DNA of 64,000 bases from Candidatus Bathyarchaeia archaeon (GTDB lineage: Archaea > Thermoproteota > Bathyarchaeia > Bathyarchaeales > Bathycorpusculaceae), in assembly GCA_038883855.1 (NCBI GenBank), contig JAVZLH010000002.1, positions 32,001 through 96,000 on the forward strand, given 5' to 3'. The notes below the pieces were generated by a model. The model was not told the DNA's origin. It did not search any database and saw only the letters and a list, made by a program, of their open reading frames with translations. Positions 1 through 64,000 of this stretch are shown piece by piece; the stretch's first letter is position 1; each line of letters starts with the position of its first letter. Both the position numbers and the translations under genes were made by a program.

Positions 1-556
1 TCAAAGCATCTTCGCCCGTTTCCTTTACTATTCCAAGTTTTTTGGCGGCAAGAACCACAATGTTTGTTGAAGTTGGGTCGGCTTTATCCCAGACGTCGCG
101 CATTTCTCTTAGAAAAATGCTTACTGTTACATTGCCTATACCTTTTCCTAAATCCTTAAGCTTTTTTTCTAAATCACGCTGGTCTAAAGCTTCTTTATGG
201 ATGCGGCAGAGGCTTCCATTATACTTTGCCATTAGATTTTGCATGACTTCTAAGAGTTTATCAGCGGTTTTAAAATCATAACGCGTGTAGCTGCCTTCAT
301 CTAAAATTCTGACAAGCCCATCCCATCCAGTTTCGATTATTCGTTTTGGACTTAAGACGTTATACTTTTTGAAGCAGTTGTAAGTTTTAATGACCGAAGT
401 TTCTGTTATTGGCGCTCCGAAAAGCACGGATGCCAAAAACCATTTGAAAACATCTTCATCTTTTCCTTCTGAGAGGTCTATACCTAAAACTTCTGGATAT
501 CGGCGTCCAAACTTTTCGACCAAGCCTATTAGAGCTTCCCGTTTCACGTTCTTCAC
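1..556 (-). CDS. HhH-GPD/EndoIII-fold DNA-binding or glycosylase-like protein, 3' end outside window
   Basis: Manual translation from GTG 556 (or 547): KREALIGLVEKFGRRYPEVLGIDLS...FKWFLASVLFGAPI...GWDGLVRILDEGSYTRYDFKTA...LKDLGKGIGNVTVSIFLRE (HhH-like GIG motif). Open to the window edge; not in the ORF track. Confidence 0.7.
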   Translation of the reverse strand, partial: MKNVKREALIGLVEKFGRRYPEVLGIDLSEGKDEDVFKWFLASVLFGAPITETSVIKTYNCFKKYNVLSPKRIIETGWDGLVRILDEGSYTRYDFKTADKLLEVMQNLMAKYNGSLCRIHKEALDQRDLEKKLKDLGKGIGNVTVSIFLREMRDVWDKADPTSTNIVVLAAKKLGIVKETGEDAL

Positions 557-614
557 TTGCCCTTAACAAAATTTTATACTGCCAACTGCATAAACGGTTT
601 ACTGGTTAGGCATA

Positions 615-1643
615 ATGCAAGCACGGACGATAGAGTGGCGAAATGGAAAAGTCGTAACAATAGACCAGACGAGGCTTCCGCATGAAACCGTTTTCTTAGA
701 ACTAAAAACATGCGAAGCGGTTGCTAAAGCCATAAAAACCATGAAAATAAGGGGTGCCCCTCTGCTGGGCGCTGCCGCAGCCTTCGCGTTGGCTTTAACT
801 GCTTACAATTCAAAAGCAAAAACAAAGGGTAAACTAATAAAGGAAATGGAGAAAGCAGCGGAAACTCTTAAGGGGACGCGCCCAACGGCCTTTAACCTCT
901 TTTGGGCTATAGACAGAATTCTTGAAAAAGCAAAAGTTTTTGATGGAAATGTTGAGAATTTGGCGGCTTTTGTTGTCCGAGAAGCGCAAAAAATAGCTGA
1001 TGAAGATGTTGAAGCGAATCGTTCCATTGGTAAGTATGGTGCCAACCTCATAGCGGACGGTGATGTAATCTTAACACATTGCAATGCTGGAGCCTTAGCA
1101 ACCGTTGGTTATGGCACAGCTTTAGGTATAATAAGAGCTGCATGGGAAGATGGAAAACGCATAAGGGTTATAGCCACCGAAACCCGCCCAAAACTGCAGG
1201 GAGCTAGACTCACAACATACGAGCTTAAGAGGGACGGCATACCAGTAACTTTGATAACCGACAACATGGTTGGCTATGTGATGCGAAAGAAGCTGGTTAA
1301 CAAGGTTGTGGTTGGCGCTGACAGGATAGTTAAGGATGCTGTCATCAACAAGATTGGGACATTCACCATTGCGGTTTTAGCCAAAGAACACAACATACCC
1401 TTTTATGTTGCCGCTCCAAAATCCACCTTCAACTTAACACAGAAATCTGCAGACGTGGTCATTGAAGAAAGAAGCCCTGAAGAGGTTCTATATATCGGTT
1501 CGCAGCGGATTGCTGTTGAAGGTATAGATGTTCTCAACCCTGCCTTTGATGTAACTCCTCTGGAATATGTGACAGCTATTATCTGCGAAAGCGGAATCTT
1601 ATATAAGCAGGACTTTGACAAGTTTAGAGCCGACTGTAAGTGA
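615..1643 (+). CDS. mtnA: S-methyl-5-thioribose-1-phosphate isomerase (eIF-2B family)
   Basis: IDQTRLP, IRGAP, TRPTAFNL, LTHCNAGALAT, ETRP..QGARLT, NPAFDVTP motifs. Confidence 0.9.
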   Translation: MQARTIEWRNGKVVTIDQTRLPHETVFLELKTCEAVAKAIKTMKIRGAPLLGAAAAFALALTAYNSKAKTKGKLIKEMEKAAETLKGTRPTAFNLFWAIDRILEKAKVFDGNVENLAAFVVREAQKIADEDVEANRSIGKYGANLIADGDVILTHCNAGALATVGYGTALGIIRAAWEDGKRIRVIATETRPKLQGARLTTYELKRDGIPVTLITDNMVGYVMRKKLVNKVVVGADRIVKDAVINKIGTFTIAVLAKEHNIPFYVAAPKSTFNLTQKSADVVIEERSPEEVLYIGSQRIAVEGIDVLNPAFDVTPLEYVTAIICESGILYKQDFDKFRADCK

Positions 1644-1670
1644 AGAAACTTACACCTTTGGTGGCGTTAC

Positions 1671-2228
1671 ATGAATAAAAATGAGGCGGAAAAGCAAATT
1701 CGGCAAGAAGTTAAGATTAGAGGCGTTATTGCGGGAAAGGGTGTTAGAATTTCCGAGAAGGATGCTATAAAAGAACTTTCTTCCAGGGGCTATGGTACGG
1801 AAGAAAACAATGACCTTTTACTCACATTCTATGAGGCGCTTTACCTAATGGATAAAGGAATACTAGAGGTTGAAGATGAAAAAGAAGGAAACGTGGATTT
1901 CCGAAATCTTCTGCAACACTATGAGAGTATAGATGAAAATGCTTGGGCTAAATACCTAGTTTATCGCGACCTAAGAAATCGTGGATACGTTGTCAGAGAA
2001 GGCTTTGGCTTAGGCGTGGACTTCAGAGTTTATGAAAGGGGTGAGTACGGCAAAGACGCTGCCAAATATCTAATTTTAAGTGTTCAAGAAGGAAAACCAA
2101 TTTCATTAGAAGACTTAACAAACACTCTAAAGAACTGCCAAAGCCTGAAAAAAGAGCTTATTTTAGCTGTAATGAACCGCAGAGGAGAAACTGTTTACTA
2201 TTCGGTTTCACAGTTGACATTAAAGTAA
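1671..2228 (+). CDS. endA: tRNA splicing endonuclease subunit, probably the non-catalytic (beta) subunit
   Basis: EALYL, VYRDLRNRGYVVREG..GVDFRVY. The catalytic His expected after the Tyr is absent (GKDAAKYL). Confidence 0.85.
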   Translation: MNKNEAEKQIRQEVKIRGVIAGKGVRISEKDAIKELSSRGYGTEENNDLLLTFYEALYLMDKGILEVEDEKEGNVDFRNLLQHYESIDENAWAKYLVYRDLRNRGYVVREGFGLGVDFRVYERGEYGKDAAKYLILSVQEGKPISLEDLTNTLKNCQSLKKELILAVMNRRGETVYYSVSQLTLK

Positions 2229-2229
2229 T

Positions 2230-3537
2230 GTGGGAGAACGGATGAAAGCCTTTAAGCCAGTTCGTGGAATGCGAGATTTCCTAGCAGAAGAAGCGGGATT
2301 AATGCGTTTCATCGAGGAAAAAGCGAGAAAAATAGCCAAAATTTACGGTTATAAAGAAGTTATAACACCGGTTGTCGAATCCTACGAGCTTTTAGCAGCG
2401 AAAATCGGTGAGGAAATGCGGTCGCGAATGTTTGTGTTCAAAGACCTCGGTGGGAGAGATATCGCTTTACGACCTGAGTTTACAGCATCTGTTGCAAGGC
2501 TTATTGCAACAACTCTGAGGACAGAACCCAGGCCGCTTAGAACGTTTTCGTTTGGAAGCGTCTACCGCTACGATGAGCCGCAGAAAGGTCGATACAGAGA
2601 GTTTTGGCAATCAAATTATGAGTTAATGGGCTCAAACACGCCCGAAGCAGATGTTGAAATTTTAATGTTAACCAACAGCTTAATGGAGTCTGTTGGACTG
2701 AAAGATTATGTCTTCAAAATAGGGCATATTGGAGTTTTGAGGGGAATATTTAACCAAGAAGGCCTGGAAGAGAGAACTCAAAACGCTGTTATGCAATTGC
2801 TGGACAAGAAGCAGTACGAGGAAGCGCTTAAAATTGTGGAAGATGCTGGTGTATCGAAAGGCTGTCTAAATATAATGCAAGAACTTGTGAAGCTTAAAGG
2901 CAGAGAAGTTTTTGTCATAGCAGAAAATTTGAGAAAACTTGTAGATGGATACGAAGAAGCCGTTAAAGCCGTAGAAAACTTCTATGAAATTTTAAAGCTC
3001 ATCCAAGAAAGCGAATGTAAAATGGATATTATTGTTGACGCTGGGTTTGCACGGGGACTTGAATACTATACGGGGATCATTTTTGAGGTGTACGTGCCAG
3101 AGTTTGACATAGCCCTAGGCGGAGGCGGAAGATACGACCACCTTGTCGAATTGTTTGGAGGAGAACCAACGCCTGCTGTGGGTGTCGCCCACGGAATAGA
3201 TAGGATAATGTTAGCCATGCAAATGCAAAAAGTCATTGTCGAAAAGACAGAGAGAACCATCATGGTAATACCGGTGGAAAGCAGCTTGAAAGGCGAAGCC
3301 TTGCAGATTGCGCAGATGCTCAGAGCTGCTGATATACCCGTGGAAGTTGAGGTCATGGGGCGTAAGGTGACCAAAGCTTTGGAAGACGCTGATAGAAGAA
3401 AAATGGAGTATGCAATAATAGTTGGAGGAAAAGAGCTAAAGGAAGGGGCGGTTGTTCTTAGGAACTTGAAAAGAAGGGAGCAGAAAACTGTGAAGCTTGA
3501 AGAAATAGTAAAGGAGTTAAAAGGGCATGGCGACTAG
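2230..3537 (+). CDS. hisS: Histidyl-tRNA synthetase (likely start ATG 2242)
   Basis: VRGMRDF, LRPEFTA, YRYDEPQKGRYREFWQ, RGLEYYTG, GGGRYD. Confidence 0.97.
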   Translation: MGERMKAFKPVRGMRDFLAEEAGLMRFIEEKARKIAKIYGYKEVITPVVESYELLAAKIGEEMRSRMFVFKDLGGRDIALRPEFTASVARLIATTLRTEPRPLRTFSFGSVYRYDEPQKGRYREFWQSNYELMGSNTPEADVEILMLTNSLMESVGLKDYVFKIGHIGVLRGIFNQEGLEERTQNAVMQLLDKKQYEEALKIVEDAGVSKGCLNIMQELVKLKGREVFVIAENLRKLVDGYEEAVKAVENFYEILKLIQESECKMDIIVDAGFARGLEYYTGIIFEVYVPEFDIALGGGGRYDHLVELFGGEPTPAVGVAHGIDRIMLAMQMQKVIVEKTERTIMVIPVESSLKGEALQIAQMLRAADIPVEVEVMGRKVTKALEDADRRKMEYAIIVGGKELKEGAVVLRNLKRREQKTVKLEEIVKELKGHGD

Positions 3538-4016
3538 GACTCTCGCTTTTCTCTTCTCAAAAAGTCTCCTATGTCAAAAATGTTTTTAACATAAACTCCT
3601 CTTCCCTCCTCGTCGAGGTTCCGTGCGATTTCGCCGAATCCCAGACATTCTCCTCGCATATTCAGCACTAAGGTGAAGTCTCCCTTTCTTTTCGAACCAT
3701 CCGCCCTAATTATTCCTTGTCTAAAAATGTCTCTCCCACATATGAAAAGCCACTCGGTTTTCCCATCAACAACTATTTTGTTTGCCGCCCTTTCCGCAAT
3801 CATCTTCAACAAACTTATGCTTGGAAAGAAGCCCTCATTTCTAACTTCTCCAAGATAAATTCCAGCATGTAAGAAGCCTCCTCTAACAAAATTTTTCAAT
3901 TCCTCATTTAAGAGGAAGCATCTTTTTCCCTTTTTCACAATCAAATTTTCGTCAAGGCTCAGTTCCGCATCAAACCGCTTCACAAAATCCATTATGGACT
4001 TTATCATTCCAATCAT
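3534..4016 (-). CDS. Nip7-like PUA-domain ribosome biogenesis protein
   Basis: AGIYLGE, FFPS, EWLFICGRDIF, GECLGFG, DIGDFLRRE; overlaps the m5C methyltransferase gene. Confidence 0.8.
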   Translation of the reverse strand: MIGMIKSIMDFVKRFDAELSLDENLIVKKGKRCFLLNEELKNFVRGGFLHAGIYLGEVRNEGFFPSISLLKMIAERAANKIVVDGKTEWLFICGRDIFRQGIIRADGSKRKGDFTLVLNMRGECLGFGEIARNLDEEGRGVYVKNIFDIGDFLRREKRES

Positions 4017-4936
4017 ACTCCCTTTTTAAGTTTACAAACAAAAAATCCCTGAGTTTGACCCGGCCATATTCTCCTGCAGTTTTCCACGGAACTGTCCAGT
4101 TGTTTTCCGAAAATTTTAGTGGGAGCTTTTTCTCCGTAGCAGCTAATTTTTTCGGTTTTGAGGTTTAAGTTCCTTACTGCCCACTCTATGTTGAATTCGT
4201 TTTCTTCTGGTTCCAGGGAACATGTTGCATATACTATTTCGCCGTTGTCTTTTAGGACTTTAACCGCCTCCATCAATATTTCTCTTTGAAGCGCCGCATT
4301 CCTTTCAACATCCCTAATTGTTCTTCTATTGAACCATCCATCATCTGTCGCGAAGTTTCCTGAACACGGGACATCAAGAAGAATTCTGTCAAACTTGATT
4401 TTAAGCTGCGAAACTTTTCGAGCATCCAAACAGTAAACCACAGTGTTTTTGACGCTGCATCGCTCAAGCTGATTTGACAAGGCTTTTAACCTTTCCCTTT
4501 TAACGTCTAAGGCAACTATTACCCCGGTATTCCCCATCAAATCAGCCAACTGGACGGTTTTTCCTCCAGGCGCTGCGCATGCATCCAACACAATTTTACC
4601 TTTCAAATCCGAGAATAGTGTTGCTGGAATTTGGGCAGCTGCCTCCTGAATTGAATACAAGCCCAAAAGATATTCGGTTGTCGACCCTACGGAAAATTTT
4701 GATTCACAAACCCAGTAGGCATTGTTTAAGAAGGGGATTTTTTCAAGCACAACTCCTAAAGACTTCAGCCTGTCTATGACATCTTCTTCACGGGCATTCA
4801 TGGAATTTATCCTTATGGCTTGTCTTGGCTTAACATCCCTAAATTCCCAACCCAACTCAACGTAGCGCCTTAAGAAAAATTTCTTATTTGACATCAACTT
4901 TAAGTCCGCTTTTTCGTCATAAAAACTTGGCGCCAT
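4013..4936 (-). CDS. RsmB/Nop2/NOL1-family RNA m5C methyltransferase
   Basis: VLDACAAPGGKT, ILLDVPCSG, YATCSLEPEENE. Confidence 0.93.
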   Translation of the reverse strand: MAPSFYDEKADLKLMSNKKFFLRRYVELGWEFRDVKPRQAIRINSMNAREEDVIDRLKSLGVVLEKIPFLNNAYWVCESKFSVGSTTEYLLGLYSIQEAAAQIPATLFSDLKGKIVLDACAAPGGKTVQLADLMGNTGVIVALDVKRERLKALSNQLERCSVKNTVVYCLDARKVSQLKIKFDRILLDVPCSGNFATDDGWFNRRTIRDVERNAALQREILMEAVKVLKDNGEIVYATCSLEPEENEFNIEWAVRNLNLKTEKISCYGEKAPTKIFGKQLDSSVENCRRIWPGQTQGFFVCKLKKGV

Positions 4937-5103
4937 TACGAAGTTGACCGCGGCAACAAAAAGTTAATAGGTCGCCATTTTTACATCCATGTAGCCTACA
5001 TTTAAAGAGCGAAGCTGAAAATGTTTAAACAACTTGAGGGTGAAGCTTTCAGAAAGGCGGCAATCAACAACGAGCCTTTTGTTAGTCGGGGGTCTGCTTA
5101 ATT

Positions 5104-7323
5104 ATGGGACGTTATAGGCAAATTGAAGAAATAATCAAACTGATGAATAATCCTGAAGTTATAAGAAACACGAGCATCATAGCCCATGTAGACCATGGAA
5201 AAACAACCCTCTCCGACAGCCTGCTGGCTGCCGCTGGAATAATCAGCGAGCAGGTTGCAGGACAAAAACTCTTTCTAGACTCTTGGGAGCTTGAGCAGAA
5301 AAGGCAGATGACAGTATTCGCCTCAAACATAAGCCTAGCCCACGTATACAAGGGAAAAGAATACCTCATAAACCTCATAGACACACCAGGTCACATAGAC
5401 TTCAGCGGAGCAGTTACAAGAAGCCTACGCGCCGTTGACGGCGCACTAGTGGTTGTAGACGCTGTGGAAGGTCCCATGACCCAGACAGAAACTGTCTTAA
5501 TGCAGGCACTTCGTGAAAGAGTCAAGCCAATCCTTTACATAAACAAGGTTGACAGGCTCATAAAGGAGCTGAAGCTTACTCCAGAGGAGGTCCAGCGAAA
5601 ATTCGCGAAAATCATAGTTAGGATAAACACTCTCATAGAGAAATATGCTCCGCCGGAGCACAAGAAGGATTGGCAGGTGAAGGTTGAGGATGGGCGTGTG
5701 GCTTTCGGTTCAGCTCTTCACAAGTGGGGATTAAACCTGCCCTACATGAAAGCAAAGGGCATAACCTTCAAAGACATCGTCGACGCCTACACGGGAGAAC
5801 CGGAAGAAGTTGCAAAGAAAGTTGATGCCTTAAGCAAAAAGGCTCCGTTACATGAACCAATACTTGACATGTTTTGCGAACATTTGCCTAATCCGCTGGA
5901 AGCACAACCATATAGACAGAGCCAAATCTGGCCCGGAGACCCGAACACGCCTGTTGGAAAGGCCATGGCTAAAGTTGACCCTAATGGGCCTCTTCTTATG
6001 TGTGTGACGACGATAGAGGTTGATCCGCACAGCGGAGTTGTTGCTATTGGCAGAGTTTTCAGCGGCACCGTTGAAAAAGGGAAAACCGTTTACCTGGTGG
6101 GTAGCCGACAGAAAGGCACTATTCAGCAAGTTTACATGAGTATGGCAGCAGACAGGGTGATTGTGGACAAGGTTCCCGCCGGAAACATAGCGGCACTTTC
6201 CGGTTTACCCTCAATTCATGTAGGCGAGACAATAGCCGAAGAAGGTGTGGAAACACAGCCTTTTGAAGGCTTAAAGTATGTGTCTGACCCTGTGGTTACG
6301 GTGGCAGTTGAGCCTGAAGACGTGAAAGATTTGCCGCTTTTCGACAAAGTAATACATAAGCTCACTCTTGAAGACCCGAACTTGCACTTCAAAATAAACA
6401 AGGAAAGCGGAGAGTTTCTCTTAAGCGGCATGGGTGAACTTCACTTAGAGGTTACTGCCTACCGAATGCAAGAGGCTGGATTAAAAGTTAAGATTAGCAA
6501 GCCAATCGTGATTTACCGCGAAACCATCAGCCGCGACTATAAAGGTCCGCCCATAATGGGCAAAAGCCCCAACAAGCACAACAGACTTTGGGTTACATTG
6601 GAAAAACTTTCTGACGAGGTTATAGAGGCAATAAAGGCTGGAAAGATTTCGGAGATGCAAACTCGTGACGAAAGGCAGAAAATCCTTACGAAGCAGTTTG
6701 GTTGGTCAACGGAAGACGCGCGTAATGTGATAGCAATTGAAGACACTAACATCCTTGTTAACAGGATAAAGGGAAGGCAGTATGTTGAAGAAGTGTTAGA
6801 CCATATTAAGTCTGGTTTCCGCGAAGCTGTACATGCATGTGTTTTGGCAAAAGAGCCAGCTTACGGGTTGAAAGTGAACCTTGAAGACATATTGATTCAT
6901 GAAGATCCAGTGCATAGGGGTCCAGCCCAAATTCTTCCCATGACTTGGCGTCCAATATGGTGCTGTTTTCTCTTGAGTGACCCTAAACTTTTGGAGCCTA
7001 TTCTAAACTTTGATTGTAAAGTGCCGAACGAGTTTGTGAGCTCAGTCATATCGATAGTTCAGAAGCGCAGAGGCAAAATTTTGGACATGGTGAACGAGGA
7101 GGACATGGTTATAGTCAAGGCTGAAATGCCAGTTGCCGAATCCTTTGGGCTAGCGGATGAGCTACGGTCTTCAACGCAGGGCAGAGCCTTTTGGGCAACG
7201 CAATTCAGTCGATGGGCGCCTGTCCCAGAGTCCATGCAGATGGATATTATAAGGCACATTCGTGAGCGTAGAGGCTTGAGTCCGACGCCGCCAAGGGTAG
7301 AAGAATTCTATGAAGAAGCGTAA
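5104..7323 (+). CDS. fusA: Elongation factor EF-2 family GTPase, divergent (possible aEF-2 paralogue)
   Basis: AHVDHGKTT, DTPGHIDF, NKVD, GMGELHLE and diphthamide loop HEDPVHRGPAQ; switch I reads RQMTV instead of RGIT[IV]. Confidence 0.9.
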   Translation: MGRYRQIEEIIKLMNNPEVIRNTSIIAHVDHGKTTLSDSLLAAAGIISEQVAGQKLFLDSWELEQKRQMTVFASNISLAHVYKGKEYLINLIDTPGHIDFSGAVTRSLRAVDGALVVVDAVEGPMTQTETVLMQALRERVKPILYINKVDRLIKELKLTPEEVQRKFAKIIVRINTLIEKYAPPEHKKDWQVKVEDGRVAFGSALHKWGLNLPYMKAKGITFKDIVDAYTGEPEEVAKKVDALSKKAPLHEPILDMFCEHLPNPLEAQPYRQSQIWPGDPNTPVGKAMAKVDPNGPLLMCVTTIEVDPHSGVVAIGRVFSGTVEKGKTVYLVGSRQKGTIQQVYMSMAADRVIVDKVPAGNIAALSGLPSIHVGETIAEEGVETQPFEGLKYVSDPVVTVAVEPEDVKDLPLFDKVIHKLTLEDPNLHFKINKESGEFLLSGMGELHLEVTAYRMQEAGLKVKISKPIVIYRETISRDYKGPPIMGKSPNKHNRLWVTLEKLSDEVIEAIKAGKISEMQTRDERQKILTKQFGWSTEDARNVIAIEDTNILVNRIKGRQYVEEVLDHIKSGFREAVHACVLAKEPAYGLKVNLEDILIHEDPVHRGPAQILPMTWRPIWCCFLLSDPKLLEPILNFDCKVPNEFVSSVISIVQKRRGKILDMVNEEDMVIVKAEMPVAESFGLADELRSSTQGRAFWATQFSRWAPVPESMQMDIIRHIRERRGLSPTPPRVEEFYEEA

Positions 7324-7399
7324 CTAAGACTAATCCCTACTTTTATTACTATTAACCGGAAAAGGTTAAAGTTACAGATGTATCTGTTTTTAGGCAAGG

Positions 7400-7693
7400 T
7401 TGGTGCTGGTTATGTTTAATCCTATGAGTATGTTGGCTTTAGTTGTCGTGCTTGTTGTTGGAATAGCATCGGGTTTCGCATTTCGCAACAGAAAGCGCGT
7501 TAACCTCGAAAAAGTCAATTTGTTGACTATTTTAACATTGATTTTCTCCTTAGGATTTATCATAGGCTCAGACAAGGAGCTTTTGGCTTCTATGCCAAAA
7601 GTAGGCATAAACGCCTTTATCATCTCGCTGCTGGCCATTGTTTTTAGTGTTACTTTTTTGGAAATAGCCAGAAAGGTTGCGAAGATAAAATGA
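7400..7693 (+). CDS. Small membrane protein, LysO/DUF340 N-terminal-like partner
   Basis: Three hydrophobic segments, LIFSLGFIIGSD; ATGA overlap with the LysO-like gene. Confidence 0.65.
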   Translation: MVLVMFNPMSMLALVVVLVVGIASGFAFRNRKRVNLEKVNLLTILTLIFSLGFIIGSDKELLASMPKVGINAFIISLLAIVFSVTFLEIARKVAKIK

Positions 7694-8313
7694 TAAAATA
7701 CATTTTAGTAGCCCTAGCCTTCGGTATTATTGCTGGCTATGTGAACAACAATTATGGACCAGCTTTTCCAAACAGTTGGGTATACGATTACCTATTCAAT
7801 TTTTCCCTCCTTCTACTATTGTTTGTGATGGGTTTCGCGTTCGGGGCGGATAAACAGACTGCAGCAAACCTTAGAAAAACTGGTTGGAAAATTTTCATCG
7901 TCCCTTTATCCATAGCCGTGGGAAGCATTCTTGGCGGTTTGGTTGGCGGATACATTTTGGGCATAAATCTTGCGGGTTCAATGGCTGTTAGCGCAGGCTT
8001 CGGATGGTACACTTTGGCTGGGCCTCTTGTAGGGCAGTTTTTTGGAGCGGAATTTGGGGCATTGAGTTTTGCAGCGAACTTCTTGAGAGAGTTGTTTACA
8101 ATTTTGGCGGTTCCTCTTTTGGTTAAGGCTGGAAAGTATGCGCCGATAGCCTCCGGAGGAGCCACGGCCATGGACACAACATTGCCCGTCATAGTGCGAT
8201 ATTGCGGTTCAGAATCCTTGATAATCGCGTTCTTAAGCGGTTTTATGCTCAGCTTAATTGCACCTTTCATAATAACTGCAATAGCATCATTGCCTAATGC
8301 GCTGGGTTTCTGA
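7690..8313 (+). CDS. LysO (DUF340) family amino-acid exporter
   Basis: GFGWYTL, NFLRE, GGATAMDTTLP signatures. Confidence 0.88.
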   Translation: MIKYILVALAFGIIAGYVNNNYGPAFPNSWVYDYLFNFSLLLLLFVMGFAFGADKQTAANLRKTGWKIFIVPLSIAVGSILGGLVGGYILGINLAGSMAVSAGFGWYTLAGPLVGQFFGAEFGALSFAANFLRELFTILAVPLLVKAGKYAPIASGGATAMDTTLPVIVRYCGSESLIIAFLSGFMLSLIAPFIITAIASLPNALGF

Positions 8314-8406
8314 TGCTAACTATTGGCGCAATCCTATTTTTGGTTTAGAAAACAGCCAATAGGAGACTACCCCCTCTAGATTTTCCACGTCTAAAAGGCT
8401 TGTTAT

Positions 8407-8504
8407 TGGTGCGGTCGCCGGGATTTGAACCCGGGATCGCAGGCTTGGAAGGCTTCCACAGCCTTTTGGCTTCTGTGTCCTAAACCAGACTAGACGACGA
8501 CCGC
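8407..8504 (-). tRNA. tRNA-Gly(TCC) with a 19-nt non-canonical intron at 29/30 (8454-8472); CCA encoded
   Basis: Acceptor GCGGTCG/CGACCGC-ACCA and T-arm CCGGG TTCAAAT CCCGG. Removing AAGCCAAAAGGCTGTGGAA restores CAGGC-CTTCCAA-GCCTG. Confidence 0.93.
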
Positions 8505-8572
8505 TCACCCGTTAATATTACAATTATTTTATTCTTAAAATGGTTATAGATAAAATTTCTTTTTGTTTCTTA

Positions 8573-9235
8573 TTACGGTTTCTCGTTTGGTTTGAATAGT
8601 TCCTTCTCATGTCTCGGTTTTGGCTTGAAGCTTCCGCGATATTGGGGCATGGAAGCTCTCTGGCGCTCCAAATTCTTTATTCTAGCATAAAGCTTTGAAA
8701 TTTTTGTTTTTGATGGTTTTCTAGGTTTTGGAAGTCGCGCTGGAACTGGAGTGAAGGGCTTTTTAACCTCAGCATATGAAGCTTTTTTCCGTCTCGACTC
8801 AGTTACGCTTTTGACTTTTCTGAAAACCACATAGCCCTCCTTCAAATTTACTTCTTGCGTCTCCCAACCTGCTTCCAGCCAAGCCCGCGCATGCATGTTG
8901 TTCGGCGAGTTACTCCACCATGCTTCACTTCGGTATGCGCTCATGGGAAGGTTGTCTCCTATTATTCCATCAATTTTGGCAAATGAAAGCTTAACCATAC
9001 TGGTGAACGCAGCCCTAAACTTCAAGTAACTTCCGAGCCTGTCATATTTTGAAACGGTCTTTGGCGAAACAATTTTTCGAGCGCAGTTTAGACATAACAT
9101 CCTTGTCGGGTCGCCTGTGGCAACATCTGGAACCATGCAATCAAAACAATATAGCCGTCCACACCTCTGGCATCGCCTAAGGTATCTAAGCGATAAAACT
9201 CTACCGCAAATTCCGCATTCATCCTTAAGCGGCAT
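8573..9235 (-). CDS. 8-Cys zinc-finger protein with a small alpha/beta domain (LSF..I..IIG..LP.SA...WW.N...AW..AGW) and basic tail
   Basis: Four CxxC pairs in the first 55 aa; TATA-like box upstream. Confidence 0.75.
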   Translation of the reverse strand: MPLKDECGICGRVLSLRYLRRCQRCGRLYCFDCMVPDVATGDPTRMLCLNCARKIVSPKTVSKYDRLGSYLKFRAAFTSMVKLSFAKIDGIIGDNLPMSAYRSEAWWSNSPNNMHARAWLEAGWETQEVNLKEGYVVFRKVKSVTESRRKKASYAEVKKPFTPVPARLPKPRKPSKTKISKLYARIKNLERQRASMPQYRGSFKPKPRHEKELFKPNEKP

Positions 9236-9438
9236 CTAAACCACTAAGCCATAAATGCGAAATCTCAATATAAACTTCGCTGGCTTAAAACCTATTCATT
9301 ATTCGAAAGCTACAATAAAACTTATACATGACCGAAACCTTGCTCCAAATGTGAGATTAATGCTTTTTTAGCGAGTACCTTCATGAAAAAGCGGAGGAAT
9401 CAAGGCACAACGAAACTGTTAGATATGTTATAACCATA

Positions 9439-9729
9439 GTGGGCGCCATATTCTTCGTGGGAGGACTGCTTGAAATCGTAATAACAGTTGAAAATCCGGA
9501 ATGGTTTCTGATAATTCCCTATCACATCACTCCACACCCTTACAGCTTGCTTGGCTTAACACTAATATTGCTGGGCATTGTTCTTTTATGCGCAGGCATG
9601 CTTATTAGCGTCCACTACGCGCGTGAACGAGGATGGTACATGAAGGAGTTGCATAAAGCTCACGCAACTGAAGAGAAAAAATTGAGAACGTCGAGGATTA
9701 GAGAAACCCAACAAAAGTCTACGGATTAA
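9439..9729 (+). CDS. Small membrane protein, N-terminus possibly disrupted
   Basis: Two TM segments and a charged tail; upstream frame interrupted. Confidence 0.5.
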   Translation: MGAIFFVGGLLEIVITVENPEWFLIIPYHITPHPYSLLGLTLILLGIVLLCAGMLISVHYARERGWYMKELHKAHATEEKKLRTSRIRETQQKSTD

Positions 9730-9916
9730 CCCTTGACAACAGCAATATACTCAATACTCTCTAGACGCAATTATATCCAGAATAATCGATGCACGCAAGC
9801 AAAATCGAAATTTAAAACAGGCTAATTTTAGTGAAGAAACCTTTACTTTTTATTAGTAAAAAATTTTTTACGGAAAGAGTTTAATCTTTTTCCACTTAGG
9901 TATTTCATGATGAGTT

Positions 9917-11208
9917 ATGTCTGATTTCGAAGAGGACACCTATTCGGTTATCTTTTCTTCTTTGAAGCATCCGATTAGGCGCCGCATTCTTAGGATGCTG
10001 ACTAAGGGCCCATGTAGTTTTTCAGAATTACAGGAGGAGTTACGTATTGAGAGCAGCCATTTGACCTATCATTTAGAAAGTCTTAGGCATTTAATTATCA
10101 AAAATGATGATGGACGGTATACACTGTCTTCTTTTGGCGAAGCGGCAGTTTCCATGATGCATGATGTGGAGGAAGGCCCGATAAAAATTCCATTTCATGT
10201 CGCATTCAGTTATCGTGCTTTGCTTTCATTGGTGATGCTTGGTGGTTTTTGTATTTTCAGTTCATAGCCATTGATCATCAATTTTTTCTTTTCTTCATGT
10301 TTTCATCTTTCATTTTTCTATTCTTTGGAGCAGTTTTTGTTGTTTCAGGCGGCTTCTGAAGCTCATGCGCGAAGGCGCAAGATATCCTGAACAGCGTTGC
10401 TCTCTTTTGCATAGCCGCCATATCAGTTGCTGCTTATTCACTTGCAACCTTGCCTAGAGGAGGTGTTAGACAGACCCATTATTGGGAACCGAAGAGTTTT
10501 TCGATAATCGCCACCAGATTTACTGGACCTGGCACTTATATGGGGAGCAATTATCCCCCTGAACAGATATATTCATCTGATTACGCAGTTGGGTACGTGG
10601 CTGCTTTTGCCAACTGGGATCCTAGTGGCTTATTGGTAATTTCTACCGATGAGCCTGTGAACTTGAACGGAACTTTGTATGCAGCTCTCGAATTTACCGC
10701 TGCGCCTGGAACTTTCAGGGAAATTAGATTTGCGCCTATCACATTCGTTAATAGCTCAACGGCTTTGGTGGATCTTAGCAGTTTATATTTCTGGGGCTGG
10801 GGCAGTGAGTTTGCGTACGGTGGACACCGAGTTAGGGTTGATTGGTATAAGATCGAGTTGTTGATTAGTTTGTGGCTTAACGGTGACGATTATGGAAGTG
10901 CCATTAACTTCACTTTAAAGCCAACTACTGGAATACTTGTGTATGATTTTATAGTGGATTCTACACTGCAGAATACGGCAGCTATTCTTCTATGCGGAAT
11001 TTTCGCCACCATTTACGGCTACGTACCTGCAAAAGCTTTGAAGCCTAGTTTTGACAGGAAAGTTATGCCTAAGCTGAACCGATTTTTACTTCGCGTATTT
11101 AAAGGGCAAGAGACCCGAAGAAGTTTTCTTAAGAAATGTGTTAATTGTGGCAAGAACATTCCGATTGCTTCTGAACAGTGTCCATACTGCAATGCAGAAC
11201 AGAAATGA
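9917..11208 (+). pseudogene. Broken ArsR-type wHTH / membrane / C-terminal zinc-ribbon protein (fragments 9917-10267 and 10450-11208)
   Basis: LKHPIRRRILRML..SFSELQ..SSHLTYHLESL wHTH. A frameshift near 10250 and an in-frame TGA at 10357-10359 separate it from the downstream part ending CVNCGKNIPIASEQCPYC. Confidence 0.6.
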
Positions 11209-11414
11209 ACACCTAAAACCTTTACTTAAATAAGGGCTGGCGTATTGGCTGTACCCCAAAACAACGTAGCGAATTCTCCCATCAAATCCAATGAGTTTGT
11301 CGAGGACACGAGCATATTTTCGTTGTGATAACCCAACGTGATATATCTCTCGATGCAGCCCATAAAATATTAATTCATGTATGATTGATGGAAGGGTGAA
11401 GGATTGTGTTGACA

Positions 11415-12238
11415 ATGATTGATAAGTCTGAGGATAGGAATTTGGTGTTGTTCTTCTTGGTTGCTTTTGCATGGTCGTGGTTTTTCTGAACACCGCAGAT
11501 ATTGGGTTTTAACTTTTATGTGGCTCCATTTGGTCCATGTATGGCTGCTTTTCTACTTACCCATCTTCAAGAGTGTTATAGAGGAGTTAAGAGGTTGTTG
11601 GTAAAAGGGTTCGACCCAAGGATAAGAAAAGTCTGATATGTTCCTGCCTTTTTGTTATGGCCCATTATTGCAGGCTTTTCCATTTTGGGAGCGTCGTTGA
11701 CTGGGGGTCTACTCCTGAGCTGGTCACCCTGTTTCAGCCATGGCTAATTCTTTGGAATTTTATCTACATATTCTTTCTCGGCGGTCCTTTTCAAGAGGAG
11801 TTCGGATGGAGTGGTTACGCGCTTCCACGTCTCCAGGCGCGCTACTCGGCCCTTATCTCCAGCGTGGTTTTAGGAGTGATATGGGCTATTTGGCATCTAC
11901 CTTTGAACCTAATGTATTTTGCGGGTCCCCAATACCAAGTTGGACTTGCATGGCTGTCTAGCACAGTTATTCTGTTCATTTTCGTATCAATACCCTTCAC
12001 TTGGATATACAACAATACTGGCGGCAGCATCTTAACCGCTTTAATATTCCACACAATGCTTAACCTTTCAACCTATGTTATCTTCCCAGTCTTTGAAACA
12101 GAAAACGGCCCAGCCTACTACTTCTTCTTAATAATCTTTGTTGCCATAATTATTTTAGCGATCTTTGGAACAAAAAGAATGGTTCGAGATAAAAACCAAG
12201 TTAAAACTGAAATCAATAGTCGTGATAATTTTGGATAG
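11415..12238 (+). pseudogene. CPBP/Abi (CAAX type II) intramembrane protease, disrupted
   Basis: MIDKSEDRNLVLFFLVAFAWSWFF* followed by frameshifts; EEFGWSGYALP (conserved R lost), WAIWHLP, FHTMLN. Confidence 0.8.
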
Positions 12239-12787
12239 GTTCATTATTTACTATTTCAGCTTGGTTTTGTTAATTGGCGGTTTGGCCTACGCTCCGTGGG
12301 TTTTGGCTTCGTATGGCATGTTTCCTTCCGAGCCCGTTTTTGTTTTTGTGATTGTTGGTGGTGTCTCTCCAACGATTGCCGGCTTATAATGGCCAAACTT
12401 GAATTTGGGGGAGGAGCAGCAGAATATTTGTTCGGTCAGTTTGGTCGTAAGGGCTTTTCAAAATTATGGTTTTTAGTGGCTGTTTTTGTTCCTTTGGTTC
12501 TTGCAGTCTTTGTAGTCTTGTTACGGTCTATAGTTGGAGGAACATATGCTCTGGACTTGATGAAGCTGATTGAGTTTCCGCCGATTCTAATTGTAAGCTT
12601 CTTGACGAACATGTGGGAAGAAATAGGATGGAGAGGCTATGCTTTACCTGCACTGCAAAAGAAACACGATGCGCTAATTTCGAGCCTAATTGTTGGGGTG
12701 TTTTGGGCATTCTGGCACTGGCCACATTTTGCAGTCAAAGATAGCGCCATGGCAGTTAACTATCATAATAATTATTTTTGCATTTAA
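12230..12787 (+). pseudogene. Second CPBP/Abi protease, frameshifted and truncated
   Basis: GGVSPTIAG / WEEIGWRGYALP..WAFWHWPH; ends before the HxxxN motif. Confidence 0.8.
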
Positions 12788-13015
12788 ATCGGATTCTCTA
12801 TCCAGGAAAAAGAGCAATACTCCACTAACGGCTAAACTGGCACGATACTTAAATTTCATGATGCAAGTGAATTTTAAAAGTTCTTTTAACGATGAATAAA
12901 AAGAAGCAATAAACTCGTGAGGATATGGCAAAGCTAAAATGAACTTAGTTTAAGGAAACAACACAGATTGAAAAAAGTAAAAAGGAAAGAAATAGGAATG
13001 GTAAGGGTGGATTAC

Positions 13016-13069
13016 TTACGGTGGTCCTCGATCGGTTATTTTGTATCTGAGCACTTTTTCCATTATCAT
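13016..13069 (-). CDS. 17-aa micropeptide MIMEKVLRYKITDRGPP
   Basis: GGAGGTGATC SD (13082-13073) just ahead of ATG, BRE/TATA (CGAAAAAC TTATATAT) at ~13137-13122, and a long pyrimidine/T-rich tract after the stop. Confidence 0.7.
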   Translation of the reverse strand: MIMEKVLRYKITDRGPP

Positions 13070-13086
13070 ACAGATCACCTCCATTA

Positions 13087-13175
13087 TTCTCGTTTTTTCA
13101 TTTTTATAATGTGAGAAAAAGATATATAAGTTTTTCGCATTGTAACAAAATTTTAAAACGAGAAAAATTTATAAA
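13087..13175. promoter_or_regulatory. Divergent promoter with nested inverted repeats (putative operators)
   Basis: TTCTCGTTTT (13087-96) / AAAACGAGAA (13155-64) perfect IR; inner AATGTGAGAAAAA / TTTTTCGCATT; TATA boxes at 13122-29 (-) and 13168-75 (+). Confidence 0.65.
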
Positions 13176-13215
13176 CCACACCTACAAGTAGCATAATAAA
13201 GTGTGGTGATTAAAA

Positions 13216-13599
13216 ATGATCAACAAGGGATATTCGATCGAGATCAAATCTGAGAGTAAAACAGTTGAAGTTAACTTCACTTCAGCCATTAGCTTTGATA
13301 TGGTAGAGGAGGCACTAAACCAGTTAAGAAAGTATATTGCAGAGGATTATCGAATTAAGTTGATAGGCTACATTAATAGGGAATACAACTATCTTAGAGC
13401 CTTCATGCTGGCTCTTTCACTTTTTGGTAATGAGAGTCGTGTAATTTTTGTGAATAAAGCAAGATTCAATAGGGCTGAAAGAAGGCTAAAAAAGAGACAA
13501 ATGCAAGAGCTGAGGAGCAAGGGCTATAATGTTAAACAAATATCCGAGGAATTGGGTGTACCTTTGAAAACAATCTATAGATGGCTTATGGAGAGATGA
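13216..13599 (+). CDS. Uncharacterised protein with an N-terminal alpha/beta domain and C-terminal resolvase-like HTH
   Basis: LRSKGYNVKQISEELGVPLKTIYRWL HTH; GGTGA SD and TATA upstream. Confidence 0.85.
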   Translation: MINKGYSIEIKSESKTVEVNFTSAISFDMVEEALNQLRKYIAEDYRIKLIGYINREYNYLRAFMLALSLFGNESRVIFVNKARFNRAERRLKKRQMQELRSKGYNVKQISEELGVPLKTIYRWLMER

Positions 13600-13617
13600 C
13601 GATAATGTCAAAAGTTG

Positions 13618-13974
13618 CTAAACAAGGAGAACTGATATTATTCCACTTAGGAAAATACCGTCAAAGTTCCGGTTCCGCCCGATACTTGCTATTCTAGCAC
13701 CTATCTCCGGAATTTTGTGCAAGTTTGATATATCTGCGCCGATTAAAGTGCCGAATACTCCAGAAGCGTATGCTATAATTGCTGGTGCGCCTGAAGGTAA
13801 AAGGTACGCCATATAAGCCGCTGTTAACGGCGGGACAAAGGCTGGTGTAACAATTCCTAAACCCTTAACAGGTTTGGCAACAAGGTGCGTAACTAATGCC
13901 AAAATCCTCAAAGAACCAGCTTCTGAAGAACGGAAAACGTCTCCTCCTAAACCATTCAGGGAACTCCTCATCAA
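13618..13974 (-). pseudogene. DUF1614 membrane protein, C-terminal remnant
   Basis: AKPVKGLGIVTPAFVPPL..AYASGVFGTLIGADI.NL..ASIG...FDGIFLSG; N-terminal half missing. Confidence 0.7.
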
Positions 13975-14095
13975 AAGACATCTTTCTAATTCCTTAATAT
14001 AAAAAGGAGCCCTACCTTATAAAATTTTGTACTAAGGAAGAAAATATGGAAACTTTTAACAGCAGAACCAATAGGGTTAAATCGCATAAAATTAA

Positions 14096-16330
<2,235 letters not shown>

Positions 16331-16506
16331 AACGCGATAATCCTTCAAAAATTTAAAAATAATGCTGATTTGTGATTAAGCGCTTTACACGAAAATTTCA
16401 GCGAGTTTTTCTTTATAGATTTCGGCTTCTTTATCAAAACTCTTTTAATTGCAGAGCGAATTTTGGTCCATATTATTTTGTCCCGTTTTTGTCTAAAAAA
16501 TGCTAA

Positions 16507-16940
16507 GTGACTTATTGCTGCTTTTCGGCTGGACTACTTTTAATCCAATCCTCTCAGGCTGTTGCATGTCCACAGTGCGGCTCAACTAAAATCATATATG
16601 ATGGAAAAAGGTATTATAAGCAAACAATTATTCAGCGCTACCTTTGCAAAAACTGTTACCCAAAACTAAAACAAATTCATTTGCACATGTTTCACCATTG
16701 GAAAGCCACAATGGAATATCACCGCGCAAAAACATAAAATGGGCCCAACAACTTCTGGGACACAAGAAACTTGAAAACACAGACTTTTACACGCAGCTAA
16801 TAAACTTTGAAAGCGACGAATGGCACGTGGCCACAGCCCACAATCATATAAGAAGAAAAGAAGCTAATTGAGGCATGTTTTAAATTTGTCCGTTACAGTG
16901 AAAAAGACGAAGTGGCTATATACTGCAAAAGAAAATAAAA
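16507..16940 (+). mobile_element. Internally deleted tyrosine integrase remnant abutting tRNA-Val
   Basis: CPQCGS...IQRYLCKNC Zn ribbon joined to FHHWKATMEYHR / QQLLGHKKLENTDFYTQL (catalytic H and Y); frameshifted. Confidence 0.75.
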
Positions 16941-16970
16941 TATTCAAGCTCCGCAGTAGACTAGTTCAGT

Positions 16971-17045
16971 GGGCCGGTAGTCTAGCTCGGTTAGGACATC
17001 CGCTTGACGTGCGGAAGGTCACCGGTTCAAATCCGGTCCGGCCCA
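16971..17045 (+). tRNA. tRNA-Val(GAC), no encoded CCA
   Basis: GGGCCGG/CCGGCCC-A acceptor, TCCGC-TTGACGT-GCGGA anticodon arm, ACCGG TTCAAAT CCGGT. Confidence 0.95.
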
Positions 17046-17693
17046 CTTAAATTTTTAAGTGAATCCTTAAAGAAGCCAAAGTGGAAGCCTTTAAAAGCAT
17101 GGCTAAAAGCCTCCTGTAAGGTATTAATACTTCAAATACTTCTCTTTAAAATGCTTAAGCATGCTCTAGCTCTGCTTGTAAAACATCCATAGGCGGAGCG
17201 TTGCTTGAAACGGAGACTTGGTCTCAACAGAGAAGTCAATTACATCGCGAACATCGCCAACGCTTCGCTTGCCGAAACTACTTCATAGGGTATGAGCGCT
17301 TTTCTACTAATCGAGAAAGAAGCCAAAATTAACAATTTTCATGAAAAGCAGATTCCAAAACTAGTTTCTGCGCGTGGGTAAATTAGCACAATGCGCTCGA
17401 AAAACACATGCACACTACAGTGCGGGAGAAGCAAAGCATACACTTAAACAATTACATGTAAAACCTCCAAGAAATCAATCCGCAAAAACAGGAAAAAGGG
17501 AAAATGGAAAGTCCCAGCTAAAAGTATAGGTTACCGCTTGGGCAATGTTTTCTCCTTTGTTACCCTAATCCATCTGGTTAACGATGTCTAAGAGAAGAAC
17601 TATATGTTGTAAACGTATTGGTTAAAGGCTAAACTTTGGTTTGAGGATTAAAAGGTTTTATAAGTCATTGGGAGAATTCTCTTGTGATGGCGT

Positions 17694-18677
17694 ATGACTA
17701 AGTCTGTTGAGATTTCTAGGTTGGAGATTGAGATATTGAGGATTTTGAGCGAGTCAGCTGAGCCCATCGGGTCGAGGTTGCTTCAGCGGGAATTGGAGAA
17801 GAGGGGCTTCTTTCTGAGCGAGAGGACTGTGAGGTATCATCTTCAATTGTTGGAGTTGAAGGGTTTGGTTGCTGGGCATGAGCGAAGCGGGAGAACTCTG
17901 ACTAGTCAGGGGTTGGAGGAGCTTAGCGGAGCTTTGGTTTCTCAAAGGGTCGGCTTTGTTATCACCCGTTTCTTGTCGATGGCTTGTTCCGTTACTTATG
18001 ATTATATCGCTGATTCTGGGATGGTTGTTGCGAATGTTTCCATCGTAGATAAGTCTTTTCATGAGAAAATGATGAATATAGTAAAGGATTTGCATGTTGC
18101 GAATTTGCTTTTGGCTCCTTGCATTAAGATTTTAGATGAGAATGAAGAGTATCAGAACATTGTTGTTCCAGAGGGAAAGATTGCTCTTTTCACAATTTGC
18201 GATCTAACCGTGGACGGGGTGCTTATCCGCTCTGGGATCCCTTTATTTTTTAAGTATGGTGGTTTGGTTCAGATGGTGAATGGTAAACCTTTACGTTTTG
18301 TTGATATGATATCCTATGAGGGGACAACGATTTCTCCGCTTGAGCTTTTCGTTAGAAGCAATCTAACTTCGGTTTTGAAGGTTATTAAAACCGGATCAGG
18401 GGTTTTGCCTGTAGGTATGAGGGAGATTGTGAATGAAGCCAGGGAGAGAACATTTAAAATTGTTTCAACGTTGAAGGATAGGAAGTGGGGAGGCGTTTTG
18501 GCTTTGGGCGTTCCAAACGAGCCTGTGCTCGGCGTGCCAGTATCCATGGACAGGTTTGGGTTATGTATGGTTGGCGGCCTTGCTCTGGCAGCAGCTCTCT
18601 TGGAGGGGGGAGCGGACATTGAAACTTTTGCTTCTTACTGTTTAGTTCCCATCGAGGAAATGAAAAGGATAGGCTGA
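17694..18677 (+). CDS. nrpR: NrpR-family nitrogen regulator (wHTH plus one NRD/DUF128 module)
   Basis: EILRIL..PIGS..LSERTVRYHL HTH, GMVVAN, TICDLTVDGVL..GIP, ISYEGTTISPLELF, VGGL. Confidence 0.88.
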   Translation: MTKSVEISRLEIEILRILSESAEPIGSRLLQRELEKRGFFLSERTVRYHLQLLELKGLVAGHERSGRTLTSQGLEELSGALVSQRVGFVITRFLSMACSVTYDYIADSGMVVANVSIVDKSFHEKMMNIVKDLHVANLLLAPCIKILDENEEYQNIVVPEGKIALFTICDLTVDGVLIRSGIPLFFKYGGLVQMVNGKPLRFVDMISYEGTTISPLELFVRSNLTSVLKVIKTGSGVLPVGMREIVNEARERTFKIVSTLKDRKWGGVLALGVPNEPVLGVPVSMDRFGLCMVGGLALAAALLEGGADIETFASYCLVPIEEMKRIG

Positions 18678-18712
18678 TTAATTATAAAAATAAGAATGAA
18701 ACTGGGCTATGT

Positions 18713-20098
18713 TTAATGTCTTAAAATGTATGCATTTATTGATTGTGCTGCTCTTTTTCCTGCTTCTATGGCTTTTATGACCGATGCTGCCCCGCTTACC
18801 ACGTCGCCGCCTGCGAAAATTCCGTTTGACACTTCTAGGGTTTCTTGGTTTACGGTTATTGTTTTGCTCTTTTCTGCAATTTTAATGCTCCGCGTGGTGT
18901 TTGCTGCTGCGATTGTGTTAGGTATATGTTCCGTTGCAATGATGACTGTTTCTGCGCTGTAGAGGAATTCTGAGCCTGGTTCTGGAATTAGCTTTGGTTT
19001 ACCTGTTCTGTCTGGTTGTCCCGGCTTTAACTTTACGAGTTCTACGAGTTTTACCCATTGTTTCTCATCGCCTATAAGCCTGACAGGCTTTGTGGATTGT
19101 TGCAGTTTTACGCCCTCTTCTAACCCTCGCCTTATGTCGTCGGCCCTACCGACAACTTTCCTCTGGTAGAATATACAAGCTTCCTCGGCTCCAAGCCTGA
19201 GAGCAGACCTTGCAGCATCCATCCCCCTTGCGCCCAGTATTGCAACTCTACCTCTAACCTTTATTGGAGTTTTACTTTTGTGGGGGAATAGGCCTGCTTT
19301 CATTAGATTTATTCTCAGTAGGAATTCGTTTAGGGAGTAGACACCGCATAAGTTCTCTCCTGGAATGCCTAAAAGCTTAGGTAAGCCTGCTCCAGTGCCT
19401 AGGAAAACAGCTTTGAAGCCCTCGTCGAAGAGGTCATCTATTGTGAGCGTCTTGCCCACAATAACGTTTGTTTTTATTTCAACTCCAAGCTTTTTAACAT
19501 AATCAATTTCTTTTTTAACAACTTTCTTTGGAAGGCGAAACTCAGGTATGCCGTAGATTAGGACGCCGCCTGGCTCATGCAGTGCCTCAAAAACGACTAC
19601 ATGGTGTCCCTTTTTCGCCAATTCTGTAGCCACGCTTAAACCTGCAGGTCCGCTTCCCACAACAGCCACGCTTTTCCCTGTTGACGGCGATGTTTCAGGA
19701 AGAGCCGCTCCAGTTTCTAATTCCCGATCGGCAACGAACCTTTCGAGGGCTCCTATGTTTATTGGGTCGCCTATGGTGTTTTTGCATCCCATGGCACATA
19801 AGGCTTCTTGTGGGCATACCCTTCCGCAGACTGATGGCATACAGTTTCTCTGCCGGATTTTTTCAGCTGCTTCCCGATAATTGCCTAGTCTGATGAGTTT
19901 TATAAATTCTGGTATGTCAACGTGTAGTGGACACATTTCCACACATAGGGGGCGTGTGCATTGGAGGCATCTTGCAGCTTCGGCTAAAGCCTGCTCTTCA
20001 GAGTACCCTAAAGCCACTTCATCAAAAGTTTTCAAACGCTCTTCAACTGGCAGCTCCGGCATCCTAACTTGTTTTAGTCTAAATTCTAGCTTTTGCAT
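18713..20098 (-). CDS. NfnB/SudA/GltD-like Fe-S flavoprotein with degenerate NADPH site
   Basis: RCLQC..CVEMCP, CGRVCPQE..C, GSGPAG, YGIPEFRLP, FAGGDVVSG; second dinucleotide motif reads LGARGMDAAR. Confidence 0.9.
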   Translation of the reverse strand: MQKLEFRLKQVRMPELPVEERLKTFDEVALGYSEEQALAEAARCLQCTRPLCVEMCPLHVDIPEFIKLIRLGNYREAAEKIRQRNCMPSVCGRVCPQEALCAMGCKNTIGDPINIGALERFVADRELETGAALPETSPSTGKSVAVVGSGPAGLSVATELAKKGHHVVVFEALHEPGGVLIYGIPEFRLPKKVVKKEIDYVKKLGVEIKTNVIVGKTLTIDDLFDEGFKAVFLGTGAGLPKLLGIPGENLCGVYSLNEFLLRINLMKAGLFPHKSKTPIKVRGRVAILGARGMDAARSALRLGAEEACIFYQRKVVGRADDIRRGLEEGVKLQQSTKPVRLIGDEKQWVKLVELVKLKPGQPDRTGKPKLIPEPGSEFLYSAETVIIATEHIPNTIAAANTTRSIKIAEKSKTITVNQETLEVSNGIFAGGDVVSGAASVIKAIEAGKRAAQSINAYILRH

Positions 20099-20925
20099 CT
20101 ACATTCACCTGTTATTTTTAGGGCGACTCTTTCTTCCTCGTCATACATGTGGATTCTGGCTCTGAACTCCTCAAAGTCCACTAGATGAGCGTCAAAGTCT
20201 GGGCCGTCGACGCATGCAAACATGGGTTTACCGCCAACTGTTACACGGCAACATCCACACATCCCTGTTCCGTCGACCATTAAGGCGTTTAGGCTGACGA
20301 TTGTTTTAATCTTATAGGGTTTAGTTGTCTCTGAAATTGACCTCATTAGAGTTGCCGCCCCCACGGCATAAACTAAATCAAACTTTTCCCCAGATTCCAG
20401 TAGGCTTTTTAGAACATCGCTAGCATAGCCCTTCACCCCTTCCGAGCCGTCATCGGTGACAACGTAGAGTTTGTCGCTTACCCCTTTAAGCTGGTCTTTG
20501 AAGATTAACTGTTTAGCTGTTCTGGCGCTGATTATGGCTGTCACGTTGTTGCCTACCTCCTTCATTTTCTTAGCCCTCTCGTAGGCTGCTGCAATGGCAA
20601 CTCCTCTACCGATTACACACGCTTTGCTGTGGATGGTGATTTCGCTTGGTTTTCCCAATGGTCCCACCAGATCGTGGATGACGTCTCCAACTTCTAGTTT
20701 TCCAAGCTCCTTCGTGGACGCCCCAGCCTCCTTAAACACTAGGGTTATTATGCCTTCCTTAGGATCCCAGTCTATCAGGGTTAAGGGGATTCTTTCACCA
20801 TCCTCATCCACCCTTAAAATTACGAATTGCCCTGATCTTGCCTTTCTCGCGATCAATGGCGCCCGCACTTTTATGAGCTTAACCTCTGGAGCCAACTCTT
20901 CCTTAAAGACTATTTCATTCGCCAT
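20086..20925 (-). CDS. NfnA/SudB/PyrK-like 2Fe-2S flavoprotein with altered NAD site
   Basis: GQFVILR, ERIPLT, GPLG, TDDGS, MVDGTGMCGCCRV, ACVDGPDF. Confidence 0.9.
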   Translation of the reverse strand: MANEIVFKEELAPEVKLIKVRAPLIARKARSGQFVILRVDEDGERIPLTLIDWDPKEGIITLVFKEAGASTKELGKLEVGDVIHDLVGPLGKPSEITIHSKACVIGRGVAIAAAYERAKKMKEVGNNVTAIISARTAKQLIFKDQLKGVSDKLYVVTDDGSEGVKGYASDVLKSLLESGEKFDLVYAVGAATLMRSISETTKPYKIKTIVSLNALMVDGTGMCGCCRVTVGGKPMFACVDGPDFDAHLVDFEEFRARIHMYDEEERVALKITGECRCKS

Positions 20926-21575
20926 GATTGATCACTCCAACCTTTATAAAAGCCCCTAGAAATCTCAACGACAACATCCCTTAGGAATTTTCCTGCATAA
21001 AGCAGGTCTGAGAAAACCCTTTTCAAATCTGTTCTTTCACCAAACAAGTTGTGCCTTTCCAGCGCTGCATCTAGAATTTCCTGAACAACCGGCATTTTCT
21101 GTCCATAAACTTTTCTTGCAACATTCCAACACCTGATAAAGTCGGAGTGGTCTAAACCTAGACTGAAATATTCCATTAGGACGGCATATGCCAGTTCTTG
21201 AGGTGAAAGCTTCCTTGAAAGCTTCGCCTCCCAGTAAGCCTTACCTTCATCAACCTTACCGGTGCTGTAAAGGTAGCTCCAGTAAATATATGAATAGAAG
21301 ATATCCACGGTTCTGTCTTGAAACTCTGGACAACTAACTCCAGGGTAATGTCCCCTCGCACATACAGCAACCCCGTCTATGTCTGTTCGATCCTCAAAAT
21401 TTTTACATTCTATGCAAAACCTTGTCTTTGACGCTGTAGCTTTAGCGCCTTCAAACCGGTCTTGAAATTCTTGGCAGGCAACACCCGGGCAATGTCCTCT
21501 GGCACATAAGACCACGCCGTCTATCTCCATCCTATCCTCAAAATTTTTGCATTCAACACAAAATCTGGAAACCAT
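20910..21575 (-). CDS. Unknown protein with two tandem Cys/His repeats and a helical C-domain
   Basis: RFCxECKNFEDRxxIDGVxxCARGHxPGVxCxEFQDR occurs twice; tightly spaced within the operon. Confidence 0.8.
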   Translation of the reverse strand: MVSRFCVECKNFEDRMEIDGVVLCARGHCPGVACQEFQDRFEGAKATASKTRFCIECKNFEDRTDIDGVAVCARGHYPGVSCPEFQDRTVDIFYSYIYWSYLYSTGKVDEGKAYWEAKLSRKLSPQELAYAVLMEYFSLGLDHSDFIRCWNVARKVYGQKMPVVQEILDAALERHNLFGERTDLKRVFSDLLYAGKFLRDVVVEISRGFYKGWSDQSWRMK

Positions 21576-21584
21576 ATTTATCGC

Positions 21585-23189
21585 CTAAGCCAATATGCTT
21601 TCCAGAACTCCGTTGGACGCTTCCTCAGGCAATGGTATGCCAGTAACCTTTGAGGCCCTTTCCGATAACGAAACTAAATCGCTTCTATCCAGTAGATTGA
21701 GTTTCCATTTCCTTGCCCCGGCCATTAGCTGCTGCAGGCCAACCTTTATCCTATCCAGATAAGTGTAGAGTCCAACTGCGCCCCATGGCACCTCTTTAAA
21801 CTTGTCGCCCAGCATGTTTTGCAGGTCTGGAACACCTATAAAAAATTTCTCAGGCATACTGCCAAAAAGTTCTTCGAAATACCTTGGTAACAGCCCTTTC
21901 TGAGCCAAATCAGCAAAGTGGGATGATTTCATAACCGCAGTTAAGGGTGCCCTGCCCATTAATATTGCCTTCACATACGGTCCATCGCCAAAGTTGCTCA
22001 TCGCAATAGCTTTAAATATTTGAGTCTCGTCTATGAAGCCTCCCGCCATAACTATGTCAGGAACAAACCTCCCCTTCTTACTGAGAATTTCTGCACATTT
22101 CAAAACCTGTGCCTCTAGATAAACTGTTGGCGTGCCCATTTCGTTCATCATTGGAACAGGGCTCATCCCTGTGCCTCCGCTGGCACCGTCAAAGACCACG
22201 TAGTCGATTTTAGCTTCGGAAGCCACTTTCATGGTAAAGGCAACAGCTTCTGGACTGTAGGCTCCTGTTTTTAAACTTACCTTCTTAGCACCTTGCTCTC
22301 TTAGCCATTCGACATCTTCAACGAAGCCTTTCTCTGTTGGCATGCCGACGCGACTGTGCCTTTCAAAGGTTTTAAAGACTCCTTGTTTGAAGGCTTCCTG
22401 AACTTCGGGATCTTCAGGGTCAGGTATGACTATGTATCCTCTTTTTTTCAGCATTATAGCCTTTTGCAGATCGCCAACTCTAACTTCGCCTCCAATTGCT
22501 TTGGCTCCTTGACCCCACTTCCGCTCGATGATGTTTACCTCAAGCTTTGAAATCGCGTAGACATCAACGCCAAGCCTCTGATCCTCAACGTTGGTTTGCA
22601 CCGCAATATCACCATATTTCCCATCCCAAAACCTTCTGAAAGCCTCAACTCTCCTTTTAAGCTCGTGTGAAAAGACAACTTTGCCGCTTTCAATTCGGGC
22701 CTCCGGATCCATTCCACAAACGTTCTCTCCAATGGTCACTATTATTCCTGACAAAGCTCCGCCCACCGCTAACCCATCCCAGTTTAGCCTAGCTACATCT
22801 GTTGAACCGTAGGCGCCTATTATTAGAGGGATCTTAAGCGGTACACCTCCAACTTTTGTTTCAATTTCAACGTTTGGAAATATCGCCACATCAGAGTTTT
22901 CATCTATGCCGTTAGCACCCAAAAGCCTCGATTGAATATTAAAATGAGACCAGTCTAAGCCGTAGTCCTTCAAAGCCCCAGCCGTGCTATTTCCAAACAT
23001 GTTGGGATCGGGATAAAGGGCTTCCCTACCTCTAAACGCCGACAATGAAACTTCGCATAGAACTGGGCATTCTTTAACGCATATCGGACACAAACCGCTG
23101 GTTGGGCAGACATCTTCAACCCTAGCCCTAGTTCTAGTTGTCGACATGGAGTTCAAATACGAGGAGTTTCTATGAATTGGGAACGGCAC
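21585..23189 (-). CDS. Stand-alone FMN-binding glutamate synthase family protein (no amidotransferase domain)
   Basis: N-terminal CPTSGLCPICVKECPVLC, IGENVCG, KWGQGAKAIGGE, DGASGGTGMSP, AGG. Confidence 0.88.
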   Translation of the reverse strand: MPFPIHRNSSYLNSMSTTRTRARVEDVCPTSGLCPICVKECPVLCEVSLSAFRGREALYPDPNMFGNSTAGALKDYGLDWSHFNIQSRLLGANGIDENSDVAIFPNVEIETKVGGVPLKIPLIIGAYGSTDVARLNWDGLAVGGALSGIIVTIGENVCGMDPEARIESGKVVFSHELKRRVEAFRRFWDGKYGDIAVQTNVEDQRLGVDVYAISKLEVNIIERKWGQGAKAIGGEVRVGDLQKAIMLKKRGYIVIPDPEDPEVQEAFKQGVFKTFERHSRVGMPTEKGFVEDVEWLREQGAKKVSLKTGAYSPEAVAFTMKVASEAKIDYVVFDGASGGTGMSPVPMMNEMGTPTVYLEAQVLKCAEILSKKGRFVPDIVMAGGFIDETQIFKAIAMSNFGDGPYVKAILMGRAPLTAVMKSSHFADLAQKGLLPRYFEELFGSMPEKFFIGVPDLQNMLGDKFKEVPWGAVGLYTYLDRIKVGLQQLMAGARKWKLNLLDRSDLVSLSERASKVTGIPLPEEASNGVLESILA

Positions 23190-23222
23190 ATTTCAACCCT
23201 CACACCATTCGATCAATTGCCA

Positions 23223-23240
23223 TCGGTAACCTATTGCCGA
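23223..23240. promoter_or_regulatory. Putative NrpR-type operator
   Basis: TCGGTAA-CCTA-TTGCCGA palindrome ~8 nt downstream of the minus-strand BRE/TATA (GAAACGCTTAAAT). Confidence 0.6.
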
Positions 23241-23431
23241 CATAAAGATTTAAGCGTTTCTGAAACCAAGCCTTAACATTAAATTTTTCACTCAAACGTT
23301 TGATTTCTTCAACTTTTATGTCATAGAGGGACAATCTCTTTTTTGAAAATAAAAGATTCTTCTCTTTTAGCTCAAAAGGGCTTTTTAAGAAGTTACAGCA
23401 AAAAGGGATGTCAAACAGGTTAGGGTGTGTT

Positions 23432-23698
23432 TTAAGGCGGATGGAAAATGGATATTAGAGTTTCTGTATGAACGACATTTGGGTGCTGCTCTACCATTTC
23501 ATAAATTATTTTCTTGAGTTCTTCAAGACTTTCAGCTTCGATGACGATTACGGCGTCAAACCTTCCCAAGACCGAATTAGCCATTTTAACACCCTTTATC
23601 CGTCTAGACCGCACAATCTCTTCGGATGTGCCAGGCTTCATAGTGACCATGACAAAGGCCCTTAAAGCTTTCTTGCGCAAATCTTTACTCGAAGCCAT
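23432..23698 (-). CDS. Stand-alone Lrp/AsnC ligand-binding (RAM) domain protein
   Basis: AFVMV..KPG, SVLGRFDAVIVIEA, VVHTETLI; no HTH. Confidence 0.85.
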   Translation of the reverse strand: MASSKDLRKKALRAFVMVTMKPGTSEEIVRSRRIKGVKMANSVLGRFDAVIVIEAESLEELKKIIYEMVEQHPNVVHTETLISIFHPP

Positions 23699-23724
23699 AT
23701 ACTTTCTCCTCGTATACGCTAAGT

Positions 23725-23952
23725 TTAAAGGGCTAGCGAGGTTTCTGTATGGATTATGTTTGGGTCTTTCTCGATGACCTTGTAGACTATTTCGTTTATG
23801 TCTTCAAGCTTCGGTGCCTCTATGATTACTATGGCGTCGAATCTTCCGTAGATTGAGTCGGCTTGAGCAACTTCTTTAACGTTGTTTTTTATTCGTTTGA
23901 CAACTTCCTCTGAAGTTCCTGGCTTCGTTTTTATGAATATGTAGGCTTTCAT
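23725..23952 (-). CDS. Stand-alone Lrp/AsnC ligand-binding (RAM) domain protein
   Basis: KAYIFIKTKPG, SIYGRFDAIVIIEA, IIHTETSL; no HTH. Confidence 0.85.
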   Translation of the reverse strand: MKAYIFIKTKPGTSEEVVKRIKNNVKEVAQADSIYGRFDAIVIIEAPKLEDINEIVYKVIEKDPNIIHTETSLAL

Positions 23953-23984
23953 TTTCTCTTATTCCCTCCATTTCCTTTTCTTTT

Positions 23985-25448
23985 TTAATAATCCAAATAT
24001 TTCATTATCTCCCAAGGTGTTACATAGAGACAGTACTGGTTCCAGTCGTTCATTTTATATTCTATAAATGCATCGAATATATGGCTTCCTAAGGTTTGAT
24101 GTATTACTTCGTCGCTTTTCATTTCTTCCAGCGCATCTCTTAGTGTCGTTGGCAGCTCTCTTATTCCAAGGGCTCTCCGCCTTTCCACTGACATTCTATA
24201 TACATCTTCGTCCACGGGGTCGCCGGGGTCAATTTTCTTTTTGACTCCATCAAGTCCTGCGGTTAATAGACACGCGAAAGCCAGATATGGATTGCATGAT
24301 GGATCGACACCACGATATTCCAATCTCTTTTGGTAGGCGAACTCCGGCCCCTTATAATAGACCGGGATGCGCACTAGGGCTGACCTATTGCGGCGGGACC
24401 ACATTATATAAATTGGCGCTTCAAATCCTGGAACCAAACGCTTGTAGGAGTTAACTGTTGGACAGCATACGGCGCTCAAGGCTCTAGCATGCTCCAAAAG
24501 ACCGCCAATGAAGTACCTGCCGGTTTGGCTAAGCTCCGCATATTCATCGTTCTCGTCGTACATCACATTTCCACCGTCTTTCCATAGGGAGACATGCGTA
24601 TGCATTCCGCTAGCGTTGTCAAGGTAAACGGGTTTCGGCATAAAAGTAGCTACTAAACCGTATTTCTTGGCAACATTCTTAGCCACAAACTTGTAATATA
24701 TGGCTCGGTCAGCAGTCTCGACAAGAGGCCCGTATTGAAAGTCTATTTCTATTTGTCCAGCTGTGGCAACTTCATGGTGATGCTTTTCAATTTTGAAGCC
24801 GAAATAATCTTCCAGAATTGAAGATACCTCATTTCGGTATTGTATCGTTGTGTCTTCAGGAGGCGGCCTATAATAAGCTTCTTTCGGTCTTAACACAAAG
24901 TTTCCAGGGGTTATTTCAGGAGACTGTGGCACAACTCTTGGAGGACCCCAAGAATCGCCTTCGCCGCCTTTTGGGCTTACCCAAAGATCCCAAACAAGTT
25001 TTGTCGGATCTATAGATGCGAACACAAAGTATTCAAGTTCGGGGGCCATGAATACTTCGAAGCCCATTTCCTCAGCAGCTTTCACAGCTCTTTTTGCAAC
25101 ATAGCTTCTTGGACACACTTCTGAAGGGCCGCCGCCGTAGGCTTCATGCACATCGCCTAAAATTATGGTGCTTTTCTGGTTTTCATCGGTTTCCCATGGC
25201 AGTATGGCCAGAGTTTTAGGGTCAGGCATGTAGGTCATGTCTGATTCATCTATGGATTTGAATCCTCTCACAGAAGAGCCGTCAAATCCTAAACCTGACT
25301 TAAAGGCGTTCCCTTCAAGGTACTCCCTTGCAGGCACAATCATGTCCTGTAAAAGCCCTCGTATGTCGACGAAAGCTGAATGAACCCAACGTACCTTATG
25401 TTTTTTCAAAAGCTCTAACGCTCTCTTGACATCTTCATCCTCTATCAT
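23985..25448 (-). CDS. glnA: Glutamine synthetase type I
   Basis: FDGSSVRGF, PELEY, HHEVATAGQ, FMPKP..NASGMH, NSYKRLVPGFEAP, RNRSALVRIP, NPYLA. Confidence 0.97.
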   Translation of the reverse strand: MIEDEDVKRALELLKKHKVRWVHSAFVDIRGLLQDMIVPAREYLEGNAFKSGLGFDGSSVRGFKSIDESDMTYMPDPKTLAILPWETDENQKSTIILGDVHEAYGGGPSEVCPRSYVAKRAVKAAEEMGFEVFMAPELEYFVFASIDPTKLVWDLWVSPKGGEGDSWGPPRVVPQSPEITPGNFVLRPKEAYYRPPPEDTTIQYRNEVSSILEDYFGFKIEKHHHEVATAGQIEIDFQYGPLVETADRAIYYKFVAKNVAKKYGLVATFMPKPVYLDNASGMHTHVSLWKDGGNVMYDENDEYAELSQTGRYFIGGLLEHARALSAVCCPTVNSYKRLVPGFEAPIYIMWSRRNRSALVRIPVYYKGPEFAYQKRLEYRGVDPSCNPYLAFACLLTAGLDGVKKKIDPGDPVDEDVYRMSVERRRALGIRELPTTLRDALEEMKSDEVIHQTLGSHIFDAFIEYKMNDWNQYCLYVTPWEIMKYLDY

Positions 25449-25544
25449 GCTAATACACCATTTAGAATCCCGTATATTTTATTTCACAAACATATAAATG
25501 TTTTCCTAATTGATGGAAAAAATTTATATATTTTTTTAATTTAA

Positions 25545-25558
25545 TGAATAAATGTTCA
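25545..25558. promoter_or_regulatory. Putative Lrp-type operator TGAA-N6-TTCA
   Basis: TGAATAAATGTTCA downstream of the lrp TATA box; a second copy lies at 26439-26452. Confidence 0.45.
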
Positions 25559-25588
25559 ATTACAACACTTAGAAGCGAGTGAAATAGC

Positions 25589-26053
25589 ATGCCCGAGAAA
25601 CTGGATGATGTGGATTTTAAGATTCTTAATTTGTTACAGGAAGATTCAAGGCTTTCCTATAACAAAATTGCAGACAAACTTGGAATATCCGTTGGCACTG
25701 CGTACAACCGAATTAAAAGTCTGGAGGAAAAAAGAGTGCTAAAAGGATACACGATTCTAGTCGATCCAAACAAAATCGGTTATAACTTAACGGCGCTCAT
25801 ACTAATTCAGGCTGAAGGAAAACATCTTGTGGACGTTGAAAACGAAATTGCAAAAATGGGCAACATAATATCCGTTTACGATATAACCGGAGATTTCGAT
25901 ATCGCTGTAATCGCAAGATTCAAGGACAGAGATGGCCTAAACCAGTTCATAAAAAGTTTGCTAAGCTTACCATACGTGAAAAGAACTGTAACTAATGTGG
26001 TTCTGAACGTGGTTAAAGAAGACTTCAGGCTGAAAATTTACAACTTTATATAG
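25589..26053 (+). CDS. Lrp/AsnC family transcriptional regulator
   Basis: LDDVDFKILNLLQEDSRLSY..IA..LGIS HTH; YDITGDFD RAM motif. Confidence 0.95.
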   Translation: MPEKLDDVDFKILNLLQEDSRLSYNKIADKLGISVGTAYNRIKSLEEKRVLKGYTILVDPNKIGYNLTALILIQAEGKHLVDVENEIAKMGNIISVYDITGDFDIAVIARFKDRDGLNQFIKSLLSLPYVKRTVTNVVLNVVKEDFRLKIYNFI

Positions 26054-26437
26054 ACTTTGTAAGCTCAAGCTAAGAGCTTAGGGATTTCTATAAATAGCCA
26101 GTCATAATCCCTTCAGGAAGAGGTGTCAAAAATAGGGGGACTCATACATTGTATCTTTTCTATACCCATCTTCGGCCCATTTTGAGGTTTTAGCATGTTT
26201 ACGTTCGTTTCAAGGCTTTTTTAATTCTTCTATTTCTAGATATACTTCTCCTACACTTTTTCATCTAACATTTTTTGCGTCATGGGATCATCCTTTTTAC
26301 TTTATGGAAATTCTGTATAGGCGTACTAACACTCGGCCAACTTTTTAGATATTTGTTTATTAAAAGTAATTGTTAATATAAATATTTCCGATTATCGAAG
26401 GAATAATTTACAAAATTTATAATAATGCTTCGCAATT

Positions 26438-26453
26438 TTGAATGAATATTCAA
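26438..26453. promoter_or_regulatory. Second putative Lrp-type operator
   Basis: TTGAA-TGAATA-TTCAA palindrome. Confidence 0.4.
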
Positions 26454-26610
26454 TAAAAACCTAGCGGTGTTAATTGAAGTTGTTAAAAATGATGATAATT
26501 CCTATTTTTCGATTAGGGACACAGCCGAGAATAAAATACTTTTTTCTTCAGCTTAAGTCGCCAGTCATGTAGAACGGTTGAAATGTTTATATACCGGAAA
26601 AATTAGGTAA

Positions 26611-26628
26611 TAGGCAACCATATGCCTA
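26611..26628. promoter_or_regulatory. Putative NrpR-type operator
   Basis: TAGGCA-ACCATA-TGCCTA perfect palindrome over the predicted TSS, downstream of TTTATATA at 26586-93. Confidence 0.65.
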
Positions 26629-26640
26629 CAAATTGGGTGA

Positions 26641-27087
26641 ATGGATACGAAACGAGTTTACGTCCATGAAGAACTTTGTATGGGCTGCGGGTTGTGCGAA
26701 GTCTACTGTGCAGTTCAGCATTCAGAATCCAAAGATCTTATCAAGGCTTTCAGGAGAGAAACTCCCAAACCAGTCACTCGCATTAAACTACTTCAAGAAA
26801 AGCCTGTATCGTTTCCAGTTCAATGTAAAAACTGCAGCGACCCTTTATGCGTTTCTGCATGCCTATCGGGTGCCATGCGCGTTGACGAGGAAACAGGGTT
26901 AATAATACACGATGAAGAAAGATGCATTGGATGTTTGACGTGCGTCATAGTTTGTCCCGTAGGCGCCGTTAGAATCAACCCAAACAACAGCAAAGTTGTA
27001 ATCAAATGTGACCTGTGCCAAGAAGCTGAAACACCTGCTTGTGTAAAGTTCTGTCCTAATGAGGCGCTAACCCTTGGGGAGGTATAG
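26641..27087 (+). CDS. 4Fe-4S dicluster (CooF/DmsB-like) electron-transfer protein
   Basis: CMGCGLCEVYC, CKNCSDPLCVSAC, CIGCLTCVIVCP, KCDLC..PACVKFCP. Confidence 0.92.
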   Translation: MDTKRVYVHEELCMGCGLCEVYCAVQHSESKDLIKAFRRETPKPVTRIKLLQEKPVSFPVQCKNCSDPLCVSACLSGAMRVDEETGLIIHDEERCIGCLTCVIVCPVGAVRINPNNSKVVIKCDLCQEAETPACVKFCPNEALTLGEV

Positions 27088-27091
27088 TGTG

Positions 27092-28378
27092 ATGACCGAG
27101 TATGTGATCATAGGTTGCTCAGCCGGAGCGGTAGGAGCTGTTGAAGCCATAAGAGAATTAGACCCAGTGGGTGGTATTGCTGTAATAAGTGAAGAACCAG
27201 TTCCCGCTTATTCGCGTCCAATGATAGGCAAATACCTCAGCGAAGAAGTAAACGTAGAAAGTATGATTTTTCCATCAAAGAATTTCTGGGAAAAGCAAAA
27301 AGTTAAGCTATTCCTCAGGAAGAAGGCGGTTAAACTTGACTTGACCCGGAAAAAGGTTGAGCTTGAAGGGGCTGAAAAAATCGGTTTTGACAAACTTCTG
27401 ATAGCAACAGGAAGCAAGCCAATCATACCAAACATCGAAGGCGTAACAAAAAAGGGAGTACACACCTTTACTAGAATAGCTGATGCCGAGCATATAAAAG
27501 AAACTATTCATGTTGTCAAAGCGCAAAAAGCAGTTGTCGTAGGCGTAGGCCTCGTCGGTATAACCGTCACAGAAGCGTTAGACAAGCTTGGATTAAAGGT
27601 CACCATTGTTGGGCGCAGAGACCGTGTTCTCAATCAAGTCCTTGATCAAAAGGCAGCGAAAATCCTTGAGGAAGCAATGCAAAAAGAAGGGGTATGCATC
27701 GTGAAAGGTCGTACAGTTCAACGTGTTTTAGGGAGAAAAGATGACGATGACATTGTTGGCGGCGTCCTTCTTGACGATGGGAGCTCGATAGAATGTGACT
27801 TAGTTGTGTTTGCCGTTGGTGTTGTTCCAAGAACGGAGCTTGTTGTCAACACTGAATTGAAAATCAACAATGGGATTCTGACCGATAGGTTTATGCAAAC
27901 CAGCATTCCCGACATCTACGCTTGCGGGGATGTAGCTGAAACATACGACTTCGTCAGCGGGAAACAGCGAGTTCTTGCACTATGGCCCTTGGCCAGAATA
28001 AGCGGTAGAGTTGCAGGCTATAACATGGCTGGGCTAAAATTTGAATACCAAGGTGGGACATCTATGATCGCCATCAACCATTTTGGAGTTCCAATAATTT
28101 CTGTTGGCTTAACTACCCAAAACGGAGATTTCGAAGGTTATGAAACGCTGGTTTTCCATGATCAAGAAAGAAGGATTTACAGGAAAATTATACTAAAAAG
28201 CGGAAAAATTATGGGTATGACGCTTATTGGAGACGTTGAAAAAGCTGGCGTAATTTTCCACATTATGAAAAACAAAGTTAATGTTGAGGATTTCAAACAC
28301 AAACTCAGAGCCGACAATTTCAGTTTGGCGTCTCTACCTGAAACTTTAAGAAAACAACTTATCTCGGGGGTTTTGTAA
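27092..28378 (+). CDS. FAD/NAD(P)-dependent oxidoreductase (NirB/rubredoxin-reductase-like)
   Basis: IIGCSAG, LLIATGS, GVGLVG, IYACGDVAE; ORF track starts at 27074, ATG at 27092 more likely. Confidence 0.88.
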   Translation: MTEYVIIGCSAGAVGAVEAIRELDPVGGIAVISEEPVPAYSRPMIGKYLSEEVNVESMIFPSKNFWEKQKVKLFLRKKAVKLDLTRKKVELEGAEKIGFDKLLIATGSKPIIPNIEGVTKKGVHTFTRIADAEHIKETIHVVKAQKAVVVGVGLVGITVTEALDKLGLKVTIVGRRDRVLNQVLDQKAAKILEEAMQKEGVCIVKGRTVQRVLGRKDDDDIVGGVLLDDGSSIECDLVVFAVGVVPRTELVVNTELKINNGILTDRFMQTSIPDIYACGDVAETYDFVSGKQRVLALWPLARISGRVAGYNMAGLKFEYQGGTSMIAINHFGVPIISVGLTTQNGDFEGYETLVFHDQERRIYRKIILKSGKIMGMTLIGDVEKAGVIFHIMKNKVNVEDFKHKLRADNFSLASLPETLRKQLISGVL

Positions 28379-29526
28379 TGAATATCACCACTCTCCTAAA
28401 CAATCCTTACAAGGACGACAAAGTCATCGATGCTTGTGGGCTCTTCGGTATGATGGACCTTACTGGGAGACGTTTTGGGTCAAAGGACCCTGTTAAAGCC
28501 ATCTCAAACATGCGTGAAAGGGGAAATGGCCTTGGAGGAGGCTTTGCCATCTACGGGCTTTACCCCGAACACAGGGATGACTACGCATTCCACATAACGT
28601 ATTTGAATACAGAAGCAAAAGAAAAAGTTGAAAGGCTTTTATCACAAAACTTTGACGTTGTCGAAGCCGAAGAAATACCCGTCAATCCAAAAGCGAACGT
28701 TTGGAATCCTCCTCTAATTTGGCGATATTTCCTCCAGCCAAAGAAGGGTGCTGTCAAATGTCAACAAGACGATGAATATGTGTTCTATAACGTTATGAAG
28801 ATCAATACCGAGTCAAGTGGCGCCTTTGTATTTTCCAGCGGAAAAAACATGGGCGTATTCAAGGGTGTAGGCTTTCCAGAGGATATCGCCGAGTACTTCT
28901 GCCTAGACGAATACGAAGGTTACATGTGGATCTGTCACGGGAGGTTTCCGACAAATACTCCAGGCTGGTGGGGCGGTGCTCACCCATTTAGCATCCTCGA
29001 CTGGGTGGTCGTGCATAACGGAGAACTGTCAAGCTATGGAGCCAACCGAAGATTCCTCGAAATGTACGGTTACCACTGCACAATGCAGACCGACACGGAA
29101 GTCATGGTTTACGCATTAGACTTGCTCGTGAGGAAACAGAAGTTGCCAATGGAAGTTGCCGTAAAAATATTGGCTCCGCCTCTATGGATCGAAATCGACG
29201 CCATGGAACCAGGCAAAAGAGAGTTATATACGGCGTTACGCCAAAGCTATGGCAGCTTACTAATGAATGGGCCCTTTACCATAATCGCAGCCCGTACAGG
29301 AGAAATGATTGGCTTAACGGACCGCATAAAGTTAAGACCGCTTACAGCGGGCATTAGGGGAGATTTGCTCTTTTTGTCTTCCGAAGAATCCGCCATGCGG
29401 GCAGTTGCACCCAATTTGGATAAAGTTTGGGGCCCTCGTGGAGGCGAACTCGTAATTGGGAGACTTAAAGAGATGAGAGCTCCAGAAATTGTGGCTCCTG
29501 AGGTGGGAAGATCAAGAGCTATATAG
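28378..29526 (+). CDS. Glutamate synthase glutamine amidotransferase subunit (GltB1, class II GATase)
   Basis: DACGLFG, ERGNGLGGG, HGRFPTN, HNGE, TDTE, DRIKLRP. Confidence 0.92.
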   Translation: MNITTLLNNPYKDDKVIDACGLFGMMDLTGRRFGSKDPVKAISNMRERGNGLGGGFAIYGLYPEHRDDYAFHITYLNTEAKEKVERLLSQNFDVVEAEEIPVNPKANVWNPPLIWRYFLQPKKGAVKCQQDDEYVFYNVMKINTESSGAFVFSSGKNMGVFKGVGFPEDIAEYFCLDEYEGYMWICHGRFPTNTPGWWGGAHPFSILDWVVVHNGELSSYGANRRFLEMYGYHCTMQTDTEVMVYALDLLVRKQKLPMEVAVKILAPPLWIEIDAMEPGKRELYTALRQSYGSLLMNGPFTIIAARTGEMIGLTDRIKLRPLTAGIRGDLLFLSSEESAMRAVAPNLDKVWGPRGGELVIGRLKEMRAPEIVAPEVGRSRAI

Positions 29527-31022
29527 AGCCAGAATTTATTGTCGAGCGAGACGACCAGAAGTGTATACGATGTAAGGTTTGCATAAACCAGTGTACCTAC
29601 GATGTACACTATTATGATCCCGAAGACGACGTTATCAAAAGCCTTAACGAAAATTGTGTAAACTGCCATCGTTGTGTGGTGTTCTGCCCCACGAAAGCGA
29701 TAACGATAAAGAGGAACCCGACGCGGTACACTGAGAACTGGCATTGGACCCAAGAAGTCATAACAGCAATTAAGAAACAGGCTGAAAGTGGTGGAGTAAT
29801 CTTAACAGGTATGGGATGTGACAAGCCCCATTACACTTACTGGGATAAAATTCTTCTCAATGCCAGCCAAGTGACTAATCCATCAATAGACCCGCTAAGA
29901 GAACCGATGGAGCTTAGAACATTTTTAGGCTCAAAACCTGATAAGCTTGAACTTGAATTGGAAAGCGGTGATTTAGTATTAAAAACGAAGTTGTCGCCCC
30001 AACTGTGCGTTGAAACTCCGATTCTCTTTGCAGGAATGTCCTATGGAGCTGTAAGTTTCAACGTTCACCTAGCATTGGCTCGAGCCGCTGCGCAATTCGG
30101 CACTTTAATGAATACTGGCGAAGGTGGTTTAGACAAGCGACTATACAAATATGGAGACCACGTAATTGTTCAGGTGGCTTCAGGACGCTTCGGTGTCAGC
30201 CCAGACTATTTAAATGTGGGTGCAGCAATAGAAATTAAAATTGGGCAAGGAGCCAAGCCAGGAATAGGCGGCCATCTTCCGGGAGAGAAAGTCACAGAAG
30301 ACATATCCAAAACACGCATGATTCCGGTCGGAACGGATGCTTTATCGCCAGCACCCCAACATGATATATACTCAATTGAAGATTTGCGTCAACTAATCTA
30401 TGCCTTGAAAGAGGCTACAGATTATACCAAGCCTGTTGGCGTCAAGATAGCCGCTGTACATAACTCTGCCGCCATCGCAAGTGGCATGGTTCGAGCCGGA
30501 GCCGACATAATCGTTCTTGATGGAGTTAGAGGTTCAACCGGCGCGGCACCTAAACTCATTCGGGATAATGTCGGCATCCCCATAGAGTTGGCTTTAGCTT
30601 CGGTGGATCAACGCTTAAGGGAGGAAGGCATTCGCAACAAGGCATCCATAATAGTGTCAGGGGGCATAAGAAGCAGCGCCGACGTTGTAAAGGCAATTGC
30701 CTTAGGAGCAGATGCTGTGTACATTGGCACAGCTGCCTTGGTAGCTATTGGCTGTACTTTGTGCCAGAAATGTTACACAGGGAAATGTCCATGGGGCATA
30801 GCAACTACGGATCCATGGATTTCTAAGCGTGTTAATCCAGACATCGCTACAAGGAGACTTGTTAACCTTCTGCAATCGTGGAGTCTCGAGATCAAAGAAA
30901 TGATGGGCGGCATGGGCATAAACTCCATTGAAAGCCTCCGCGGCAACCGTTCACAACTTCGTGGCGTGGGATTAACAGACATCGAACTTAAGATTCTAGG
31001 AATAAAAATGGCTGGTGAATGA
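29511..31022 (+). CDS. Glutamate synthase FMN subunit (GltB2) with N-terminal 2x[4Fe-4S]; apparent ATC start
   Basis: Frame extends upstream of GTG 29676 as IKSYIEPEF..CIRCKVCINQC..CVNCHRCVVFCP; MSYG, NTGEGG, QVASGRFGV, KIGQGAKPGIGGHLPG, CTLCQKCYTGKCP. Confidence 0.9.
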   Translation: MKSYIEPEFIVERDDQKCIRCKVCINQCTYDVHYYDPEDDVIKSLNENCVNCHRCVVFCPTKAITIKRNPTRYTENWHWTQEVITAIKKQAESGGVILTGMGCDKPHYTYWDKILLNASQVTNPSIDPLREPMELRTFLGSKPDKLELELESGDLVLKTKLSPQLCVETPILFAGMSYGAVSFNVHLALARAAAQFGTLMNTGEGGLDKRLYKYGDHVIVQVASGRFGVSPDYLNVGAAIEIKIGQGAKPGIGGHLPGEKVTEDISKTRMIPVGTDALSPAPQHDIYSIEDLRQLIYALKEATDYTKPVGVKIAAVHNSAAIASGMVRAGADIIVLDGVRGSTGAAPKLIRDNVGIPIELALASVDQRLREEGIRNKASIIVSGGIRSSADVVKAIALGADAVYIGTAALVAIGCTLCQKCYTGKCPWGIATTDPWISKRVNPDIATRRLVNLLQSWSLEIKEMMGGMGINSIESLRGNRSQLRGVGLTDIELKILGIKMAGE

Positions 31023-31025
31023 AAA

Positions 31026-31799
31026 ATGAAACCCGCTAAACGTTCAGGGCAAGACTCCATCAGGGATGATGTTGCAATCATAAACGCTGAAGGTATGCAT
31101 TACCAAGACTTGCACTTTCTAATAAAATCCCACAGTAACTCTTCTAGGAGGATAGACATCTACAACGTTAACGGACAAAGATACATAGGCACCAGCCTCA
31201 AAAATAACGTTGAACTTCACCTGTACGGAACACCCGGCAACGACCTCGCAGCCTTTATGGACGGTCCCACAATTTACGTCCATGGCAACGCACAGGATGG
31301 CGTTGGAAACACCATGAGCAATGGAAAAGTTGTTGTTTATGGACGCGCAGGAGACATAGTCGGGTATTCCATGCGAGGTGGCAAAATCTTCATTCGTGAT
31401 GACGCAGGATACAGGGTTGGCATACACATGAAAGAGTATGGCAACCAAAAACCCATCCTCGTAGTCGGGGGCACTGCTCAAGACTTTTTAGGAGAGTATA
31501 TGGCTGGAGGAATCTTAGTCATTTTAGGACTAACATTGAAAGATGGAGAAACTCACAAAGCTAAATTTGTAGGCACCGGGATGCATGGCGGCGTAATGTA
31601 TATCAGAGGTCAACCGGCACATACAGGAAAAGAGGTAAAGATCACAGAGCTTGAAAAAGATGACGAGGCCGTGCTTAGACCCATCATTGAGGAGTTTTGC
31701 AACTACTTCAACTTCGACGTTGACACCATACCCCTAAGAGAATTTAAAAAACTGATTCCGCTTTCAACTAGACCATACGGAAAACTTTACGCCTACTAA
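31026..31799 (+). CDS. Glutamate synthase GXGXG subunit (GltB3)
   Basis: GQRYIG, GTPGNDL, repeated G..M.GG beta-helix units, GTGMHGG. Confidence 0.92.
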   Translation: MKPAKRSGQDSIRDDVAIINAEGMHYQDLHFLIKSHSNSSRRIDIYNVNGQRYIGTSLKNNVELHLYGTPGNDLAAFMDGPTIYVHGNAQDGVGNTMSNGKVVVYGRAGDIVGYSMRGGKIFIRDDAGYRVGIHMKEYGNQKPILVVGGTAQDFLGEYMAGGILVILGLTLKDGETHKAKFVGTGMHGGVMYIRGQPAHTGKEVKITELEKDDEAVLRPIIEEFCNYFNFDVDTIPLREFKKLIPLSTRPYGKLYAY

Positions 31800-31957
31800 A
31801 CACCGCAGGCCGCGCCGTATTGTTCTCTGGGCTGCTTCAAGCTTCTCATAACCAGCCTTCTCCTTAACCTCCCGTGCATGGTGACAGCCAAAGTTTCAAC
31901 GTTTGCAAAGCCTGTGTCCCTAAGCTTTTTGGCTACTGATTTGCCAGCTATATTCAT
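31800..31957 (-). pseudogene. Helix-hairpin-helix (RadA N-terminus-like) fragment
   Basis: GKSVAKKLRDTGFANVETLAV resembles G..TA.KL..AG..TVE.LAV; no continuation. Confidence 0.4.
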
Positions 31958-32125
31958 AGCCTGTAAACTTGCTCCAATAGTGGAGAAAAGCCAAAAAGCC
32001 ATTGAAAGCCTAACAGCGGAGCTATAGGCATGCTGGCTGAAAAACCGCAATTTAACCGTGCATCAGCCAAATAGCCTAGAATTTTTTTTCCACAAGTTTT
32101 AATAGAGCACACACTAAAACCACAA

Positions 32126-32995
32126 GTGGCGGTAAACATGAAAACCAATAAAATTAGTATAGCCGCTGTACTCGCTTTTCTCTCAATTCTAATCTTTGCC
32201 TCGCTGTTCAGCACAGCTCAAGCAATAACGGGCAACTACACACACGACAGAGGTGAACATCCCTACGTCTGCCTTGTAGCACTCTATAACGAAAACGGCG
32301 AATGGCTCTGGCGTGGCTCAGGAGCCCTAATTTCCCCAACAGTTGTGCTCACCGCAGGTCACGTAACAGATGGTGCAGTAAAAGCAACCATATGGCTTGA
32401 CGAGAAAATCGCCTACGACCCACAAAACCCCGACCCGGAAGGCTACCCAAACTACGGCAAAGGCAACGCCACTGGAACGCCCTACACGCATCCACTCTTC
32501 GGATATTATGTTGACAATAATGGGCTTGTCGGCTTCATAACACACGATGTAGGCATAGTTGTTCTCGACAAACCTATTGAATTAGAAATATACGGTCAAC
32601 TTCCAAGCCAAGGTCTGGTTGACACTTTGAAAGTTGGCACCACAGTCACCTTCGTCGGCTACGGAGTACAGTACCAGGTAACCCCGAAAATCGGAGGTCC
32701 GTACTACGCTTGGAGAGGAGAACGGGCACGTTTCTACGCTACTGCAAAACTGCTCTCTAGCAATTATGCCATAAGTAGCACATTCATAAAATGCAGCTCT
32801 AACGCGGCGCAAGGCAAAGGCGGTACAGCTTTTGGCGACTCAGGCGGTCCAGTACTACTCGAAGACACAAATATAATACTTGCGGTAACCTCGTTTGGAG
32901 CAAACGCCAACTGCGCAGGCGTAGGCTACTACGCCAGAATAGACACGCCCGACGTACTAAACTGGATAAGCAATTTCTTAGATCACTCTTCATAA
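32126..32995 (+). CDS. Secreted trypsin-like (S1) serine protease
   Basis: Signal peptide; catalytic triad LTAGH, HDVG, GDSGGP. Confidence 0.92.
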   Translation: MAVNMKTNKISIAAVLAFLSILIFASLFSTAQAITGNYTHDRGEHPYVCLVALYNENGEWLWRGSGALISPTVVLTAGHVTDGAVKATIWLDEKIAYDPQNPDPEGYPNYGKGNATGTPYTHPLFGYYVDNNGLVGFITHDVGIVVLDKPIELEIYGQLPSQGLVDTLKVGTTVTFVGYGVQYQVTPKIGGPYYAWRGERARFYATAKLLSSNYAISSTFIKCSSNAAQGKGGTAFGDSGGPVLLEDTNIILAVTSFGANANCAGVGYYARIDTPDVLNWISNFLDHSS

Positions 32996-33253
32996 ATCTT
33001 CCTCTTTTTTAAAATTCGCGGCATCTATAACTCTACAAATCTTTTAAACAAAACATAATTAAATAATCAGCTCTTAAAGAGCCAATTACATTGACCCATT
33101 TTCGCCGATTTATTTACCTGTTCTTGATGGAAAAGTTTTTATTTTATTAATTAACATTATTTTGCGGTTTGGTAGTGATGCATCGCCAATCCTATTAAAA
33201 AGCGCTTCGGGCTTTATGTTTTCCTTAGTGTATAATATCATGGCTTTTGTGAG

Positions 33254-34894
33254 GTGTTTGCTGTGTTCTTGGTAGTCTTGGACCTTGAAGGTGTGCTTGT
33301 AAAAGGCGAATACCTTGTGGAATTAGCTAAGATTGTCGGTAAACGCGATGTTGTAGAGCAGCTTACCAGGGATAGCCTTGAGGGGCACATTGAATGGGAG
33401 GAGGCTTTATATCGGAGAATTGAGCTACTCAAAGGGGTTGAATATGGAAAATGTCTGGAAGTAGCTAGGGCTCTAGAGCTTTTTCCAGGTGCACGCGAGT
33501 TTGTTGATGATCTAAAAAGGTTTGGAGGCGTCTTGGTGGGAGTTATAACGGGCTGCTTTGATATAGTTGTAAGTAGGGTGAAGGAAGAACTTGGACTTGA
33601 CTTTGCTGTAGCTAATAAACTAGTTTTTGAGGATGGCAAACTTGCTGGTGTTAAGATCGTCGTCAATGCTGATAAAGATATACACATGGAATGCTTGGCT
33701 AAACGGTACGGTATTAAAATGGAGGATGTGATTGCTATGGGCGATGGTGCCAACGATGCAAGAATGATTAGCAAGGCTGGGCTTGGAATAGCTTTCAATC
33801 CAGCACCGATCCTTACAAAATGTGCAAAGGTGACGTTAAACGCCGAAAGGCTTGACGAAGCTTTACCCGTAATCAAGGAGTTTATTTTCAGAAAACAAGC
33901 AATAAAAGATGTAGGTGAAGAAAAGCCAAAACCGAAGGTCCTTATATGCGATCCGATAGATGAGGAAGGTGTACAGCTACTCCAAAGGTTCGGATTTGAA
34001 ATTGTAAACAAGTCTGACATCACATGTAAGGATCTTAAAAAAGAAGTTGAGGATTGCGATGTTTTAATCGTTCGAAGCAGAACAAAAGTGACGAAGGAAA
34101 TTATAGATGCTGGTAAAAATCTTAAGGTAATAGCTCGGGCCGGGGCCGGTGTAGATAACGTCGATGTGGCATACGCTGAGGAAAAAGGAATAAAAGTTAT
34201 TTGCGCATCAGACGCTGTAGCTAACTCTGTGGCAGAGCTAACAATAGGCCTCATATTGTCCCTCGCTAGGCAGATACCTCGTGCAGATCACGAAATTAAG
34301 CGTGGAAACTGGATAAAAAATGAGGTTGAGGGCTGGGAGCTGCGCGGAAAAACCCTTGGCATAGTAGGATTTGGGCGGGTAGGCCAAAGGGTGGCGCAGC
34401 TTGCTAAAGCCTTCGGAATGAAAATTCTTATATACGACTTGAATCGGCCATGTGAAGATAGCATTAAAGAGCTTGATGCCCAACTTGTATCTTTGAAGGA
34501 GCTTCTCAGCATGAGCGACGTGATAACTCTACATGTTCCACTGACAGACCAGACGTATCACATGATAGGCAAGGCTGAAATAGAAAAGATGAAAGCTGGC
34601 GTTTACCTCGTAAACACATCTAGGGGGTCGGTTGTTGATGAAGAGGCTCTTTTTGAAGCCTTAAAGACTGGAAAAATAGCAGGGGCAGCATTAGACGTAT
34701 ATGAAAAAGAACCGCCAGACGCGTGTTTATTTACTAAACTACAAAATGTGGTATGCACCCCACACATAGGCGCCCAAACTGTGGAGGCGCAAAAAAGCGC
34801 GTCAATCAACATTGCGACGAAAATAATTCAATTGTTTAAACATAGCCGTGAGGGTACATGTGAAAAGCCATGTCATGAATGTGCCAAACTCTAA
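33254..34894 (+). CDS. Fused phosphoserine phosphatase (HAD) and D-3-phosphoglycerate dehydrogenase
   Basis: N-part DLEGVL, ITG, K, GDGAND; C-part RAGAGVDNVD, GFGRVG, LHVP, NTSRG, ALDVY..EP, TPHIGAQT. Confidence 0.88.
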   Translation: MFAVFLVVLDLEGVLVKGEYLVELAKIVGKRDVVEQLTRDSLEGHIEWEEALYRRIELLKGVEYGKCLEVARALELFPGAREFVDDLKRFGGVLVGVITGCFDIVVSRVKEELGLDFAVANKLVFEDGKLAGVKIVVNADKDIHMECLAKRYGIKMEDVIAMGDGANDARMISKAGLGIAFNPAPILTKCAKVTLNAERLDEALPVIKEFIFRKQAIKDVGEEKPKPKVLICDPIDEEGVQLLQRFGFEIVNKSDITCKDLKKEVEDCDVLIVRSRTKVTKEIIDAGKNLKVIARAGAGVDNVDVAYAEEKGIKVICASDAVANSVAELTIGLILSLARQIPRADHEIKRGNWIKNEVEGWELRGKTLGIVGFGRVGQRVAQLAKAFGMKILIYDLNRPCEDSIKELDAQLVSLKELLSMSDVITLHVPLTDQTYHMIGKAEIEKMKAGVYLVNTSRGSVVDEEALFEALKTGKIAGAALDVYEKEPPDACLFTKLQNVVCTPHIGAQTVEAQKSASINIATKIIQLFKHSREGTCEKPCHECAKL

Positions 34895-34933
34895 ATTTAT
34901 GATATTCTTAGGTAACAAGATTTTCATATATGT

Positions 34934-36112
34934 TTAAATTTTCTGATGGTCAAACGCCTTGATTGCAGCTTCAAGCCCAGCTTCAATGTTTACATGGCAT
35001 CCAACGTCCTTTAAAGCATTCCCAAACGCACTTAATGTTATAACTACTTCTGCCAGTGTTACTTTTCCCATATTTCCGATTCTGAAGATTTTGCCTTTCA
35101 ACTTGTCCATTCCACCGCCTATAACTACTTTGTATTTGTCTTGCATTATACGGCGTATGAGGCTTTCGTCAACCTTTTCTGGGGTGTTAACTGCTATCAC
35201 GGTGTTAGAACGTGTTTCCTTCTCTTTCGGGTAAATGGTAATTCCATAGGATTCCATTGCGCTGTAAAAGGCCTCTGCGCATCTTTTATGTCTTTCAATG
35301 CTTCTTTCCAGCCCCTCTTCCCTCATCATTTTTAGTGCTTCATTTAACGCGTAAAACAGTGGAATTGCAGGAGTGAATGGTGTTTCCTTCTTGGCCGAGT
35401 ACTCCCTCATCAACGTTAAATCGAAATAAAATGGTTTGTCCTCGGTTTTCTCTATTTTCTCCCAAGCGCTCTGTTTTACGGAGATCACGGAAAGCCCAGG
35501 GGGACATGCTAGGCATTTTTGGCTTCCAGCCATGCAGACGTCTATTCCCCACTCATCGACTGGTAGTTTGTCCCCGCCAAGGGCAGAAACCGCGTCTACA
35601 GCAATAAGCATGTTTTTCTCTTTGGCTATCTTTGCAATCTCTGGGAGTTCGCGGACCACAACCCCAGTTGAAGTTTCATTATATACTATGAAGACTGCCT
35701 TGGCATCTGCTTCTCTTTCAGTCACCTCTTTAATATGGTGGGATTTTGGGGCTGTTCCCAAGGGTAAGTTGACCTCTACTGGAATTCCTCCTCGACGTCT
35801 AACAGCCTCTGCTAGTCGTTTGCTGAAAACTCCAAAAACTGGAACAATAACTTTCTCCCCGCGATTAACTAGGTTGCTTACAACGCATTCAACACCACCT
35901 GTTCCAGATGAAGACAGCACAAAAACATCGTTCTCCGTCTGAAACACGTACTTTAAATTATCTTCAATTTCAGAGTAAATCCTGTGAAACTCTGCTCCTC
36001 TATGGTTTATCATCGGCTGAATCATCGCATATAAAACGCGTTCGGGAACGTTTGTTGGTCCTGGAAGCATTATCAACTCCTTGTTAGTCATTTTCTTTAC
36101 CTCTGAGATCAT
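34934..36112 (-). CDS. Class V PLP aminotransferase (serine/alanine-glyoxylate type; probable phosphoserine aminotransferase)
   Basis: PGPT, INHRG, NETSTG, VDAVS, GSQKCLACPPG, PFTP, FRIGNMG. Confidence 0.9.
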   Translation of the reverse strand: MISEVKKMTNKELIMLPGPTNVPERVLYAMIQPMINHRGAEFHRIYSEIEDNLKYVFQTENDVFVLSSSGTGGVECVVSNLVNRGEKVIVPVFGVFSKRLAEAVRRRGGIPVEVNLPLGTAPKSHHIKEVTEREADAKAVFIVYNETSTGVVVRELPEIAKIAKEKNMLIAVDAVSALGGDKLPVDEWGIDVCMAGSQKCLACPPGLSVISVKQSAWEKIEKTEDKPFYFDLTLMREYSAKKETPFTPAIPLFYALNEALKMMREEGLERSIERHKRCAEAFYSAMESYGITIYPKEKETRSNTVIAVNTPEKVDESLIRRIMQDKYKVVIGGGMDKLKGKIFRIGNMGKVTLAEVVITLSAFGNALKDVGCHVNIEAGLEAAIKAFDHQKI

Positions 36113-36464
36113 AAATAAGCTTCAAAGTTTATAATTAAGCCTATTGGTACTAAACTAACAGCGATGCGAAAAACTGTTCAAAGTTTTTTGTGTTTATACA
36201 TCTCAATATTTGCCAACAATCCATCTATCGAATTTAACATAGACCATTTACCGAAATGATTAGAGGAAGGGGCATGTTTGCGATCCGGGCATGAGGACGT
36301 TTGGGATAGTTATAATCGGCTGGGTTGAAAATTTTCACCGAACTTGTTGAAGCATGCCCTGCTCATGAAAATACCGTGATTTAGAGTGTATAACCATAAT
36401 TAAAAGCGAAGGCTTAAAGTCTCCCAGCTGCTAAGGAAATGTATTTGCAGCTTAAAAGTTTGTG

Positions 36465-37229
36465 TTAACTGATGTCTCCGAGTAATTCTATGATCTTTCT
36501 TGGGCTGAATATGGTGAAGGTTGCGTTAGGAAGTTTTCTTCCGACTTTCGCAATTAGTCCAGCAGCGTCTGTTCCAAACTTACATGTAAGTGCATTTTCA
36601 AAAAATCCTAGGTTTTCAACGGCTATCACATCTCTTTTTAGCCCAGCTTCTTTCAAGGCTAGTTTAATTTCGTTTTCAGATGAGCCAATAACAATTAACC
36701 TGTCTAACAGAGACCTTGTCCAAACTTTGTATTTGCTAAGTTGTTCTTCAGAAAGCGCGGTCTCAATGTATTTTTCGTTTTTGTCTAAAACTTTAACATT
36801 TAATGGAAGGTTTTCGCAGAAGCCGAAGAGCTCTATGAGTTTTTTGAGGGCGATTTTTCTTCCATCGGCAAGTTGAGCTTGCAAACGCTGCAGTGTGATT
36901 ATAGCGTCAACGTCGGTGGGTAAATGAATTCCCACATCAACGTAGATTTCACTTTTGCTTTTGCCCAGAGCAGTTATTCGCCCCTTCAATGTGGAAAACT
37001 TTTTTACGCCGTCAAGGTTTTCTGGGCATACTCCGATTTCAGTCTCTAAATATTGTAGCGCCACGTTTTCATCTTCGCCAGAAATCGCCACTTTAACATG
37101 CTCTCTGGGTGTGACGTCAACAATCTCCACGCTAGCATTTAAGCCTTTCAACATGTTTTTCAAAAATTTGCTAACGATCTTTGTTTGAGAATTGTTGTAG
37201 ATTTTTGTTGAAAGGGTTACTTTGAGCAT
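36465..37229 (-). CDS. DUF2110-like conserved archaeal protein
   Basis: Position downstream of tfe/HD; GEDE..A..YL..EIG, CKFGTDAAGLI..VG. Confidence 0.75.
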   Translation of the reverse strand: MLKVTLSTKIYNNSQTKIVSKFLKNMLKGLNASVEIVDVTPREHVKVAISGEDENVALQYLETEIGVCPENLDGVKKFSTLKGRITALGKSKSEIYVDVGIHLPTDVDAIITLQRLQAQLADGRKIALKKLIELFGFCENLPLNVKVLDKNEKYIETALSEEQLSKYKVWTRSLLDRLIVIGSSENEIKLALKEAGLKRDVIAVENLGFFENALTCKFGTDAAGLIAKVGRKLPNATFTIFSPRKIIELLGDIS

Positions 37230-37759
37230 TGGCAGTCTCCGATCAAAGCGGACATTTCCTCATGTAACTTTCGCACTCTCACCACCACTGATGGCGGCAA
37301 TTCTCTAGAAAAATTTTCTATTGTTCGCTCTATTGGCACCCGATGTGAACCTTCAATAAGCTTGTCTGCATATGAAACAATTTTTTCCTCAAGTGTTTTT
37401 GGAATGTAAATGTCTTTTGGCCATCCGAGTTTTTTCGCTTCTTTAGATGTTATCCCGCCGCCTACATGAGTTTTAATTATTGAAACTAGCGGTTCTGGCA
37501 AGCCTAGGGACTCCGCTATTTCGGCTCCAATAATTGCGTGGTGAACAGTATGGGTTTTTGAGCGTCCGATGTCATGTAAAAGCGCGCCTATTTCAACAAG
37601 TTTCAAATCGACATTTAATCCTCTTTCTTTGCAAGCCTTCGCGATCTCCAAGGCAAGCTTTGCCACTGCTTGACAGTGTCTTATCACATTTTCTGAGCAG
37701 CCGACTTGACGCAGAAACTGTATCGCTTGTTCTCTTGAAGGAAGTTTTTCACTCACCAA
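37217..37759 (-). CDS. HD-domain phosphohydrolase
   Basis: HC..V, LLHDIGR, H.GGG, EEKIVSYADKL. Confidence 0.9.
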   Translation of the reverse strand: MVSEKLPSREQAIQFLRQVGCSENVIRHCQAVAKLALEIAKACKERGLNVDLKLVEIGALLHDIGRSKTHTVHHAIIGAEIAESLGLPEPLVSIIKTHVGGGITSKEAKKLGWPKDIYIPKTLEEKIVSYADKLIEGSHRVPIERTIENFSRELPPSVVVRVRKLHEEMSALIGDCQCSK

Positions 37760-38267
37760 GCTCCTTCCTCAATTGTTCCACTTTCTTCGTCAGAACATTG
37801 ATTATTTTCTCATTTTCATAATGCATCAGCGGCTTACCGCATGTTGGGCATTTAAACAAGAGTTCCACGGCTTCTTCGAATGGTACGCGTTTGCATCCCG
37901 GCGTATAACAGTAGTAAAAATCATGGTTTTTCTCGTATTCCAGTCTGATGTTAAGTTTTTCAAGCACCCTACGTTTTTGACTTAATATAAAGCCTTCGAA
38001 CTGGTCCGGTTGCAGTTTCCAGTGGAAAACAAACCAGCCTGTTTTTGGGTCGCGGGTTCTTCTGAGGCTTACAAGGGAGTGGTCATAAAGCCTGTATAGT
38101 ATTTTTCTAATAGAATTTAGCCTTATGCCAGTTTTGTTTGCTATTTCATCATCCGTTATTTCATCTGAGTTTTTGAGTATCTCAATTAGTTTAACGGCTT
38201 CTTCATCGCCGAGAGCTGCTGCAACTTTCGTTAAAGTTGCATCGTCAACTGTTGATAACATATTCAT
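37749..38267 (-). CDS. tfe: Transcription factor E alpha
   Basis: ITDDEIA..TGI.LN.IRKILY.LY wHTH; C..C..FKCPTCG Zn ribbon. Confidence 0.95.
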   Translation of the reverse strand: MNMLSTVDDATLTKVAAALGDEEAVKLIEILKNSDEITDDEIANKTGIRLNSIRKILYRLYDHSLVSLRRTRDPKTGWFVFHWKLQPDQFEGFILSQKRRVLEKLNIRLEYEKNHDFYYCYTPGCKRVPFEEAVELLFKCPTCGKPLMHYENEKIINVLTKKVEQLRKELGE

Positions 38268-38361
38268 CCTTTTGCCCTTGAAACTATTAAGCAGCGTTCT
38301 CCTCTATTATATTAATAGTTCAGCTTTAATTTAAATCTCTTTATGAAGTCTGAGTCGGAAA

Positions 38362-38904
38362 TTAACATTTAACTATTTTCTTTCCCCTCTTCTGAGGAAT
38401 AATCTTAACTCGCGCAGACTCGAAATCTTTTGTTAGCTCTTTTCCCTCAAATAGGCGGTCTAAGAAAACGGCTAGGCTTGAGCATTCTGAATGCGGTTGG
38501 TTTCCAATTGCCACGTTAAAATCGGAAACATTTTCTTCGAAGAATTCTCTTGGAACTTTCTGGCTTCCAACAATAACTAAAATGTCCTTGTCAAGCGCCT
38601 TGATCCTCTGTAAAACGTCGCTTGTTTGGATGTTTTCTCCGTAGGCTGTTAGATGAACTACTATTCCACCGTTGGCTTTCCATTCCTTGACAACTTTTTT
38701 CCATGGAACACCCATTTCAAAAAGGAATGGTCCACCCCAATTTTTAACTACTTTTTCAACTGTCGCCTTTATTTTTTCATCTTTTATGTCTGAAAGTATG
38801 AAGCCTGAAGCCCCGAGCGCTCTGGCTGTTAGGGCAACATGTGTTGTTAGTCTCGCATCCCTTTTTGGTCTGTGTCCCCACCTTAAAATGACTACCTTTT
38901 GCAT
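38362..38904 (-). CDS. trm56: tRNA (cytidine56-2'-O)-methyltransferase
   Basis: [40 protein letters not shown]. Confidence 0.95.
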
Positions 38905-38931
38905 TTTTGTCCATCCTTAGAAATATACCTA

Positions 38932-40197
38932 TTATTTTTGGATTTTTACGAATTTTCCACCGAGTTCTTCCACTTTCTTCTTTACTTTGTCAGCGAACCA
39001 TGGGATTGCCTCGAAAACCACATGAACTGAATCATCCCCATATTTCACTGTGTGCACGTCTGCTCTATTGAAGAGCCATGAAATGAAAGGCATGGTTTCG
39101 CTTGTTAACGGCACTATAAATGAGGCGCGCACATAGTTTTCCAGTCTTTTTAATATTTCGCTTTTTAATGCGTCTATGTTGATTTTGTGGAGGGCGGATA
39201 TTGGAATTGGAGTCGGCGCCTTACCCTTAATTTTTTCGATTTTTTCTTGAATTTCCCCCTCTGATAGTAAGTCAATTTTGTTAAGCGCAGTTATTATTGG
39301 AACACCTGCTGCTCCTATTCGCTCTAGTGTGTCTAGGCAGACTGAAAGTTTTCTTTCAACAACTTCTAGGGGTTCGCTTAAGTCTACGACTAAGAGGATT
39401 AGGTCCGAGTATATGGTTTCTTCAAGCGTTGAATGGAAAGCCTCTATCAAGGATATGGGTAAACGGTCTATGAAGCCGACGGTGTCTGTTAACAGAAATT
39501 TTCTCTTTGAAAAATTTACAAGCCTAGTTGTTGTTGATAGGGTTGTGAAGAGGCTGGAATCCACTGGAACTTCCTCTTCGGTTAAGGCGTTGAAAAGCGA
39601 GCTTTTTCCAGCGTTTGTGTATCCCGCCAAAGAGATGGATGAAAAGCCCATTTCAGCTCTTCTTTCGCGGTGCAGAAGCCGTTTGGCTCGAATTTGCTTC
39701 AACTTTTTCCGTAAAGTGTGCACTTGCTTCTTCACAGCCTCACAATAAACATCCACTTCGTAGGCGCCGAGTCCCATGAAACCTGGTTGTTCGCCTTTCT
39801 TTGCAAGTCTAACTTTCTCTTTTGCGTGCGCCAACTCGTATCCAAGTCTTGCCAGTTGAATCTGCAGCTTCGCCTCGGTCGTGGTTGCCCTTTTTGAGAA
39901 TATTTCTAGGATAAGCTGGAAACGGTCTATGACCTCGACGCCTGTGGCTTTTGCTAGGTTGTATGATTGAACTGGTTTTATTGGGTTGTCGAAGATTATT
40001 TTTTGGGCACCTGTTTCCTTTACAAGCTTTGCGAGTTCTTCCACTTTTCCGGAGCCTATTTGATACCGTGAATCTGGTTCTCTAATCTGCTCGATTTTTC
40101 CAACAACAGTATAGCCCGCGGCTTCCGCTAAGCTTTGAAGCTCATCTAAACTGGAGGTTTCATAGGGCTGTCGTCGTTGGACTATGATTGCTTTCGT
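38932..40197 (-). CDS. hflX: GTPase HflX; conserved N-terminus extends to an ACG codon at 40197
   Basis: GYTNAGKS, LFTTL, DTVGFI, NKID; upstream in-frame KAIIVQ..LDELQSLAEAAGY..IGSGKVEEL. Confidence 0.93.
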   Translation of the reverse strand, partial: TKAIIVQRRQPYETSSLDELQSLAEAAGYTVVGKIEQIREPDSRYQIGSGKVEELAKLVKETGAQKIIFDNPIKPVQSYNLAKATGVEVIDRFQLILEIFSKRATTTEAKLQIQLARLGYELAHAKEKVRLAKKGEQPGFMGLGAYEVDVYCEAVKKQVHTLRKKLKQIRAKRLLHRERRAEMGFSSISLAGYTNAGKSSLFNALTEEEVPVDSSLFTTLSTTTRLVNFSKRKFLLTDTVGFIDRLPISLIEAFHSTLEETIYSDLILLVVDLSEPLEVVERKLSVCLDTLERIGAAGVPIITALNKIDLLSEGEIQEKIEKIKGKAPTPIPISALHKINIDALKSEILKRLENYVRASFIVPLTSETMPFISWLFNRADVHTVKYGDDSVHVVFEAIPWFADKVKKKVEELGGKFVKIQK

Positions 40198-40724
40198 TCC
40201 GCTATTTCCTCCTTCTCATTGTCCTTTTTGTTCAGTTGGATTAAGTCTCCCAATGTTAGTTCACGACGTGCAGGTTTAGGAACTGTTGCCTTTGGGGTTT
40301 CTTCCGCCGCGGGAATAAGCAACTTTATTTTTAAAACGTGTTCAAGCTTCGCCGCCAAAGCATTGTTGGGCTTCATCTTTCCAGTTTCAATATTTTTAAG
40401 AACTGAAACTTTCTCGTTTAACCTTTTGCCTAGCTCCTCGTGGGATAGCCCAAGTTTTTCTCGCGCCTGCTTCACTTTCAAGCCGAAATCTTCAACAAGT
40501 TCCAAGTTTGCGTCAACAATATTCCCAGGGGTTTTCTTGCTTTGTATTTGGGTTAGCGGTAGCGCAGCTTTCGGTTTAGGTATCGGAGGTTTTGGTTTTG
40601 GCTCTTCTTCCCATACGATTTTTCCATGTTTTGAGCATTCACTGCAAACTAGCAGTTTAGCTCCTTCGATTATGACTCGATACGGTTCGCCGTGGATTTT
40701 GCGTCCGCACACCTCACATCGCAA
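40182..40724 (-). CDS. mbf1: Archaeal multiprotein bridging factor 1
   Basis: CEVCG..IEGA.L.VC..C Zn ribbon, HTH AREKLGLS.EEL, LTLGD. Confidence 0.95.
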   Translation of the reverse strand: MRCEVCGRKIHGEPYRVIIEGAKLLVCSECSKHGKIVWEEEPKPKPPIPKPKAALPLTQIQSKKTPGNIVDANLELVEDFGLKVKQAREKLGLSHEELGKRLNEKVSVLKNIETGKMKPNNALAAKLEHVLKIKLLIPAAEETPKATVPKPARRELTLGDLIQLNKKDNEKEEIAERKQS

Positions 40725-40794
40725 GTAGTGGCACGCACCCTAAACTGTTTTTATTTATTTGTTTGGTTGTGTTTATAGTTGATGGTGCAGAGGC

Positions 40795-41265
40795 TTGGAA
40801 AACCCGTTGAGGCGTATCAGAAGCGTTGCAGACTACCAATTTGGAAAGGGGGTAGGCGTCAAACTTTTCCCAGACAACGTGGAAATAGAGTTTTCAAAGA
40901 GAACCGGGAGAATCCGCTATGTTTACTTGAATGGAAAGAGACTTGCTACAATGCGCCCCACAGACGGCTTATTCTCTTTAAGCATCGCCGGCGCCAAACG
41001 CATAGTCGAGAACGCCTGTGATGCAAAATGTTTTGTTACCGTTCAAAAGAATGTTTCAAAGTTTATCGCTGAAGGCGGCGATGTCTTTGCAACTCATGTT
41101 GCTAGGGCTGACGACGAAATTCGCCCGAAGGATGAGGTCATCGTTTTAGACGAGGATGGCAATGTTTTGGCTGTTGGAAGGGCTGTTTTATCCGGCGAGG
41201 AAATGAAAGCCTTTCGTTGCGGCGTCGCCGTCAAGGTGAGGCGCGGATGCCTCGAGGAAAGTTAA
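40795..41265 (+). CDS. PUA-domain protein (archaeosine TGT C-terminal-like)
   Basis: ADYQFG, SKRTGRIR, IRPKDEV, AVGRA.LSG.EM..GVAVKVR. Confidence 0.88.
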   Translation: MENPLRRIRSVADYQFGKGVGVKLFPDNVEIEFSKRTGRIRYVYLNGKRLATMRPTDGLFSLSIAGAKRIVENACDAKCFVTVQKNVSKFIAEGGDVFATHVARADDEIRPKDEVIVLDEDGNVLAVGRAVLSGEEMKAFRCGVAVKVRRGCLEES

Positions 41266-41319
41266 GTATATGAGGTTCTAGAACAGTAATTGTGGTGAAG
41301 GTGTAGAAAGGGTGATTTT

Positions 41320-41670
41320 ATGCATAGGCGCGTAAGCCCCCGCGAAGCGAGAAGAATGATGCAGCGGATGGGAATGAGCATGGACGCTGTTCCAGACGTG
41401 GAAGAGGTCATAATAAAAACCGCAAACAAAGAAATAACAATAGAAGCGCCAGAAGTGGCAATCCTCGAGGTTCAAGGACAAAAAATCTTCCAAGTAGCAG
41501 GTGGAAAAATAACAGAGAAGGCTACAGAACGCAAACTGGCAATACCTGAAGAGGATGTTAGGCTTGTGGCGGACCAAACGGGCAAAAGCCTAGAAGAAGC
41601 CAGAAAAGCCCTAGAGGAAAGCCAAGGAGACCTAGCAAAAGCAATTCTCCTACTTCAATCAAAATTTTAA
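41320..41670 (+). CDS. nac: Nascent polypeptide-associated complex protein
   Basis: PR..RRMMQRMG, VEEVII, EEDV.LV..Q, GDLAKAI. Confidence 0.95.
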   Translation: MHRRVSPREARRMMQRMGMSMDAVPDVEEVIIKTANKEITIEAPEVAILEVQGQKIFQVAGGKITEKATERKLAIPEEDVRLVADQTGKSLEEARKALEESQGDLAKAILLLQSKF

Positions 41671-41802
41671 TGCGGCTGAAGACACATTTTTCGTTGATAA
41701 AGCATATCCTAATATGAGCTTTTACGTCGCTGTATAAACACCTCTTTTCAGCACTGTTGGGGAAATGAAAAAAGTTAAGCAGAAGTAGAAAATTAATTAG
41801 AC

Positions 41803-41994
41803 GTGTGGAAGAGGATGATTTCAAACAAAGTTAAGAAACGTCATTTGATACTTTTTATTCTGCTTGTAATCGTTTTTGTTCCGTCTCTTGTCGGCGTCGC
41901 TTTGTACAGGGGTGAACAACATCCAGAACCTGAAACATTCCGTTTAGCCTTTTACCTTTCTGTACTTGGAACCATCGTCTCTGTATTTTGTTGA
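41803..41994 (+). CDS. Small two-TM hypothetical protein
   Basis: Hydrophobic segments only. Confidence 0.4.
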   Translation: MWKRMISNKVKKRHLILFILLVIVFVPSLVGVALYRGEQHPEPETFRLAFYLSVLGTIVSVFC

Positions 41995-42082
41995 TAATAG
42001 GGATAACTTATTTACTAAGGTTGAGAAAATCATCGACATCAGATATTCAGCAGACCGATTCTCAGAGGAGTTTAGATTAAGC

Positions 42083-42997
42083 GTGTTTGATGTTGTTTCG
42101 GTTGGGCATTTATGCATCGACCACATCTTCTTGCCAGAAAACCCCATGCCCTTCGTTACTTTGGGCGGTTCTGCAGCTTACGTTTCCTTCGCAGCAAAAC
42201 GCCTAAACGCTAAAACCGCCATCATTTCCAAGGTTGGAGAGGATTTTCCAACAACCTATTCATGGTGGCTTAAAGACGAAGGCGTTGACATATCATGGCT
42301 TGTTAAAGCTAAGGGCGTCAACACAACAAGTTTCGAACTTAAATACAGCAAAAACTTGTCCAACCGTATTCTACGCTTGAGAAACAAGGCGCCGAACATA
42401 ACGGTCGCAGATTTGCCAAGTTCCTTAAGAGCCAAAGCCATCCACATCGCGCCTATAGCCGGCGAAGTCACCCTTGACGTGGCTGAAAAACTGAGAGGTT
42501 GCGCTGAAATTTTGTCCCTTGACCCGCAGGGGCTTGTCCGAAAATTCGGTGAAAAAGGCCAAGTCAAGCATGGTTCGCTTAAAGAAAGGCGCATACTGGA
42601 ACTCATTGATGTTTACAAGTCTTCATCTGCAGAAATTAAAGCAGTCACAGAAATGTCAGACATTAAATCAGCTGTAAACGCAATTCACGATTACGGTGTC
42701 AAAAAAGTCGTTGTAACTTTGGGAGTAAGAGGCGCTTTGCTGTCTCTCGAGGGAAGCCTACACCAAATTCCAGCTTACAAATCAGAGAAAATTGTTGACC
42801 CAACTGGGGCTGGAGACGCTTTCATCGGCGGCTTCCTCGCAGAATTAGTTAAGGGCAAAGACTTTTTATGGTGTGCATGTGTCGGCTCGGCTGTAGCCTC
42901 CCTAGTTGTTGAGGTTGCTGGACCAACATTTTTCGGCGATAAACAGCAGATTTATGGGAGGGCAAAAGCGCTTTATGGAAAAGAAATTAAGGAATAG
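42083..42997 (+). CDS. PfkB-family carbohydrate/nucleoside kinase
   Basis: GGSAAY, LDPQG, VTLG..GA, DPTGAGDAF; GTG 42083 after GAGGAG preferred over the track start 41966. Confidence 0.92.
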   Translation: MFDVVSVGHLCIDHIFLPENPMPFVTLGGSAAYVSFAAKRLNAKTAIISKVGEDFPTTYSWWLKDEGVDISWLVKAKGVNTTSFELKYSKNLSNRILRLRNKAPNITVADLPSSLRAKAIHIAPIAGEVTLDVAEKLRGCAEILSLDPQGLVRKFGEKGQVKHGSLKERRILELIDVYKSSSAEIKAVTEMSDIKSAVNAIHDYGVKKVVVTLGVRGALLSLEGSLHQIPAYKSEKIVDPTGAGDAFIGGFLAELVKGKDFLWCACVGSAVASLVVEVAGPTFFGDKQQIYGRAKALYGKEIKE

Positions 42998-43028
42998 CGC
43001 ATATCCCTATTAAGAGAGGCGCAAGGCT

Positions 43029-43238
43029 TTGGGAAAAATCGACAAAGGCGTCAAATGCAGCGTATCCAACTGCAAAAACGACGCTGTCCGTTCGCTTTCA
43101 GCGGAAAAAGTTAGGTCAGCTGGCTTAAATGTTGGCAGCGGCGATAGGCGCGCTTACCTCTGCAAGGAACATTATAAAGAGTATAAGAAGAAGATAAAGA
43201 AGGATAAAATGCTTGAGAAATGGCGGTACAGCGCCTAA
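43029..43238 (+). CDS. Small zinc-binding hypothetical protein
   Basis: CSVSNC...LCKEHY; GAGG SD; directly upstream of thrS. Confidence 0.75.
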   Translation: MGKIDKGVKCSVSNCKNDAVRSLSAEKVRSAGLNVGSGDRRAYLCKEHYKEYKKKIKKDKMLEKWRYSA

Positions 43239-43259
43239 AAAGGAAGAGGGGAAGAGCCT

Positions 43260-45128
43260 ATGAGAATATTGCAGTTACACTCAAATTATATCGAGTATAA
43301 GCCCATCCAAAAAGAGATAGCTATGGCTGAAGAAGCCGAAAAGAAGGAAAACCGCCTAGAAGAAATCGTCGTTTTGTTCACGGCTGTCGAGGAAGGCGAC
43401 AACTTAGATGTAGCAAAAAGAGCCGTAGACGAAGTTCAAGCCTTTCTTGAAAAGCTGAAGGTTAACCGCATTTTGATCTATCCCTACGCACATTTAAGCA
43501 GTAACTTGGCAAAACCTTCAGAAGCCCTAAGAATAGTTAAAGCTATGGAAAACTACGCAAAGGAGAAGGGTATAGAAACATTCCGCGCTCCTTTCGGCTG
43601 GAACAAACAGTTCACCGTATCAATAAAGGGGCATCCTCTAGCTGAACAGTCGCGTGTAATTCTTCCAGCAGAAGCAAAAGAAAAAGCCGAAGAAAAAGTT
43701 CCGGAAGCAGTGAAAGCCGAGGAAAAACTGGAATCCTTCTGGTTTATACTGAAGCCAGATGGAGAAATGCTTCCAGTTCAAGAATTTGATTTTAAAGGTT
43801 ACGAGAATCTTGAAAAGTTCGCCAAATATGAGATTTCAAAGGTTAGAGCAAGCCAACAAATGCCTCCCCACGTGCCTTTGATGAAGAGGCTTGAAATAGC
43901 CGACTATGAAGCGGGAAGCGACCCTGGAAACATCCGCTGGTATCCTAAAGGGCGGCTAATCAAATCTTTGCTTGAGCAGTTTGTCACTGCGAAAGTTGTA
44001 GAGTATGGCGCCATGGAAGTTGAAACGCCGGTCATGTACGATTTTCAACATCCAAGCCTAGCAGATTACATGAACCGTTTCCCAGCTAGGCAATACCTAC
44101 TAAAATCTGAGGATAAGGAGCTTTTCCTGCGTTTCGCTGCGTGCTTTGGGCAGTTCCTCATGGTTCATGACGCCCAGTTCTCCTATAAACACATGCCTCT
44201 TAGGGTTTACGAGTTAACACGTTACAGTTTTAGAAGGGAGAAAAGCGGTGAGGTTGTTGGCTTAAGACGTTTAAGAGCCTTCACTATGCCCGATTGCCAC
44301 GCCTTCTGCACAGGCCTCGAACAAGCCAAGGAAGAGTTTATAACAAGGTTTAAGCTGTGCATAAACGTGTTAGAAGAAATCGGCTTATCCAAAAACGATT
44401 ATGAAGCAGCAATACGGTTCACAAAAGACTTTTACGAAGAAAACAAAGACTTTGTAACTTCATTGGCGAAAATTTTCGGCAAACCAGTTTTGGTTGAAAT
44501 GTGGAAGGAACCTTTCTTCTATTTTAGGCTTAAATGGGACTTTAACTTCGTAGACAACCAAGACAAGGCAGCAGCCCTATCAACAGACCAGATTGATGTG
44601 GAAAATGCGAAAAGATACAACATAACCTACGTAGACGAGAAAGGAGAAAAACATCACCCCCTCATCCTGCACTGTTCTCCAAGCGGGGCTATTGAAAGAT
44701 GCGTTTATGCATTGCTGGAAAAAGCTTACATGGAACAGGAAAAGGGCAAACCGCCAATACTTCCACTGTGGCTTTCGCCGACGCAGGTGCGCGTAATCCC
44801 AATGTCAGATAAATATGTTGACTATGCTGAAAAATTGGCTGAAGAAATCGAAGCAAACAATATTCGTGTAGACATTGACGATAGGATAATGACAATACAG
44901 AAAAGAGTTAGAGAAGCGGAAATGGAATGGACTCCTTATATAATTGTCGTGGGAGAAAAAGAGGTTAAATCAAAATTGTTGGCTGTTAGAGATAGGAAAG
45001 CCCAAAAAATACGCGAAATGAAACTAGAAGAATTGATAAGCGAAATAAGGGGTTTGACAAAGGATAAACCCTTTAAACCTCTTCCCTTGCCGAAGCTTCT
45101 CTCGAAACGTCCCCAATTCTACGGTTAG
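43260..45128 (+). CDS. thrS: Threonyl-tRNA synthetase, archaeal type
   Basis: MRILQLH, YPYAHLS editing domain, [30 protein letters not shown]. Confidence 0.97.
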
Positions 45129-45193
45129 TAACTGATAGAACAAAAAATATATCAAACCTCAAACGGATAAACTACATCACAAACGGAGGATGT

Positions 45194-46087
45194 TTGTTGG
45201 AGGAAGAACTTCTTGTTTACATAGACGGGAAATATTATCCAAAATCTCAAGCGAAAATATCCGTCTACGACCACGGGCTACTTTACGGAGACGGCGTTTT
45301 TGAGGGAATCCGAGCCTACAAAGGCGTAGTGTTCAAACTGAAAGAACACATAGATAGACTTTACAACTCAGCTAAAGTGTTAATGTTGAATATACCATTA
45401 ACAAAGGAAGAAATGATAAACGCTGTTTTGGAGACTCTACGTAAAAACCGTTTGAAAGATGCATACATACGCCTAATAGTAACACGGGGCGTCGGCGACT
45501 TAGGGCTTGACGCTAGAAAATGCCAAAAACCAACTGTGATAATAATAACCGACATAATAAAACTGTATTCCAGCGAAGCAAGAGAGAAAGGACTAAAAGC
45601 TATGATTGTGTGGGTTAGAAGAAACTCTGTAGACGCAACATCCCACCAATTTAAATCCCTAAACTACCTAAACAGTGTACTTGGAAAGATTGAAGCAAAT
45701 ATCGCAGGCTTCGACGAAGCCATATGCTTAGACAAAAACGGCTACGTCAGCGAAGGAGTAGGCGAAAACATATTCATAGTTAAAAACGGAAAAATCATAA
45801 CCCCGCCATCATCAGCAGGAATCCTCATGGGAATAACAAGAGAAGTCGTTATAAAACTGGCTGAAAAACTCGGATACACCGTAATCGAACGCAACATTAC
45901 CCCAACGGACCTGTTCACGGCAGACGAAGCCTTCTTTACAGGCACAGCTGCTGAAATCGTCCCAATAGTCGAAGTTAACAGGCGAGTAATAGCTGAAGGT
46001 AAACCCGGACCCATAACGCGTCACTTGATGAGCGAGTTTGCTAAGTTACTCGGCGACCCAAAAGAAGGTACGCCCATTTACAGTTAA
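45194..46087 (+). CDS. ilvE: Branched-chain amino acid aminotransferase
   Basis: [38 protein letters not shown]. Confidence 0.95.
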
Positions 46088-46090
46088 CAC

Positions 46091-47083
46091 CTATACTATT
46101 TGGATGAATCTCCCGATTCCCTTTTTAACAGCCTTTTCATAAGCAATTTTTGCTGTAACTGCGTCTTGGATAGCTAATCCAGTCGAATCAAAAACTGTTA
46201 TTTCATCTTGCGTTTCTCTCGGACGTTTTAAACCAGCAACAATCTCGCCCAATTCAGCGTATACATCTTCTTTCTTCAATATTCCTCGGCTTAATGGAAC
46301 ATTAATTTCCCCACTATGCGCAGCTTGTTCCAAATCATCTACAACTATCTTCGCCCTTTTCAAAATATTGGGATCAATCTCCTCTTTTCCTGGGGCATCT
46401 GCACCTATACAGTTGAAGTGCATTCCCGGAGAAACCATGTCGTTCATTACCAAAGGTTGTCTTGATGGAGTAGTTGTTACAACAATATCGGCTCCTTCAA
46501 CTGTTTCTCTTATATTTTCCATAGGGATTATTCGGCATAAGTTGCCGTATTTCAGTCGCATTTCAGAAGCAAATTCAACACTAGTTCCATGAAGACCCCA
46601 CACTCTTACTTCCTCAAATTTTTTGTAGATTTCAAGGAGGCTAGCTAGTTGAGTTCTCGCTTGGGCGCCGGCTCCAACGAGAGCTACAATTTTCGAGTCT
46701 TTCCTCGCCAAATATTTTGCAGCAACTCCTCCAGTAGCTCCAGTTCGCATGGCTGTTATTGTTTTTCCGCCCATTATTGCCATTGGAAAGCCATTTTTGG
46801 GGTCTACTAGGATTATTATAGCCATAACTGTGGGAAGGCCGTATTTTATTTGGTTGTCCGAGTGGGCGTTCACTATTTTAACTGCCGATATGTCTAAATT
46901 TTCAAGATAGGAAGGCATTGCCCGTAAATCACCGTTATATCTTTTGTAGAAGAGGTAGATTTTCTCCGGCATTTGGACTCGTTTTAACCCCTTTTCTTTA
47001 AAAGCTTCTTCAACTGCTCTCATAACCTCTTGCATTGAAAGAAGCCCTTTAACTTCCTCGTCGGTTAACACTAGAGTCTCCAA
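46091..47083 (-). CDS. ala: Alanine dehydrogenase (ornithine cyclodeaminase/mu-crystallin family)
   Basis: GDLRAMP, VKIVNAH..N, MRTGA, GAGAQ, IGADAPGKEE, FDSTGLAIQD. Confidence 0.85.
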   Translation of the reverse strand: METLVLTDEEVKGLLSMQEVMRAVEEAFKEKGLKRVQMPEKIYLFYKRYNGDLRAMPSYLENLDISAVKIVNAHSDNQIKYGLPTVMAIIILVDPKNGFPMAIMGGKTITAMRTGATGGVAAKYLARKDSKIVALVGAGAQARTQLASLLEIYKKFEEVRVWGLHGTSVEFASEMRLKYGNLCRIIPMENIRETVEGADIVVTTTPSRQPLVMNDMVSPGMHFNCIGADAPGKEEIDPNILKRAKIVVDDLEQAAHSGEINVPLSRGILKKEDVYAELGEIVAGLKRPRETQDEITVFDSTGLAIQDAVTAKIAYEKAVKKGIGRFIQIV

Positions 47084-47203
47084 ATTTTTCCCTCAAGTTG
47101 CAAAGGCTATTTTCTACTCAAATATTTTTGGGTAGTGGAGACATAGATTTCATGAATAAAATTATAAACCACGTTCTACGGTGTTAACGTATGGCTCTTC
47201 AAG

Positions 47204-48916
47204 TTAAGGATACCACGTCTTTGATGTTTGGAAGCCTTCAGCGGTGTAAACCGTGACTTTTACTTCTGAACCCAAATATTCATCCCAATTCCAGAGGCAC
47301 ATTATCGTGGTGTTTTCGCCAACGTTAAGAATGTATCCACTTGGAGCCAGCCTAGGGTAGGTGAGAGCACCGTCGATTTCGTAAGTTTTGCCTCCGGTTT
47401 CAACAACTATCCTGTTGATGGTTACGTTTTGGATTGAGCGTGCCGAATTTGAAACTGTAATGTTAATGTAGGGAATCGGAATTGTGATGTTTGGATACTG
47501 GTCTTTCAAGTCGCCGAAGATCAAATTCTCTCCCAACAATTTCAATTCCACGGCGGGTATCTCCACATCCCTCGAAAGACTCTGCCCTTCTTCAGTTTCA
47601 ACAGTAATGGTCACGGTCTGGTTTATCCAACTCTGCCATGAAAATGAACAATTAATGGTTATTTCCTCTCCTGGCAAAACAACTGGGGATGGATCAACAA
47701 TGGTTGCGTTCTCGCCGTTGAGCAGTATATTTTTTATTTTTATCTCGCGGAGGGAACATGGCATATTTGTGACGTTGATGGTGAAGTGTTCTACATCGTC
47801 GAAGTCAAACTTTACATCAGTTATGTTCCAAACAACTTCCGGCGGCGTTGTAACCGTTTTGCTTGGCACAGTAATATTTTGCTTTGTATAAATAGTCACG
47901 GTTATCGACTCGTTTCTGCTAGTGCTCCAATTCCAGAGGCACTTTATAGGTGGTGATGTTTGGTTCGGCGCAACGGCAACAAGCAAATTTTGTAATGGTG
48001 GGTTTGTGGGGAGAGTTATTGAAGTTCCGTTTGCAAAGGTTACATTTACTTTGCTTAAGGTTGCTTCTGCCGTAGAATATTCTGAACTGCTGACTGTGAG
48101 ATTAAAATAGCCTGTATCGCCATAGTCAAATTTTATCTCACCAATGTAGAGGGAGGCTCCAGGCAGTTCATTTGTCACATAAGTTGCTTCATAGCCCTCT
48201 GCGGTCTTAACAATTATCGTGACGTTAATCCATTTTAGGTCTTCCCAGTTTCGCTGGCACACGAACGTTTCATTTTGATTAGGCTCCAAAACCTTTGGAA
48301 GTGGCGGTGTAGTATTTACAAGCTCACCATGGACTCTTATTTCTGAAATCGTCAGGTTTATCAAGGGTTCTGGTTGCAGATTTTCAATTGTCAAGTTAAA
48401 GTAGTTTATGCTTTCGTGGATTTGCTCTTCAAAATTTGGAGTTACCTTCAATTTAACATTCGGCGGGGAAGCTGTATAACTCGTTATTAAAACGTCTTCT
48501 GCGTTTTCCACAACTGGTTCTATTTTCACGATTTCTCCAGCAAAGTTGCTCCAGTTCTTTTTGCATACAAAAGTTTGCCTCGTTCCCTTTTTCATTACAA
48601 TGCTGAGGGAAGGCTCCGCCGTCTCTTCTGTTATATAATATGTTTCATTTCTTCCTTCAACAGTCAACCGTATTGCGGTTAAGTTGACATCTGATATGGA
48701 ATTGGATGGGTTAAGGATTGTCACATTAAAGTATCTAGCGTCGGAAACAGGAAAAACAGCGTCCTCCACCACAAGCATTGTGGATTCTTCCGGCATATTA
48801 TAGTAGCTTGCCATAACCCACAAATAGGATACGAGAGCGCCGAAAACAATTGAGCACAACACAATTATAACAAGGATGAGGGTAGAAACGGACTTCCGGT
48901 TAAACATAATGCCCAC
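47204..48916 (-). CDS. Membrane-anchored surface glycoprotein with five ~100-aa beta-sandwich repeats
   Basis: N-terminal RKSVS plus TM; repeats FN.T..N...C...W...V.T.EG; many N-x-S/T sequons. Confidence 0.8.
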   Translation of the reverse strand: MGIMFNRKSVSTLILVIIVLCSIVFGALVSYLWVMASYYNMPEESTMLVVEDAVFPVSDARYFNVTILNPSNSISDVNLTAIRLTVEGRNETYYITEETAEPSLSIVMKKGTRQTFVCKKNWSNFAGEIVKIEPVVENAEDVLITSYTASPPNVKLKVTPNFEEQIHESINYFNLTIENLQPEPLINLTISEIRVHGELVNTTPPLPKVLEPNQNETFVCQRNWEDLKWINVTIIVKTAEGYEATYVTNELPGASLYIGEIKFDYGDTGYFNLTVSSSEYSTAEATLSKVNVTFANGTSITLPTNPPLQNLLVAVAPNQTSPPIKCLWNWSTSRNESITVTIYTKQNITVPSKTVTTPPEVVWNITDVKFDFDDVEHFTINVTNMPCSLREIKIKNILLNGENATIVDPSPVVLPGEEITINCSFSWQSWINQTVTITVETEEGQSLSRDVEIPAVELKLLGENLIFGDLKDQYPNITIPIPYINITVSNSARSIQNVTINRIVVETGGKTYEIDGALTYPRLAPSGYILNVGENTTIMCLWNWDEYLGSEVKVTVYTAEGFQTSKTWYP

Positions 48917-49102
48917 ACCATTCCCCTCTTGCCAAATCCTGTTGCTCTAACTCATACCGTCGAGAAATAAATAAGCATTCTGTTAAAAGAGGGCATTACA
49001 AGCCAGCTTTGTTAGAGGCGCTGGCATTAGGTGATTTAAGTTTAAAGTTATGTAAGTGTTTCCCTCTTCCATTAGCAAAAACTTAAACGTTAGAACCAAT
49101 AA

Positions 49103-49933
49103 TTGTTGACCAGTTTGGTGATGAAAATGGATGATGACATTGCCGTTATAGGCGCTGGTGTCATTGGCGGCGCAATTGTTAAAAGCCTCATTAAAAGTGG
49201 TTATAAAGGCAAAATCACAGCTACCAGGAGATCAGTTGAGAAACTGAAAGAACTTGAGGAACTTGGGGCCTCCGTGACGAGCGATAACAAGAAAGCAGCA
49301 AAAGGAGCCGAAATAGTTTTTATATGTGTGAAGCCCGGAGATGTTGCAAAGGTGTTGAAAGAGATAAGTGAAGAGGTAAAGGGGAAGCTTGTAATTTCCA
49401 CTGCTGCAACTGTTCCGTTAAAATTTTATAAGCAAATAGTGCCGGAAGCACGTTTTGTTAGAAGTATGCCTAACGTGGCGATTCTAGTGCAAGAATCTTT
49501 TACAGCATATGCTTGTGATGAAGATGTGAAGCCAGAGGACAAAGAAAAGGTGAAAAAAATCTTTAACGTTATGGGAATATACGAAGAAGTTGAAGAGAGA
49601 TACATGGACGCCATAACAGCCTTAAGCGGCAGCGGCCCAGGATACATCTCAATAATAATAGAAGGGCTTATGTACGCTGGCTTAAAGGTCGGCTTGCCCA
49701 GAGACCTAGCGCTCTACAGCGCGGCTCAAACGGTTTTAGGAACAGGCAAACTCATTCTAAAAACACGCGAGCATGTTGCGAAAATAAAGGACATGGTGAC
49801 AACGCCTGGAGGAACAACCATTGAGGCGATATATGAGCTTGAAGGAAGCCAGATCAGGCCAGCTTTGATGAGGGCTGTTGAAAAAGCGACCGAAAAATGT
49901 CAAAAGATTAGGGAAAATTTCGGAATGAACTGA
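49103..49933 (+). CDS. proC: Pyrroline-5-carboxylate reductase
   Basis: IGAGVIG, CVKP, RSMPN, ALSGSGP, VTTPGGTT. Confidence 0.95.
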   Translation: MLTSLVMKMDDDIAVIGAGVIGGAIVKSLIKSGYKGKITATRRSVEKLKELEELGASVTSDNKKAAKGAEIVFICVKPGDVAKVLKEISEEVKGKLVISTAATVPLKFYKQIVPEARFVRSMPNVAILVQESFTAYACDEDVKPEDKEKVKKIFNVMGIYEEVEERYMDAITALSGSGPGYISIIIEGLMYAGLKVGLPRDLALYSAAQTVLGTGKLILKTREHVAKIKDMVTTPGGTTIEAIYELEGSQIRPALMRAVEKATEKCQKIRENFGMN

Positions 49934-49998
49934 AAAAGCGAAGCTTAATTTTATTAATAACTAGCATGATATAGTGTTCTCTTCAAGAGGTAAGAATC

Positions 49999-51831
49999 AT
50001 GTTTGGTTGGAACGGCAAACTCTTGCGGGTTAATGTTGAAAAGTTTAAGGCTGTAGCGCAAGAATATGATGCTGGAATGGCTAAAAAGTTTCTCGGCGGA
50101 AGAGGTTTTGCCGCCAAAATCCTCTGGGACGAACTCAAGCCCGGCGTTGACCCGTTGTCGCCTGAAAACAAACTTGTTTTCGCCGCTGGTCCATTAACTG
50201 GGCTTGTTTTGCCAAGTAGCGGAAAACTGGTTGTTGCAGCTAAAAGCCCCTTAACTGGAAGTTACGGTGACGGAAACATAGGGACCAATGCAGCGGTTCA
50301 AATGCGAAATGCAGGCTATGACGCTGTAATCGTTGAAGGTAAAGCCAACAAACCAATAGTTTTGCTTGTCCAAGACGAAACCGCAGATTTTTTAGACGCA
50401 AAAGACCTTTGGGGCTTAAACTCCTTTGAAACGGAAAAAAGGTTGAGAGAGATTTACGGAACAAACGCTGGCATCCTCTGTATAGGGCAGGGAGGCGAAA
50501 ACCTCATAAAATTCGCCAACATCGTCTGCCAAGAAGGCAGAGCTGGCGGAAGGCCTGGAATAGGCGCTGTGATGGGCTCCAAGAATTTGAAAGCTGTTGT
50601 TTTTATTGGTTCAGGGGAGATTCAAGTTGCGTATCCAAAAGAAGTGAAGGAGCTGGGGGCGGAAGCTTACAGGGATATTTTAACTAAACCGAACTATGAG
50701 TTTTGGAAGCGTCAAGGCACAATGTCAACTTTGGAGTGGAGCCAAGAAAATAGCGCTTTGCCAACCTACAATTATAGAGAAGGCGTTTTCGAGGAAGCTG
50801 ATAAAATCGGCGGCTTCGCCATGGAGAAAATAAAGGTTGGAAATCGAGGCTGTCCTAACTGCAACATGACTTGCGGCAATGTTGTTAAAGGCTCTGACAG
50901 GAAAGAGTCTGAACTTGACTACGAAAATGTCACGATGCTGGGTTCAAATATTGGTATAGGGAAGCTTCCGCAGGTTGCGGCGCTTAACAGGTCTGCTGAC
51001 GAATTTGGGTTGGACACAATATCCTTAGGTAACGTGATTGGATTTGCCATGGAGGCTTCTGAAAAAGGCTTGATAGAAGAAAAGATTCCATGGGGCAAAT
51101 TTAAGACGGTTAAGGCTTTGGTTGAGGACATAGCTTTTAAGCGTGGTTTAGGCGCTGTTTTGGCTGAAGGGGTGCGTTTTGCCTCTGAGAAAATAAGTGG
51201 AGGCTCAAGTTCTTGGGCGATGCATGTTAAGGGGCTCGAAATTTCTGCTTATGACTGTCATGCCACACCAGGCATGGCGCTTTCTTACGGGACAAGCTCG
51301 GTTGGAGCGCATCACAAGGACGCTTGGGTTATCTCATGGGAAGTTAAGTTTGGACGCGAAAGCTATGGTGAGGGAAAAGTTGACAAAGTAATCGAGCTTC
51401 AACGCTTAAGAGGAGGGCTTTTTGAGTCTTTAACAGTGTGTAGGCTTCCATGGGTTGAGGTGGGCTTCGAACTTGAATGGTATCCAAAGTTTCTCCACGC
51501 CGTAACTGGATTGGAAATGAACTGGGAAAACCTAAACTTAATCGCGGACAGAACATTCAATTTGATTCGTGCCTTCTGGATACGTGAATATGGCAAAAAC
51601 TGGAGCAAGGAAATGGATGTCCCACCAGCAAGATGGTTTAAGGAACCTTTGACAAAAGGACCCTTGAAAGGCGCCAAACTCGATAGAACAAAATATGATG
51701 TTATGCTGCAGAAATATTACCAGAAGAGAGGCTGGGATGAGAGAGGCATACCAACAAAATCTACGCTGAAAAGACTTGGGTTAGAGGATGTTGCAGAACA
51801 ACTTAAGAAACGTGTGAAACTTTACGAGTAA
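49999..51831 (+). CDS. Tungsten aldehyde:ferredoxin oxidoreductase family (AOR/FOR-like)
   Basis: GGRG, KSPLTG, GRPGIGAVMGSKNLKA, CPNCNMTC, DYE, DEFGLDTIS. Confidence 0.93.
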   Translation: MFGWNGKLLRVNVEKFKAVAQEYDAGMAKKFLGGRGFAAKILWDELKPGVDPLSPENKLVFAAGPLTGLVLPSSGKLVVAAKSPLTGSYGDGNIGTNAAVQMRNAGYDAVIVEGKANKPIVLLVQDETADFLDAKDLWGLNSFETEKRLREIYGTNAGILCIGQGGENLIKFANIVCQEGRAGGRPGIGAVMGSKNLKAVVFIGSGEIQVAYPKEVKELGAEAYRDILTKPNYEFWKRQGTMSTLEWSQENSALPTYNYREGVFEEADKIGGFAMEKIKVGNRGCPNCNMTCGNVVKGSDRKESELDYENVTMLGSNIGIGKLPQVAALNRSADEFGLDTISLGNVIGFAMEASEKGLIEEKIPWGKFKTVKALVEDIAFKRGLGAVLAEGVRFASEKISGGSSSWAMHVKGLEISAYDCHATPGMALSYGTSSVGAHHKDAWVISWEVKFGRESYGEGKVDKVIELQRLRGGLFESLTVCRLPWVEVGFELEWYPKFLHAVTGLEMNWENLNLIADRTFNLIRAFWIREYGKNWSKEMDVPPARWFKEPLTKGPLKGAKLDRTKYDVMLQKYYQKRGWDERGIPTKSTLKRLGLEDVAEQLKKRVKLYE

Positions 51832-51840
51832 CGTAAAGTA

Positions 51841-53289
51841 TTAGTATGCTCTAGCGAAATAAGCAACTTCCTTTGCCTCACCGCCACAGTAAACACATTT
51901 TGCGAACGGCTTTTCCTTTTCAAAAGGCACTATCCTAATGGTCGCGCCAGTTTCCTCTTTAATCCTCTCTTCGCAAGCAGGACTGGAACACCAAGAAGCC
52001 TTAATAAACCCGCCTTTGCTCTTCAAGGTTTCTTTAAACTCCTCATAGGTTTTTACCGTCGTGATTTTTTCTTCTAGAAATTTCTTGGCTTTATTATAGA
52101 GGTTGTTCTGAATCTCTTCAAGAAATTTCGTTATCGCGTTCACTGCCTCTTCCTCTTTCACAGCGATTCTCTCGAACGTGTCCCGCCTGGCCAAAGTAAC
52201 CTGTTTTTGCCTTAAGTCTTTTGGACCTATTTCAACTCGTATCGGCACACCTTTAAGTTCCCAATCGTTAAACTTCCATCCAGGCGTATACTCTGCTCTA
52301 TCGTCTAGAACCACCGCTAATCCTGCTCTTTGCAGTTTTTCAAACAGCTCTTTTGCCTTAGCCAGTATGGCGGTTGAATCAGCATCTTTGTAGGGTATGG
52401 GAACTATTACAACCTGTATTGGCGCAATTTTCGGAGGCAAAACGAGCCCCTTGTCATCGCCGTGAACCATGACAACGGCGCCTATCAACCGGGTGGATAT
52501 GCCCCAGGAAGTTTGCCACACGTAATGTTCCTTTTCATCTTCTCCTATGAATTTAATGTCGAAAACTTTCGCGAAGTTTTGTCCCAAATTGTGCGAGGTT
52601 CCCATTTGTAGGGCTTTTCCGTCTGGCATTATAGCCTCCAGAGCGGTTGTGTAGAGGGCTCCTGGAAATTTTTCGCTTTCCGTTTTCTTTCCGATGAGCA
52701 CTGGAATTGCTAGATAGTTTTCCATGAGGTCTTTGTAAGCGTTTAGGATTTCCATCACTTCGCGGTCTGCTTCCTCTTTTGTGGCGTGTGCAGTGTGTCC
52801 TTCTTGCCATAGAAACTCTCTTGTTCTTAGAAATAGTTTGGTTCCTTTAGTGTCCCATCTTATGATGTTGCACCATTGGTTAATTTTTATTGGTAGGTCT
52901 CTCCAACTTCTAATCCACTTGGCGAACGTGGCATACATAATTGTTTCTGAAGTGGGTCTCAGAGCCAACTTTTCCTCTAAAGGTGTGTCTCCGCCAGTTG
53001 TCACCCATGCAACTTCCGGCGTGAACCCTGCAAAGTGTTCAGCCTCCTTTTTCAGAAAGCTTTCAGGTATAAACATTGGGAAGTACACGTTTTTGTGTCC
53101 CGTCGCCTTTATTTTTTCGTCGAATATTTGTTTGATTTTCTCCCAGATAGCATAAGACAACTCGCGGAAAATCATGCACCCCTTCACTGGCGCGTAATCA
53201 GCTAGCCCAGATTTTAGCACCACTTGCGTATACCATTCCGAGAAGTCTTCAGTCTTTTTCACGGTCACGCCTATGTCTGACATTTTCAT
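51841..53289 (-). CDS. proS: Prolyl-tRNA synthetase, archaeal/eukaryal type
   Basis: FSEWY, RPTSET, FLRTREFLWQEGHT, GTSHNLGQNF, SWGISTR, C-terminal ARAY. Confidence 0.97.
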   Translation of the reverse strand: MKMSDIGVTVKKTEDFSEWYTQVVLKSGLADYAPVKGCMIFRELSYAIWEKIKQIFDEKIKATGHKNVYFPMFIPESFLKKEAEHFAGFTPEVAWVTTGGDTPLEEKLALRPTSETIMYATFAKWIRSWRDLPIKINQWCNIIRWDTKGTKLFLRTREFLWQEGHTAHATKEEADREVMEILNAYKDLMENYLAIPVLIGKKTESEKFPGALYTTALEAIMPDGKALQMGTSHNLGQNFAKVFDIKFIGEDEKEHYVWQTSWGISTRLIGAVVMVHGDDKGLVLPPKIAPIQVVIVPIPYKDADSTAILAKAKELFEKLQRAGLAVVLDDRAEYTPGWKFNDWELKGVPIRVEIGPKDLRQKQVTLARRDTFERIAVKEEEAVNAITKFLEEIQNNLYNKAKKFLEEKITTVKTYEEFKETLKSKGGFIKASWCSSPACEERIKEETGATIRIVPFEKEKPFAKCVYCGGEAKEVAYFARAY

Positions 53290-53539
53290 CCTTCACCTTG
53301 TTTAACGTTTGCTGAATATAATCCTAGCGTAAAATTAATCCTAATGCTGGCTAATTTTGGCAGAAATTTAGCAGTGTGGAACTGAATCGCCCATTCAAAC
53401 CACTTAACGAAAAATCAGCCTAGAAACTATTAAGCATTTCTAACGTTTTTTAAAGCAAAATTAATGAATAAAATATAAGTGTTTTAACCATAAGCATTAA
53501 ACTTGAATATATCACGGTCATAACAGTGTGTGAATAAAG

Positions 53540-54781
53540 ATGAAGGCGATTCTCCTCATTGGAGACGGAATGGCTGACCGACCACTAAAAGAGTTAAATG
53601 GAAAAACTCCTTTAGAAGTTGCAAAAAAGCCTTCTCTGAACAAAATAGCAAAAACGGGAATCTGCGGCATAATGGATCCAATAGCACCGGGAATCCCCCC
53701 TGGAAGCGATACGGCTACGCTTTCGTTGCTTGGCTATGACGCTTTAAAGGTTTACACGGGGAGAGGTTCCTTAGAAGCTTTAGGCTGCGGTATGGAGCTT
53801 TTGCCGGGGGATGTTGCCCTCAGATGCAACTTCGCAACCGTTGACGAAAACATGGTTGTTTTGGATAGGAGGGCTGGCAGAATCGAAAATGAAGACGCGG
53901 CAAAGTTGACTGAAAGTCTTCAAGAAGTCGAGTTGAAGAACTCTTTTGGCGCTAAGTTCTTTTTAAAGAACACTGTTCAACATCGGGCGGTGCTTTTAGT
54001 TCGTGGTTCAAAACTTTCAGCGGATGTTAGCGACTCTGACCCTTTAAAAGTTGGGAAAAAAGTTTCGGAAGTGAAACCCTTAAGCGATAGTCTGGCTGCT
54101 AAACGCACCGCTGAAATCCTCAACGAGCTTATGTTAAAATTTCACAAAGTTTTGAATGAACATCAAATTAACAAAGAAAGGGTTAAACGCGGATTATTGC
54201 CTGCGAATATGCTTTTGTTTAGAGGAGCTGGTTCTGTTCCTAATCTGAAACCTCTCTCGGAAATTTATGGCGTAAACACTGCATGTGTAGCCGCCATGCC
54301 ATTAATCAGAGGAATATGTAAGGCGGCTGGAATGAAACTTGTCGATGTGAAAGGTGCGACAGGAACCCCGCAAACAGATTTTATGGCTAAGGCAAAGGCA
54401 ACCATTCAAGCACTTGGAGACAATGACTTCGTGTTTTTGCACGTGAAAGCCACAGACGCTGCAAGTCACGACGGATTTTTCAAACAGAAAATCGAGTTGA
54501 TCGAGAAAATCGATGAAATGCTTGGTTACATACTGGGCAGAATAGACTTGGATAATACTTATGTGGCTGTAACTGCTGACCATACAACATCCTCCATAAC
54601 AAAAAGCCATGAGGGAGACCCTGTTCCAGTGGCTATAACTGGACCGTATGTGCGCAGCGATGATGTTGAAAAGTTTAGTGAACGCGCTTGCGCCAAGGGA
54701 GGTTTGCATAGAATAAGGGGAATAGATTTGATGCCTATTCTGATGAACTTGATCGGCAAGACAAAGAGGTTTGGAGCCTAG
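53540..54781 (+). CDS. apgM: 2,3-BPG-independent phosphoglycerate mutase, archaeal type
   Basis: GDGMADRP, PGSD, RRAGRI, HVKATD..SHDG, TADHTT, H.GDPVP. Confidence 0.93.
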   Translation: MKAILLIGDGMADRPLKELNGKTPLEVAKKPSLNKIAKTGICGIMDPIAPGIPPGSDTATLSLLGYDALKVYTGRGSLEALGCGMELLPGDVALRCNFATVDENMVVLDRRAGRIENEDAAKLTESLQEVELKNSFGAKFFLKNTVQHRAVLLVRGSKLSADVSDSDPLKVGKKVSEVKPLSDSLAAKRTAEILNELMLKFHKVLNEHQINKERVKRGLLPANMLLFRGAGSVPNLKPLSEIYGVNTACVAAMPLIRGICKAAGMKLVDVKGATGTPQTDFMAKAKATIQALGDNDFVFLHVKATDAASHDGFFKQKIELIEKIDEMLGYILGRIDLDNTYVAVTADHTTSSITKSHEGDPVPVAITGPYVRSDDVEKFSERACAKGGLHRIRGIDLMPILMNLIGKTKRFGA

Positions 54782-55040
54782 TTCTGGCTATTATACTGGT
54801 AGAGACGCCATTCTCTCTATAGTCCGTCGCTACTCTAACGTAGCCTCTTAGCATATTGTTCACCTCAGCGTCTCCAGTATCAACCCTTAAAACGCCGTCT
54901 TCTATACTTTGAAGCTTGCTTTTTGTCGCTGCAATTGTTATCCGTTATTTTCCAACACACTTAATTATTTCTGGGATTATATGCTGTTCTCCACTTCCGA
55001 AAAGGATGCCTTGACGCCCTATTGGCAGTTACCAAAAGTC
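54778..55040 (-). pseudogene. C-terminal remnant of ATP-NAD kinase-like (COG3199-type) gene
   Basis: PIGRQGILFGSGEQHIIPEIIKCVGK*RITIAATKSKL..LRVDTGDAEV..MLRGYVRV. Confidence 0.65.
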
Positions 55041-55152
55041 TAACAGCCTTTTCCGTGTCTATAAAACCACGCTTCGTTATTACCCGTGATAAGATTTATT
55101 GCGCTGGCTATAAACATATTTTGATAAAGCGTCTTCGGAGATTAAAGTTCCG

Positions 55153-55767
55153 GTGGGAAACGTGTTTAAAGGGACTTTTTCCATCTTAGCAACATTGCCC
55201 AACTCCAAACTGATAGGCGTTGCTGTTGCCTCTGGCTCAATAGCTGTTGGCGACAGAGTTTCTCATGCAATGCCGGGAATCGGTGCTGTAGCCACCCAAG
55301 CTTACACCGAAATCTCTTATGGAACTGAAGGATTGGAACTTTTGGTTAGGGGTTTTTCGCCAACCGAAGCCTTAAACAAGCTTCTGGCTAAAGACCCAGA
55401 TAGGGAGAAGAGGCAAGTTGCTATAATGGATTTTAAGAAGAGAAAAGCCGTTTTTACGGGAGTTGAAACTCCAGAATTTCGCGGAGAACGTGTAGGTGAG
55501 GAGTACATTGTTGTCGGAAATTTACTTTCAAGTAAAAGTGTTGTAGACAGCATGGCTGAAGCGTTTGAAAACTCAAGGAGAAATTTAGCCGTGAGAATGT
55601 TAGATGCGCTGAAGGCTGGAAATAATGCTGGAGGAGATAGAAGAGGCGAAAAATCCGCAGCCCTGATAATTGTGGATTATGAGGAAGTGGTTTTACAAGT
55701 TAAGGTTGACGAGCACCCACAACCCATTGAAGAATTACGCCGCAAACTAGAGAACTTAATAAAATGA
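55153..55767 (+). CDS. DUF1028 Ntn-hydrolase-like protein
   Basis: TFSI, GVAVAS, GAVATQA, RQVA, GNLL, GGDRRG.KSAAL. Confidence 0.9.
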   Translation: MGNVFKGTFSILATLPNSKLIGVAVASGSIAVGDRVSHAMPGIGAVATQAYTEISYGTEGLELLVRGFSPTEALNKLLAKDPDREKRQVAIMDFKKRKAVFTGVETPEFRGERVGEEYIVVGNLLSSKSVVDSMAEAFENSRRNLAVRMLDALKAGNNAGGDRRGEKSAALIIVDYEEVVLQVKVDEHPQPIEELRRKLENLIK

Positions 55768-55825
55768 TGTTATACCGTGTTTTGACTGAAATATTATAAT
55801 TGCTAGATTACAACATCCGCTTGCA

Positions 55826-56170
55826 ATGTGCGACTCCTTTATGAAGCTATTAGCGAAAAATTACGCGTATTTTGTTAAAGAATACACTGTTTTGCCGATC
55901 ATGCATATGCCCGACTGCATAAGCACAACCCTTTATTTGATGGAGGCTTACCGCACAAGCTATAATGTGGCTGGAAATGAATTTTCCGCTGGAGAACTGG
56001 TAGCTGAAATAAAAAAGGCGTATTCAAGAATTTATGTGTGATTATAAACAAGATTTTAGGTAGAAGATTGCTGAGTCTTGGCCTATGTCGATTGACGATA
56101 GCTTAGCCCGTAGGGATTGTAATTGGAAGCCTACATATGACTTGGCTATGCCAACGTGGATATGCTTGAA
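55826..56170 (+). pseudogene. NAD-dependent epimerase-type L-threonine dehydrogenase remnant
   Basis: LPIMHMPDC, YNVAG..FSA.EL..EIKK, then DF..IAESWPMSIDDSLA..WKP in a broken frame. Confidence 0.65.
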
Positions 56171-56399
56171 AAACCAACGTTTAAATATGTTTGATGTTCG
56201 AGCCTACCAAAAAATTCATAAATAATTTTTGATCAATTTTTAAATGGGGGGCTTACCTCTAGCATTATGACGTTGTCCGACCCGTCGCACAGCTATGAGG
56301 TTTTGAAGCTCCCCCCTCTTTCTATTTTCGTTGTGAAAGCTAAACATGAGATTTGCGGGGTTAAGGTAGTAAACATTGAAAGAGGTTTGAAACAAAGCT

Positions 56400-56955
56400 T
56401 AGGAGAGGTGATTAATGTAATTGCTAAGCGTCATCCAACTAAATATTTAGTGAGGAATACCAGCGTTTGGTTCGTGAATCTGCCAGCGAGTCGATCTTCA
56501 TAGTGAATCGAAAAGAAGTTTTGATGCTTTGCGCAAGCAATTATCTCAACCTTGCAATAAACCAAAAGTTGTTAACGCCCTGATGGAAGCAACGGAAAAC
56601 ACGGGGCTGGAGATGAAGCGACAGGTTAATTTCTGGCAACAAAAACGAGCCTCAGCATGCGAAAAGGTTTGGGAAAACCGCAATCGCTTGTTGGATGCGT
56701 TGCATGACGCGGGTTTTGATATCGGCAACAGAGAAACACCCATAAGTTATGTGTGGCAAGAGTAAAACTGCAAGAGACTTAGCTGACTACCTTCGGATGA
56801 AGGAAATCCTTATTCTGCCAATATTCTATCCTACGGTGGCAAGGGACAAAACATGAATCCGCGTTCAAATCTACAAAGCACATAACAGAACAATTGGACA
56901 AGGCTGCAGAAACCTTCAAGGGGACACAAAAACTGGAAAATAATCTGAAACCGTT
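56400..56955 (+). pseudogene. 2-amino-3-ketobutyrate CoA ligase / AONS (class II PLP) remnant
   Basis: VNRKEVLMLCASNYLNL, ETPI, YPTVARDK..IRVQ fragments across frameshifts. Confidence 0.6.
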
Positions 56956-56988
56956 AAAAGCCAGCTCGCTTTTCATTTTCTGTCGCAG

Positions 56989-57624
56989 ATGCTGATGAGT
57001 ATAGCCCAGAAAAAGCAACAGTTAAGAGAAGCAATTTGGAATGAGATGCAACTTCGCGGAATAGCCACTTTTCCATTGCCATGCAAGGGCAGAATCCCAA
57101 ACTTTGTTGGGGCGGAAACCGCCGCCGAAAAACTGCACCAACTAGAAGAGTGGAGAAAAGCCAAAGTAATATTTGCCAATCCAGACTCACCTCAGCGGAA
57201 AGTGCGAGAAAACGCTTTGAAAGATGGGAAAATTCTCGTAATGGCTTCTCCAAGGCTTGAAAGAGGCTTTATCCTACTTAACCCCACTGCCGTGAAAGGC
57301 GAGGAAAGCTTTGCTTCAACGATTAAAGGCGCTTTTAAACTTGGCAGAACAATTAATGCTGAGGAAATGCCTAAGCCGGCCTTGATTGTTGAGGGTTCTG
57401 TGGCTGTTGATTTGCGTGGGCATAGGCTTGGAAAAGGACATGGTTATGGCGACGTTGAAATCAGCATTTTGAAAAAATTGTTTGGAGAAATCCCCATAGC
57501 TACAACGGTACATGACATGCAAGTTGTTGAAACTGTTCCATTCGAGGAAAAAGACGAAAAAGTTTCACTAATAGTCACCCCTACAAGAGTTATTCGCATA
57601 ACAGCCAAAAATTTTGAGGCTTGA
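56989..57624 (+). CDS. 5-formyltetrahydrofolate cyclo-ligase family (MTHFSD-like)
   Basis: GRIPNFVGAE, NPDSPQ, GSVAV..G.RLGKG.GYGD.E, TTVHD.Q, IVTP. Confidence 0.9.
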   Translation: MLMSIAQKKQQLREAIWNEMQLRGIATFPLPCKGRIPNFVGAETAAEKLHQLEEWRKAKVIFANPDSPQRKVRENALKDGKILVMASPRLERGFILLNPTAVKGEESFASTIKGAFKLGRTINAEEMPKPALIVEGSVAVDLRGHRLGKGHGYGDVEISILKKLFGEIPIATTVHDMQVVETVPFEEKDEKVSLIVTPTRVIRITAKNFEA

Positions 57625-57681
57625 AAAATCTAGAGGGGTCTATCAGCATTGGCTGCTTTTCAATCCAAAATTATGGGGTTT

Positions 57682-59550
57682 TCAACGTAATTTTTCCAGA
57701 ACCTTGTCAACGTCTTCTAACCCGAGTTTTTTGAGAGTTTCCGTTTTTGGTATGCCATTTTCATCCCAACCCACAGCCTCGTAATACCTCTTAACTTCGT
57801 TCATAACAGCATTTTTTTCAACCGTCTTGCCTTTGAAAGGCCCTGTGGGAAGCGGTTCATAGAACCTTGGAGGATTGTCGTCATGGATTTTCGGGTTCCA
57901 TTTCAAGTCTGGACCGCCCAATAAAAGCATGGCTCTCTGCAACTGCAGTATCTTTAACGCCTTCCTATTAATCCACTCCTCCATTGGCATTTCCACTCCA
58001 GTAACCGCCTTATAGAATTCGAAGATGGTTCTGCGCGGGAGCTCGAAAATGTTGAAGTAACAGTAAACAGCAGAATCATGAAAAATGATCAGTAACTCGC
58101 TTCTGAAATCGTCAAGTGGCAAAGCAGCTGGTGAAGTGTGGTCTCCGCCTTGAACGGAACAAGCATAGCCATGAATGTCAACGAAGTCCTTCTCACTGCG
58201 GATCCCATGAGCGCCTATGCCAATCCCCTTACATTGCACTGCATAAGGCATAACATTGACGCCTTTCATTCTTCCAATTTTTAAAGCCGCACGATATGTT
58301 CCCTCAGCTAAGATGTTGCCGACCCCTTCTCTGAAAGCGATTTTCTTGGCTAATGCGGCGAAGGCTTTGGCGTCTCCCCATGTGGGTTTTATACCATCCA
58401 AGTCCTCCTCGCTTAAAATTCCTCTTTGGAAAAGCTCAGCTACAAAACCAAGCACGTTGCCAGTTTGTATGCCGCACAAGCCCAAATCGTCAAGAAGCGA
58501 AGAAAGGAAAACATTGTCTTCTGGAGAGAAAATTCCAAGGTTCGGACCCAAATAAGCTTGCATTTCATAGTCTGGATTGTCCGTTATAGAACCTTTAAAC
58601 CTCCCAGACTTGGAAACAGCAATCTTTAAACATGTGGTTGGACAGCCGAAGTCTCCCCAAAACTGCTTCACCCAAAACCTATTCTCAAACTGGTCAACGC
58701 CGAACTCTCGCCTCTCATGCCACTCTTCCTGCCAATTCCGAACAGGCTCAGAGCTTCTCTTTGCAGCAACTTCGTAGCCTCCTGCCCCAGTTCCCCAACG
58801 CCTCCACAACTCGTTTTCATAGGCATTGGTGCAAACCGCTTGCATTAGTTGCTTAACAGATTCCATATCGCTTACATCCGGTAGCGGGCCAGTTCCCTTA
58901 ACAACAATAGCCTTAAGCCCTTTTGAACCCATAACCGCGCCGTAACCGCCATATCCAGCTGCATGAGTCCATTTTGCAGCAACAATAGCCGTGCGCACTT
59001 TATTCTCGCCAGCGGGTCCAATATATAGAATGGAAGGCTCTCTCCACATGCCTTTCTGGGGATACCGCTTCTTCAAAATCTCCCTACATTCTTTTGTTAA
59101 CAAAGTAACCGTTTGCTTTGCGTCTTTACCCCAGACATGGCTTGCATCCCTAATTTCAACATCAGAATCCTTAACGAAAAGGTAAACAGGCTTTTCCGCC
59201 TTCCCCAAAACAATAATGCCATCGTAACCAGCGCACTTTAACTCAACACCAAACTCGCCAGCAACCGTAGAACCAATGACGCCGTTATTCTGCGGAGACT
59301 TCCCAGAAACACAAGTTCTTCCACCAGGGAAAAAGCCGGTAAGCGGACCAGTCAAAAACAGCAAAATGTTTTCTGGACTTAATGGGTCGACGCTTTCCCA
59401 TTTTTCGCCAAGTCTATCCCAGAGGATTTTCGCTGCTAAGCCCCTTCCACCAACATAATCCCTCAAAACTTCATCGTCAAACCTTGCCTCACTTATTTTC
59501 CCATCTGAAAGGTTAACTTCAAGAAACTTTCCAGCATACCCCTTAATCAT
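57682..59550 (-). CDS. Tungsten oxidoreductase large subunit (AOR family, WOR5-like)
   Basis: GGRG, KSPQ, YGAVMGSKGLKA, DFGCPTTC, PDYE, DDLGLCGI. Confidence 0.9.
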   Translation of the reverse strand: MIKGYAGKFLEVNLSDGKISEARFDDEVLRDYVGGRGLAAKILWDRLGEKWESVDPLSPENILLFLTGPLTGFFPGGRTCVSGKSPQNNGVIGSTVAGEFGVELKCAGYDGIIVLGKAEKPVYLFVKDSDVEIRDASHVWGKDAKQTVTLLTKECREILKKRYPQKGMWREPSILYIGPAGENKVRTAIVAAKWTHAAGYGGYGAVMGSKGLKAIVVKGTGPLPDVSDMESVKQLMQAVCTNAYENELWRRWGTGAGGYEVAAKRSSEPVRNWQEEWHERREFGVDQFENRFWVKQFWGDFGCPTTCLKIAVSKSGRFKGSITDNPDYEMQAYLGPNLGIFSPEDNVFLSSLLDDLGLCGIQTGNVLGFVAELFQRGILSEEDLDGIKPTWGDAKAFAALAKKIAFREGVGNILAEGTYRAALKIGRMKGVNVMPYAVQCKGIGIGAHGIRSEKDFVDIHGYACSVQGGDHTSPAALPLDDFRSELLIIFHDSAVYCYFNIFELPRRTIFEFYKAVTGVEMPMEEWINRKALKILQLQRAMLLLGGPDLKWNPKIHDDNPPRFYEPLPTGPFKGKTVEKNAVMNEVKRYYEAVGWDENGIPKTETLKKLGLEDVDKVLEKLR

Positions 59551-60089
59551 AGGAATTCCTCCGCTTTATCCTCAAACAGTTTAATGGCTAAATCCCGCGT
59601 CACTTCCTCTGGAGTGCGCGAATAAAGCCTGTAGGCATGGTCTCCCCTCGAAACTTTCTTTAAAACGTTCCACCCGCCTTCTTGACAAACCTTTACACAT
59701 TGGGGGTCGCCGCCGCACAAATCACAGATCAAAATATGCTTTCCACTCGGGTGCATGTGCGGAACCTTGCCCGGACAAGCCTCTATGCAGCTTCCGCAAG
59801 CCGTGCAAGCCTCCGCATCAACTAAAACAGCTCCAGTTTCTCTGCTAACTGAAAGGGCGTTTACTGGACACGCATTTACACAGGGATAATCTTCACATTG
59901 AACACAGAAATGCGGAAAATCAACCCCTGGAACAAGCATGAAAACCCTTATTCTAGAAGCCTCTGGCCAAACACAGTTCTCGTGAAAAAGCGAGCATTCA
60001 ATTTCGCATTTTCGGCAGCCACTGCATTTTGAAAGTTCTCTCGCAATCCATATGGCTTCCTTTTTTTCAACCAACTCCAAAACCTCCAC
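59547..60089 (-). CDS. 4Fe-4S polyferredoxin partner subunit of the W-oxidoreductase
   Basis: Four Cys clusters; ATGA-coupled to the large subunit. Confidence 0.9.
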   Translation of the reverse strand: MEVLELVEKKEAIWIARELSKCSGCRKCEIECSLFHENCVWPEASRIRVFMLVPGVDFPHFCVQCEDYPCVNACPVNALSVSRETGAVLVDAEACTACGSCIEACPGKVPHMHPSGKHILICDLCGGDPQCVKVCQEGGWNVLKKVSRGDHAYRLYSRTPEEVTRDLAIKLFEDKAEEFL

Positions 60090-60198
60090 GGATTTTATAG
60101 ATTTTTAGTGAGTCCTTTGATTTATAAGATTTGGCTCCTTAGATAGTGACAATTCCTTTAAGCTGTTAAAACAATTACTAGGAGGAGAACATCTAGAA

Positions 60199-60822
60199 AT
60201 GCTGTCCCAAGACATCAGTAATTGGTTGCTGAACTTCGCTAATCAATTTGGATATTTAGGAATCTTTTTAATCAGCCTATTAGGCTCGCTTTCAATATTC
60301 TTCCCAATCCCTTACACGGTCGTAATCTTCTCGCTTGGAAAAACGTTAGACCCTGTTTTAATAGCTGTTGCTGCTGGATTAGGCTCTGCTGTTGGCGAGT
60401 TTTCGGGTTATCTTCTAGGATGGAGCGGAAGAAAAGTCATAAGCGAGAGATATAGGCGGAAAATGGGTTTTCTCGTTAAAGTTTTCGAAAAATATGGTCC
60501 AATAGCAATTTTTCTTTTCGCTTTAACTCCTTTGCCTGACGACTTGTTGTTTATTCCTCTTGGTGTTATGAAATATAAAATTGTTAAAGCGTTTATTCCA
60601 TCGCTAATGGGAAAGTTCGTAATGAGCTTAATCGTGGCGTACAGCGGGCGTTATACAATACAAATTATTGAAGATATTTTTGGAGTTGAAAGCAGCTTTG
60701 TATCCGCTTTAATGGGCACGGTTGTTGCAGTAATTCTGCTCGTCATAATTTTTATAGTCATGTTTAAAGTAGACTGGGAAAAATATTTTGAAAAATACGT
60801 GACAAAAGAGGCAAAAACCTAG
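60199..60822 (+). CDS. DedA/VTT (SNARE-associated) membrane protein
   Basis: FGYLGIF, FFPIPY, GSAVGE..GY..G, LTPLPDD. Confidence 0.88.
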   Translation: MLSQDISNWLLNFANQFGYLGIFLISLLGSLSIFFPIPYTVVIFSLGKTLDPVLIAVAAGLGSAVGEFSGYLLGWSGRKVISERYRRKMGFLVKVFEKYGPIAIFLFALTPLPDDLLFIPLGVMKYKIVKAFIPSLMGKFVMSLIVAYSGRYTIQIIEDIFGVESSFVSALMGTVVAVILLVIIFIVMFKVDWEKYFEKYVTKEAKT

Positions 60823-60827
60823 AAAGC

Positions 60828-62240
60828 CTAATCAAGTCTGTAAGTGCTCAGTTGTCTGCTGTATTTTGATATTATCGCGGCAAGTTTCGCTGCTCTTTCA
60901 AGCGACGAATAAGTTGGCACTCTAGAATGTTCCATTTCAGATTTAAATTTCCTAAAATCCTCAAATGTTGAAGAGTACACGGCTATTACAGGTTTTTCAA
61001 TTCTCCCAAATAAGCCGCTTATTGCTTCCGACGGTATAGTCCACGTCGGAGGCGCGGCGGTATGTACAAAAAGAATTAACCCAACAGATTCATCCCTAGC
61101 TACAGCTTCCAAAACGCTTTCCATGACGTCTAGGTTAAGACCGCTGAAAGCTATGTCTATCGGATTGTCCCGCATGGTTATTGGCGGCAGAAGTTTATGC
61201 AAAATCTTAAACGTTTCAGGTTTAAACTTTGCCATCACTCCACCAGTTTCCTCTATGATGTCTGACGCCATAAAACCAAGCCCAGCTTGTATCGCAATTA
61301 TGGCAACTCCTCCGCTTTCTACCTTACGAAACAGTGTTAAGGCTTTAGCCAAATCTAACAACTCAACCGGGCTATCGACAACCACCGCTCCAGCCTGTTT
61401 CATGGCGCATCTATAAAGCTGATAGTTTCCGGAGAGGCTTCCAGTGTGACTTTTAGATGCTTTATCAGCGATTGCTGATTTGCCAGCCTTCAATGCAATT
61501 ACAGGTTTGATCTTTGCGGCCTCTGAAATGGCGTAGTACAATTCGCGAGCAGCTTCAACTCCCTCAACGTATAGCACTATTACCCGAGTATGCACGTCAT
61601 CTTTGAGAAAACTTAACACTTCTGGGAAGTCAACATCGCATCTGTTTCCAACATGTATTATGTAGCTGAAGCCTAAATCGTCAATGTAATTGTGCATCAA
61701 GTAGTGGCATATTCCACCGCTTTGAGAGACAACAGCCACGGGACCTTTCTTAAGACTGCTAAACATCGGCGTGAAACTTGCATTTACGTTCGAAACGACA
61801 TTGACGAAACCAAAAATGTTTGGACCAAAAATCCTCACACCAGTCTCATTGCAAATCTTCGTCAACTCGCCTTGTAATAGGGAGCCCTCTTGATCGTCAG
61901 CCTCTTTAAATCCAGAGGAAATTATAACTATCCCCTTGGCACCCTTGCCGACGGATTCTTTAACTGCTGAAACAACCTTATCTCTTGGTACTGCTATTAT
62001 GGTCAAATCCACATTGGAAGGTATTGCCGATAGAGAAGGGTAAACCTTTAAGCCTTCAACCTCCTGTATTTTCGGATTAATTGGATAAACTTTCAAGTCT
62101 GGGTTGCTGGTTAAGCTTTTCAGCACGGAATTGCCAATCTTAGCGGGCTTGTTTGAAGCCCCGACCACAGCCACACTCTTTGGATTTAACGCCTCTTGGA
62201 TAGTGTAACGTCTATTTGCAGTATACATGCCCATCCGCAT
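60828..62240 (-). CDS. ADP-forming acyl-CoA synthetase alpha subunit
   Basis: PKSVAVVGAS, GFKE, GPN..G, SQSGG, GNRCDV, phospho-His SHTGSL, DNPID. Confidence 0.9.
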   Translation of the reverse strand: MRMGMYTANRRYTIQEALNPKSVAVVGASNKPAKIGNSVLKSLTSNPDLKVYPINPKIQEVEGLKVYPSLSAIPSNVDLTIIAVPRDKVVSAVKESVGKGAKGIVIISSGFKEADDQEGSLLQGELTKICNETGVRIFGPNIFGFVNVVSNVNASFTPMFSSLKKGPVAVVSQSGGICHYLMHNYIDDLGFSYIIHVGNRCDVDFPEVLSFLKDDVHTRVIVLYVEGVEAARELYYAISEAAKIKPVIALKAGKSAIADKASKSHTGSLSGNYQLYRCAMKQAGAVVVDSPVELLDLAKALTLFRKVESGGVAIIAIQAGLGFMASDIIEETGGVMAKFKPETFKILHKLLPPITMRDNPIDIAFSGLNLDVMESVLEAVARDESVGLILFVHTAAPPTWTIPSEAISGLFGRIEKPVIAVYSSTFEDFRKFKSEMEHSRVPTYSSLERAAKLAAIISKYSRQLSTYRLD

Positions 62241-62398
62241 TACCTTCAGATATTCGTTCTTAAACTGTAATCCAAATTAGATTTACGATTTTAAACAGCA
62301 TAAACCGATGTTGAAATAGCGAAGTTTCAAAAACCTTATGCATGCTTTAATGTTATATGTAGAAACAAAATAGCGCTTCAGAAGCTCAAGGTAAAATT

Positions 62399-63685
62399 AT
62401 GAGAGTTATAGCCGACCTCCACATACATGGTGCGTATAGCCGCGCGACAAGCGAGAAGATGCATGTTGAAGAGATAGCTCGTTTTGCAAGAATTAAAGGC
62501 TTAAATTTAGTGGGCACTGGAGATTTCACGCATCCAAAGTGGGTTGAAGAGCTGAAAGAGGCTCTTGAACAAGAGTCTGACACGAGCTTATATAAAATTG
62601 CAAAAACCCCTCAAACGCCATTATATTTTATGATGACAACCGAGGTATGCACAATATTCAATTTTGGAAGCGAAGTAAAAAAGATTCACCATGTCATCCT
62701 AACTCCCAGCATCGAAACAGCCGTCCAAATAAACGAGAGGCTTTCAAAATATGGAGACCTAGCCTTAGATGGAAGACCAACATTAAACATGACTGCGCCA
62801 GAGCTAGTTGAGGAAGTGATGGAAGTTTCTAAAGAAAACATGGTTTTCCCAGCTCACGCTTGGACACCGTGGTTCAGCATCTTTGGAGCCTTCAGTGGCT
62901 TCGACTCCGTGGAGGAATGCTACCAAGACATGACAAAACACATTCATGCTTTGGAAACTGGGCTTTCTTCAGACCCGCCCATGAACTGGCGCCTAAGCAA
63001 ACTTGACAAGTTTACGCTTGTATCCAACAGCGATAGTCATAGCTTTTGGCCGTGGCGTATTGGAAGAGAAGCCAATGTCTTTGAACTTGAAAAGTTGACT
63101 TATCGCGAGGTTGTGAACGTCGTACGCTGCAAGGATAAGGGACGTTTTAAGTTTACAATAGAAACAGACCCAGCCTACGGGAAATACCATTGGACTGGAC
63201 ATAGGAACTGCAACGTTTCCCTTTCTCCCCAAGAGGCGATAAAACTTGGAAACATATGCCCGGTCTGCCGCAGAAAACTAACAAAAGGCGTGGAACAACG
63301 TGTTGAGGAACTCGCCGACCGCCCAGTTGATTTCAAACCAGAAAACGCTATAGGGTTTATACATTTGCTTCCGCTTTCGGAAATTATCATGACTGTTCTA
63401 AAAGTGGATTCTCCGTCAACCCAAACAGTATGGAAAATCTACAACGCATTGATTGAAAAATTTGGAGACGAGTATAGCGTCTTAGTTGACGCTTCTATGG
63501 ACGAGTTAGGCAGGGTTGTTGACAAAAAAATTGCGGAAGCCATTGTAAGGGTTAGAGAAGGGAAAGTTAAGGTTACACCAGGATACGATGGGGTTTATGG
63601 AAAACTTGTTCTATTTGAAGAGGAATCTTTGAAGAGAACAGTTTCTGGAAGAGTTCAACAAAAAAACCTTGCGGACTTTTTTTAG
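62399..63685 (+). CDS. Endonuclease Q family (PHP domain plus Zn finger)
   Basis: DLHIH..YSRATS, TGDFTHP, PAHAWTPW, ETGLSSD, SNSDSHS, YGKYH..GHR.C..CPVC, PGYDG.YG. Confidence 0.92.
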   Translation: MRVIADLHIHGAYSRATSEKMHVEEIARFARIKGLNLVGTGDFTHPKWVEELKEALEQESDTSLYKIAKTPQTPLYFMMTTEVCTIFNFGSEVKKIHHVILTPSIETAVQINERLSKYGDLALDGRPTLNMTAPELVEEVMEVSKENMVFPAHAWTPWFSIFGAFSGFDSVEECYQDMTKHIHALETGLSSDPPMNWRLSKLDKFTLVSNSDSHSFWPWRIGREANVFELEKLTYREVVNVVRCKDKGRFKFTIETDPAYGKYHWTGHRNCNVSLSPQEAIKLGNICPVCRRKLTKGVEQRVEELADRPVDFKPENAIGFIHLLPLSEIIMTVLKVDSPSTQTVWKIYNALIEKFGDEYSVLVDASMDELGRVVDKKIAEAIVRVREGKVKVTPGYDGVYGKLVLFEEESLKRTVSGRVQQKNLADFF

Positions 63686-63782
63686 AAGGGGTTTTTCCGT
63701 GAAAGATACGTATTTGTGTTAAACAATTATACGGCAAAGTATATTAAGTCGCAATATGCTAGATGCACTTGAGGTGAACGTA

Positions 63783-64000
63783 ATGGCGACTATAATTCAA
63801 CAGAAAAGCGGCGAAGCCAAAATCTCCAAAATAATAGACCGCGTCTTAAGACAAATTTTCGGAGAAGAAGCCACGCGCTTAATTTACAAATATTTAGAAA
63901 GCAAGTATTCTTTGAGGCAAGACGAAATATCCGAAAGAATAGACTTGTTTGCAAAGGGATTAGAAGAGTTCCTTAGCACGGGAGCGCAAGTGATTGAAAA
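63783..64000 (+). CDS. DUF3227-like small protein, truncated by window end
   Basis: GAGGTGA SD; IDRVLRQIFGEEATRLIYKYLE..F..GLEEFL..GA.VIE. Confidence 0.7.
   Translation, partial: MATIIQQKSGEAKISKIIDRVLRQIFGEEATRLIYKYLESKYSLRQDEISERIDLFAKGLEEFLSTGAQVIE

Follow-up and report, generated by a model that had tools for sequence, protein, structure and literature searches.

A minus-strand micropeptide gene and a plus-strand gene for a 127-aa helix–turn–helix (HTH) protein stand head to head in the window, by which we mean the whole 64,000-nt stretch of bathyarchaeial DNA that was analysed. Comparison of homologous loci shows the small ORF to be the obligate divergent partner of the HTH protein and to be a protein-coding gene under purifying selection, and the control region common to both genes is highly conserved. 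The two-gene circuit of RGPP micropeptide and HTH protein is undescribed: we found no description of such a micropeptide–regulator module in the published literature, where it may be listed in supplements. Tentatively, and at somewhat less than even confidence, we read the pair as a self-contained autoregulated two-gene module of Thermoproteota, in which the peptide would be a finished product and not an arresting nascent chain.

A micropeptide gene beside an HTH gene

The first-pass annotation had proposed a complete mini-gene with its own Shine–Dalgarno (SD) sequence, promoter and terminator, and direct reading of the window bore this out. A minus-strand ORF at 13084..13016 encodes MEVICMIMEKVLRYKITDRGPP followed by a stop codon. 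Within it, the ATG at 13069 is the start that matches the family alignment and opens a coding sequence of 17 aa, MIMEKVLRYKITDRGPP, that ends in a TAA stop at 13018-13016(-) (CDS 13016..13069, minus strand; supported by the family alignment, core conservation and period-3 variation); an alternative in-frame ATG upstream at 13084 would give 22 aa. The 10-nt SD, GGAGGTGATC, lies 3 nt upstream of the micropeptide ATG (13073..13082, minus strand) and is exceptional for the host genome, where an SD match of 8 nt or longer precedes only one of the 639 long ORFs. The assembly lacks both the 16S 3′ end and the 23S. Oligo-T runs (T5 and T6; 12971..12984, minus strand) start 32 nt past the stop codon and are likely an archaeal terminator, which corresponds to the pyrimidine-rich terminator of the annotation and would give a peptide mRNA of roughly 125 nt. 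The AT-richness noted earlier holds as well, with a GC content of 0.30–0.37 in the locus region against 0.426 genome-wide. Gene callers mostly skip the micropeptide ORF, which has at most 22 codons, or call it ‘hypothetical’. From a read run, X1, which is probably DNA, came a single 151-nt contig within the HTH gene (13346-13496) and nothing over the peptide gene; the run is uninformative.

The mini-gene is real and far beyond chance, because an equal small ORF is present beside all HTH homologues examined. We collected 73 homologues of the 127-aa protein (55–84% identity). The protein has relatives in Bathyarchaeia, Methanomethylicota, Thermofilaceae, Culexmicrobium and other Thermoproteota, and 175–228 nt upstream of the homologues, on the opposite strand, we found an SD-preceded short ORF in which (T)DRGPP is conserved. 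Of the genome loci having enough upstream DNA, 35 of 35 carry such a divergent ORF with ITDRGPP as its core, a count that omits L024 (40 nt upstream only) and L040-L043 (partial matches to the HTH only, three of them from Streptomyces). Metagenomes gave the same picture at 66 of 67 loci, with 50 distinct core DNA sequences, after 13 of 80 loci had been left out (nine with <260 nt upstream and four with the HTH N-terminus cut off). Moreover, a search with the peptide-core pattern alone matched 16 of 401 phylum genomes (one match in the reversed control), and in 15 of these 16 the HTH gene lay 190–230 nt off on the opposite strand; the 16th match was outside any ORF with a start codon. The peptide–regulator module that had been claimed is therefore supported. 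Translation signals recur along with the core: an SD match of at least 4 nt is placed 4–10 nt ahead of the start in 34 of 35 loci and reaches at least 8 nt in 18 of 35, the distance from Met to Pro-Pro is 21–22 aa in 26 of 34 loci (L026, for which no SD-linked start was picked, was left out of the start-codon and peptide alignments), and 32 of 35 loci have an oligo-T stretch past the Pro-Pro codons (median distance 19 nt).

Selection acts at the protein level, because third codon positions are free and Arg is encoded by both AGA and CGN. Across the 35 sequences, positions 1 and 2 of the T-D-R-G-P-P codons are fixed and position 3 varies (position-3 entropy: Thr 1.54 bits, Gly 1.89 bits), the Arg codon is AGA (19), CGA (7), CGT (3), CGC (2) or AGG (1), and pairwise codon differences in KITDRGPP number 1885 synonymous versus 526 non-synonymous; the remaining two frames of the ORF are stop-rich. 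The first Pro codon is CCT in 33 of 35 loci (CCT accounts for 0.22 of all Pro codons in the genome) and the second is CCR in 34 of 35, a bias indicative of a constraint on mRNA, tRNA or translation. Conservation does not extend past the second Pro, which is followed by a codon for Ile (19), by a stop (5), or by a codon for Leu (5), Thr (3) or others (3), and the tails past Pro-Pro are unconserved, with a median of 3 codons versus 5 and 17 in control frames. It could be argued that the conserved stretch is a small RNA or a DNA site with an incidental ORF, since CCUCC of the Pro-Pro codons pairs with GGAGG of the SD in about 11 of 35 minimum-energy folds. However, the two loci with another first Pro codon show no compensating SD change, RNAalifold detected essentially no consensus structure in the peptide region (−0.5), and Rfam returned no match at the gathering threshold, with two rows no better than chance when E was allowed up to 1. 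Period-3 substitutions, Arg switching between AGA and CGN, and a conserved ATG with its SD at fixed spacing also speak against a non-coding element, which is the least probable reading considered here.

Neighbourhood and control region of the module

Neighbours of the module vary among loci and are of housekeeping type (FeoAB/DtxR, KaiC, PolB, arginase, HypD and CDC48). Every neighbour in the window had been taken for a pseudogene; two CPBP ORFs and a DUF1614 ORF near the module do appear fragmented or truncated, but CDC48 (14135-16330) is an intact 731-aa ORF with 91–93% identity to its orthologues. On the peptide side, the next ORF (≥80 aa) is convergent in 17 of 32 loci and comes from many unrelated families in a lineage-dependent manner; a conserved cis target is therefore absent, and the proposal that the micropeptide is a leader peptide of a downstream gene was rejected. 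Short bacterial and fungal leader peptides that sense metabolites, among them the tryptophanase leader and the arginine attenuator peptide, exert their effect in cis on a cistron or terminator that follows them. The micropeptide is like them in its size class of ∼20–25 aa, in a chain that would fit entirely into the exit tunnel and in a conserved Pro-containing C-terminal end, and unlike them it has no conserved downstream element.

Processing of the peptide by the adjacent CPBP proteases, which the annotation had also suggested, is unsupported because CPBP genes adjoin the module only in the window. The annotation had also suggested a peptide pheromone. Rgg/SHP and other RRNPP pairs of Firmicutes combine a tiny peptide gene with a divergent HTH-regulator gene, a TPR receptor and an exported peptide. 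By analogy with them, the micropeptide would be a secreted signal read by a cytoplasmic receptor-regulator, and the divergent gene pair, the shared intergenic control region and the focus of conservation on the C-terminal part of the peptide are all features in common. We nevertheless consider this very improbable. Inspection of the whole ORF to Pro-Pro showed a hydrophilic, basic/amphipathic chain of 17–22 aa that lacks a signal sequence or hydrophobic stretch for export, none of the conserved neighbours sought across loci (a protease, an exporter or an oligopeptide importer) was found beside the module, and neither Pfam nor the AlphaFold model shows a TPR domain in the regulator, where a weakly STAS-like alpha/beta domain takes the place of the TPR repeats. 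The motif, moreover, is invariant across classes and is not diversified into pherotypes.

The BRE/TATA of the micropeptide gene, GCGAAAAA plus CTTATATAT (13122..13138, minus strand; alignment of 35 loci), reads GCGAAAAACTTATATAT at 13138-13122(-); its G(C/A)GAAAAnTTTATA is invariant or nearly so in the 35 loci, and from spacing the transcription start is predicted to lie near 13099. The HTH gene has a BRE/TATA of its own on the plus strand, CGAGAAAAATTTATAAA (13159..13175; alignment, with CTTATAAAnnTTTCTCA conserved in minus orientation), and an SD, GTGGTGAT (13203..13210, plus strand), read directly 5 nt ahead of its ATG. Two operator-like palindromes of 31 bp complete the region. Palindrome B, of the TTCTCA-N19-TGAGAA type (13087..13117; conservation and a matrix score of 32.7), lies between the peptide TATA box and SD, across the predicted transcription start, and palindrome A, of the same 6-N19-6 geometry (13134..13164), scores 21.2 as the second-best site of the genome and has the BREs of both divergent promoters as its half-sites. 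Both palindromes and both BRE/TATA pairs are conserved across loci, and from this pattern the palindromes are candidate operators. With a weight matrix built without the window's own sequence, matches elsewhere in the genome scored at most 11.9 against maxima of 7.9–14.0 in shuffled genomes, so that no further site genome-wide rose above the shuffled maxima, and the exact operator pattern had one match elsewhere, at chance level (0.35 expected); the host genome is 85% complete and hence other sites could be missed. The outer half-sites that coincide with BREs are also read by TFB, and the centre-to-centre spacing of half-sites, 25 bp, is unusual for an HTH dimer.

The 127-aa regulator is encoded at 13216..13599 (plus strand), in agreement with the head-to-head HTH protein claimed before, and Pfam, homologues and AlphaFold divide it into an N-terminal alpha/beta domain and a C-terminal three-helix HTH. 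Pfam PF13384 (HTH_23) matches residues 89–124 with 30.4 bits (cut-off 24.6), and the AlphaFold model (pLDDT 86.6) has an 85-residue alpha/beta domain plus the HTH. The C-terminal fold is akin to the DNA-binding domains of resolvase, Tc3, TrpR and DeoR (Z 6.1–6.8), and the recognition helix PLKT(I/V)YRW is invariant in the family, which accords with the nearly invariant half-sites. The strand and helix order of the N-domain equals that of STAS proteins (RsbV, SpoIIAA and SLC26 transporters) and the similarity is weak: the best Foldseek row was RsbV 6m36 (E 8.9e-3, prob 0.96, TM 0.37–0.45), SpoIIAA was also found, and VIA-align against SLC26A11 residues 470–552 gave Z 5.3, below the noise guide of Z 8. 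Unlike STAS anti-sigma-factor antagonists, the protein has no Pfam STAS match (only HTH families were found), no partner kinase gene, and its alpha/beta domain is fused to an HTH. Searches of NCBIfam, PADLOC, PHROGs and PDB profiles returned generic HTH-level matches only, and an ESM Atlas search with the N-domain returned no usable match. Within the N-domain, conservation is highest on the surface GYINREYNYLRAFMLALSLFG, a possible ligand site. The predicted complex of regulator and 17-aa peptide scored 0.00; the prediction was run without controls and with a peptide below 30 residues, and is evidence neither way.

A closed autoregulated circuit with no other operators in the genome would also be expected of a toxin–antitoxin-like or stress-effector pair, in which the peptide would harm or brake a conserved machine and the HTH protein would be a dedicated repressor and possibly a neutraliser. 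The module is patchy, being present in 15 of 401 phylum genomes and not found in two same-genus genomes that are 93% complete, where a synteny search gave weak scattered matches only; its neighbourhoods vary, and its peptide promoter looks tightly operator-covered yet strong and is joined to a strong SD. Nevertheless we judge such a pair unlikely. The two genes diverge from separate BRE/TATA promoters instead of forming the bicistronic operon of type II systems, and their autoregulation is something that we infer. The module is single copy in the host genome, no mobile-element or viral context was found for it, 70 pattern matches in viral contigs included no relatives, and PADLOC did not go beyond the HTH. 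CDC48 synteny in four loci points to vertical descent, the hydrophilic and basic peptide is not membrane-like, and a core invariant across classes is unusual for such systems.

Possible ribosome arrest at the RGPP core

The claim that the micropeptide is an arrest peptide stood in one part, in that the core is the right motif. Bacterial RAPP/RGPP arrest peptides (ApdA, ApdP and ApcA, related to SecM) have an identical R-G-P-P core (PMC12992588, PMC10951233). Of the arrest cores tried in bacteria, RGPP is the strongest; it is refractory to EF-P, stalls with its third residue in the P site and its fourth in the A site, has an Arg that is irreplaceable for RxPP arrest, and is the most excluded 4-mer in the bacterial data set (PMC12992588). 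As in ApdA, ApdP and ApcA, the small ORF has its core C-terminally, at the very end or close to it, behind a variable N-terminal part, and conservation halts exactly at the second Pro, the would-be A-site codon. With 17–22 aa up to Pro-Pro, the entire chain would sit within the exit tunnel. Moreover, the constraint on the Pro codons past the amino acid would fit a role of tRNA or mRNA identity in decoding, and the very strong SD is consistent with arrest. Hence the micropeptide may be a stand-alone archaeal ribosome-arrest peptide, with the stall, or the lifting of it by aIF5A, by proline supply or by a small molecule, as the signal or effect and with the HTH protein setting the amount of stalling mRNA, though we hold this to be doubtful.

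Several observations count against it. ApdA, ApdP and ApcA are secretory or membrane proteins of more than 100 residues that lie upstream of a controlled gene and sense pulling force (PMC12992588, PMC10951233), whereas the archaeal micropeptide has 17–22 aa, no export signal, a divergent HTH partner, and, in place of a conserved downstream gene, a frequently convergent neighbour and a nearby oligo-T stretch. The core Arg, which is retained as RGPP in 32 of 35 genome loci, is replaced by Cys (CGPP) in L008, L019 and L038, whose HTH proteins show only conservative differences and no compensating change; among the 50 distinct metagenome core DNA sequences, 48 have an Arg codon and two a Cys codon. 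In contrast to the bacterial data set, the sampled archaeal proteomes do not avoid the motif: in three module-bearing genomes (ORFs ≥150 aa from G000, G136 and G424, a small sample of ∼700,000 residues) RGPP was observed 5 times, where a composition model predicts 4.9 and a Markov-1 model 4.6 occurrences, and RAPP was likewise observed 5 times (5.3 and 4.4 predicted), and RGPP occurs inside a conserved protein of 751/752 aa in module-bearing genomes. According to one report, RxPP gave no arrest in rabbit reticulocyte lysate, which its authors ascribe to a different pose of the U2504-equivalent nucleotide (PMC10951233), and a preprint describes a flipped base 2504 for archaeal ribosomes in general (10.1101/2024.11.12.623245). 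Hosts with U2504 and hosts with C2504 share an identical core. The module is present in 6 of 55 genomes with a variant peptidyl-transferase centre versus 9 of 346 others (canonical or without assembled rRNA), a comparison that phylogeny confounds, and G162 has the module together with a canonical centre. By the lack of motif avoidance, the Cys variants and the rabbit-lysate result, arrest of the bacterial RGPP type is weakened.

A more elaborate version, to which we give slightly less credence, would make the micropeptide the first natural archaeal ribosome-arrest peptide: an RGPP micro-ORF without a downstream cistron, its mRNA switched by a STAS-like/HTH repressor, with stall or relief (aIF5A, proline, polyamine) as signal or brake and with the CCU-CCR rule and the 9–10-nt SD as integral parts. 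If true, archaeal RGPP arrest would be unlike all bacterial examples in having no downstream cistron.

A proposed two-gene circuit and its output

Among the readings considered we prefer the self-contained autoregulated module, in which the peptide most likely acts as a finished product and not as an arresting nascent chain. The HTH protein would bind as a dimer to the two 31-bp palindromes, of which one covers both BREs and the other spans the transcription start of the peptide gene, and would thereby repress both genes, the peptide gene more tightly than its own. Because operator-type sites are confined to a single locus in the genome, the peptide would be the sole output of the circuit. Upon derepression, the consensus promoter and the unusually long SD would yield large amounts of the 17–22-aa peptide, whose invariant end, ...(K/I)ITDRGPP, may serve as a recognition epitope, with the Pro-Pro pair fixing the mature C-terminus regardless of the encoded short tail if, as we infer, the tail is trimmed. 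Without trimming, the tails of 7–31 residues that directly follow the motif in 9 of 35 loci would be awkward for a C-terminal epitope. The lack of RGPP avoidance in the three module-bearing genomes and the generally short tails go with a finished product, and a free peptide leaves the first-Pro CCT and second-Pro CCR bias unexplained.

Our leading guess is that the peptide targets the conserved N-domain of its own regulator, which would provide feedback. A sole output that only feeds back on itself has no obvious use, and thus a second target would have to exist; alternatively, were the target some other conserved component of the cell, the module would work as a regulated effector or in the manner of a toxin.

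Hardly any functional micropeptides have been charted in archaea, and to our knowledge none is known from uncultured Thermoproteota. With a core invariant across several classes, a dedicated regulator and a control region that lends itself readily to testing, this micropeptide offers a clean entry to archaeal small-protein biology. Since it bears the strongest bacterial staller motif, it is also a natural test for RxPP arrest on archaeal ribosomes, and some of the lineages that host the module have divergent peptidyl-transferase centres. Should the peptide bind its regulator, the module would be an archaeal case of intracellular peptide-controlled transcription.

A conserved micropeptide gene facing the HTH gene

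In the window, the micropeptide gene occupies 13069-13016 on the minus strand and consists of an ATG, 16 codons and a TAA, with the product MIMEKVLRYKITDRGPP. Its Shine-Dalgarno sequence (SD), GGAGGTGATC at 13082-13073 (-), is separated by 3 nt from the ATG at 13069, and an alternative in-frame ATG at 13084 (-) lies within the SD. A BRE/TATA element, GCGAAAAACTTATATAT, is located 5′ of the coding sequence at 13138-13122 (-), and T5 and T6 runs are located 3′ of it at 12984-12971 (-). The mini-gene layout (SD, ATG, stop, promoter and T runs) proposed in the first-pass annotation is thus borne out by the sequence read-out. The GC content of the module region is 0.30-0.37, versus 0.426 for the genome.

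The divergent gene (13216-13599, plus strand) encodes the 127-aa HTH protein and is present in single copy in its own genome (1.1 Mb, 85% complete). A collection of 5.8 billion proteins contained 73 homologues with 55-84% identity, which its sources label only as 'helix-turn-helix domain-containing' or 'hypothetical', and when 1.84 billion representatives were searched exhaustively with HMMER, just five more full-length clusters appeared, the remaining matches being HTH repeats. Scanning one genome per species yielded 35 loci with a full-length relative, recorded as Bathyarchaeia, Methanomethylicota, Nitrososphaeria/Nitrososphaerota, Thermofilaceae, Thermoprotei and Culexmicrobium. The first-pass annotation had proposed looking for a short ORF on the opposite strand 5′ of HTH homologues, and opposite-strand translation indeed revealed a small ORF with [I/V]-x-x-[R/C]-G-P-P in the window and in 34 of 34 loci having upstream DNA, 175-228 nt from the HTH start; L024, with only 40 nt of upstream DNA, and L040-L043, which are HTH-only partial matches, were left out of the genome count. 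Among 80 metagenome loci, 13 were excluded for missing upstream DNA or a missing HTH N-terminus, and the motif was present in 66 of the 67 usable loci, the exception (L113) reading RGPL via a single C-to-T change. The metagenome loci give 50 distinct core DNA sequences, and the two sets overlap because some contigs are the sources of the MAGs. For the reverse test, 401 genomes across the phylum were searched with a 20-nt degenerate pattern for I-T-D-R-G-P-P, which gave one match in each of 16 genomes (reversed control, 1 match), and in 15 of these 16 the HTH gene divergently adjoins the core; the remaining match, L141, is an expected chance match, because it has neither a start-codon ORF nor a promoter motif. 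The module is patchy (15 of 401 sampled phylum genomes) and was not found in two genomes of the same genus, each 93% complete, nor in 58 further relatives, a search of which gave only two matches, both weak and partial. Gene callers predict the micropeptide ORFs only occasionally, and the predicted small ORFs formed 26 clusters at E < 1e-3, all unnamed or 'hypothetical' and without a Pfam domain.

The codon pattern indicates that the small ORF is coding. Over T-D-R-G-P-P in 35 sequences, the first two codon positions are essentially constant and the third is variable (Thr: ACT 15, ACC 13, ACG 4, ACA 1; Asp: GAT 25, GAC 9), Gly uses all four codons (1.89 bits), and Arg uses both codon families (AGA 19, CGA 7, CGT 3, CGC 2, AGG 1). 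Pairwise codon differences over KITDRGPP were 1885 synonymous versus 526 non-synonymous, and the two other frames over the core are full of stops. An SD match of at least 4 nt lies 4-10 nt before the ATG (GTG in one locus) in 34 of 35 loci, and the match is at least 8 nt in 18 of 35. The 10-nt SD of the micropeptide gene in the window is an outlier in its own genome, where an SD of at least 8 nt precedes a single one of 639 long ORFs. Over all contigs of this genome, a 5-nt SD core precedes the first ATG in 89 of the 639 long ORFs, with the start assignment in this survey being crude.

Met and Pro-Pro are 21-22 aa apart in 26 of 34 loci; in the window, L020 and L022 the distance is 17 aa. An amphipathic pattern precedes the core (Leu at -8 in 29/35, Ile/Leu at -5 in 31/35, Ile at -1 in 34/35), and the residues there are otherwise unconstrained. 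Conservation stops at the second Pro. The codon after it is Ile in 19 loci, stop in 5, Leu in 5, Thr in 3 and other in 3, and the tails are of unrelated sequence, 0-31 residues long, and short (median 3 codons versus 5 and 17 in two control frames). One genus (L133, L134, L135; P0150, P0151, P0153, P0154) maintains a ten-residue basic tail after Pro-Pro, IIKKIVSKIK, or close variants, in contrast to the arbitrary tails of the other loci, the three copies being too similar for selection to be judged.

The regulator and its control region

The 127-aa protein matches Pfam HTH_23 over residues 89-124 (30.4 bits, cut-off 24.6). In its AlphaFold model (36-sequence alignment, pLDDT 86.6), a long linker helix joins a strand-strand-helix-strand-helix-strand domain to a three-helix HTH resembling the DNA-binding domains of resolvase, Tc3 transposase, TrpR, DeoR and SorC (Z 5.9-6.8). 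The N-domain best matches two anti-sigma antagonists, RsbV and SpoIIAA (Foldseek E 8.9e-3, prob 0.96, TM 0.37-0.46), together with an SLC26 STAS region (Z 5.3); since this similarity is weak, the label STAS-like for the modelled domain is tentative. Conservation within the domain is highest in GYINREYNYLRAFMLALSLFG, which comprises the third strand, a loop and the next helix.

Alignment of the intergenic regions showed striking conservation. Two BRE/TATA units, each reading G(A/C)GAAAAnTTTATAA, are oriented away from each other, and TTCTCA-N19-TGAGAA, with half-site centres 25 bp apart, is present twice at a spacing of 46-47 bp. Candidate operator unit A (13134-13164) is formed by both BREs, and candidate operator unit B (13087-13117) lies between the micropeptide TATA box and the SD, spanning the micropeptide start site predicted from TATA spacing at ∼13099. 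With a weight matrix built from other loci, the window excluded, units A and B scored 21.2 and 32.7, and the maximum in the rest of the genome outside the intergenic region was 11.9 (shuffled genomes 7.9-14.0). The recognition helix PLKT(I/V)YRW is invariant, and the outer half-sites double as BREs, which are read by TFB. We infer from these sequences that a dimeric repressor would close both promoters, the micropeptide promoter more directly, and that the regulon of the HTH protein is probably the module itself.

Gene neighbourhoods

The flanking genes are housekeeping genes that vary by lineage (DtxR-FeoAB, KaiC-like, family-B polymerase, arginase family, HypD, DHDPS, CDC48 and others), and no relative was found on viral contigs. 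The order HTH-DUF1614-CDC48 is common to the window and L028, and L006 and L013 likewise have CDC48 3′ of the HTH gene; identities across these loci are 88-93% for CDC48 and 68-83% for the HTH protein, which fits vertical descent. Where an ORF of at least 80 aa is present on the micropeptide side, the neighbouring gene is convergent in 17 of 32 loci. With convergent and varying neighbours the peptide is therefore not the leader of a conserved downstream gene, and the leader-peptide option of the first-pass annotation is weakened.

CPBP genes flank the module in the window only. The earlier description of all neighbours as pseudogenes holds for the two CPBP ORFs and the DUF1614 ORF, which are fragmentary, but not for CDC48 (14135-16330), an intact 731-aa ORF with 91-93% identity to orthologues. 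The two tandem CPBP (Rce1-like) genes at 11400-12900 appear disrupted, with their pieces in different frames. The DUF1614 ORF (13618-13981) covers only profile positions 76-171 of 171, its L028 orthologue being likewise short (positions 96-171); decay or assembly error could account for these ORFs. At gathering threshold, Rfam matches nothing in the 64-kb window except a tRNA gene at 16971-17045 (+). In L008, L011, L016, L017 and L028, a KaiC-family ATPase gene and a 169-aa ORF without a Pfam match adjoin the module, on the HTH side in some loci and the micropeptide side in others, which may be loose linkage or merely lineage synteny. Arginase/agmatinase-family and family-B DNA polymerase genes lie directly 3′ of the HTH gene in the related loci L022, L023 and L024; this adjacency, notable solely because Pro-Pro translation is affected by polyamines and aIF5A, may be coincidence.

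Ribosome arrest or a finished peptide

The first-pass annotation raised the option that the micropeptide stalls the ribosome. Fujiwara et al. (PMC12992588) show that, among arrest cores placed in four bacterial peptide contexts, RGPP is the most robust; it resists EF-P, and the stall has its third residue in the P site and its fourth in the A site. Conservation in our family ends exactly at this A-site residue. Codon choice points the same way: the first Pro is CCT in 33 of 35 loci (0.37 bits; CCT is 0.22 of Pro codons in the window's genome) and the second is CCA or CCG in 34 of 35, a CCT-CCR bias that is hard to account for by the peptide alone. The resulting CCUCC is complementary to GGAGG of the SD and is paired with it in ∼11 of 35 minimum-energy folds; no consensus RNA structure was found across the folds of the 35 loci, and where the first Pro codon is not CCT, in two loci, the SD shows no change that would compensate.

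Against arrest, there is no cis target, and Arg, irreplaceable in bacteria, is Cys in 3 of 35 loci. Nor is the motif avoided: in long ORFs of three module-bearing genomes, ∼700,000 residues in all and with small numbers, RGPP occurred 5 times (4.6-4.9 expected), RAPP 5 times (4.4-5.3 expected) and RGPP:AGPP was 5:7, whereas Fujiwara et al. give RGPP as the most excluded 4-mer of their bacterial set, with RGPP:AGPP at ∼0.13:1. One of these occurrences is in a conserved 751/752-aa protein, which has an internal ...RGPPAVDFN... in both genomes that encode it (G424:C1 and G136:C1; L150-L229), so that archaea with the module do translate RGPP as part of ordinary proteins. RxPP arrest was absent in rabbit reticulocyte lysate according to Morici et al. 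(PMC10951233), who blame the failure on a different pose of the equivalent of U2504, on which the bacterial Arg stacks, and a preprint (10.1101/2024.11.12.623245) reports a flipped base 2504 as a general feature of archaeal ribosomes. Moreover, the peptide core is identical in hosts with a canonical peptidyl-transferase centre (G162: U2504, G2447) and a divergent one (G126, G136, G424: C2504, A2447 and further changes). At E. coli positions 2447-2453 and 2500-2509, the 23S genes L145 (G136), L146 (G126) and L147 (G424) share G2447A, A2448G, A2453C/U, U2500C, U2504C and G2509U, with C2501A added in G136 and G424, and A2503C, C2452U and A2062U in G126. A 19-nt pattern for this variant centre matched 55 of 401 phylum genomes; such clades have already been described (10.1101/2024.11.12.623245; PMC9976906). 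Because these six lines of evidence oppose it, we regard arrest as unlikely.

We prefer a finished peptide whose invariant end serves as a binding epitope. The Pro-Pro pair could set the mature C-terminus by halting exopeptidase trimming of any encoded tail. The module shares its core motif with RAPP/RGPP arrest peptides, but it lacks three features that define them, a cis target, an export signal and avoidance of the motif in the host proteome. Rgg/SHP-type pairs have a TPR receptor and peptide export steps; the module shares their gene layout but lacks both. Its divergent genes also set the module apart from operonic toxin-antitoxin pairs. No description of the module was found in the full-text literature, supplements apart, on archaeal arrest, nascent or leader peptides or on RGPP with archaea.

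We class the module as a regulatory micropeptide that has its own dedicated transcription factor, with a lesser probability of its being the first arrest peptide in archaea. Our guess for the partner of the finished peptide is the regulator's conserved N-domain. About equally likely is a further target, a conserved one in the cell, since a purely self-regulating loop needs another output, and in that case the module would be a regulated effector or a toxin-like device.

Follow-up and report, generated by a model that had tools for sequence, protein, structure and literature searches.

In the 64-kb window, the whole stretch of DNA that was analysed and to whose positions all coordinates refer, the open reading frame listing revealed four intact, closely packed genes on the minus strand (23189..18713). 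Gene 1 (21585..23189, minus strand) has a GTG start and encodes a stand-alone FMN TIM-barrel protein of 534 residues. Gene 2 (20910..21575, minus strand) encodes a 221-residue Cys-rich protein without a known family, which the earlier note on this DNA did not describe. Gene 3 (20086..20925, minus strand) encodes a 279-residue FAD and [2Fe-2S] subunit similar to NfnA, NfnS and SudB, and gene 4 (18713..20098, minus strand) a 461-residue subunit similar to NfnB, NfnL, SudA and GltD. Genes 1 and 2 are 9 nt apart, whereas genes 2 and 3 overlap by 16 nt and genes 3 and 4 by 13 nt. The true start of gene 1 is at 23189, the position equivalent to the start of its homologues, and position 23240 falls in the promoter. 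A gene of the nitrogen repressor family nrpR (17694..18677, plus strand; PF01995 at 246 bits, in addition to HTH_12) faces the operon tail to tail, its stop codon 35 nt from that of gene 4.

At a distance of 3.4 kb from these genes, a complete split archaeal glutamate synthase (GOGAT) operon occupies 26641..31799 on the plus strand (PF01645 at 478 bits, PF00310, PF01493, PF07992 and Fer4). It is canonical, with a ferredoxin, a pyridine-nucleotide disulfide reductase, the GATase_2 amidotransferase, the Glu_synthase FMN domain and GXGXG. The GATase_2 and GXGXG domains, located at 28378-31799, are absent from the four-gene operon; with this complete enzyme nearby, the four genes are not the glutamate synthase of the organism stripped of its amidotransferase. 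Neither the GOGAT operon nor the remoteness of the FMN protein from GltB was described in the earlier note. Searches with Pfam profiles gave no FrhB_FdhB match among the four operon proteins.

The FMN protein matches PF01645 with 35 bits (cutoff 20.4) over residues 291-397 only, and the scores among members of its family reach 64 bits. Alignment by hhalign against the canonical GltB-type FMN domain of the window gave a probability of 96.9 and an E-value of 1.4e-10 over 321 columns. Structural similarity search using Foldseek with the AF2 model (pLDDT 84.5, pTM 0.87) retrieved FMN TIM barrels, the top TMq of 0.51 belonging to GltS (1ofd_A), with alpha-hydroxy-acid oxidases ranking level with GltS by E-value. 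The PDB sequence searches were uninformative, as the single sequence gave only chance matches (E about 0.7) and the family profile only designed TIM barrels, so Pfam, hhalign and the fold carry the link to GltS. The matches in the ESM Atlas are exclusively clusters named 'FMN-binding glutamate synthase family'. Sequence and model together make the FMN protein a remote, free-standing and strongly diverged paralogue of the FMN domain of glutamate synthase. The earlier assignment to a GltB-type FMN enzyme is thus upheld by the fold, the hhalign result and a PF01645 score above the cutoff, and is narrowed to a remote relative of GltS.

The motifs QGAK, GGE and DG..GGTG.SP are kept in the FMN family, in which an N-terminal Cx2Cx3Cx3C motif (C34, C37, C41 and C45) is nearly invariant. 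In the hhalign alignment, the post-barrel cysteines of the internal cluster, which form the [3Fe-4S] site of GltS (canonical GCTLCQKCYTGKCPWG), fall on the Cys-free MKSSHFADLAQKG of the FMN protein. The residues that we take to form the 2-oxoglutarate site, numbered as in Synechocystis GltS, are the Gln and Lys of QGAK, the Gln of GGQ and a downstream Arg. Q227 and K230 are conserved in the family, and the GGQ position is taken by Glu235, followed by a family-specific insertion, so that no equivalent of the Arg is assignable. The substrate pocket is unlike that of GltS, with about 40 inserted residues (PDPEDP...ERHSR) and a Glu after GG where GltS has Gln or His. The members of the family are highly conserved, at 56-84% identity, in Bathyarchaeia, Methanomethylicia, Hadarchaeota, Archaeoglobi and Methanomassiliicoccales; in one of them (P0374) the FMN domain is fused to a 2x[4Fe-4S] and FrhB-type F420 module. 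The open-library literature searched yielded no published study of the FMN family.

The Cys-rich protein has two N-terminal Cys/His repeats of the form CxxC-x14-C-x3-H-x5-C, followed by a helical C-terminal domain. Residues C6, C9, C24, C34, C54, C57, C72 and C82, in addition to H28 and H76, are conserved in its family. Pfam and NCBIfam gave no match for this protein, and Pfam at E<=1 against all 32 family members gave only sub-threshold zinc-finger-like noise. Its homologues comprise 62 clusters, every one of them unnamed or 'hypothetical'. In the AF2 model, the pLDDT is above 90 at about residues 90-215 and below 50 in the repeats. Foldseek against the PDB returned 0 matches at E<=0.001 for this model, and the ESM Atlas no usable match.

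The NfnB-like subunit scores 132 bits on Fer4_20 and 490 bits on TIGR01316. It has the FAD motif GSGPAG, and the eight Fe-S cysteines of the two [4Fe-4S] clusters are all kept in its clade; the wording of the large-subunit motifs (RCx2Cx4Cx3CP; GRVCPQE..C..C) follows the accessible part of PMC6405883. Residue alignment with the large subunits of T. maritima (4ylf_B) and P. furiosus (5jca_L) revealed a two-residue deletion in the GxGxxA loop (VAILGA--RGMDAAR versus VAVIGAGNTAMDAAR) and a three-residue deletion after strand beta2 (YQR---KVVGR versus YRRTEREMPAR), in addition to IATEH versus the canonical AIGQ. Thus GA--RGMD and YQR---K stand in place of the G[GA]GN[VT]AMD loop and the YRR that define the NADPH site. 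Among the 120 best NfnB-like relatives, 54 have both deletions and 66 are canonical; the 54 variant clusters come from several archaeal orders, at 64-94% identity. In a tree of 117 rows, from which 4 fragments were left out, all 51 full-length variant rows lie on one side of a single branch with an SH-aLRT support of 100. Of the 19 columns in which the variant clade is set apart from canonical NfnB, 15 lie in residues 253-357, so that the changes cluster in the nicotinamide domain, as had been claimed.

The rebuilt loop is fixed in the variant clade (Arg291 98%, Gly292 100%, Val316 100%, Gly317 100%), and the majority residue reaches frequencies of 0.84-0.89 in the motif windows, compared with a mean of 0.81 over the protein. 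These sites, termed eroded in the earlier note, are thus no less conserved than the protein as a whole; the alterations have a single origin and were then conserved. The FAD and Fe-S columns are invariant across the variant and canonical clades, and so are the NADPH-domain residues G289, D294, R297, R301, Y311 and R318. At the second Arg of YRR, a K, Y, W or Q is found in 9 of the 54 variants, versus Arg in all 66 canonical sequences. No Nfn clade without the NADPH fingerprint was found in the open-library literature searched.

The NfnA-like subunit scores 373 bits on PRK06222 and 40.5 bits on DHODB_Fe-S_bind, and matches 5jca_S with an E-value of 1.7e-88. GERIPLT of the FAD region and the D-C-C-C [2Fe-2S] region (DGTGMCGCCRV...FAC) are kept and align to 5jca_S and 4ylf_A. 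By residue alignment, the Gly-rich loop reads VIGRGVAIAAAYERAK versus MIGGGVGVAEIYPVAK in the reference Nfn small subunits, and a second motif AVGA versus AVGP. The small-subunit NAD(H) site, GGG[VT]G..YP plus GP, whose loop residues presumably have the roles familiar from the FNR family, is represented by GRGVAIAAAYE and AVGA. The one other variant NfnA that was examined (L054, n=1) has the same altered loop (GRGVAIAAAYERAK) and AVGA; the canonical NfnA of L010 has GGGTGIAS..YP and AVGP, and the canonical loop is also found in 5jca_S and 4ylf_A.

Comparison of the operon genes with those of L054 gave pN values of 0.10-0.24 and pS values of 0.72-0.94, and an omega of about 0.06 for the variant NfnA, with synonymous sites close to saturation. 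That the altered genes are incipient pseudogenes or assembly errors, a reading to which we give practically no credence, has nothing in its favour apart from the loss of the textbook motifs. It is refuted by intact frames, by identical indels and fixed columns throughout the 54 clusters, by the position of the variants behind a branch with full support and by a pN far below pS. Because the changes define a clade and are under purifying selection, repurposing fits far better than pseudogenisation. In these respects the earlier note is confirmed by the reading frames and alignments: four tightly coupled genes with altered NfnB and NfnA motifs, Fe-S cysteine sets and FAD motifs kept in both subunits, and intact frames.

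Genes 3 and 4 resemble NfnSL in being adjacent and overlapping (E 1e-126 for the large and 2e-88 for the small subunit) and in keeping both [4Fe-4S] motifs, the L-FAD site, the D-C-C-C [2Fe-2S] site and the S-FAD region. They differ in a NADPH GxGxxA loop shorter by two residues, in YRR plus three residues reduced to YQR, in small-subunit changes of GGGVG to GRGVA and GP to GA, and in belonging to an operon that also encodes an FMN enzyme and an additional Cys-rich subunit. The loss of the small-subunit NAD site has been studied before in NfnII of P. furiosus, where, according to the accessible part of PMC12506544, a loop and an Arg occlude this site. NfnII/Xfn (5vj7) is likewise changed in the Gly-rich loop region of the small subunit, but keeps a canonical large-subunit NADPH loop (GAGNTAMD, 5vj7_A), whereas both sites are altered here; NfnII works as an NADPH:ferredoxin reductase.

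As in GltB/GltD, a gene for a GltD-like subunit with FAD and 2x[4Fe-4S] stands beside a GltB-type FMN domain with QGAK and DG..GGTG.SP. By contrast, the operon has no amidotransferase, central or GXGXG domain, its FMN protein has an N-terminal Cys4 instead of the internal cluster cysteines, its GltD-like partner lacks the NADPH fingerprint, and a PyrK-like subunit and the Cys-rich protein are added. The split GOGAT of the window shares the genomic island, a promoter-proximal motif and a homologous FMN domain, whereas its GATase_2, GXGXG, ferredoxin and disulfide-reductase-type partner have no counterpart in the four-gene operon. [quoted passage not shown] It shares the idea that the FMN subunit of a glutamate synthase can receive its electrons through an exchanged module, as in the P0374 fusion; here, a FrhB/FsrN-type F420H2-oxidising subunit gene is not found beside the FMN gene, and such a module occurs only fused in P0374. 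DHODH-B (PyrK/PyrD) and dihydropyrimidine dehydrogenase are similar in that a PyrK-like FAD/[2Fe-2S] subunit or a GltD-like module feeds an FMN TIM barrel. Membership in these families was dropped, as the variant NfnA scores 102.8-130.2 bits on four PyrK NCBIfam models with cut-offs of 219-314 bits, and the FMN protein has no DHO_dh-type Pfam match.

An operator-like motif GGCAATAGGTTACC (23225..23238, minus strand) is located some 35 nt before the start of the FMN gene, just 3' of the TATA-like TTAAATCTTTAT. A second copy, GGTAATAGGCAACC (26606..26619, plus strand), precedes the first gene of the GOGAT operon by 21 nt. The shared GGYAAYNGGYWACC has two exact matches in the whole window, one before each operon, and all four exact matches across 80 loci (1.34 Mb) lie 3-107 nt upstream of FMN genes, in four relatives. 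The NrpR operator of methanogens has the consensus GGAA-N6-TTCC. This pattern was rejected for the window, where its one match, at 36529, is unrelated and 79 of 100 shuffles do as well; a scan that tolerated one mismatch, in the DNA upstream of ten FMN genes, gave no consistent result. Genes for GDH, nrpR, glnA or GOGAT occur within 7 kb of the FMN gene in 29 of 77 loci and are directly adjacent in 27. In 18 loci, GDH follows on the same strand 36-245 bp downstream, and nrpR directly adjoins the FMN gene in L002, L009, L021, L023 and L047. These neighbours, together with the promoter motif common with GOGAT, fit a putative role of the FMN protein in glutamate or nitrogen metabolism, as proposed earlier; 2-oxoglutarate as its substrate is a guess from gene context.

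The FMN family is widespread in archaea, mostly without genes 2-4; of the 70 loci whose downstream DNA extends for 700 bp or more, one has this module. In close FMN relatives (L001, L002, L021 and L023; 76-84% identity), nrpR or another gene lies directly downstream in place of the module. The family sizes are 7940 matches for FMN, versus 54 variant NfnB clusters (among the 120 best relatives) and 62 Cys-rich clusters. Since only 1 of 70 FMN loci has it, the module is taken as an accessory not required by the FMN enzyme, which amends the earlier view of an Nfn pair wired to it. The adjacency could reflect an insertion into a conserved FMN-nrpR pair. At L054 the order is the same, with FMN, Cys-rich and variant NfnA genes running to the contig end, and at the more distant L047 the contig ends after the FMN and Cys-rich genes. 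A long Cys-rich gene is thus directly 3' of the FMN gene at every visible locus (window, L054 and L047), a count biased by the fetching of loci via the FMN gene. The second-deepest branch of the variant clade is represented by L047 and P0296/P0042, and this near-basal position suggests an old linkage of FMN gene and module. In L038, a GOGAT operon begins with a short Cys-repeat gene and closes with an FMN paralogue. In addition, the longest contigs of the variant NfnB, Cys-rich and FMN clusters are equal in size several times (21489, 133724, 24813, 27515, 2446706 and 321952).

We tentatively favour, with a probability of roughly 0.42, a reading in which the remodelled Nfn pair, together with the Cys-rich protein, supplies electrons to a GltB-like reductase under nitrogen control, as a module specific to this lineage. 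The four genes would form one conserved operon of a hot-spring lineage of Bathyarchaeia. Gene 1 would encode an FMN TIM-barrel reductase that derives from the glutamate synthase FMN domain and belongs to nitrogen and glutamate metabolism, with its N-terminal Cys4 as a presumed Fe-S entry point that replaces the internal cluster cysteines of GltS. It would usually operate without genes 2-4, presumably reduced directly by ferredoxin in other lineages and through a fused F420-type module in one. Genes 2-4 would be an accessory module composed of a Cys/His-repeat protein and an FAD/Fe-S pair derived from NfnS/NfnL. Early indels and substitutions may have rebuilt the pyridine-nucleotide pockets of this pair, whose new shape was then fixed, and the pair would have lost the use of NAD(P)H. 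The four proteins would associate physically, and the module would act as an alternative electron-supply chain into the FMN enzyme. This enzyme, having no amidotransferase itself, would in turn convert an imine derived from 2-oxoglutarate into glutamate by reduction; we infer both this substrate and the direction of electron flow.

It seems unlikely that the pair still uses pyridine nucleotide through an atypical pocket, as an NfnII-like, non-bifurcating ferredoxin:NAD(P)+ oxidoreductase that balances ferredoxin and NAD(P)H and is co-expressed with nitrogen genes. The shortened Gly loop is insufficient proof of lost NAD(P)H binding: the whole NADPH domain is retained with its six invariant residues, and the fixed loop Arg could bind phosphate. 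NfnII itself is a precedent, as a paralogue that lost one site and kept a simple reductase role, according to the accessible parts of PMC12506544 and PMC8097209. This reading is set against a GxGxxA fingerprint broken by deletion, a YRR segment both shortened and altered, with its second Arg replaced in some variants and in no canonical sequence, and a changed small-subunit loop, and it leaves the strictly co-occurring Cys-rich protein without a role.

It is also doubtful that genes 2-4 are an independent three-subunit oxidoreductase, acting on some other substrate and functionally unconnected to the FMN enzyme, that landed by chance between the FMN gene and nrpR. The mutual overlap of genes 2-4 and the 9 nt that set gene 1 apart would suit such an origin, as would the much larger FMN family and the close relatives L002, L021 and L023, in which nrpR directly follows the FMN gene. 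The recurrence of the long Cys-rich gene 3' of the FMN gene, albeit among FMN-fetched loci, the near-basal position of L047 and P0296/P0042 and the arrangement in L038 argue for a linkage instead. As a more elaborate scheme, which we consider quite improbable, the four proteins would be a nicotinamide-independent, Nfn-derived and electron-bifurcating glutamate synthase. The Cys/His subunit or a non-nicotinamide hydride carrier such as F420H2 would then sit in the rebuilt pockets, and the former bifurcating FAD would send its high-potential branch to the glutamate-forming FMN enzyme, which uses ammonia and has no amidotransferase, and its low-potential branch to ferredoxin.

Flavin-based electron bifurcation has its simplest model in NfnSL, all known forms of which, to our knowledge, use NADPH at the bifurcating FAD. 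The present clade is a natural, conserved one in which the FAD and all Fe-S clusters are kept, the NADPH pocket is rebuilt and a new Cys-rich, putatively metal-binding subunit is gained. With a rebuilt pocket on a kept FAD, it offers a ready test case for alternative donors or acceptors of that flavin. A bifurcating glutamate synthase, if true, would be a new class of nitrogen-assimilation enzyme. Under the favoured reading of an electron-supply module, the operon suggests an unstudied route of electrons into nitrogen assimilation. Separately, knowing which reaction the stand-alone GltB-like FMN protein catalyses would close a gap in the picture of nitrogen and glutamate metabolism in archaea.

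The four genes of the operon are all intact ORFs on the minus strand, and encode the FMN protein (23189..21585, 534 residues), the cysteine-rich protein Cys221 (21575..20910, 221 residues), a variant NfnA (20925..20086, 279 residues) and a variant NfnB (20098..18713, 461 residues). A 9-nt gap follows the FMN gene, and the next two junctions are overlaps of 16 and 13 nt. For each of the four proteins, the closest relatives bear the name Bathyarchaeota or Bathyarchaeia, and the window also carries archaeal genes for aTrm56, TFIIE, a tRNA intron endonuclease and aldehyde:ferredoxin oxidoreductases. Nitrogen genes surround the operon: a convergent nrpR lies 35 nt past the variant NfnB gene, and on the upstream side come a pair of free-standing AsnC-type ligand-domain ORFs, then glnA and an lrp gene. 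The pair, tandem AsnC/Lrp ligand-binding (RAM) domains of 88 and 75 residues on the minus strand (23432-23698 and 23725-23952) between glnA and the operon, may act as small sensors of amino acids. Beyond these, the plus strand carries a complete split operon for glutamate synthase (26641-31799), comprising ferredoxin, pyridine-nucleotide disulfide reductase with Rubredoxin_C, GATase_2, Glu_synthase FMN domain (478 bits) and GXGXG genes. In tblastn, a ferredoxin-like stretch (29577-29765, plus strand) lies just upstream of the canonical GltB-FMN ORF and overlaps its annotated start at 29676; the gene may have an earlier start and an N-terminal Fe-S domain. Elsewhere in the window (46091-51831 and 57682-60089) are genes for ornithine cyclodeaminase, P5C reductase, a class IV aminotransferase and two aldehyde:ferredoxin oxidoreductases, one accompanied by a polyferredoxin, a set compatible with an amino-acid-fermenting lifestyle.

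Residue alignments to the Thermotoga and Pyrococcus Nfn sequences bear out the altered NAD(P)H motifs that the earlier note had read in the two Nfn-like proteins. In the Rossmann fold, the GxGxxA loop and the arginines of YRR serve to bind the dinucleotide with its 2'-phosphate. The variant NfnB, aligned with T. maritima NfnB (4ylf_B, E 1.4e-126) and P. furiosus NfnI-L (5jca_L), has VAILGA--RGMDAAR in place of VAVIGAGNTAMDAAR at the GxGxxA loop and YQR---KVVGR opposite YRRTEREMPAR. IATEH stands where canonical relatives have AIGQ. The FAD fingerprint of this subunit, GSGPAG, is retained, as are its eight cluster cysteines. The variant NfnA, aligned with 5jca_S (E 1.7e-88), has VIGRGVAIAAAYERAK opposite MIGGGVGVAEIYPVAK and AVGA opposite AVGP, with an intact Asp(Cys)3 cluster region.

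The changes in NfnB are shared by relatives. Among the best 120 clusters at 90% identity from the NfnB search, 54 (P0001-P0050, P0053-P0055 and P0101) carry both the two-residue loss in the GxGxxA loop and the three-residue loss after YRR; they are 64-94% identical and labeled Bathyarchaeia, Nezhaarchaeales, Methanomethylicia or "Nitrososphaerota". The remaining 66 have the canonical GGGNVAMD, YRRxxxEMPAR and AIGQ. A maximum-likelihood tree was built on 117 rows, after four fragments shorter than 400 residues had been dropped; in it, the 51 variant rows fill one side of a branch with an SH-aLRT of 100; under midpoint rooting, the only rooting applied, their sister is the canonical pair P0051/P0052. 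The two groups are distinguished by 19 columns, each conserved to at least 90% within both groups but different between them, and 15 of these columns fall in residues 253-357 of the NADPH domain. Within the variant clade, the mean majority frequency of the three motif windows is 0.89, 0.87 and 0.84, compared to 0.81 for the whole protein. The nucleotide site had been described as eroded; these frequencies argue instead that it is fixed in a new form and is not drifting. One position seems relaxed, the second Arg of YRR, which all 66 canonical clusters keep and 9 of the 54 variants replace by K, Y, W or Q.

The variant NfnA could be compared with one other sequence, that of L054 (77% identity, cut by a contig end), one of 80 relative loci (numbered with the prefix L) from a genome scan with the FMN gene. 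It likewise has GRGVAIAAAYERAK and AVGA, and the canonical NfnA of locus L010 has GGGTGIASVYPIAR and AVGP. Against L054, pN is far below pS for the FMN protein (0.10/0.81), Cys221 (0.24/0.94) and NfnA (0.14/0.72); the ω of ~0.06 for NfnA is only a rough estimate because synonymous sites are saturated. Altogether, sequence comparison indicates that the altered motifs of NfnA and NfnB are old, shared and constrained.

Cys221 represents a new family. It has no Pfam domain, and all of its 62 homologues are unnamed or "hypothetical". The protein consists of two repeats of FCxECKNFEDRxEIDGxxxCAxGHxPGxxCxxFQD, each with four conserved cysteines and one histidine, followed by a helical domain that is missing from short forms. 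The AlphaFold2 model is confident for the helical domain only, and a Foldseek search of the model against the PDB found nothing. The longest contigs of the Cys221 and NfnB clusters are equal in size ten times, an indirect indication that the two genes are co-located.

The identification of the first protein as GltB-type holds at the level of Pfam match, profile alignment and fold, and the relationship is remote. Pfam Glu_synthase matches residues 291-397 with 35 bits; NCBIfam gave no match, and sequence searches of the PDB gave no genuine one. Using hhalign, an alignment of 31 FMN family sequences matched the canonical GltB-FMN protein of the window with a probability of 96.9 (E 1.4e-10, 321 columns), pairing KWGQGAKAIGGE with KIGQGAKPGIGGH and DGASGGTGMSP with DGVRGSTGAAP. 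The AlphaFold2 model (pLDDT 84.5, pTM 0.87, residues 1-39 poorly modelled) resembles FMN TIM barrels, with the best fold E-values against alpha-hydroxy-acid oxidases (6dvi_A, 6.8e-11, TMq 0.43) and the greatest coverage against GltS (1ofd_A, E 6.2e-10, TMq 0.51). The cluster cysteines of canonical GltB-FMN (GCTLCQKCYTGKCPWG) face a Cys-less stretch of the FMN family in the hhalign alignment. The family alignment also shows a family-specific insertion, PDPEDP...ERHSR, and a nearly invariant N-terminal C34-x2-C37-x3-C41-x3-C45, which presumably ligates an Fe-S cluster.

The FMN gene is widespread and usually occurs without the other three genes, hereafter the module. A word-indexed protein search gave 7940 matches, the best 120 of which are all at least 71% identical, and the genome scan confirmed 589 stretches. 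We kept 80 loci of 56-84% identity, from Bathyarchaeia, Methanomethylicia, Nezhaarchaeales, Hadarchaeota, Geothermarchaeales, Archaeoglobi and Methanomassiliicoccales; ORF calling recovered the FMN gene in 77. The window proteins were searched against all 80 loci by tblastn. A Cys221-type gene lies directly 3' of FMN in L054, where the variant NfnA follows, and in L047, both cut by contig ends; L010 has a canonical NfnAB ~6 kb from FMN. In L038, a 127-residue protein composed of the two Cys repeats alone (2788-3171, plus strand; similar short forms are P0300-P0302) heads an operon of ferredoxin, reductase, GATase, GltB, GXGXG and FMN genes, directly 5' of the ferredoxin gene. No module genes were found by tblastn in the remaining loci, and the module is present in one of the 70 loci having at least 700 bp downstream of FMN. 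In the close relatives L002, L021 and L023, a convergent nrpR comes right after FMN, where the module stands in the window. A rough FastTree analysis of the FMN proteins interleaves module-bearing with module-less genes.

The context of the FMN gene is nitrogen and glutamate metabolism. Genes for GDH, nrpR, glnA or split GOGAT lie within 7 kb of it in 29 of 77 loci, and are directly adjacent in 27. In 18 loci, many of them bathyarchaeial (including L024, L027, L028, L033, L041, L043, L067, L069, L073 and L077-L079), an ELFV-type GDH gene (~416 residues) follows FMN on the same strand at a distance of 36-245 bp; 12 of these 18 also have a second GDH-family gene (~590 residues) on the opposite strand, ~1 kb upstream of FMN. 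The split-GOGAT gene order of the window recurs in L013 and L038, there with the 534-residue FMN paralogue at the 3' end. In L013, within an Archaeoglobaceae GOGAT operon, a class I glutamine amidotransferase (PF00117; 9003-9686, plus strand) sits between GXGXG and the paralogue, which hints at a different glutaminase partner. Some Bathyarchaeia encode another small Cys-rich protein, of ~112 residues and without a Pfam match (cluster C13, nine loci), 180-220 bp upstream of FMN on the same strand (e.g. L071 9469-9807, L059 9433-9765 and L044 3038-3403).

Ahead of the closest FMN genes, a shared GGYAAY repeat lies just 3' of a TATA-like box. The operator-like GGYAAYNGGYWACC matches the window exactly at two sites, each just downstream of a TATA-like box: one precedes the FMN start by ~35 nt (23225-23238, minus strand), the other lies 21 nt upstream of the first canonical GOGAT gene (26606-26619, plus strand). 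With one mismatch allowed, three matches were found against 0.67 expected, a number reached in 2 of 100 shuffles. Its four exact matches in the 80 loci (1,336,009 bp) all precede FMN genes by 3-107 nt (L001 9881, L002 9943, L021 945 and L023 9947), a count that is partly circular because the pattern was derived from those same regions; the GOGAT-promoter match is independent of the derivation. The adjoining nrpR is a candidate regulator of this element. The methanogen NrpR operator GGAA-N6-TTCC had no relevant match in the window. The divergent glnA-lrp intergenic region contains a perfect palindrome, TTTTCC-N8-GGAAAA (~25501-25520).

One relative points to modularity of electron input. P0374, a protein of 800 residues with 38% identity over residues 30-403 of the FMN query, fuses a module of 2x[4Fe-4S] ferredoxin and F420-binding FrhB_FdhB domains to an FMN domain with the PDPEDP...ERHSR-type insertion. 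Susanti and Mukhopadhyay (PMC3448663) predicted F420-dependent glutamate synthases on the basis of comparable gene neighbourhoods. As for the Nfn family, published studies treat the GltD-like module and an obstructed NADH site in NfnII (PMC8097209), describe the NfnII NAD site as blocked by a loop and an Arg in a monofunctional, non-bifurcating enzyme (PMC12506544), give the Nfn motifs with NfnIII and other archaeal homologues as functionally unstudied (PMC6405883), and take all homologues as bifurcating from their motifs (PMC6085437).

Overall, we are confident that this conserved operon joins a nitrogen-linked GltB-like FMN enzyme to a new Cys-rich protein and an Nfn-derived pair whose nucleotide pockets have been rebuilt. 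At the L-FAD pocket so altered there might be no donor at all, or the donor might be the Cys-rich protein, F420H2 or NAD(P)H bound in a new way. Gene order, context and the analogy with GltBD, PyrK/PyrD and the FrhB fusion lead us to prefer reading the module as an electron supply, a reading weakened because the FMN enzyme is independent of the module in most lineages. The module would deliver electrons to the FMN enzyme, which would in turn form glutamate from 2-oxoglutarate and ammonia.
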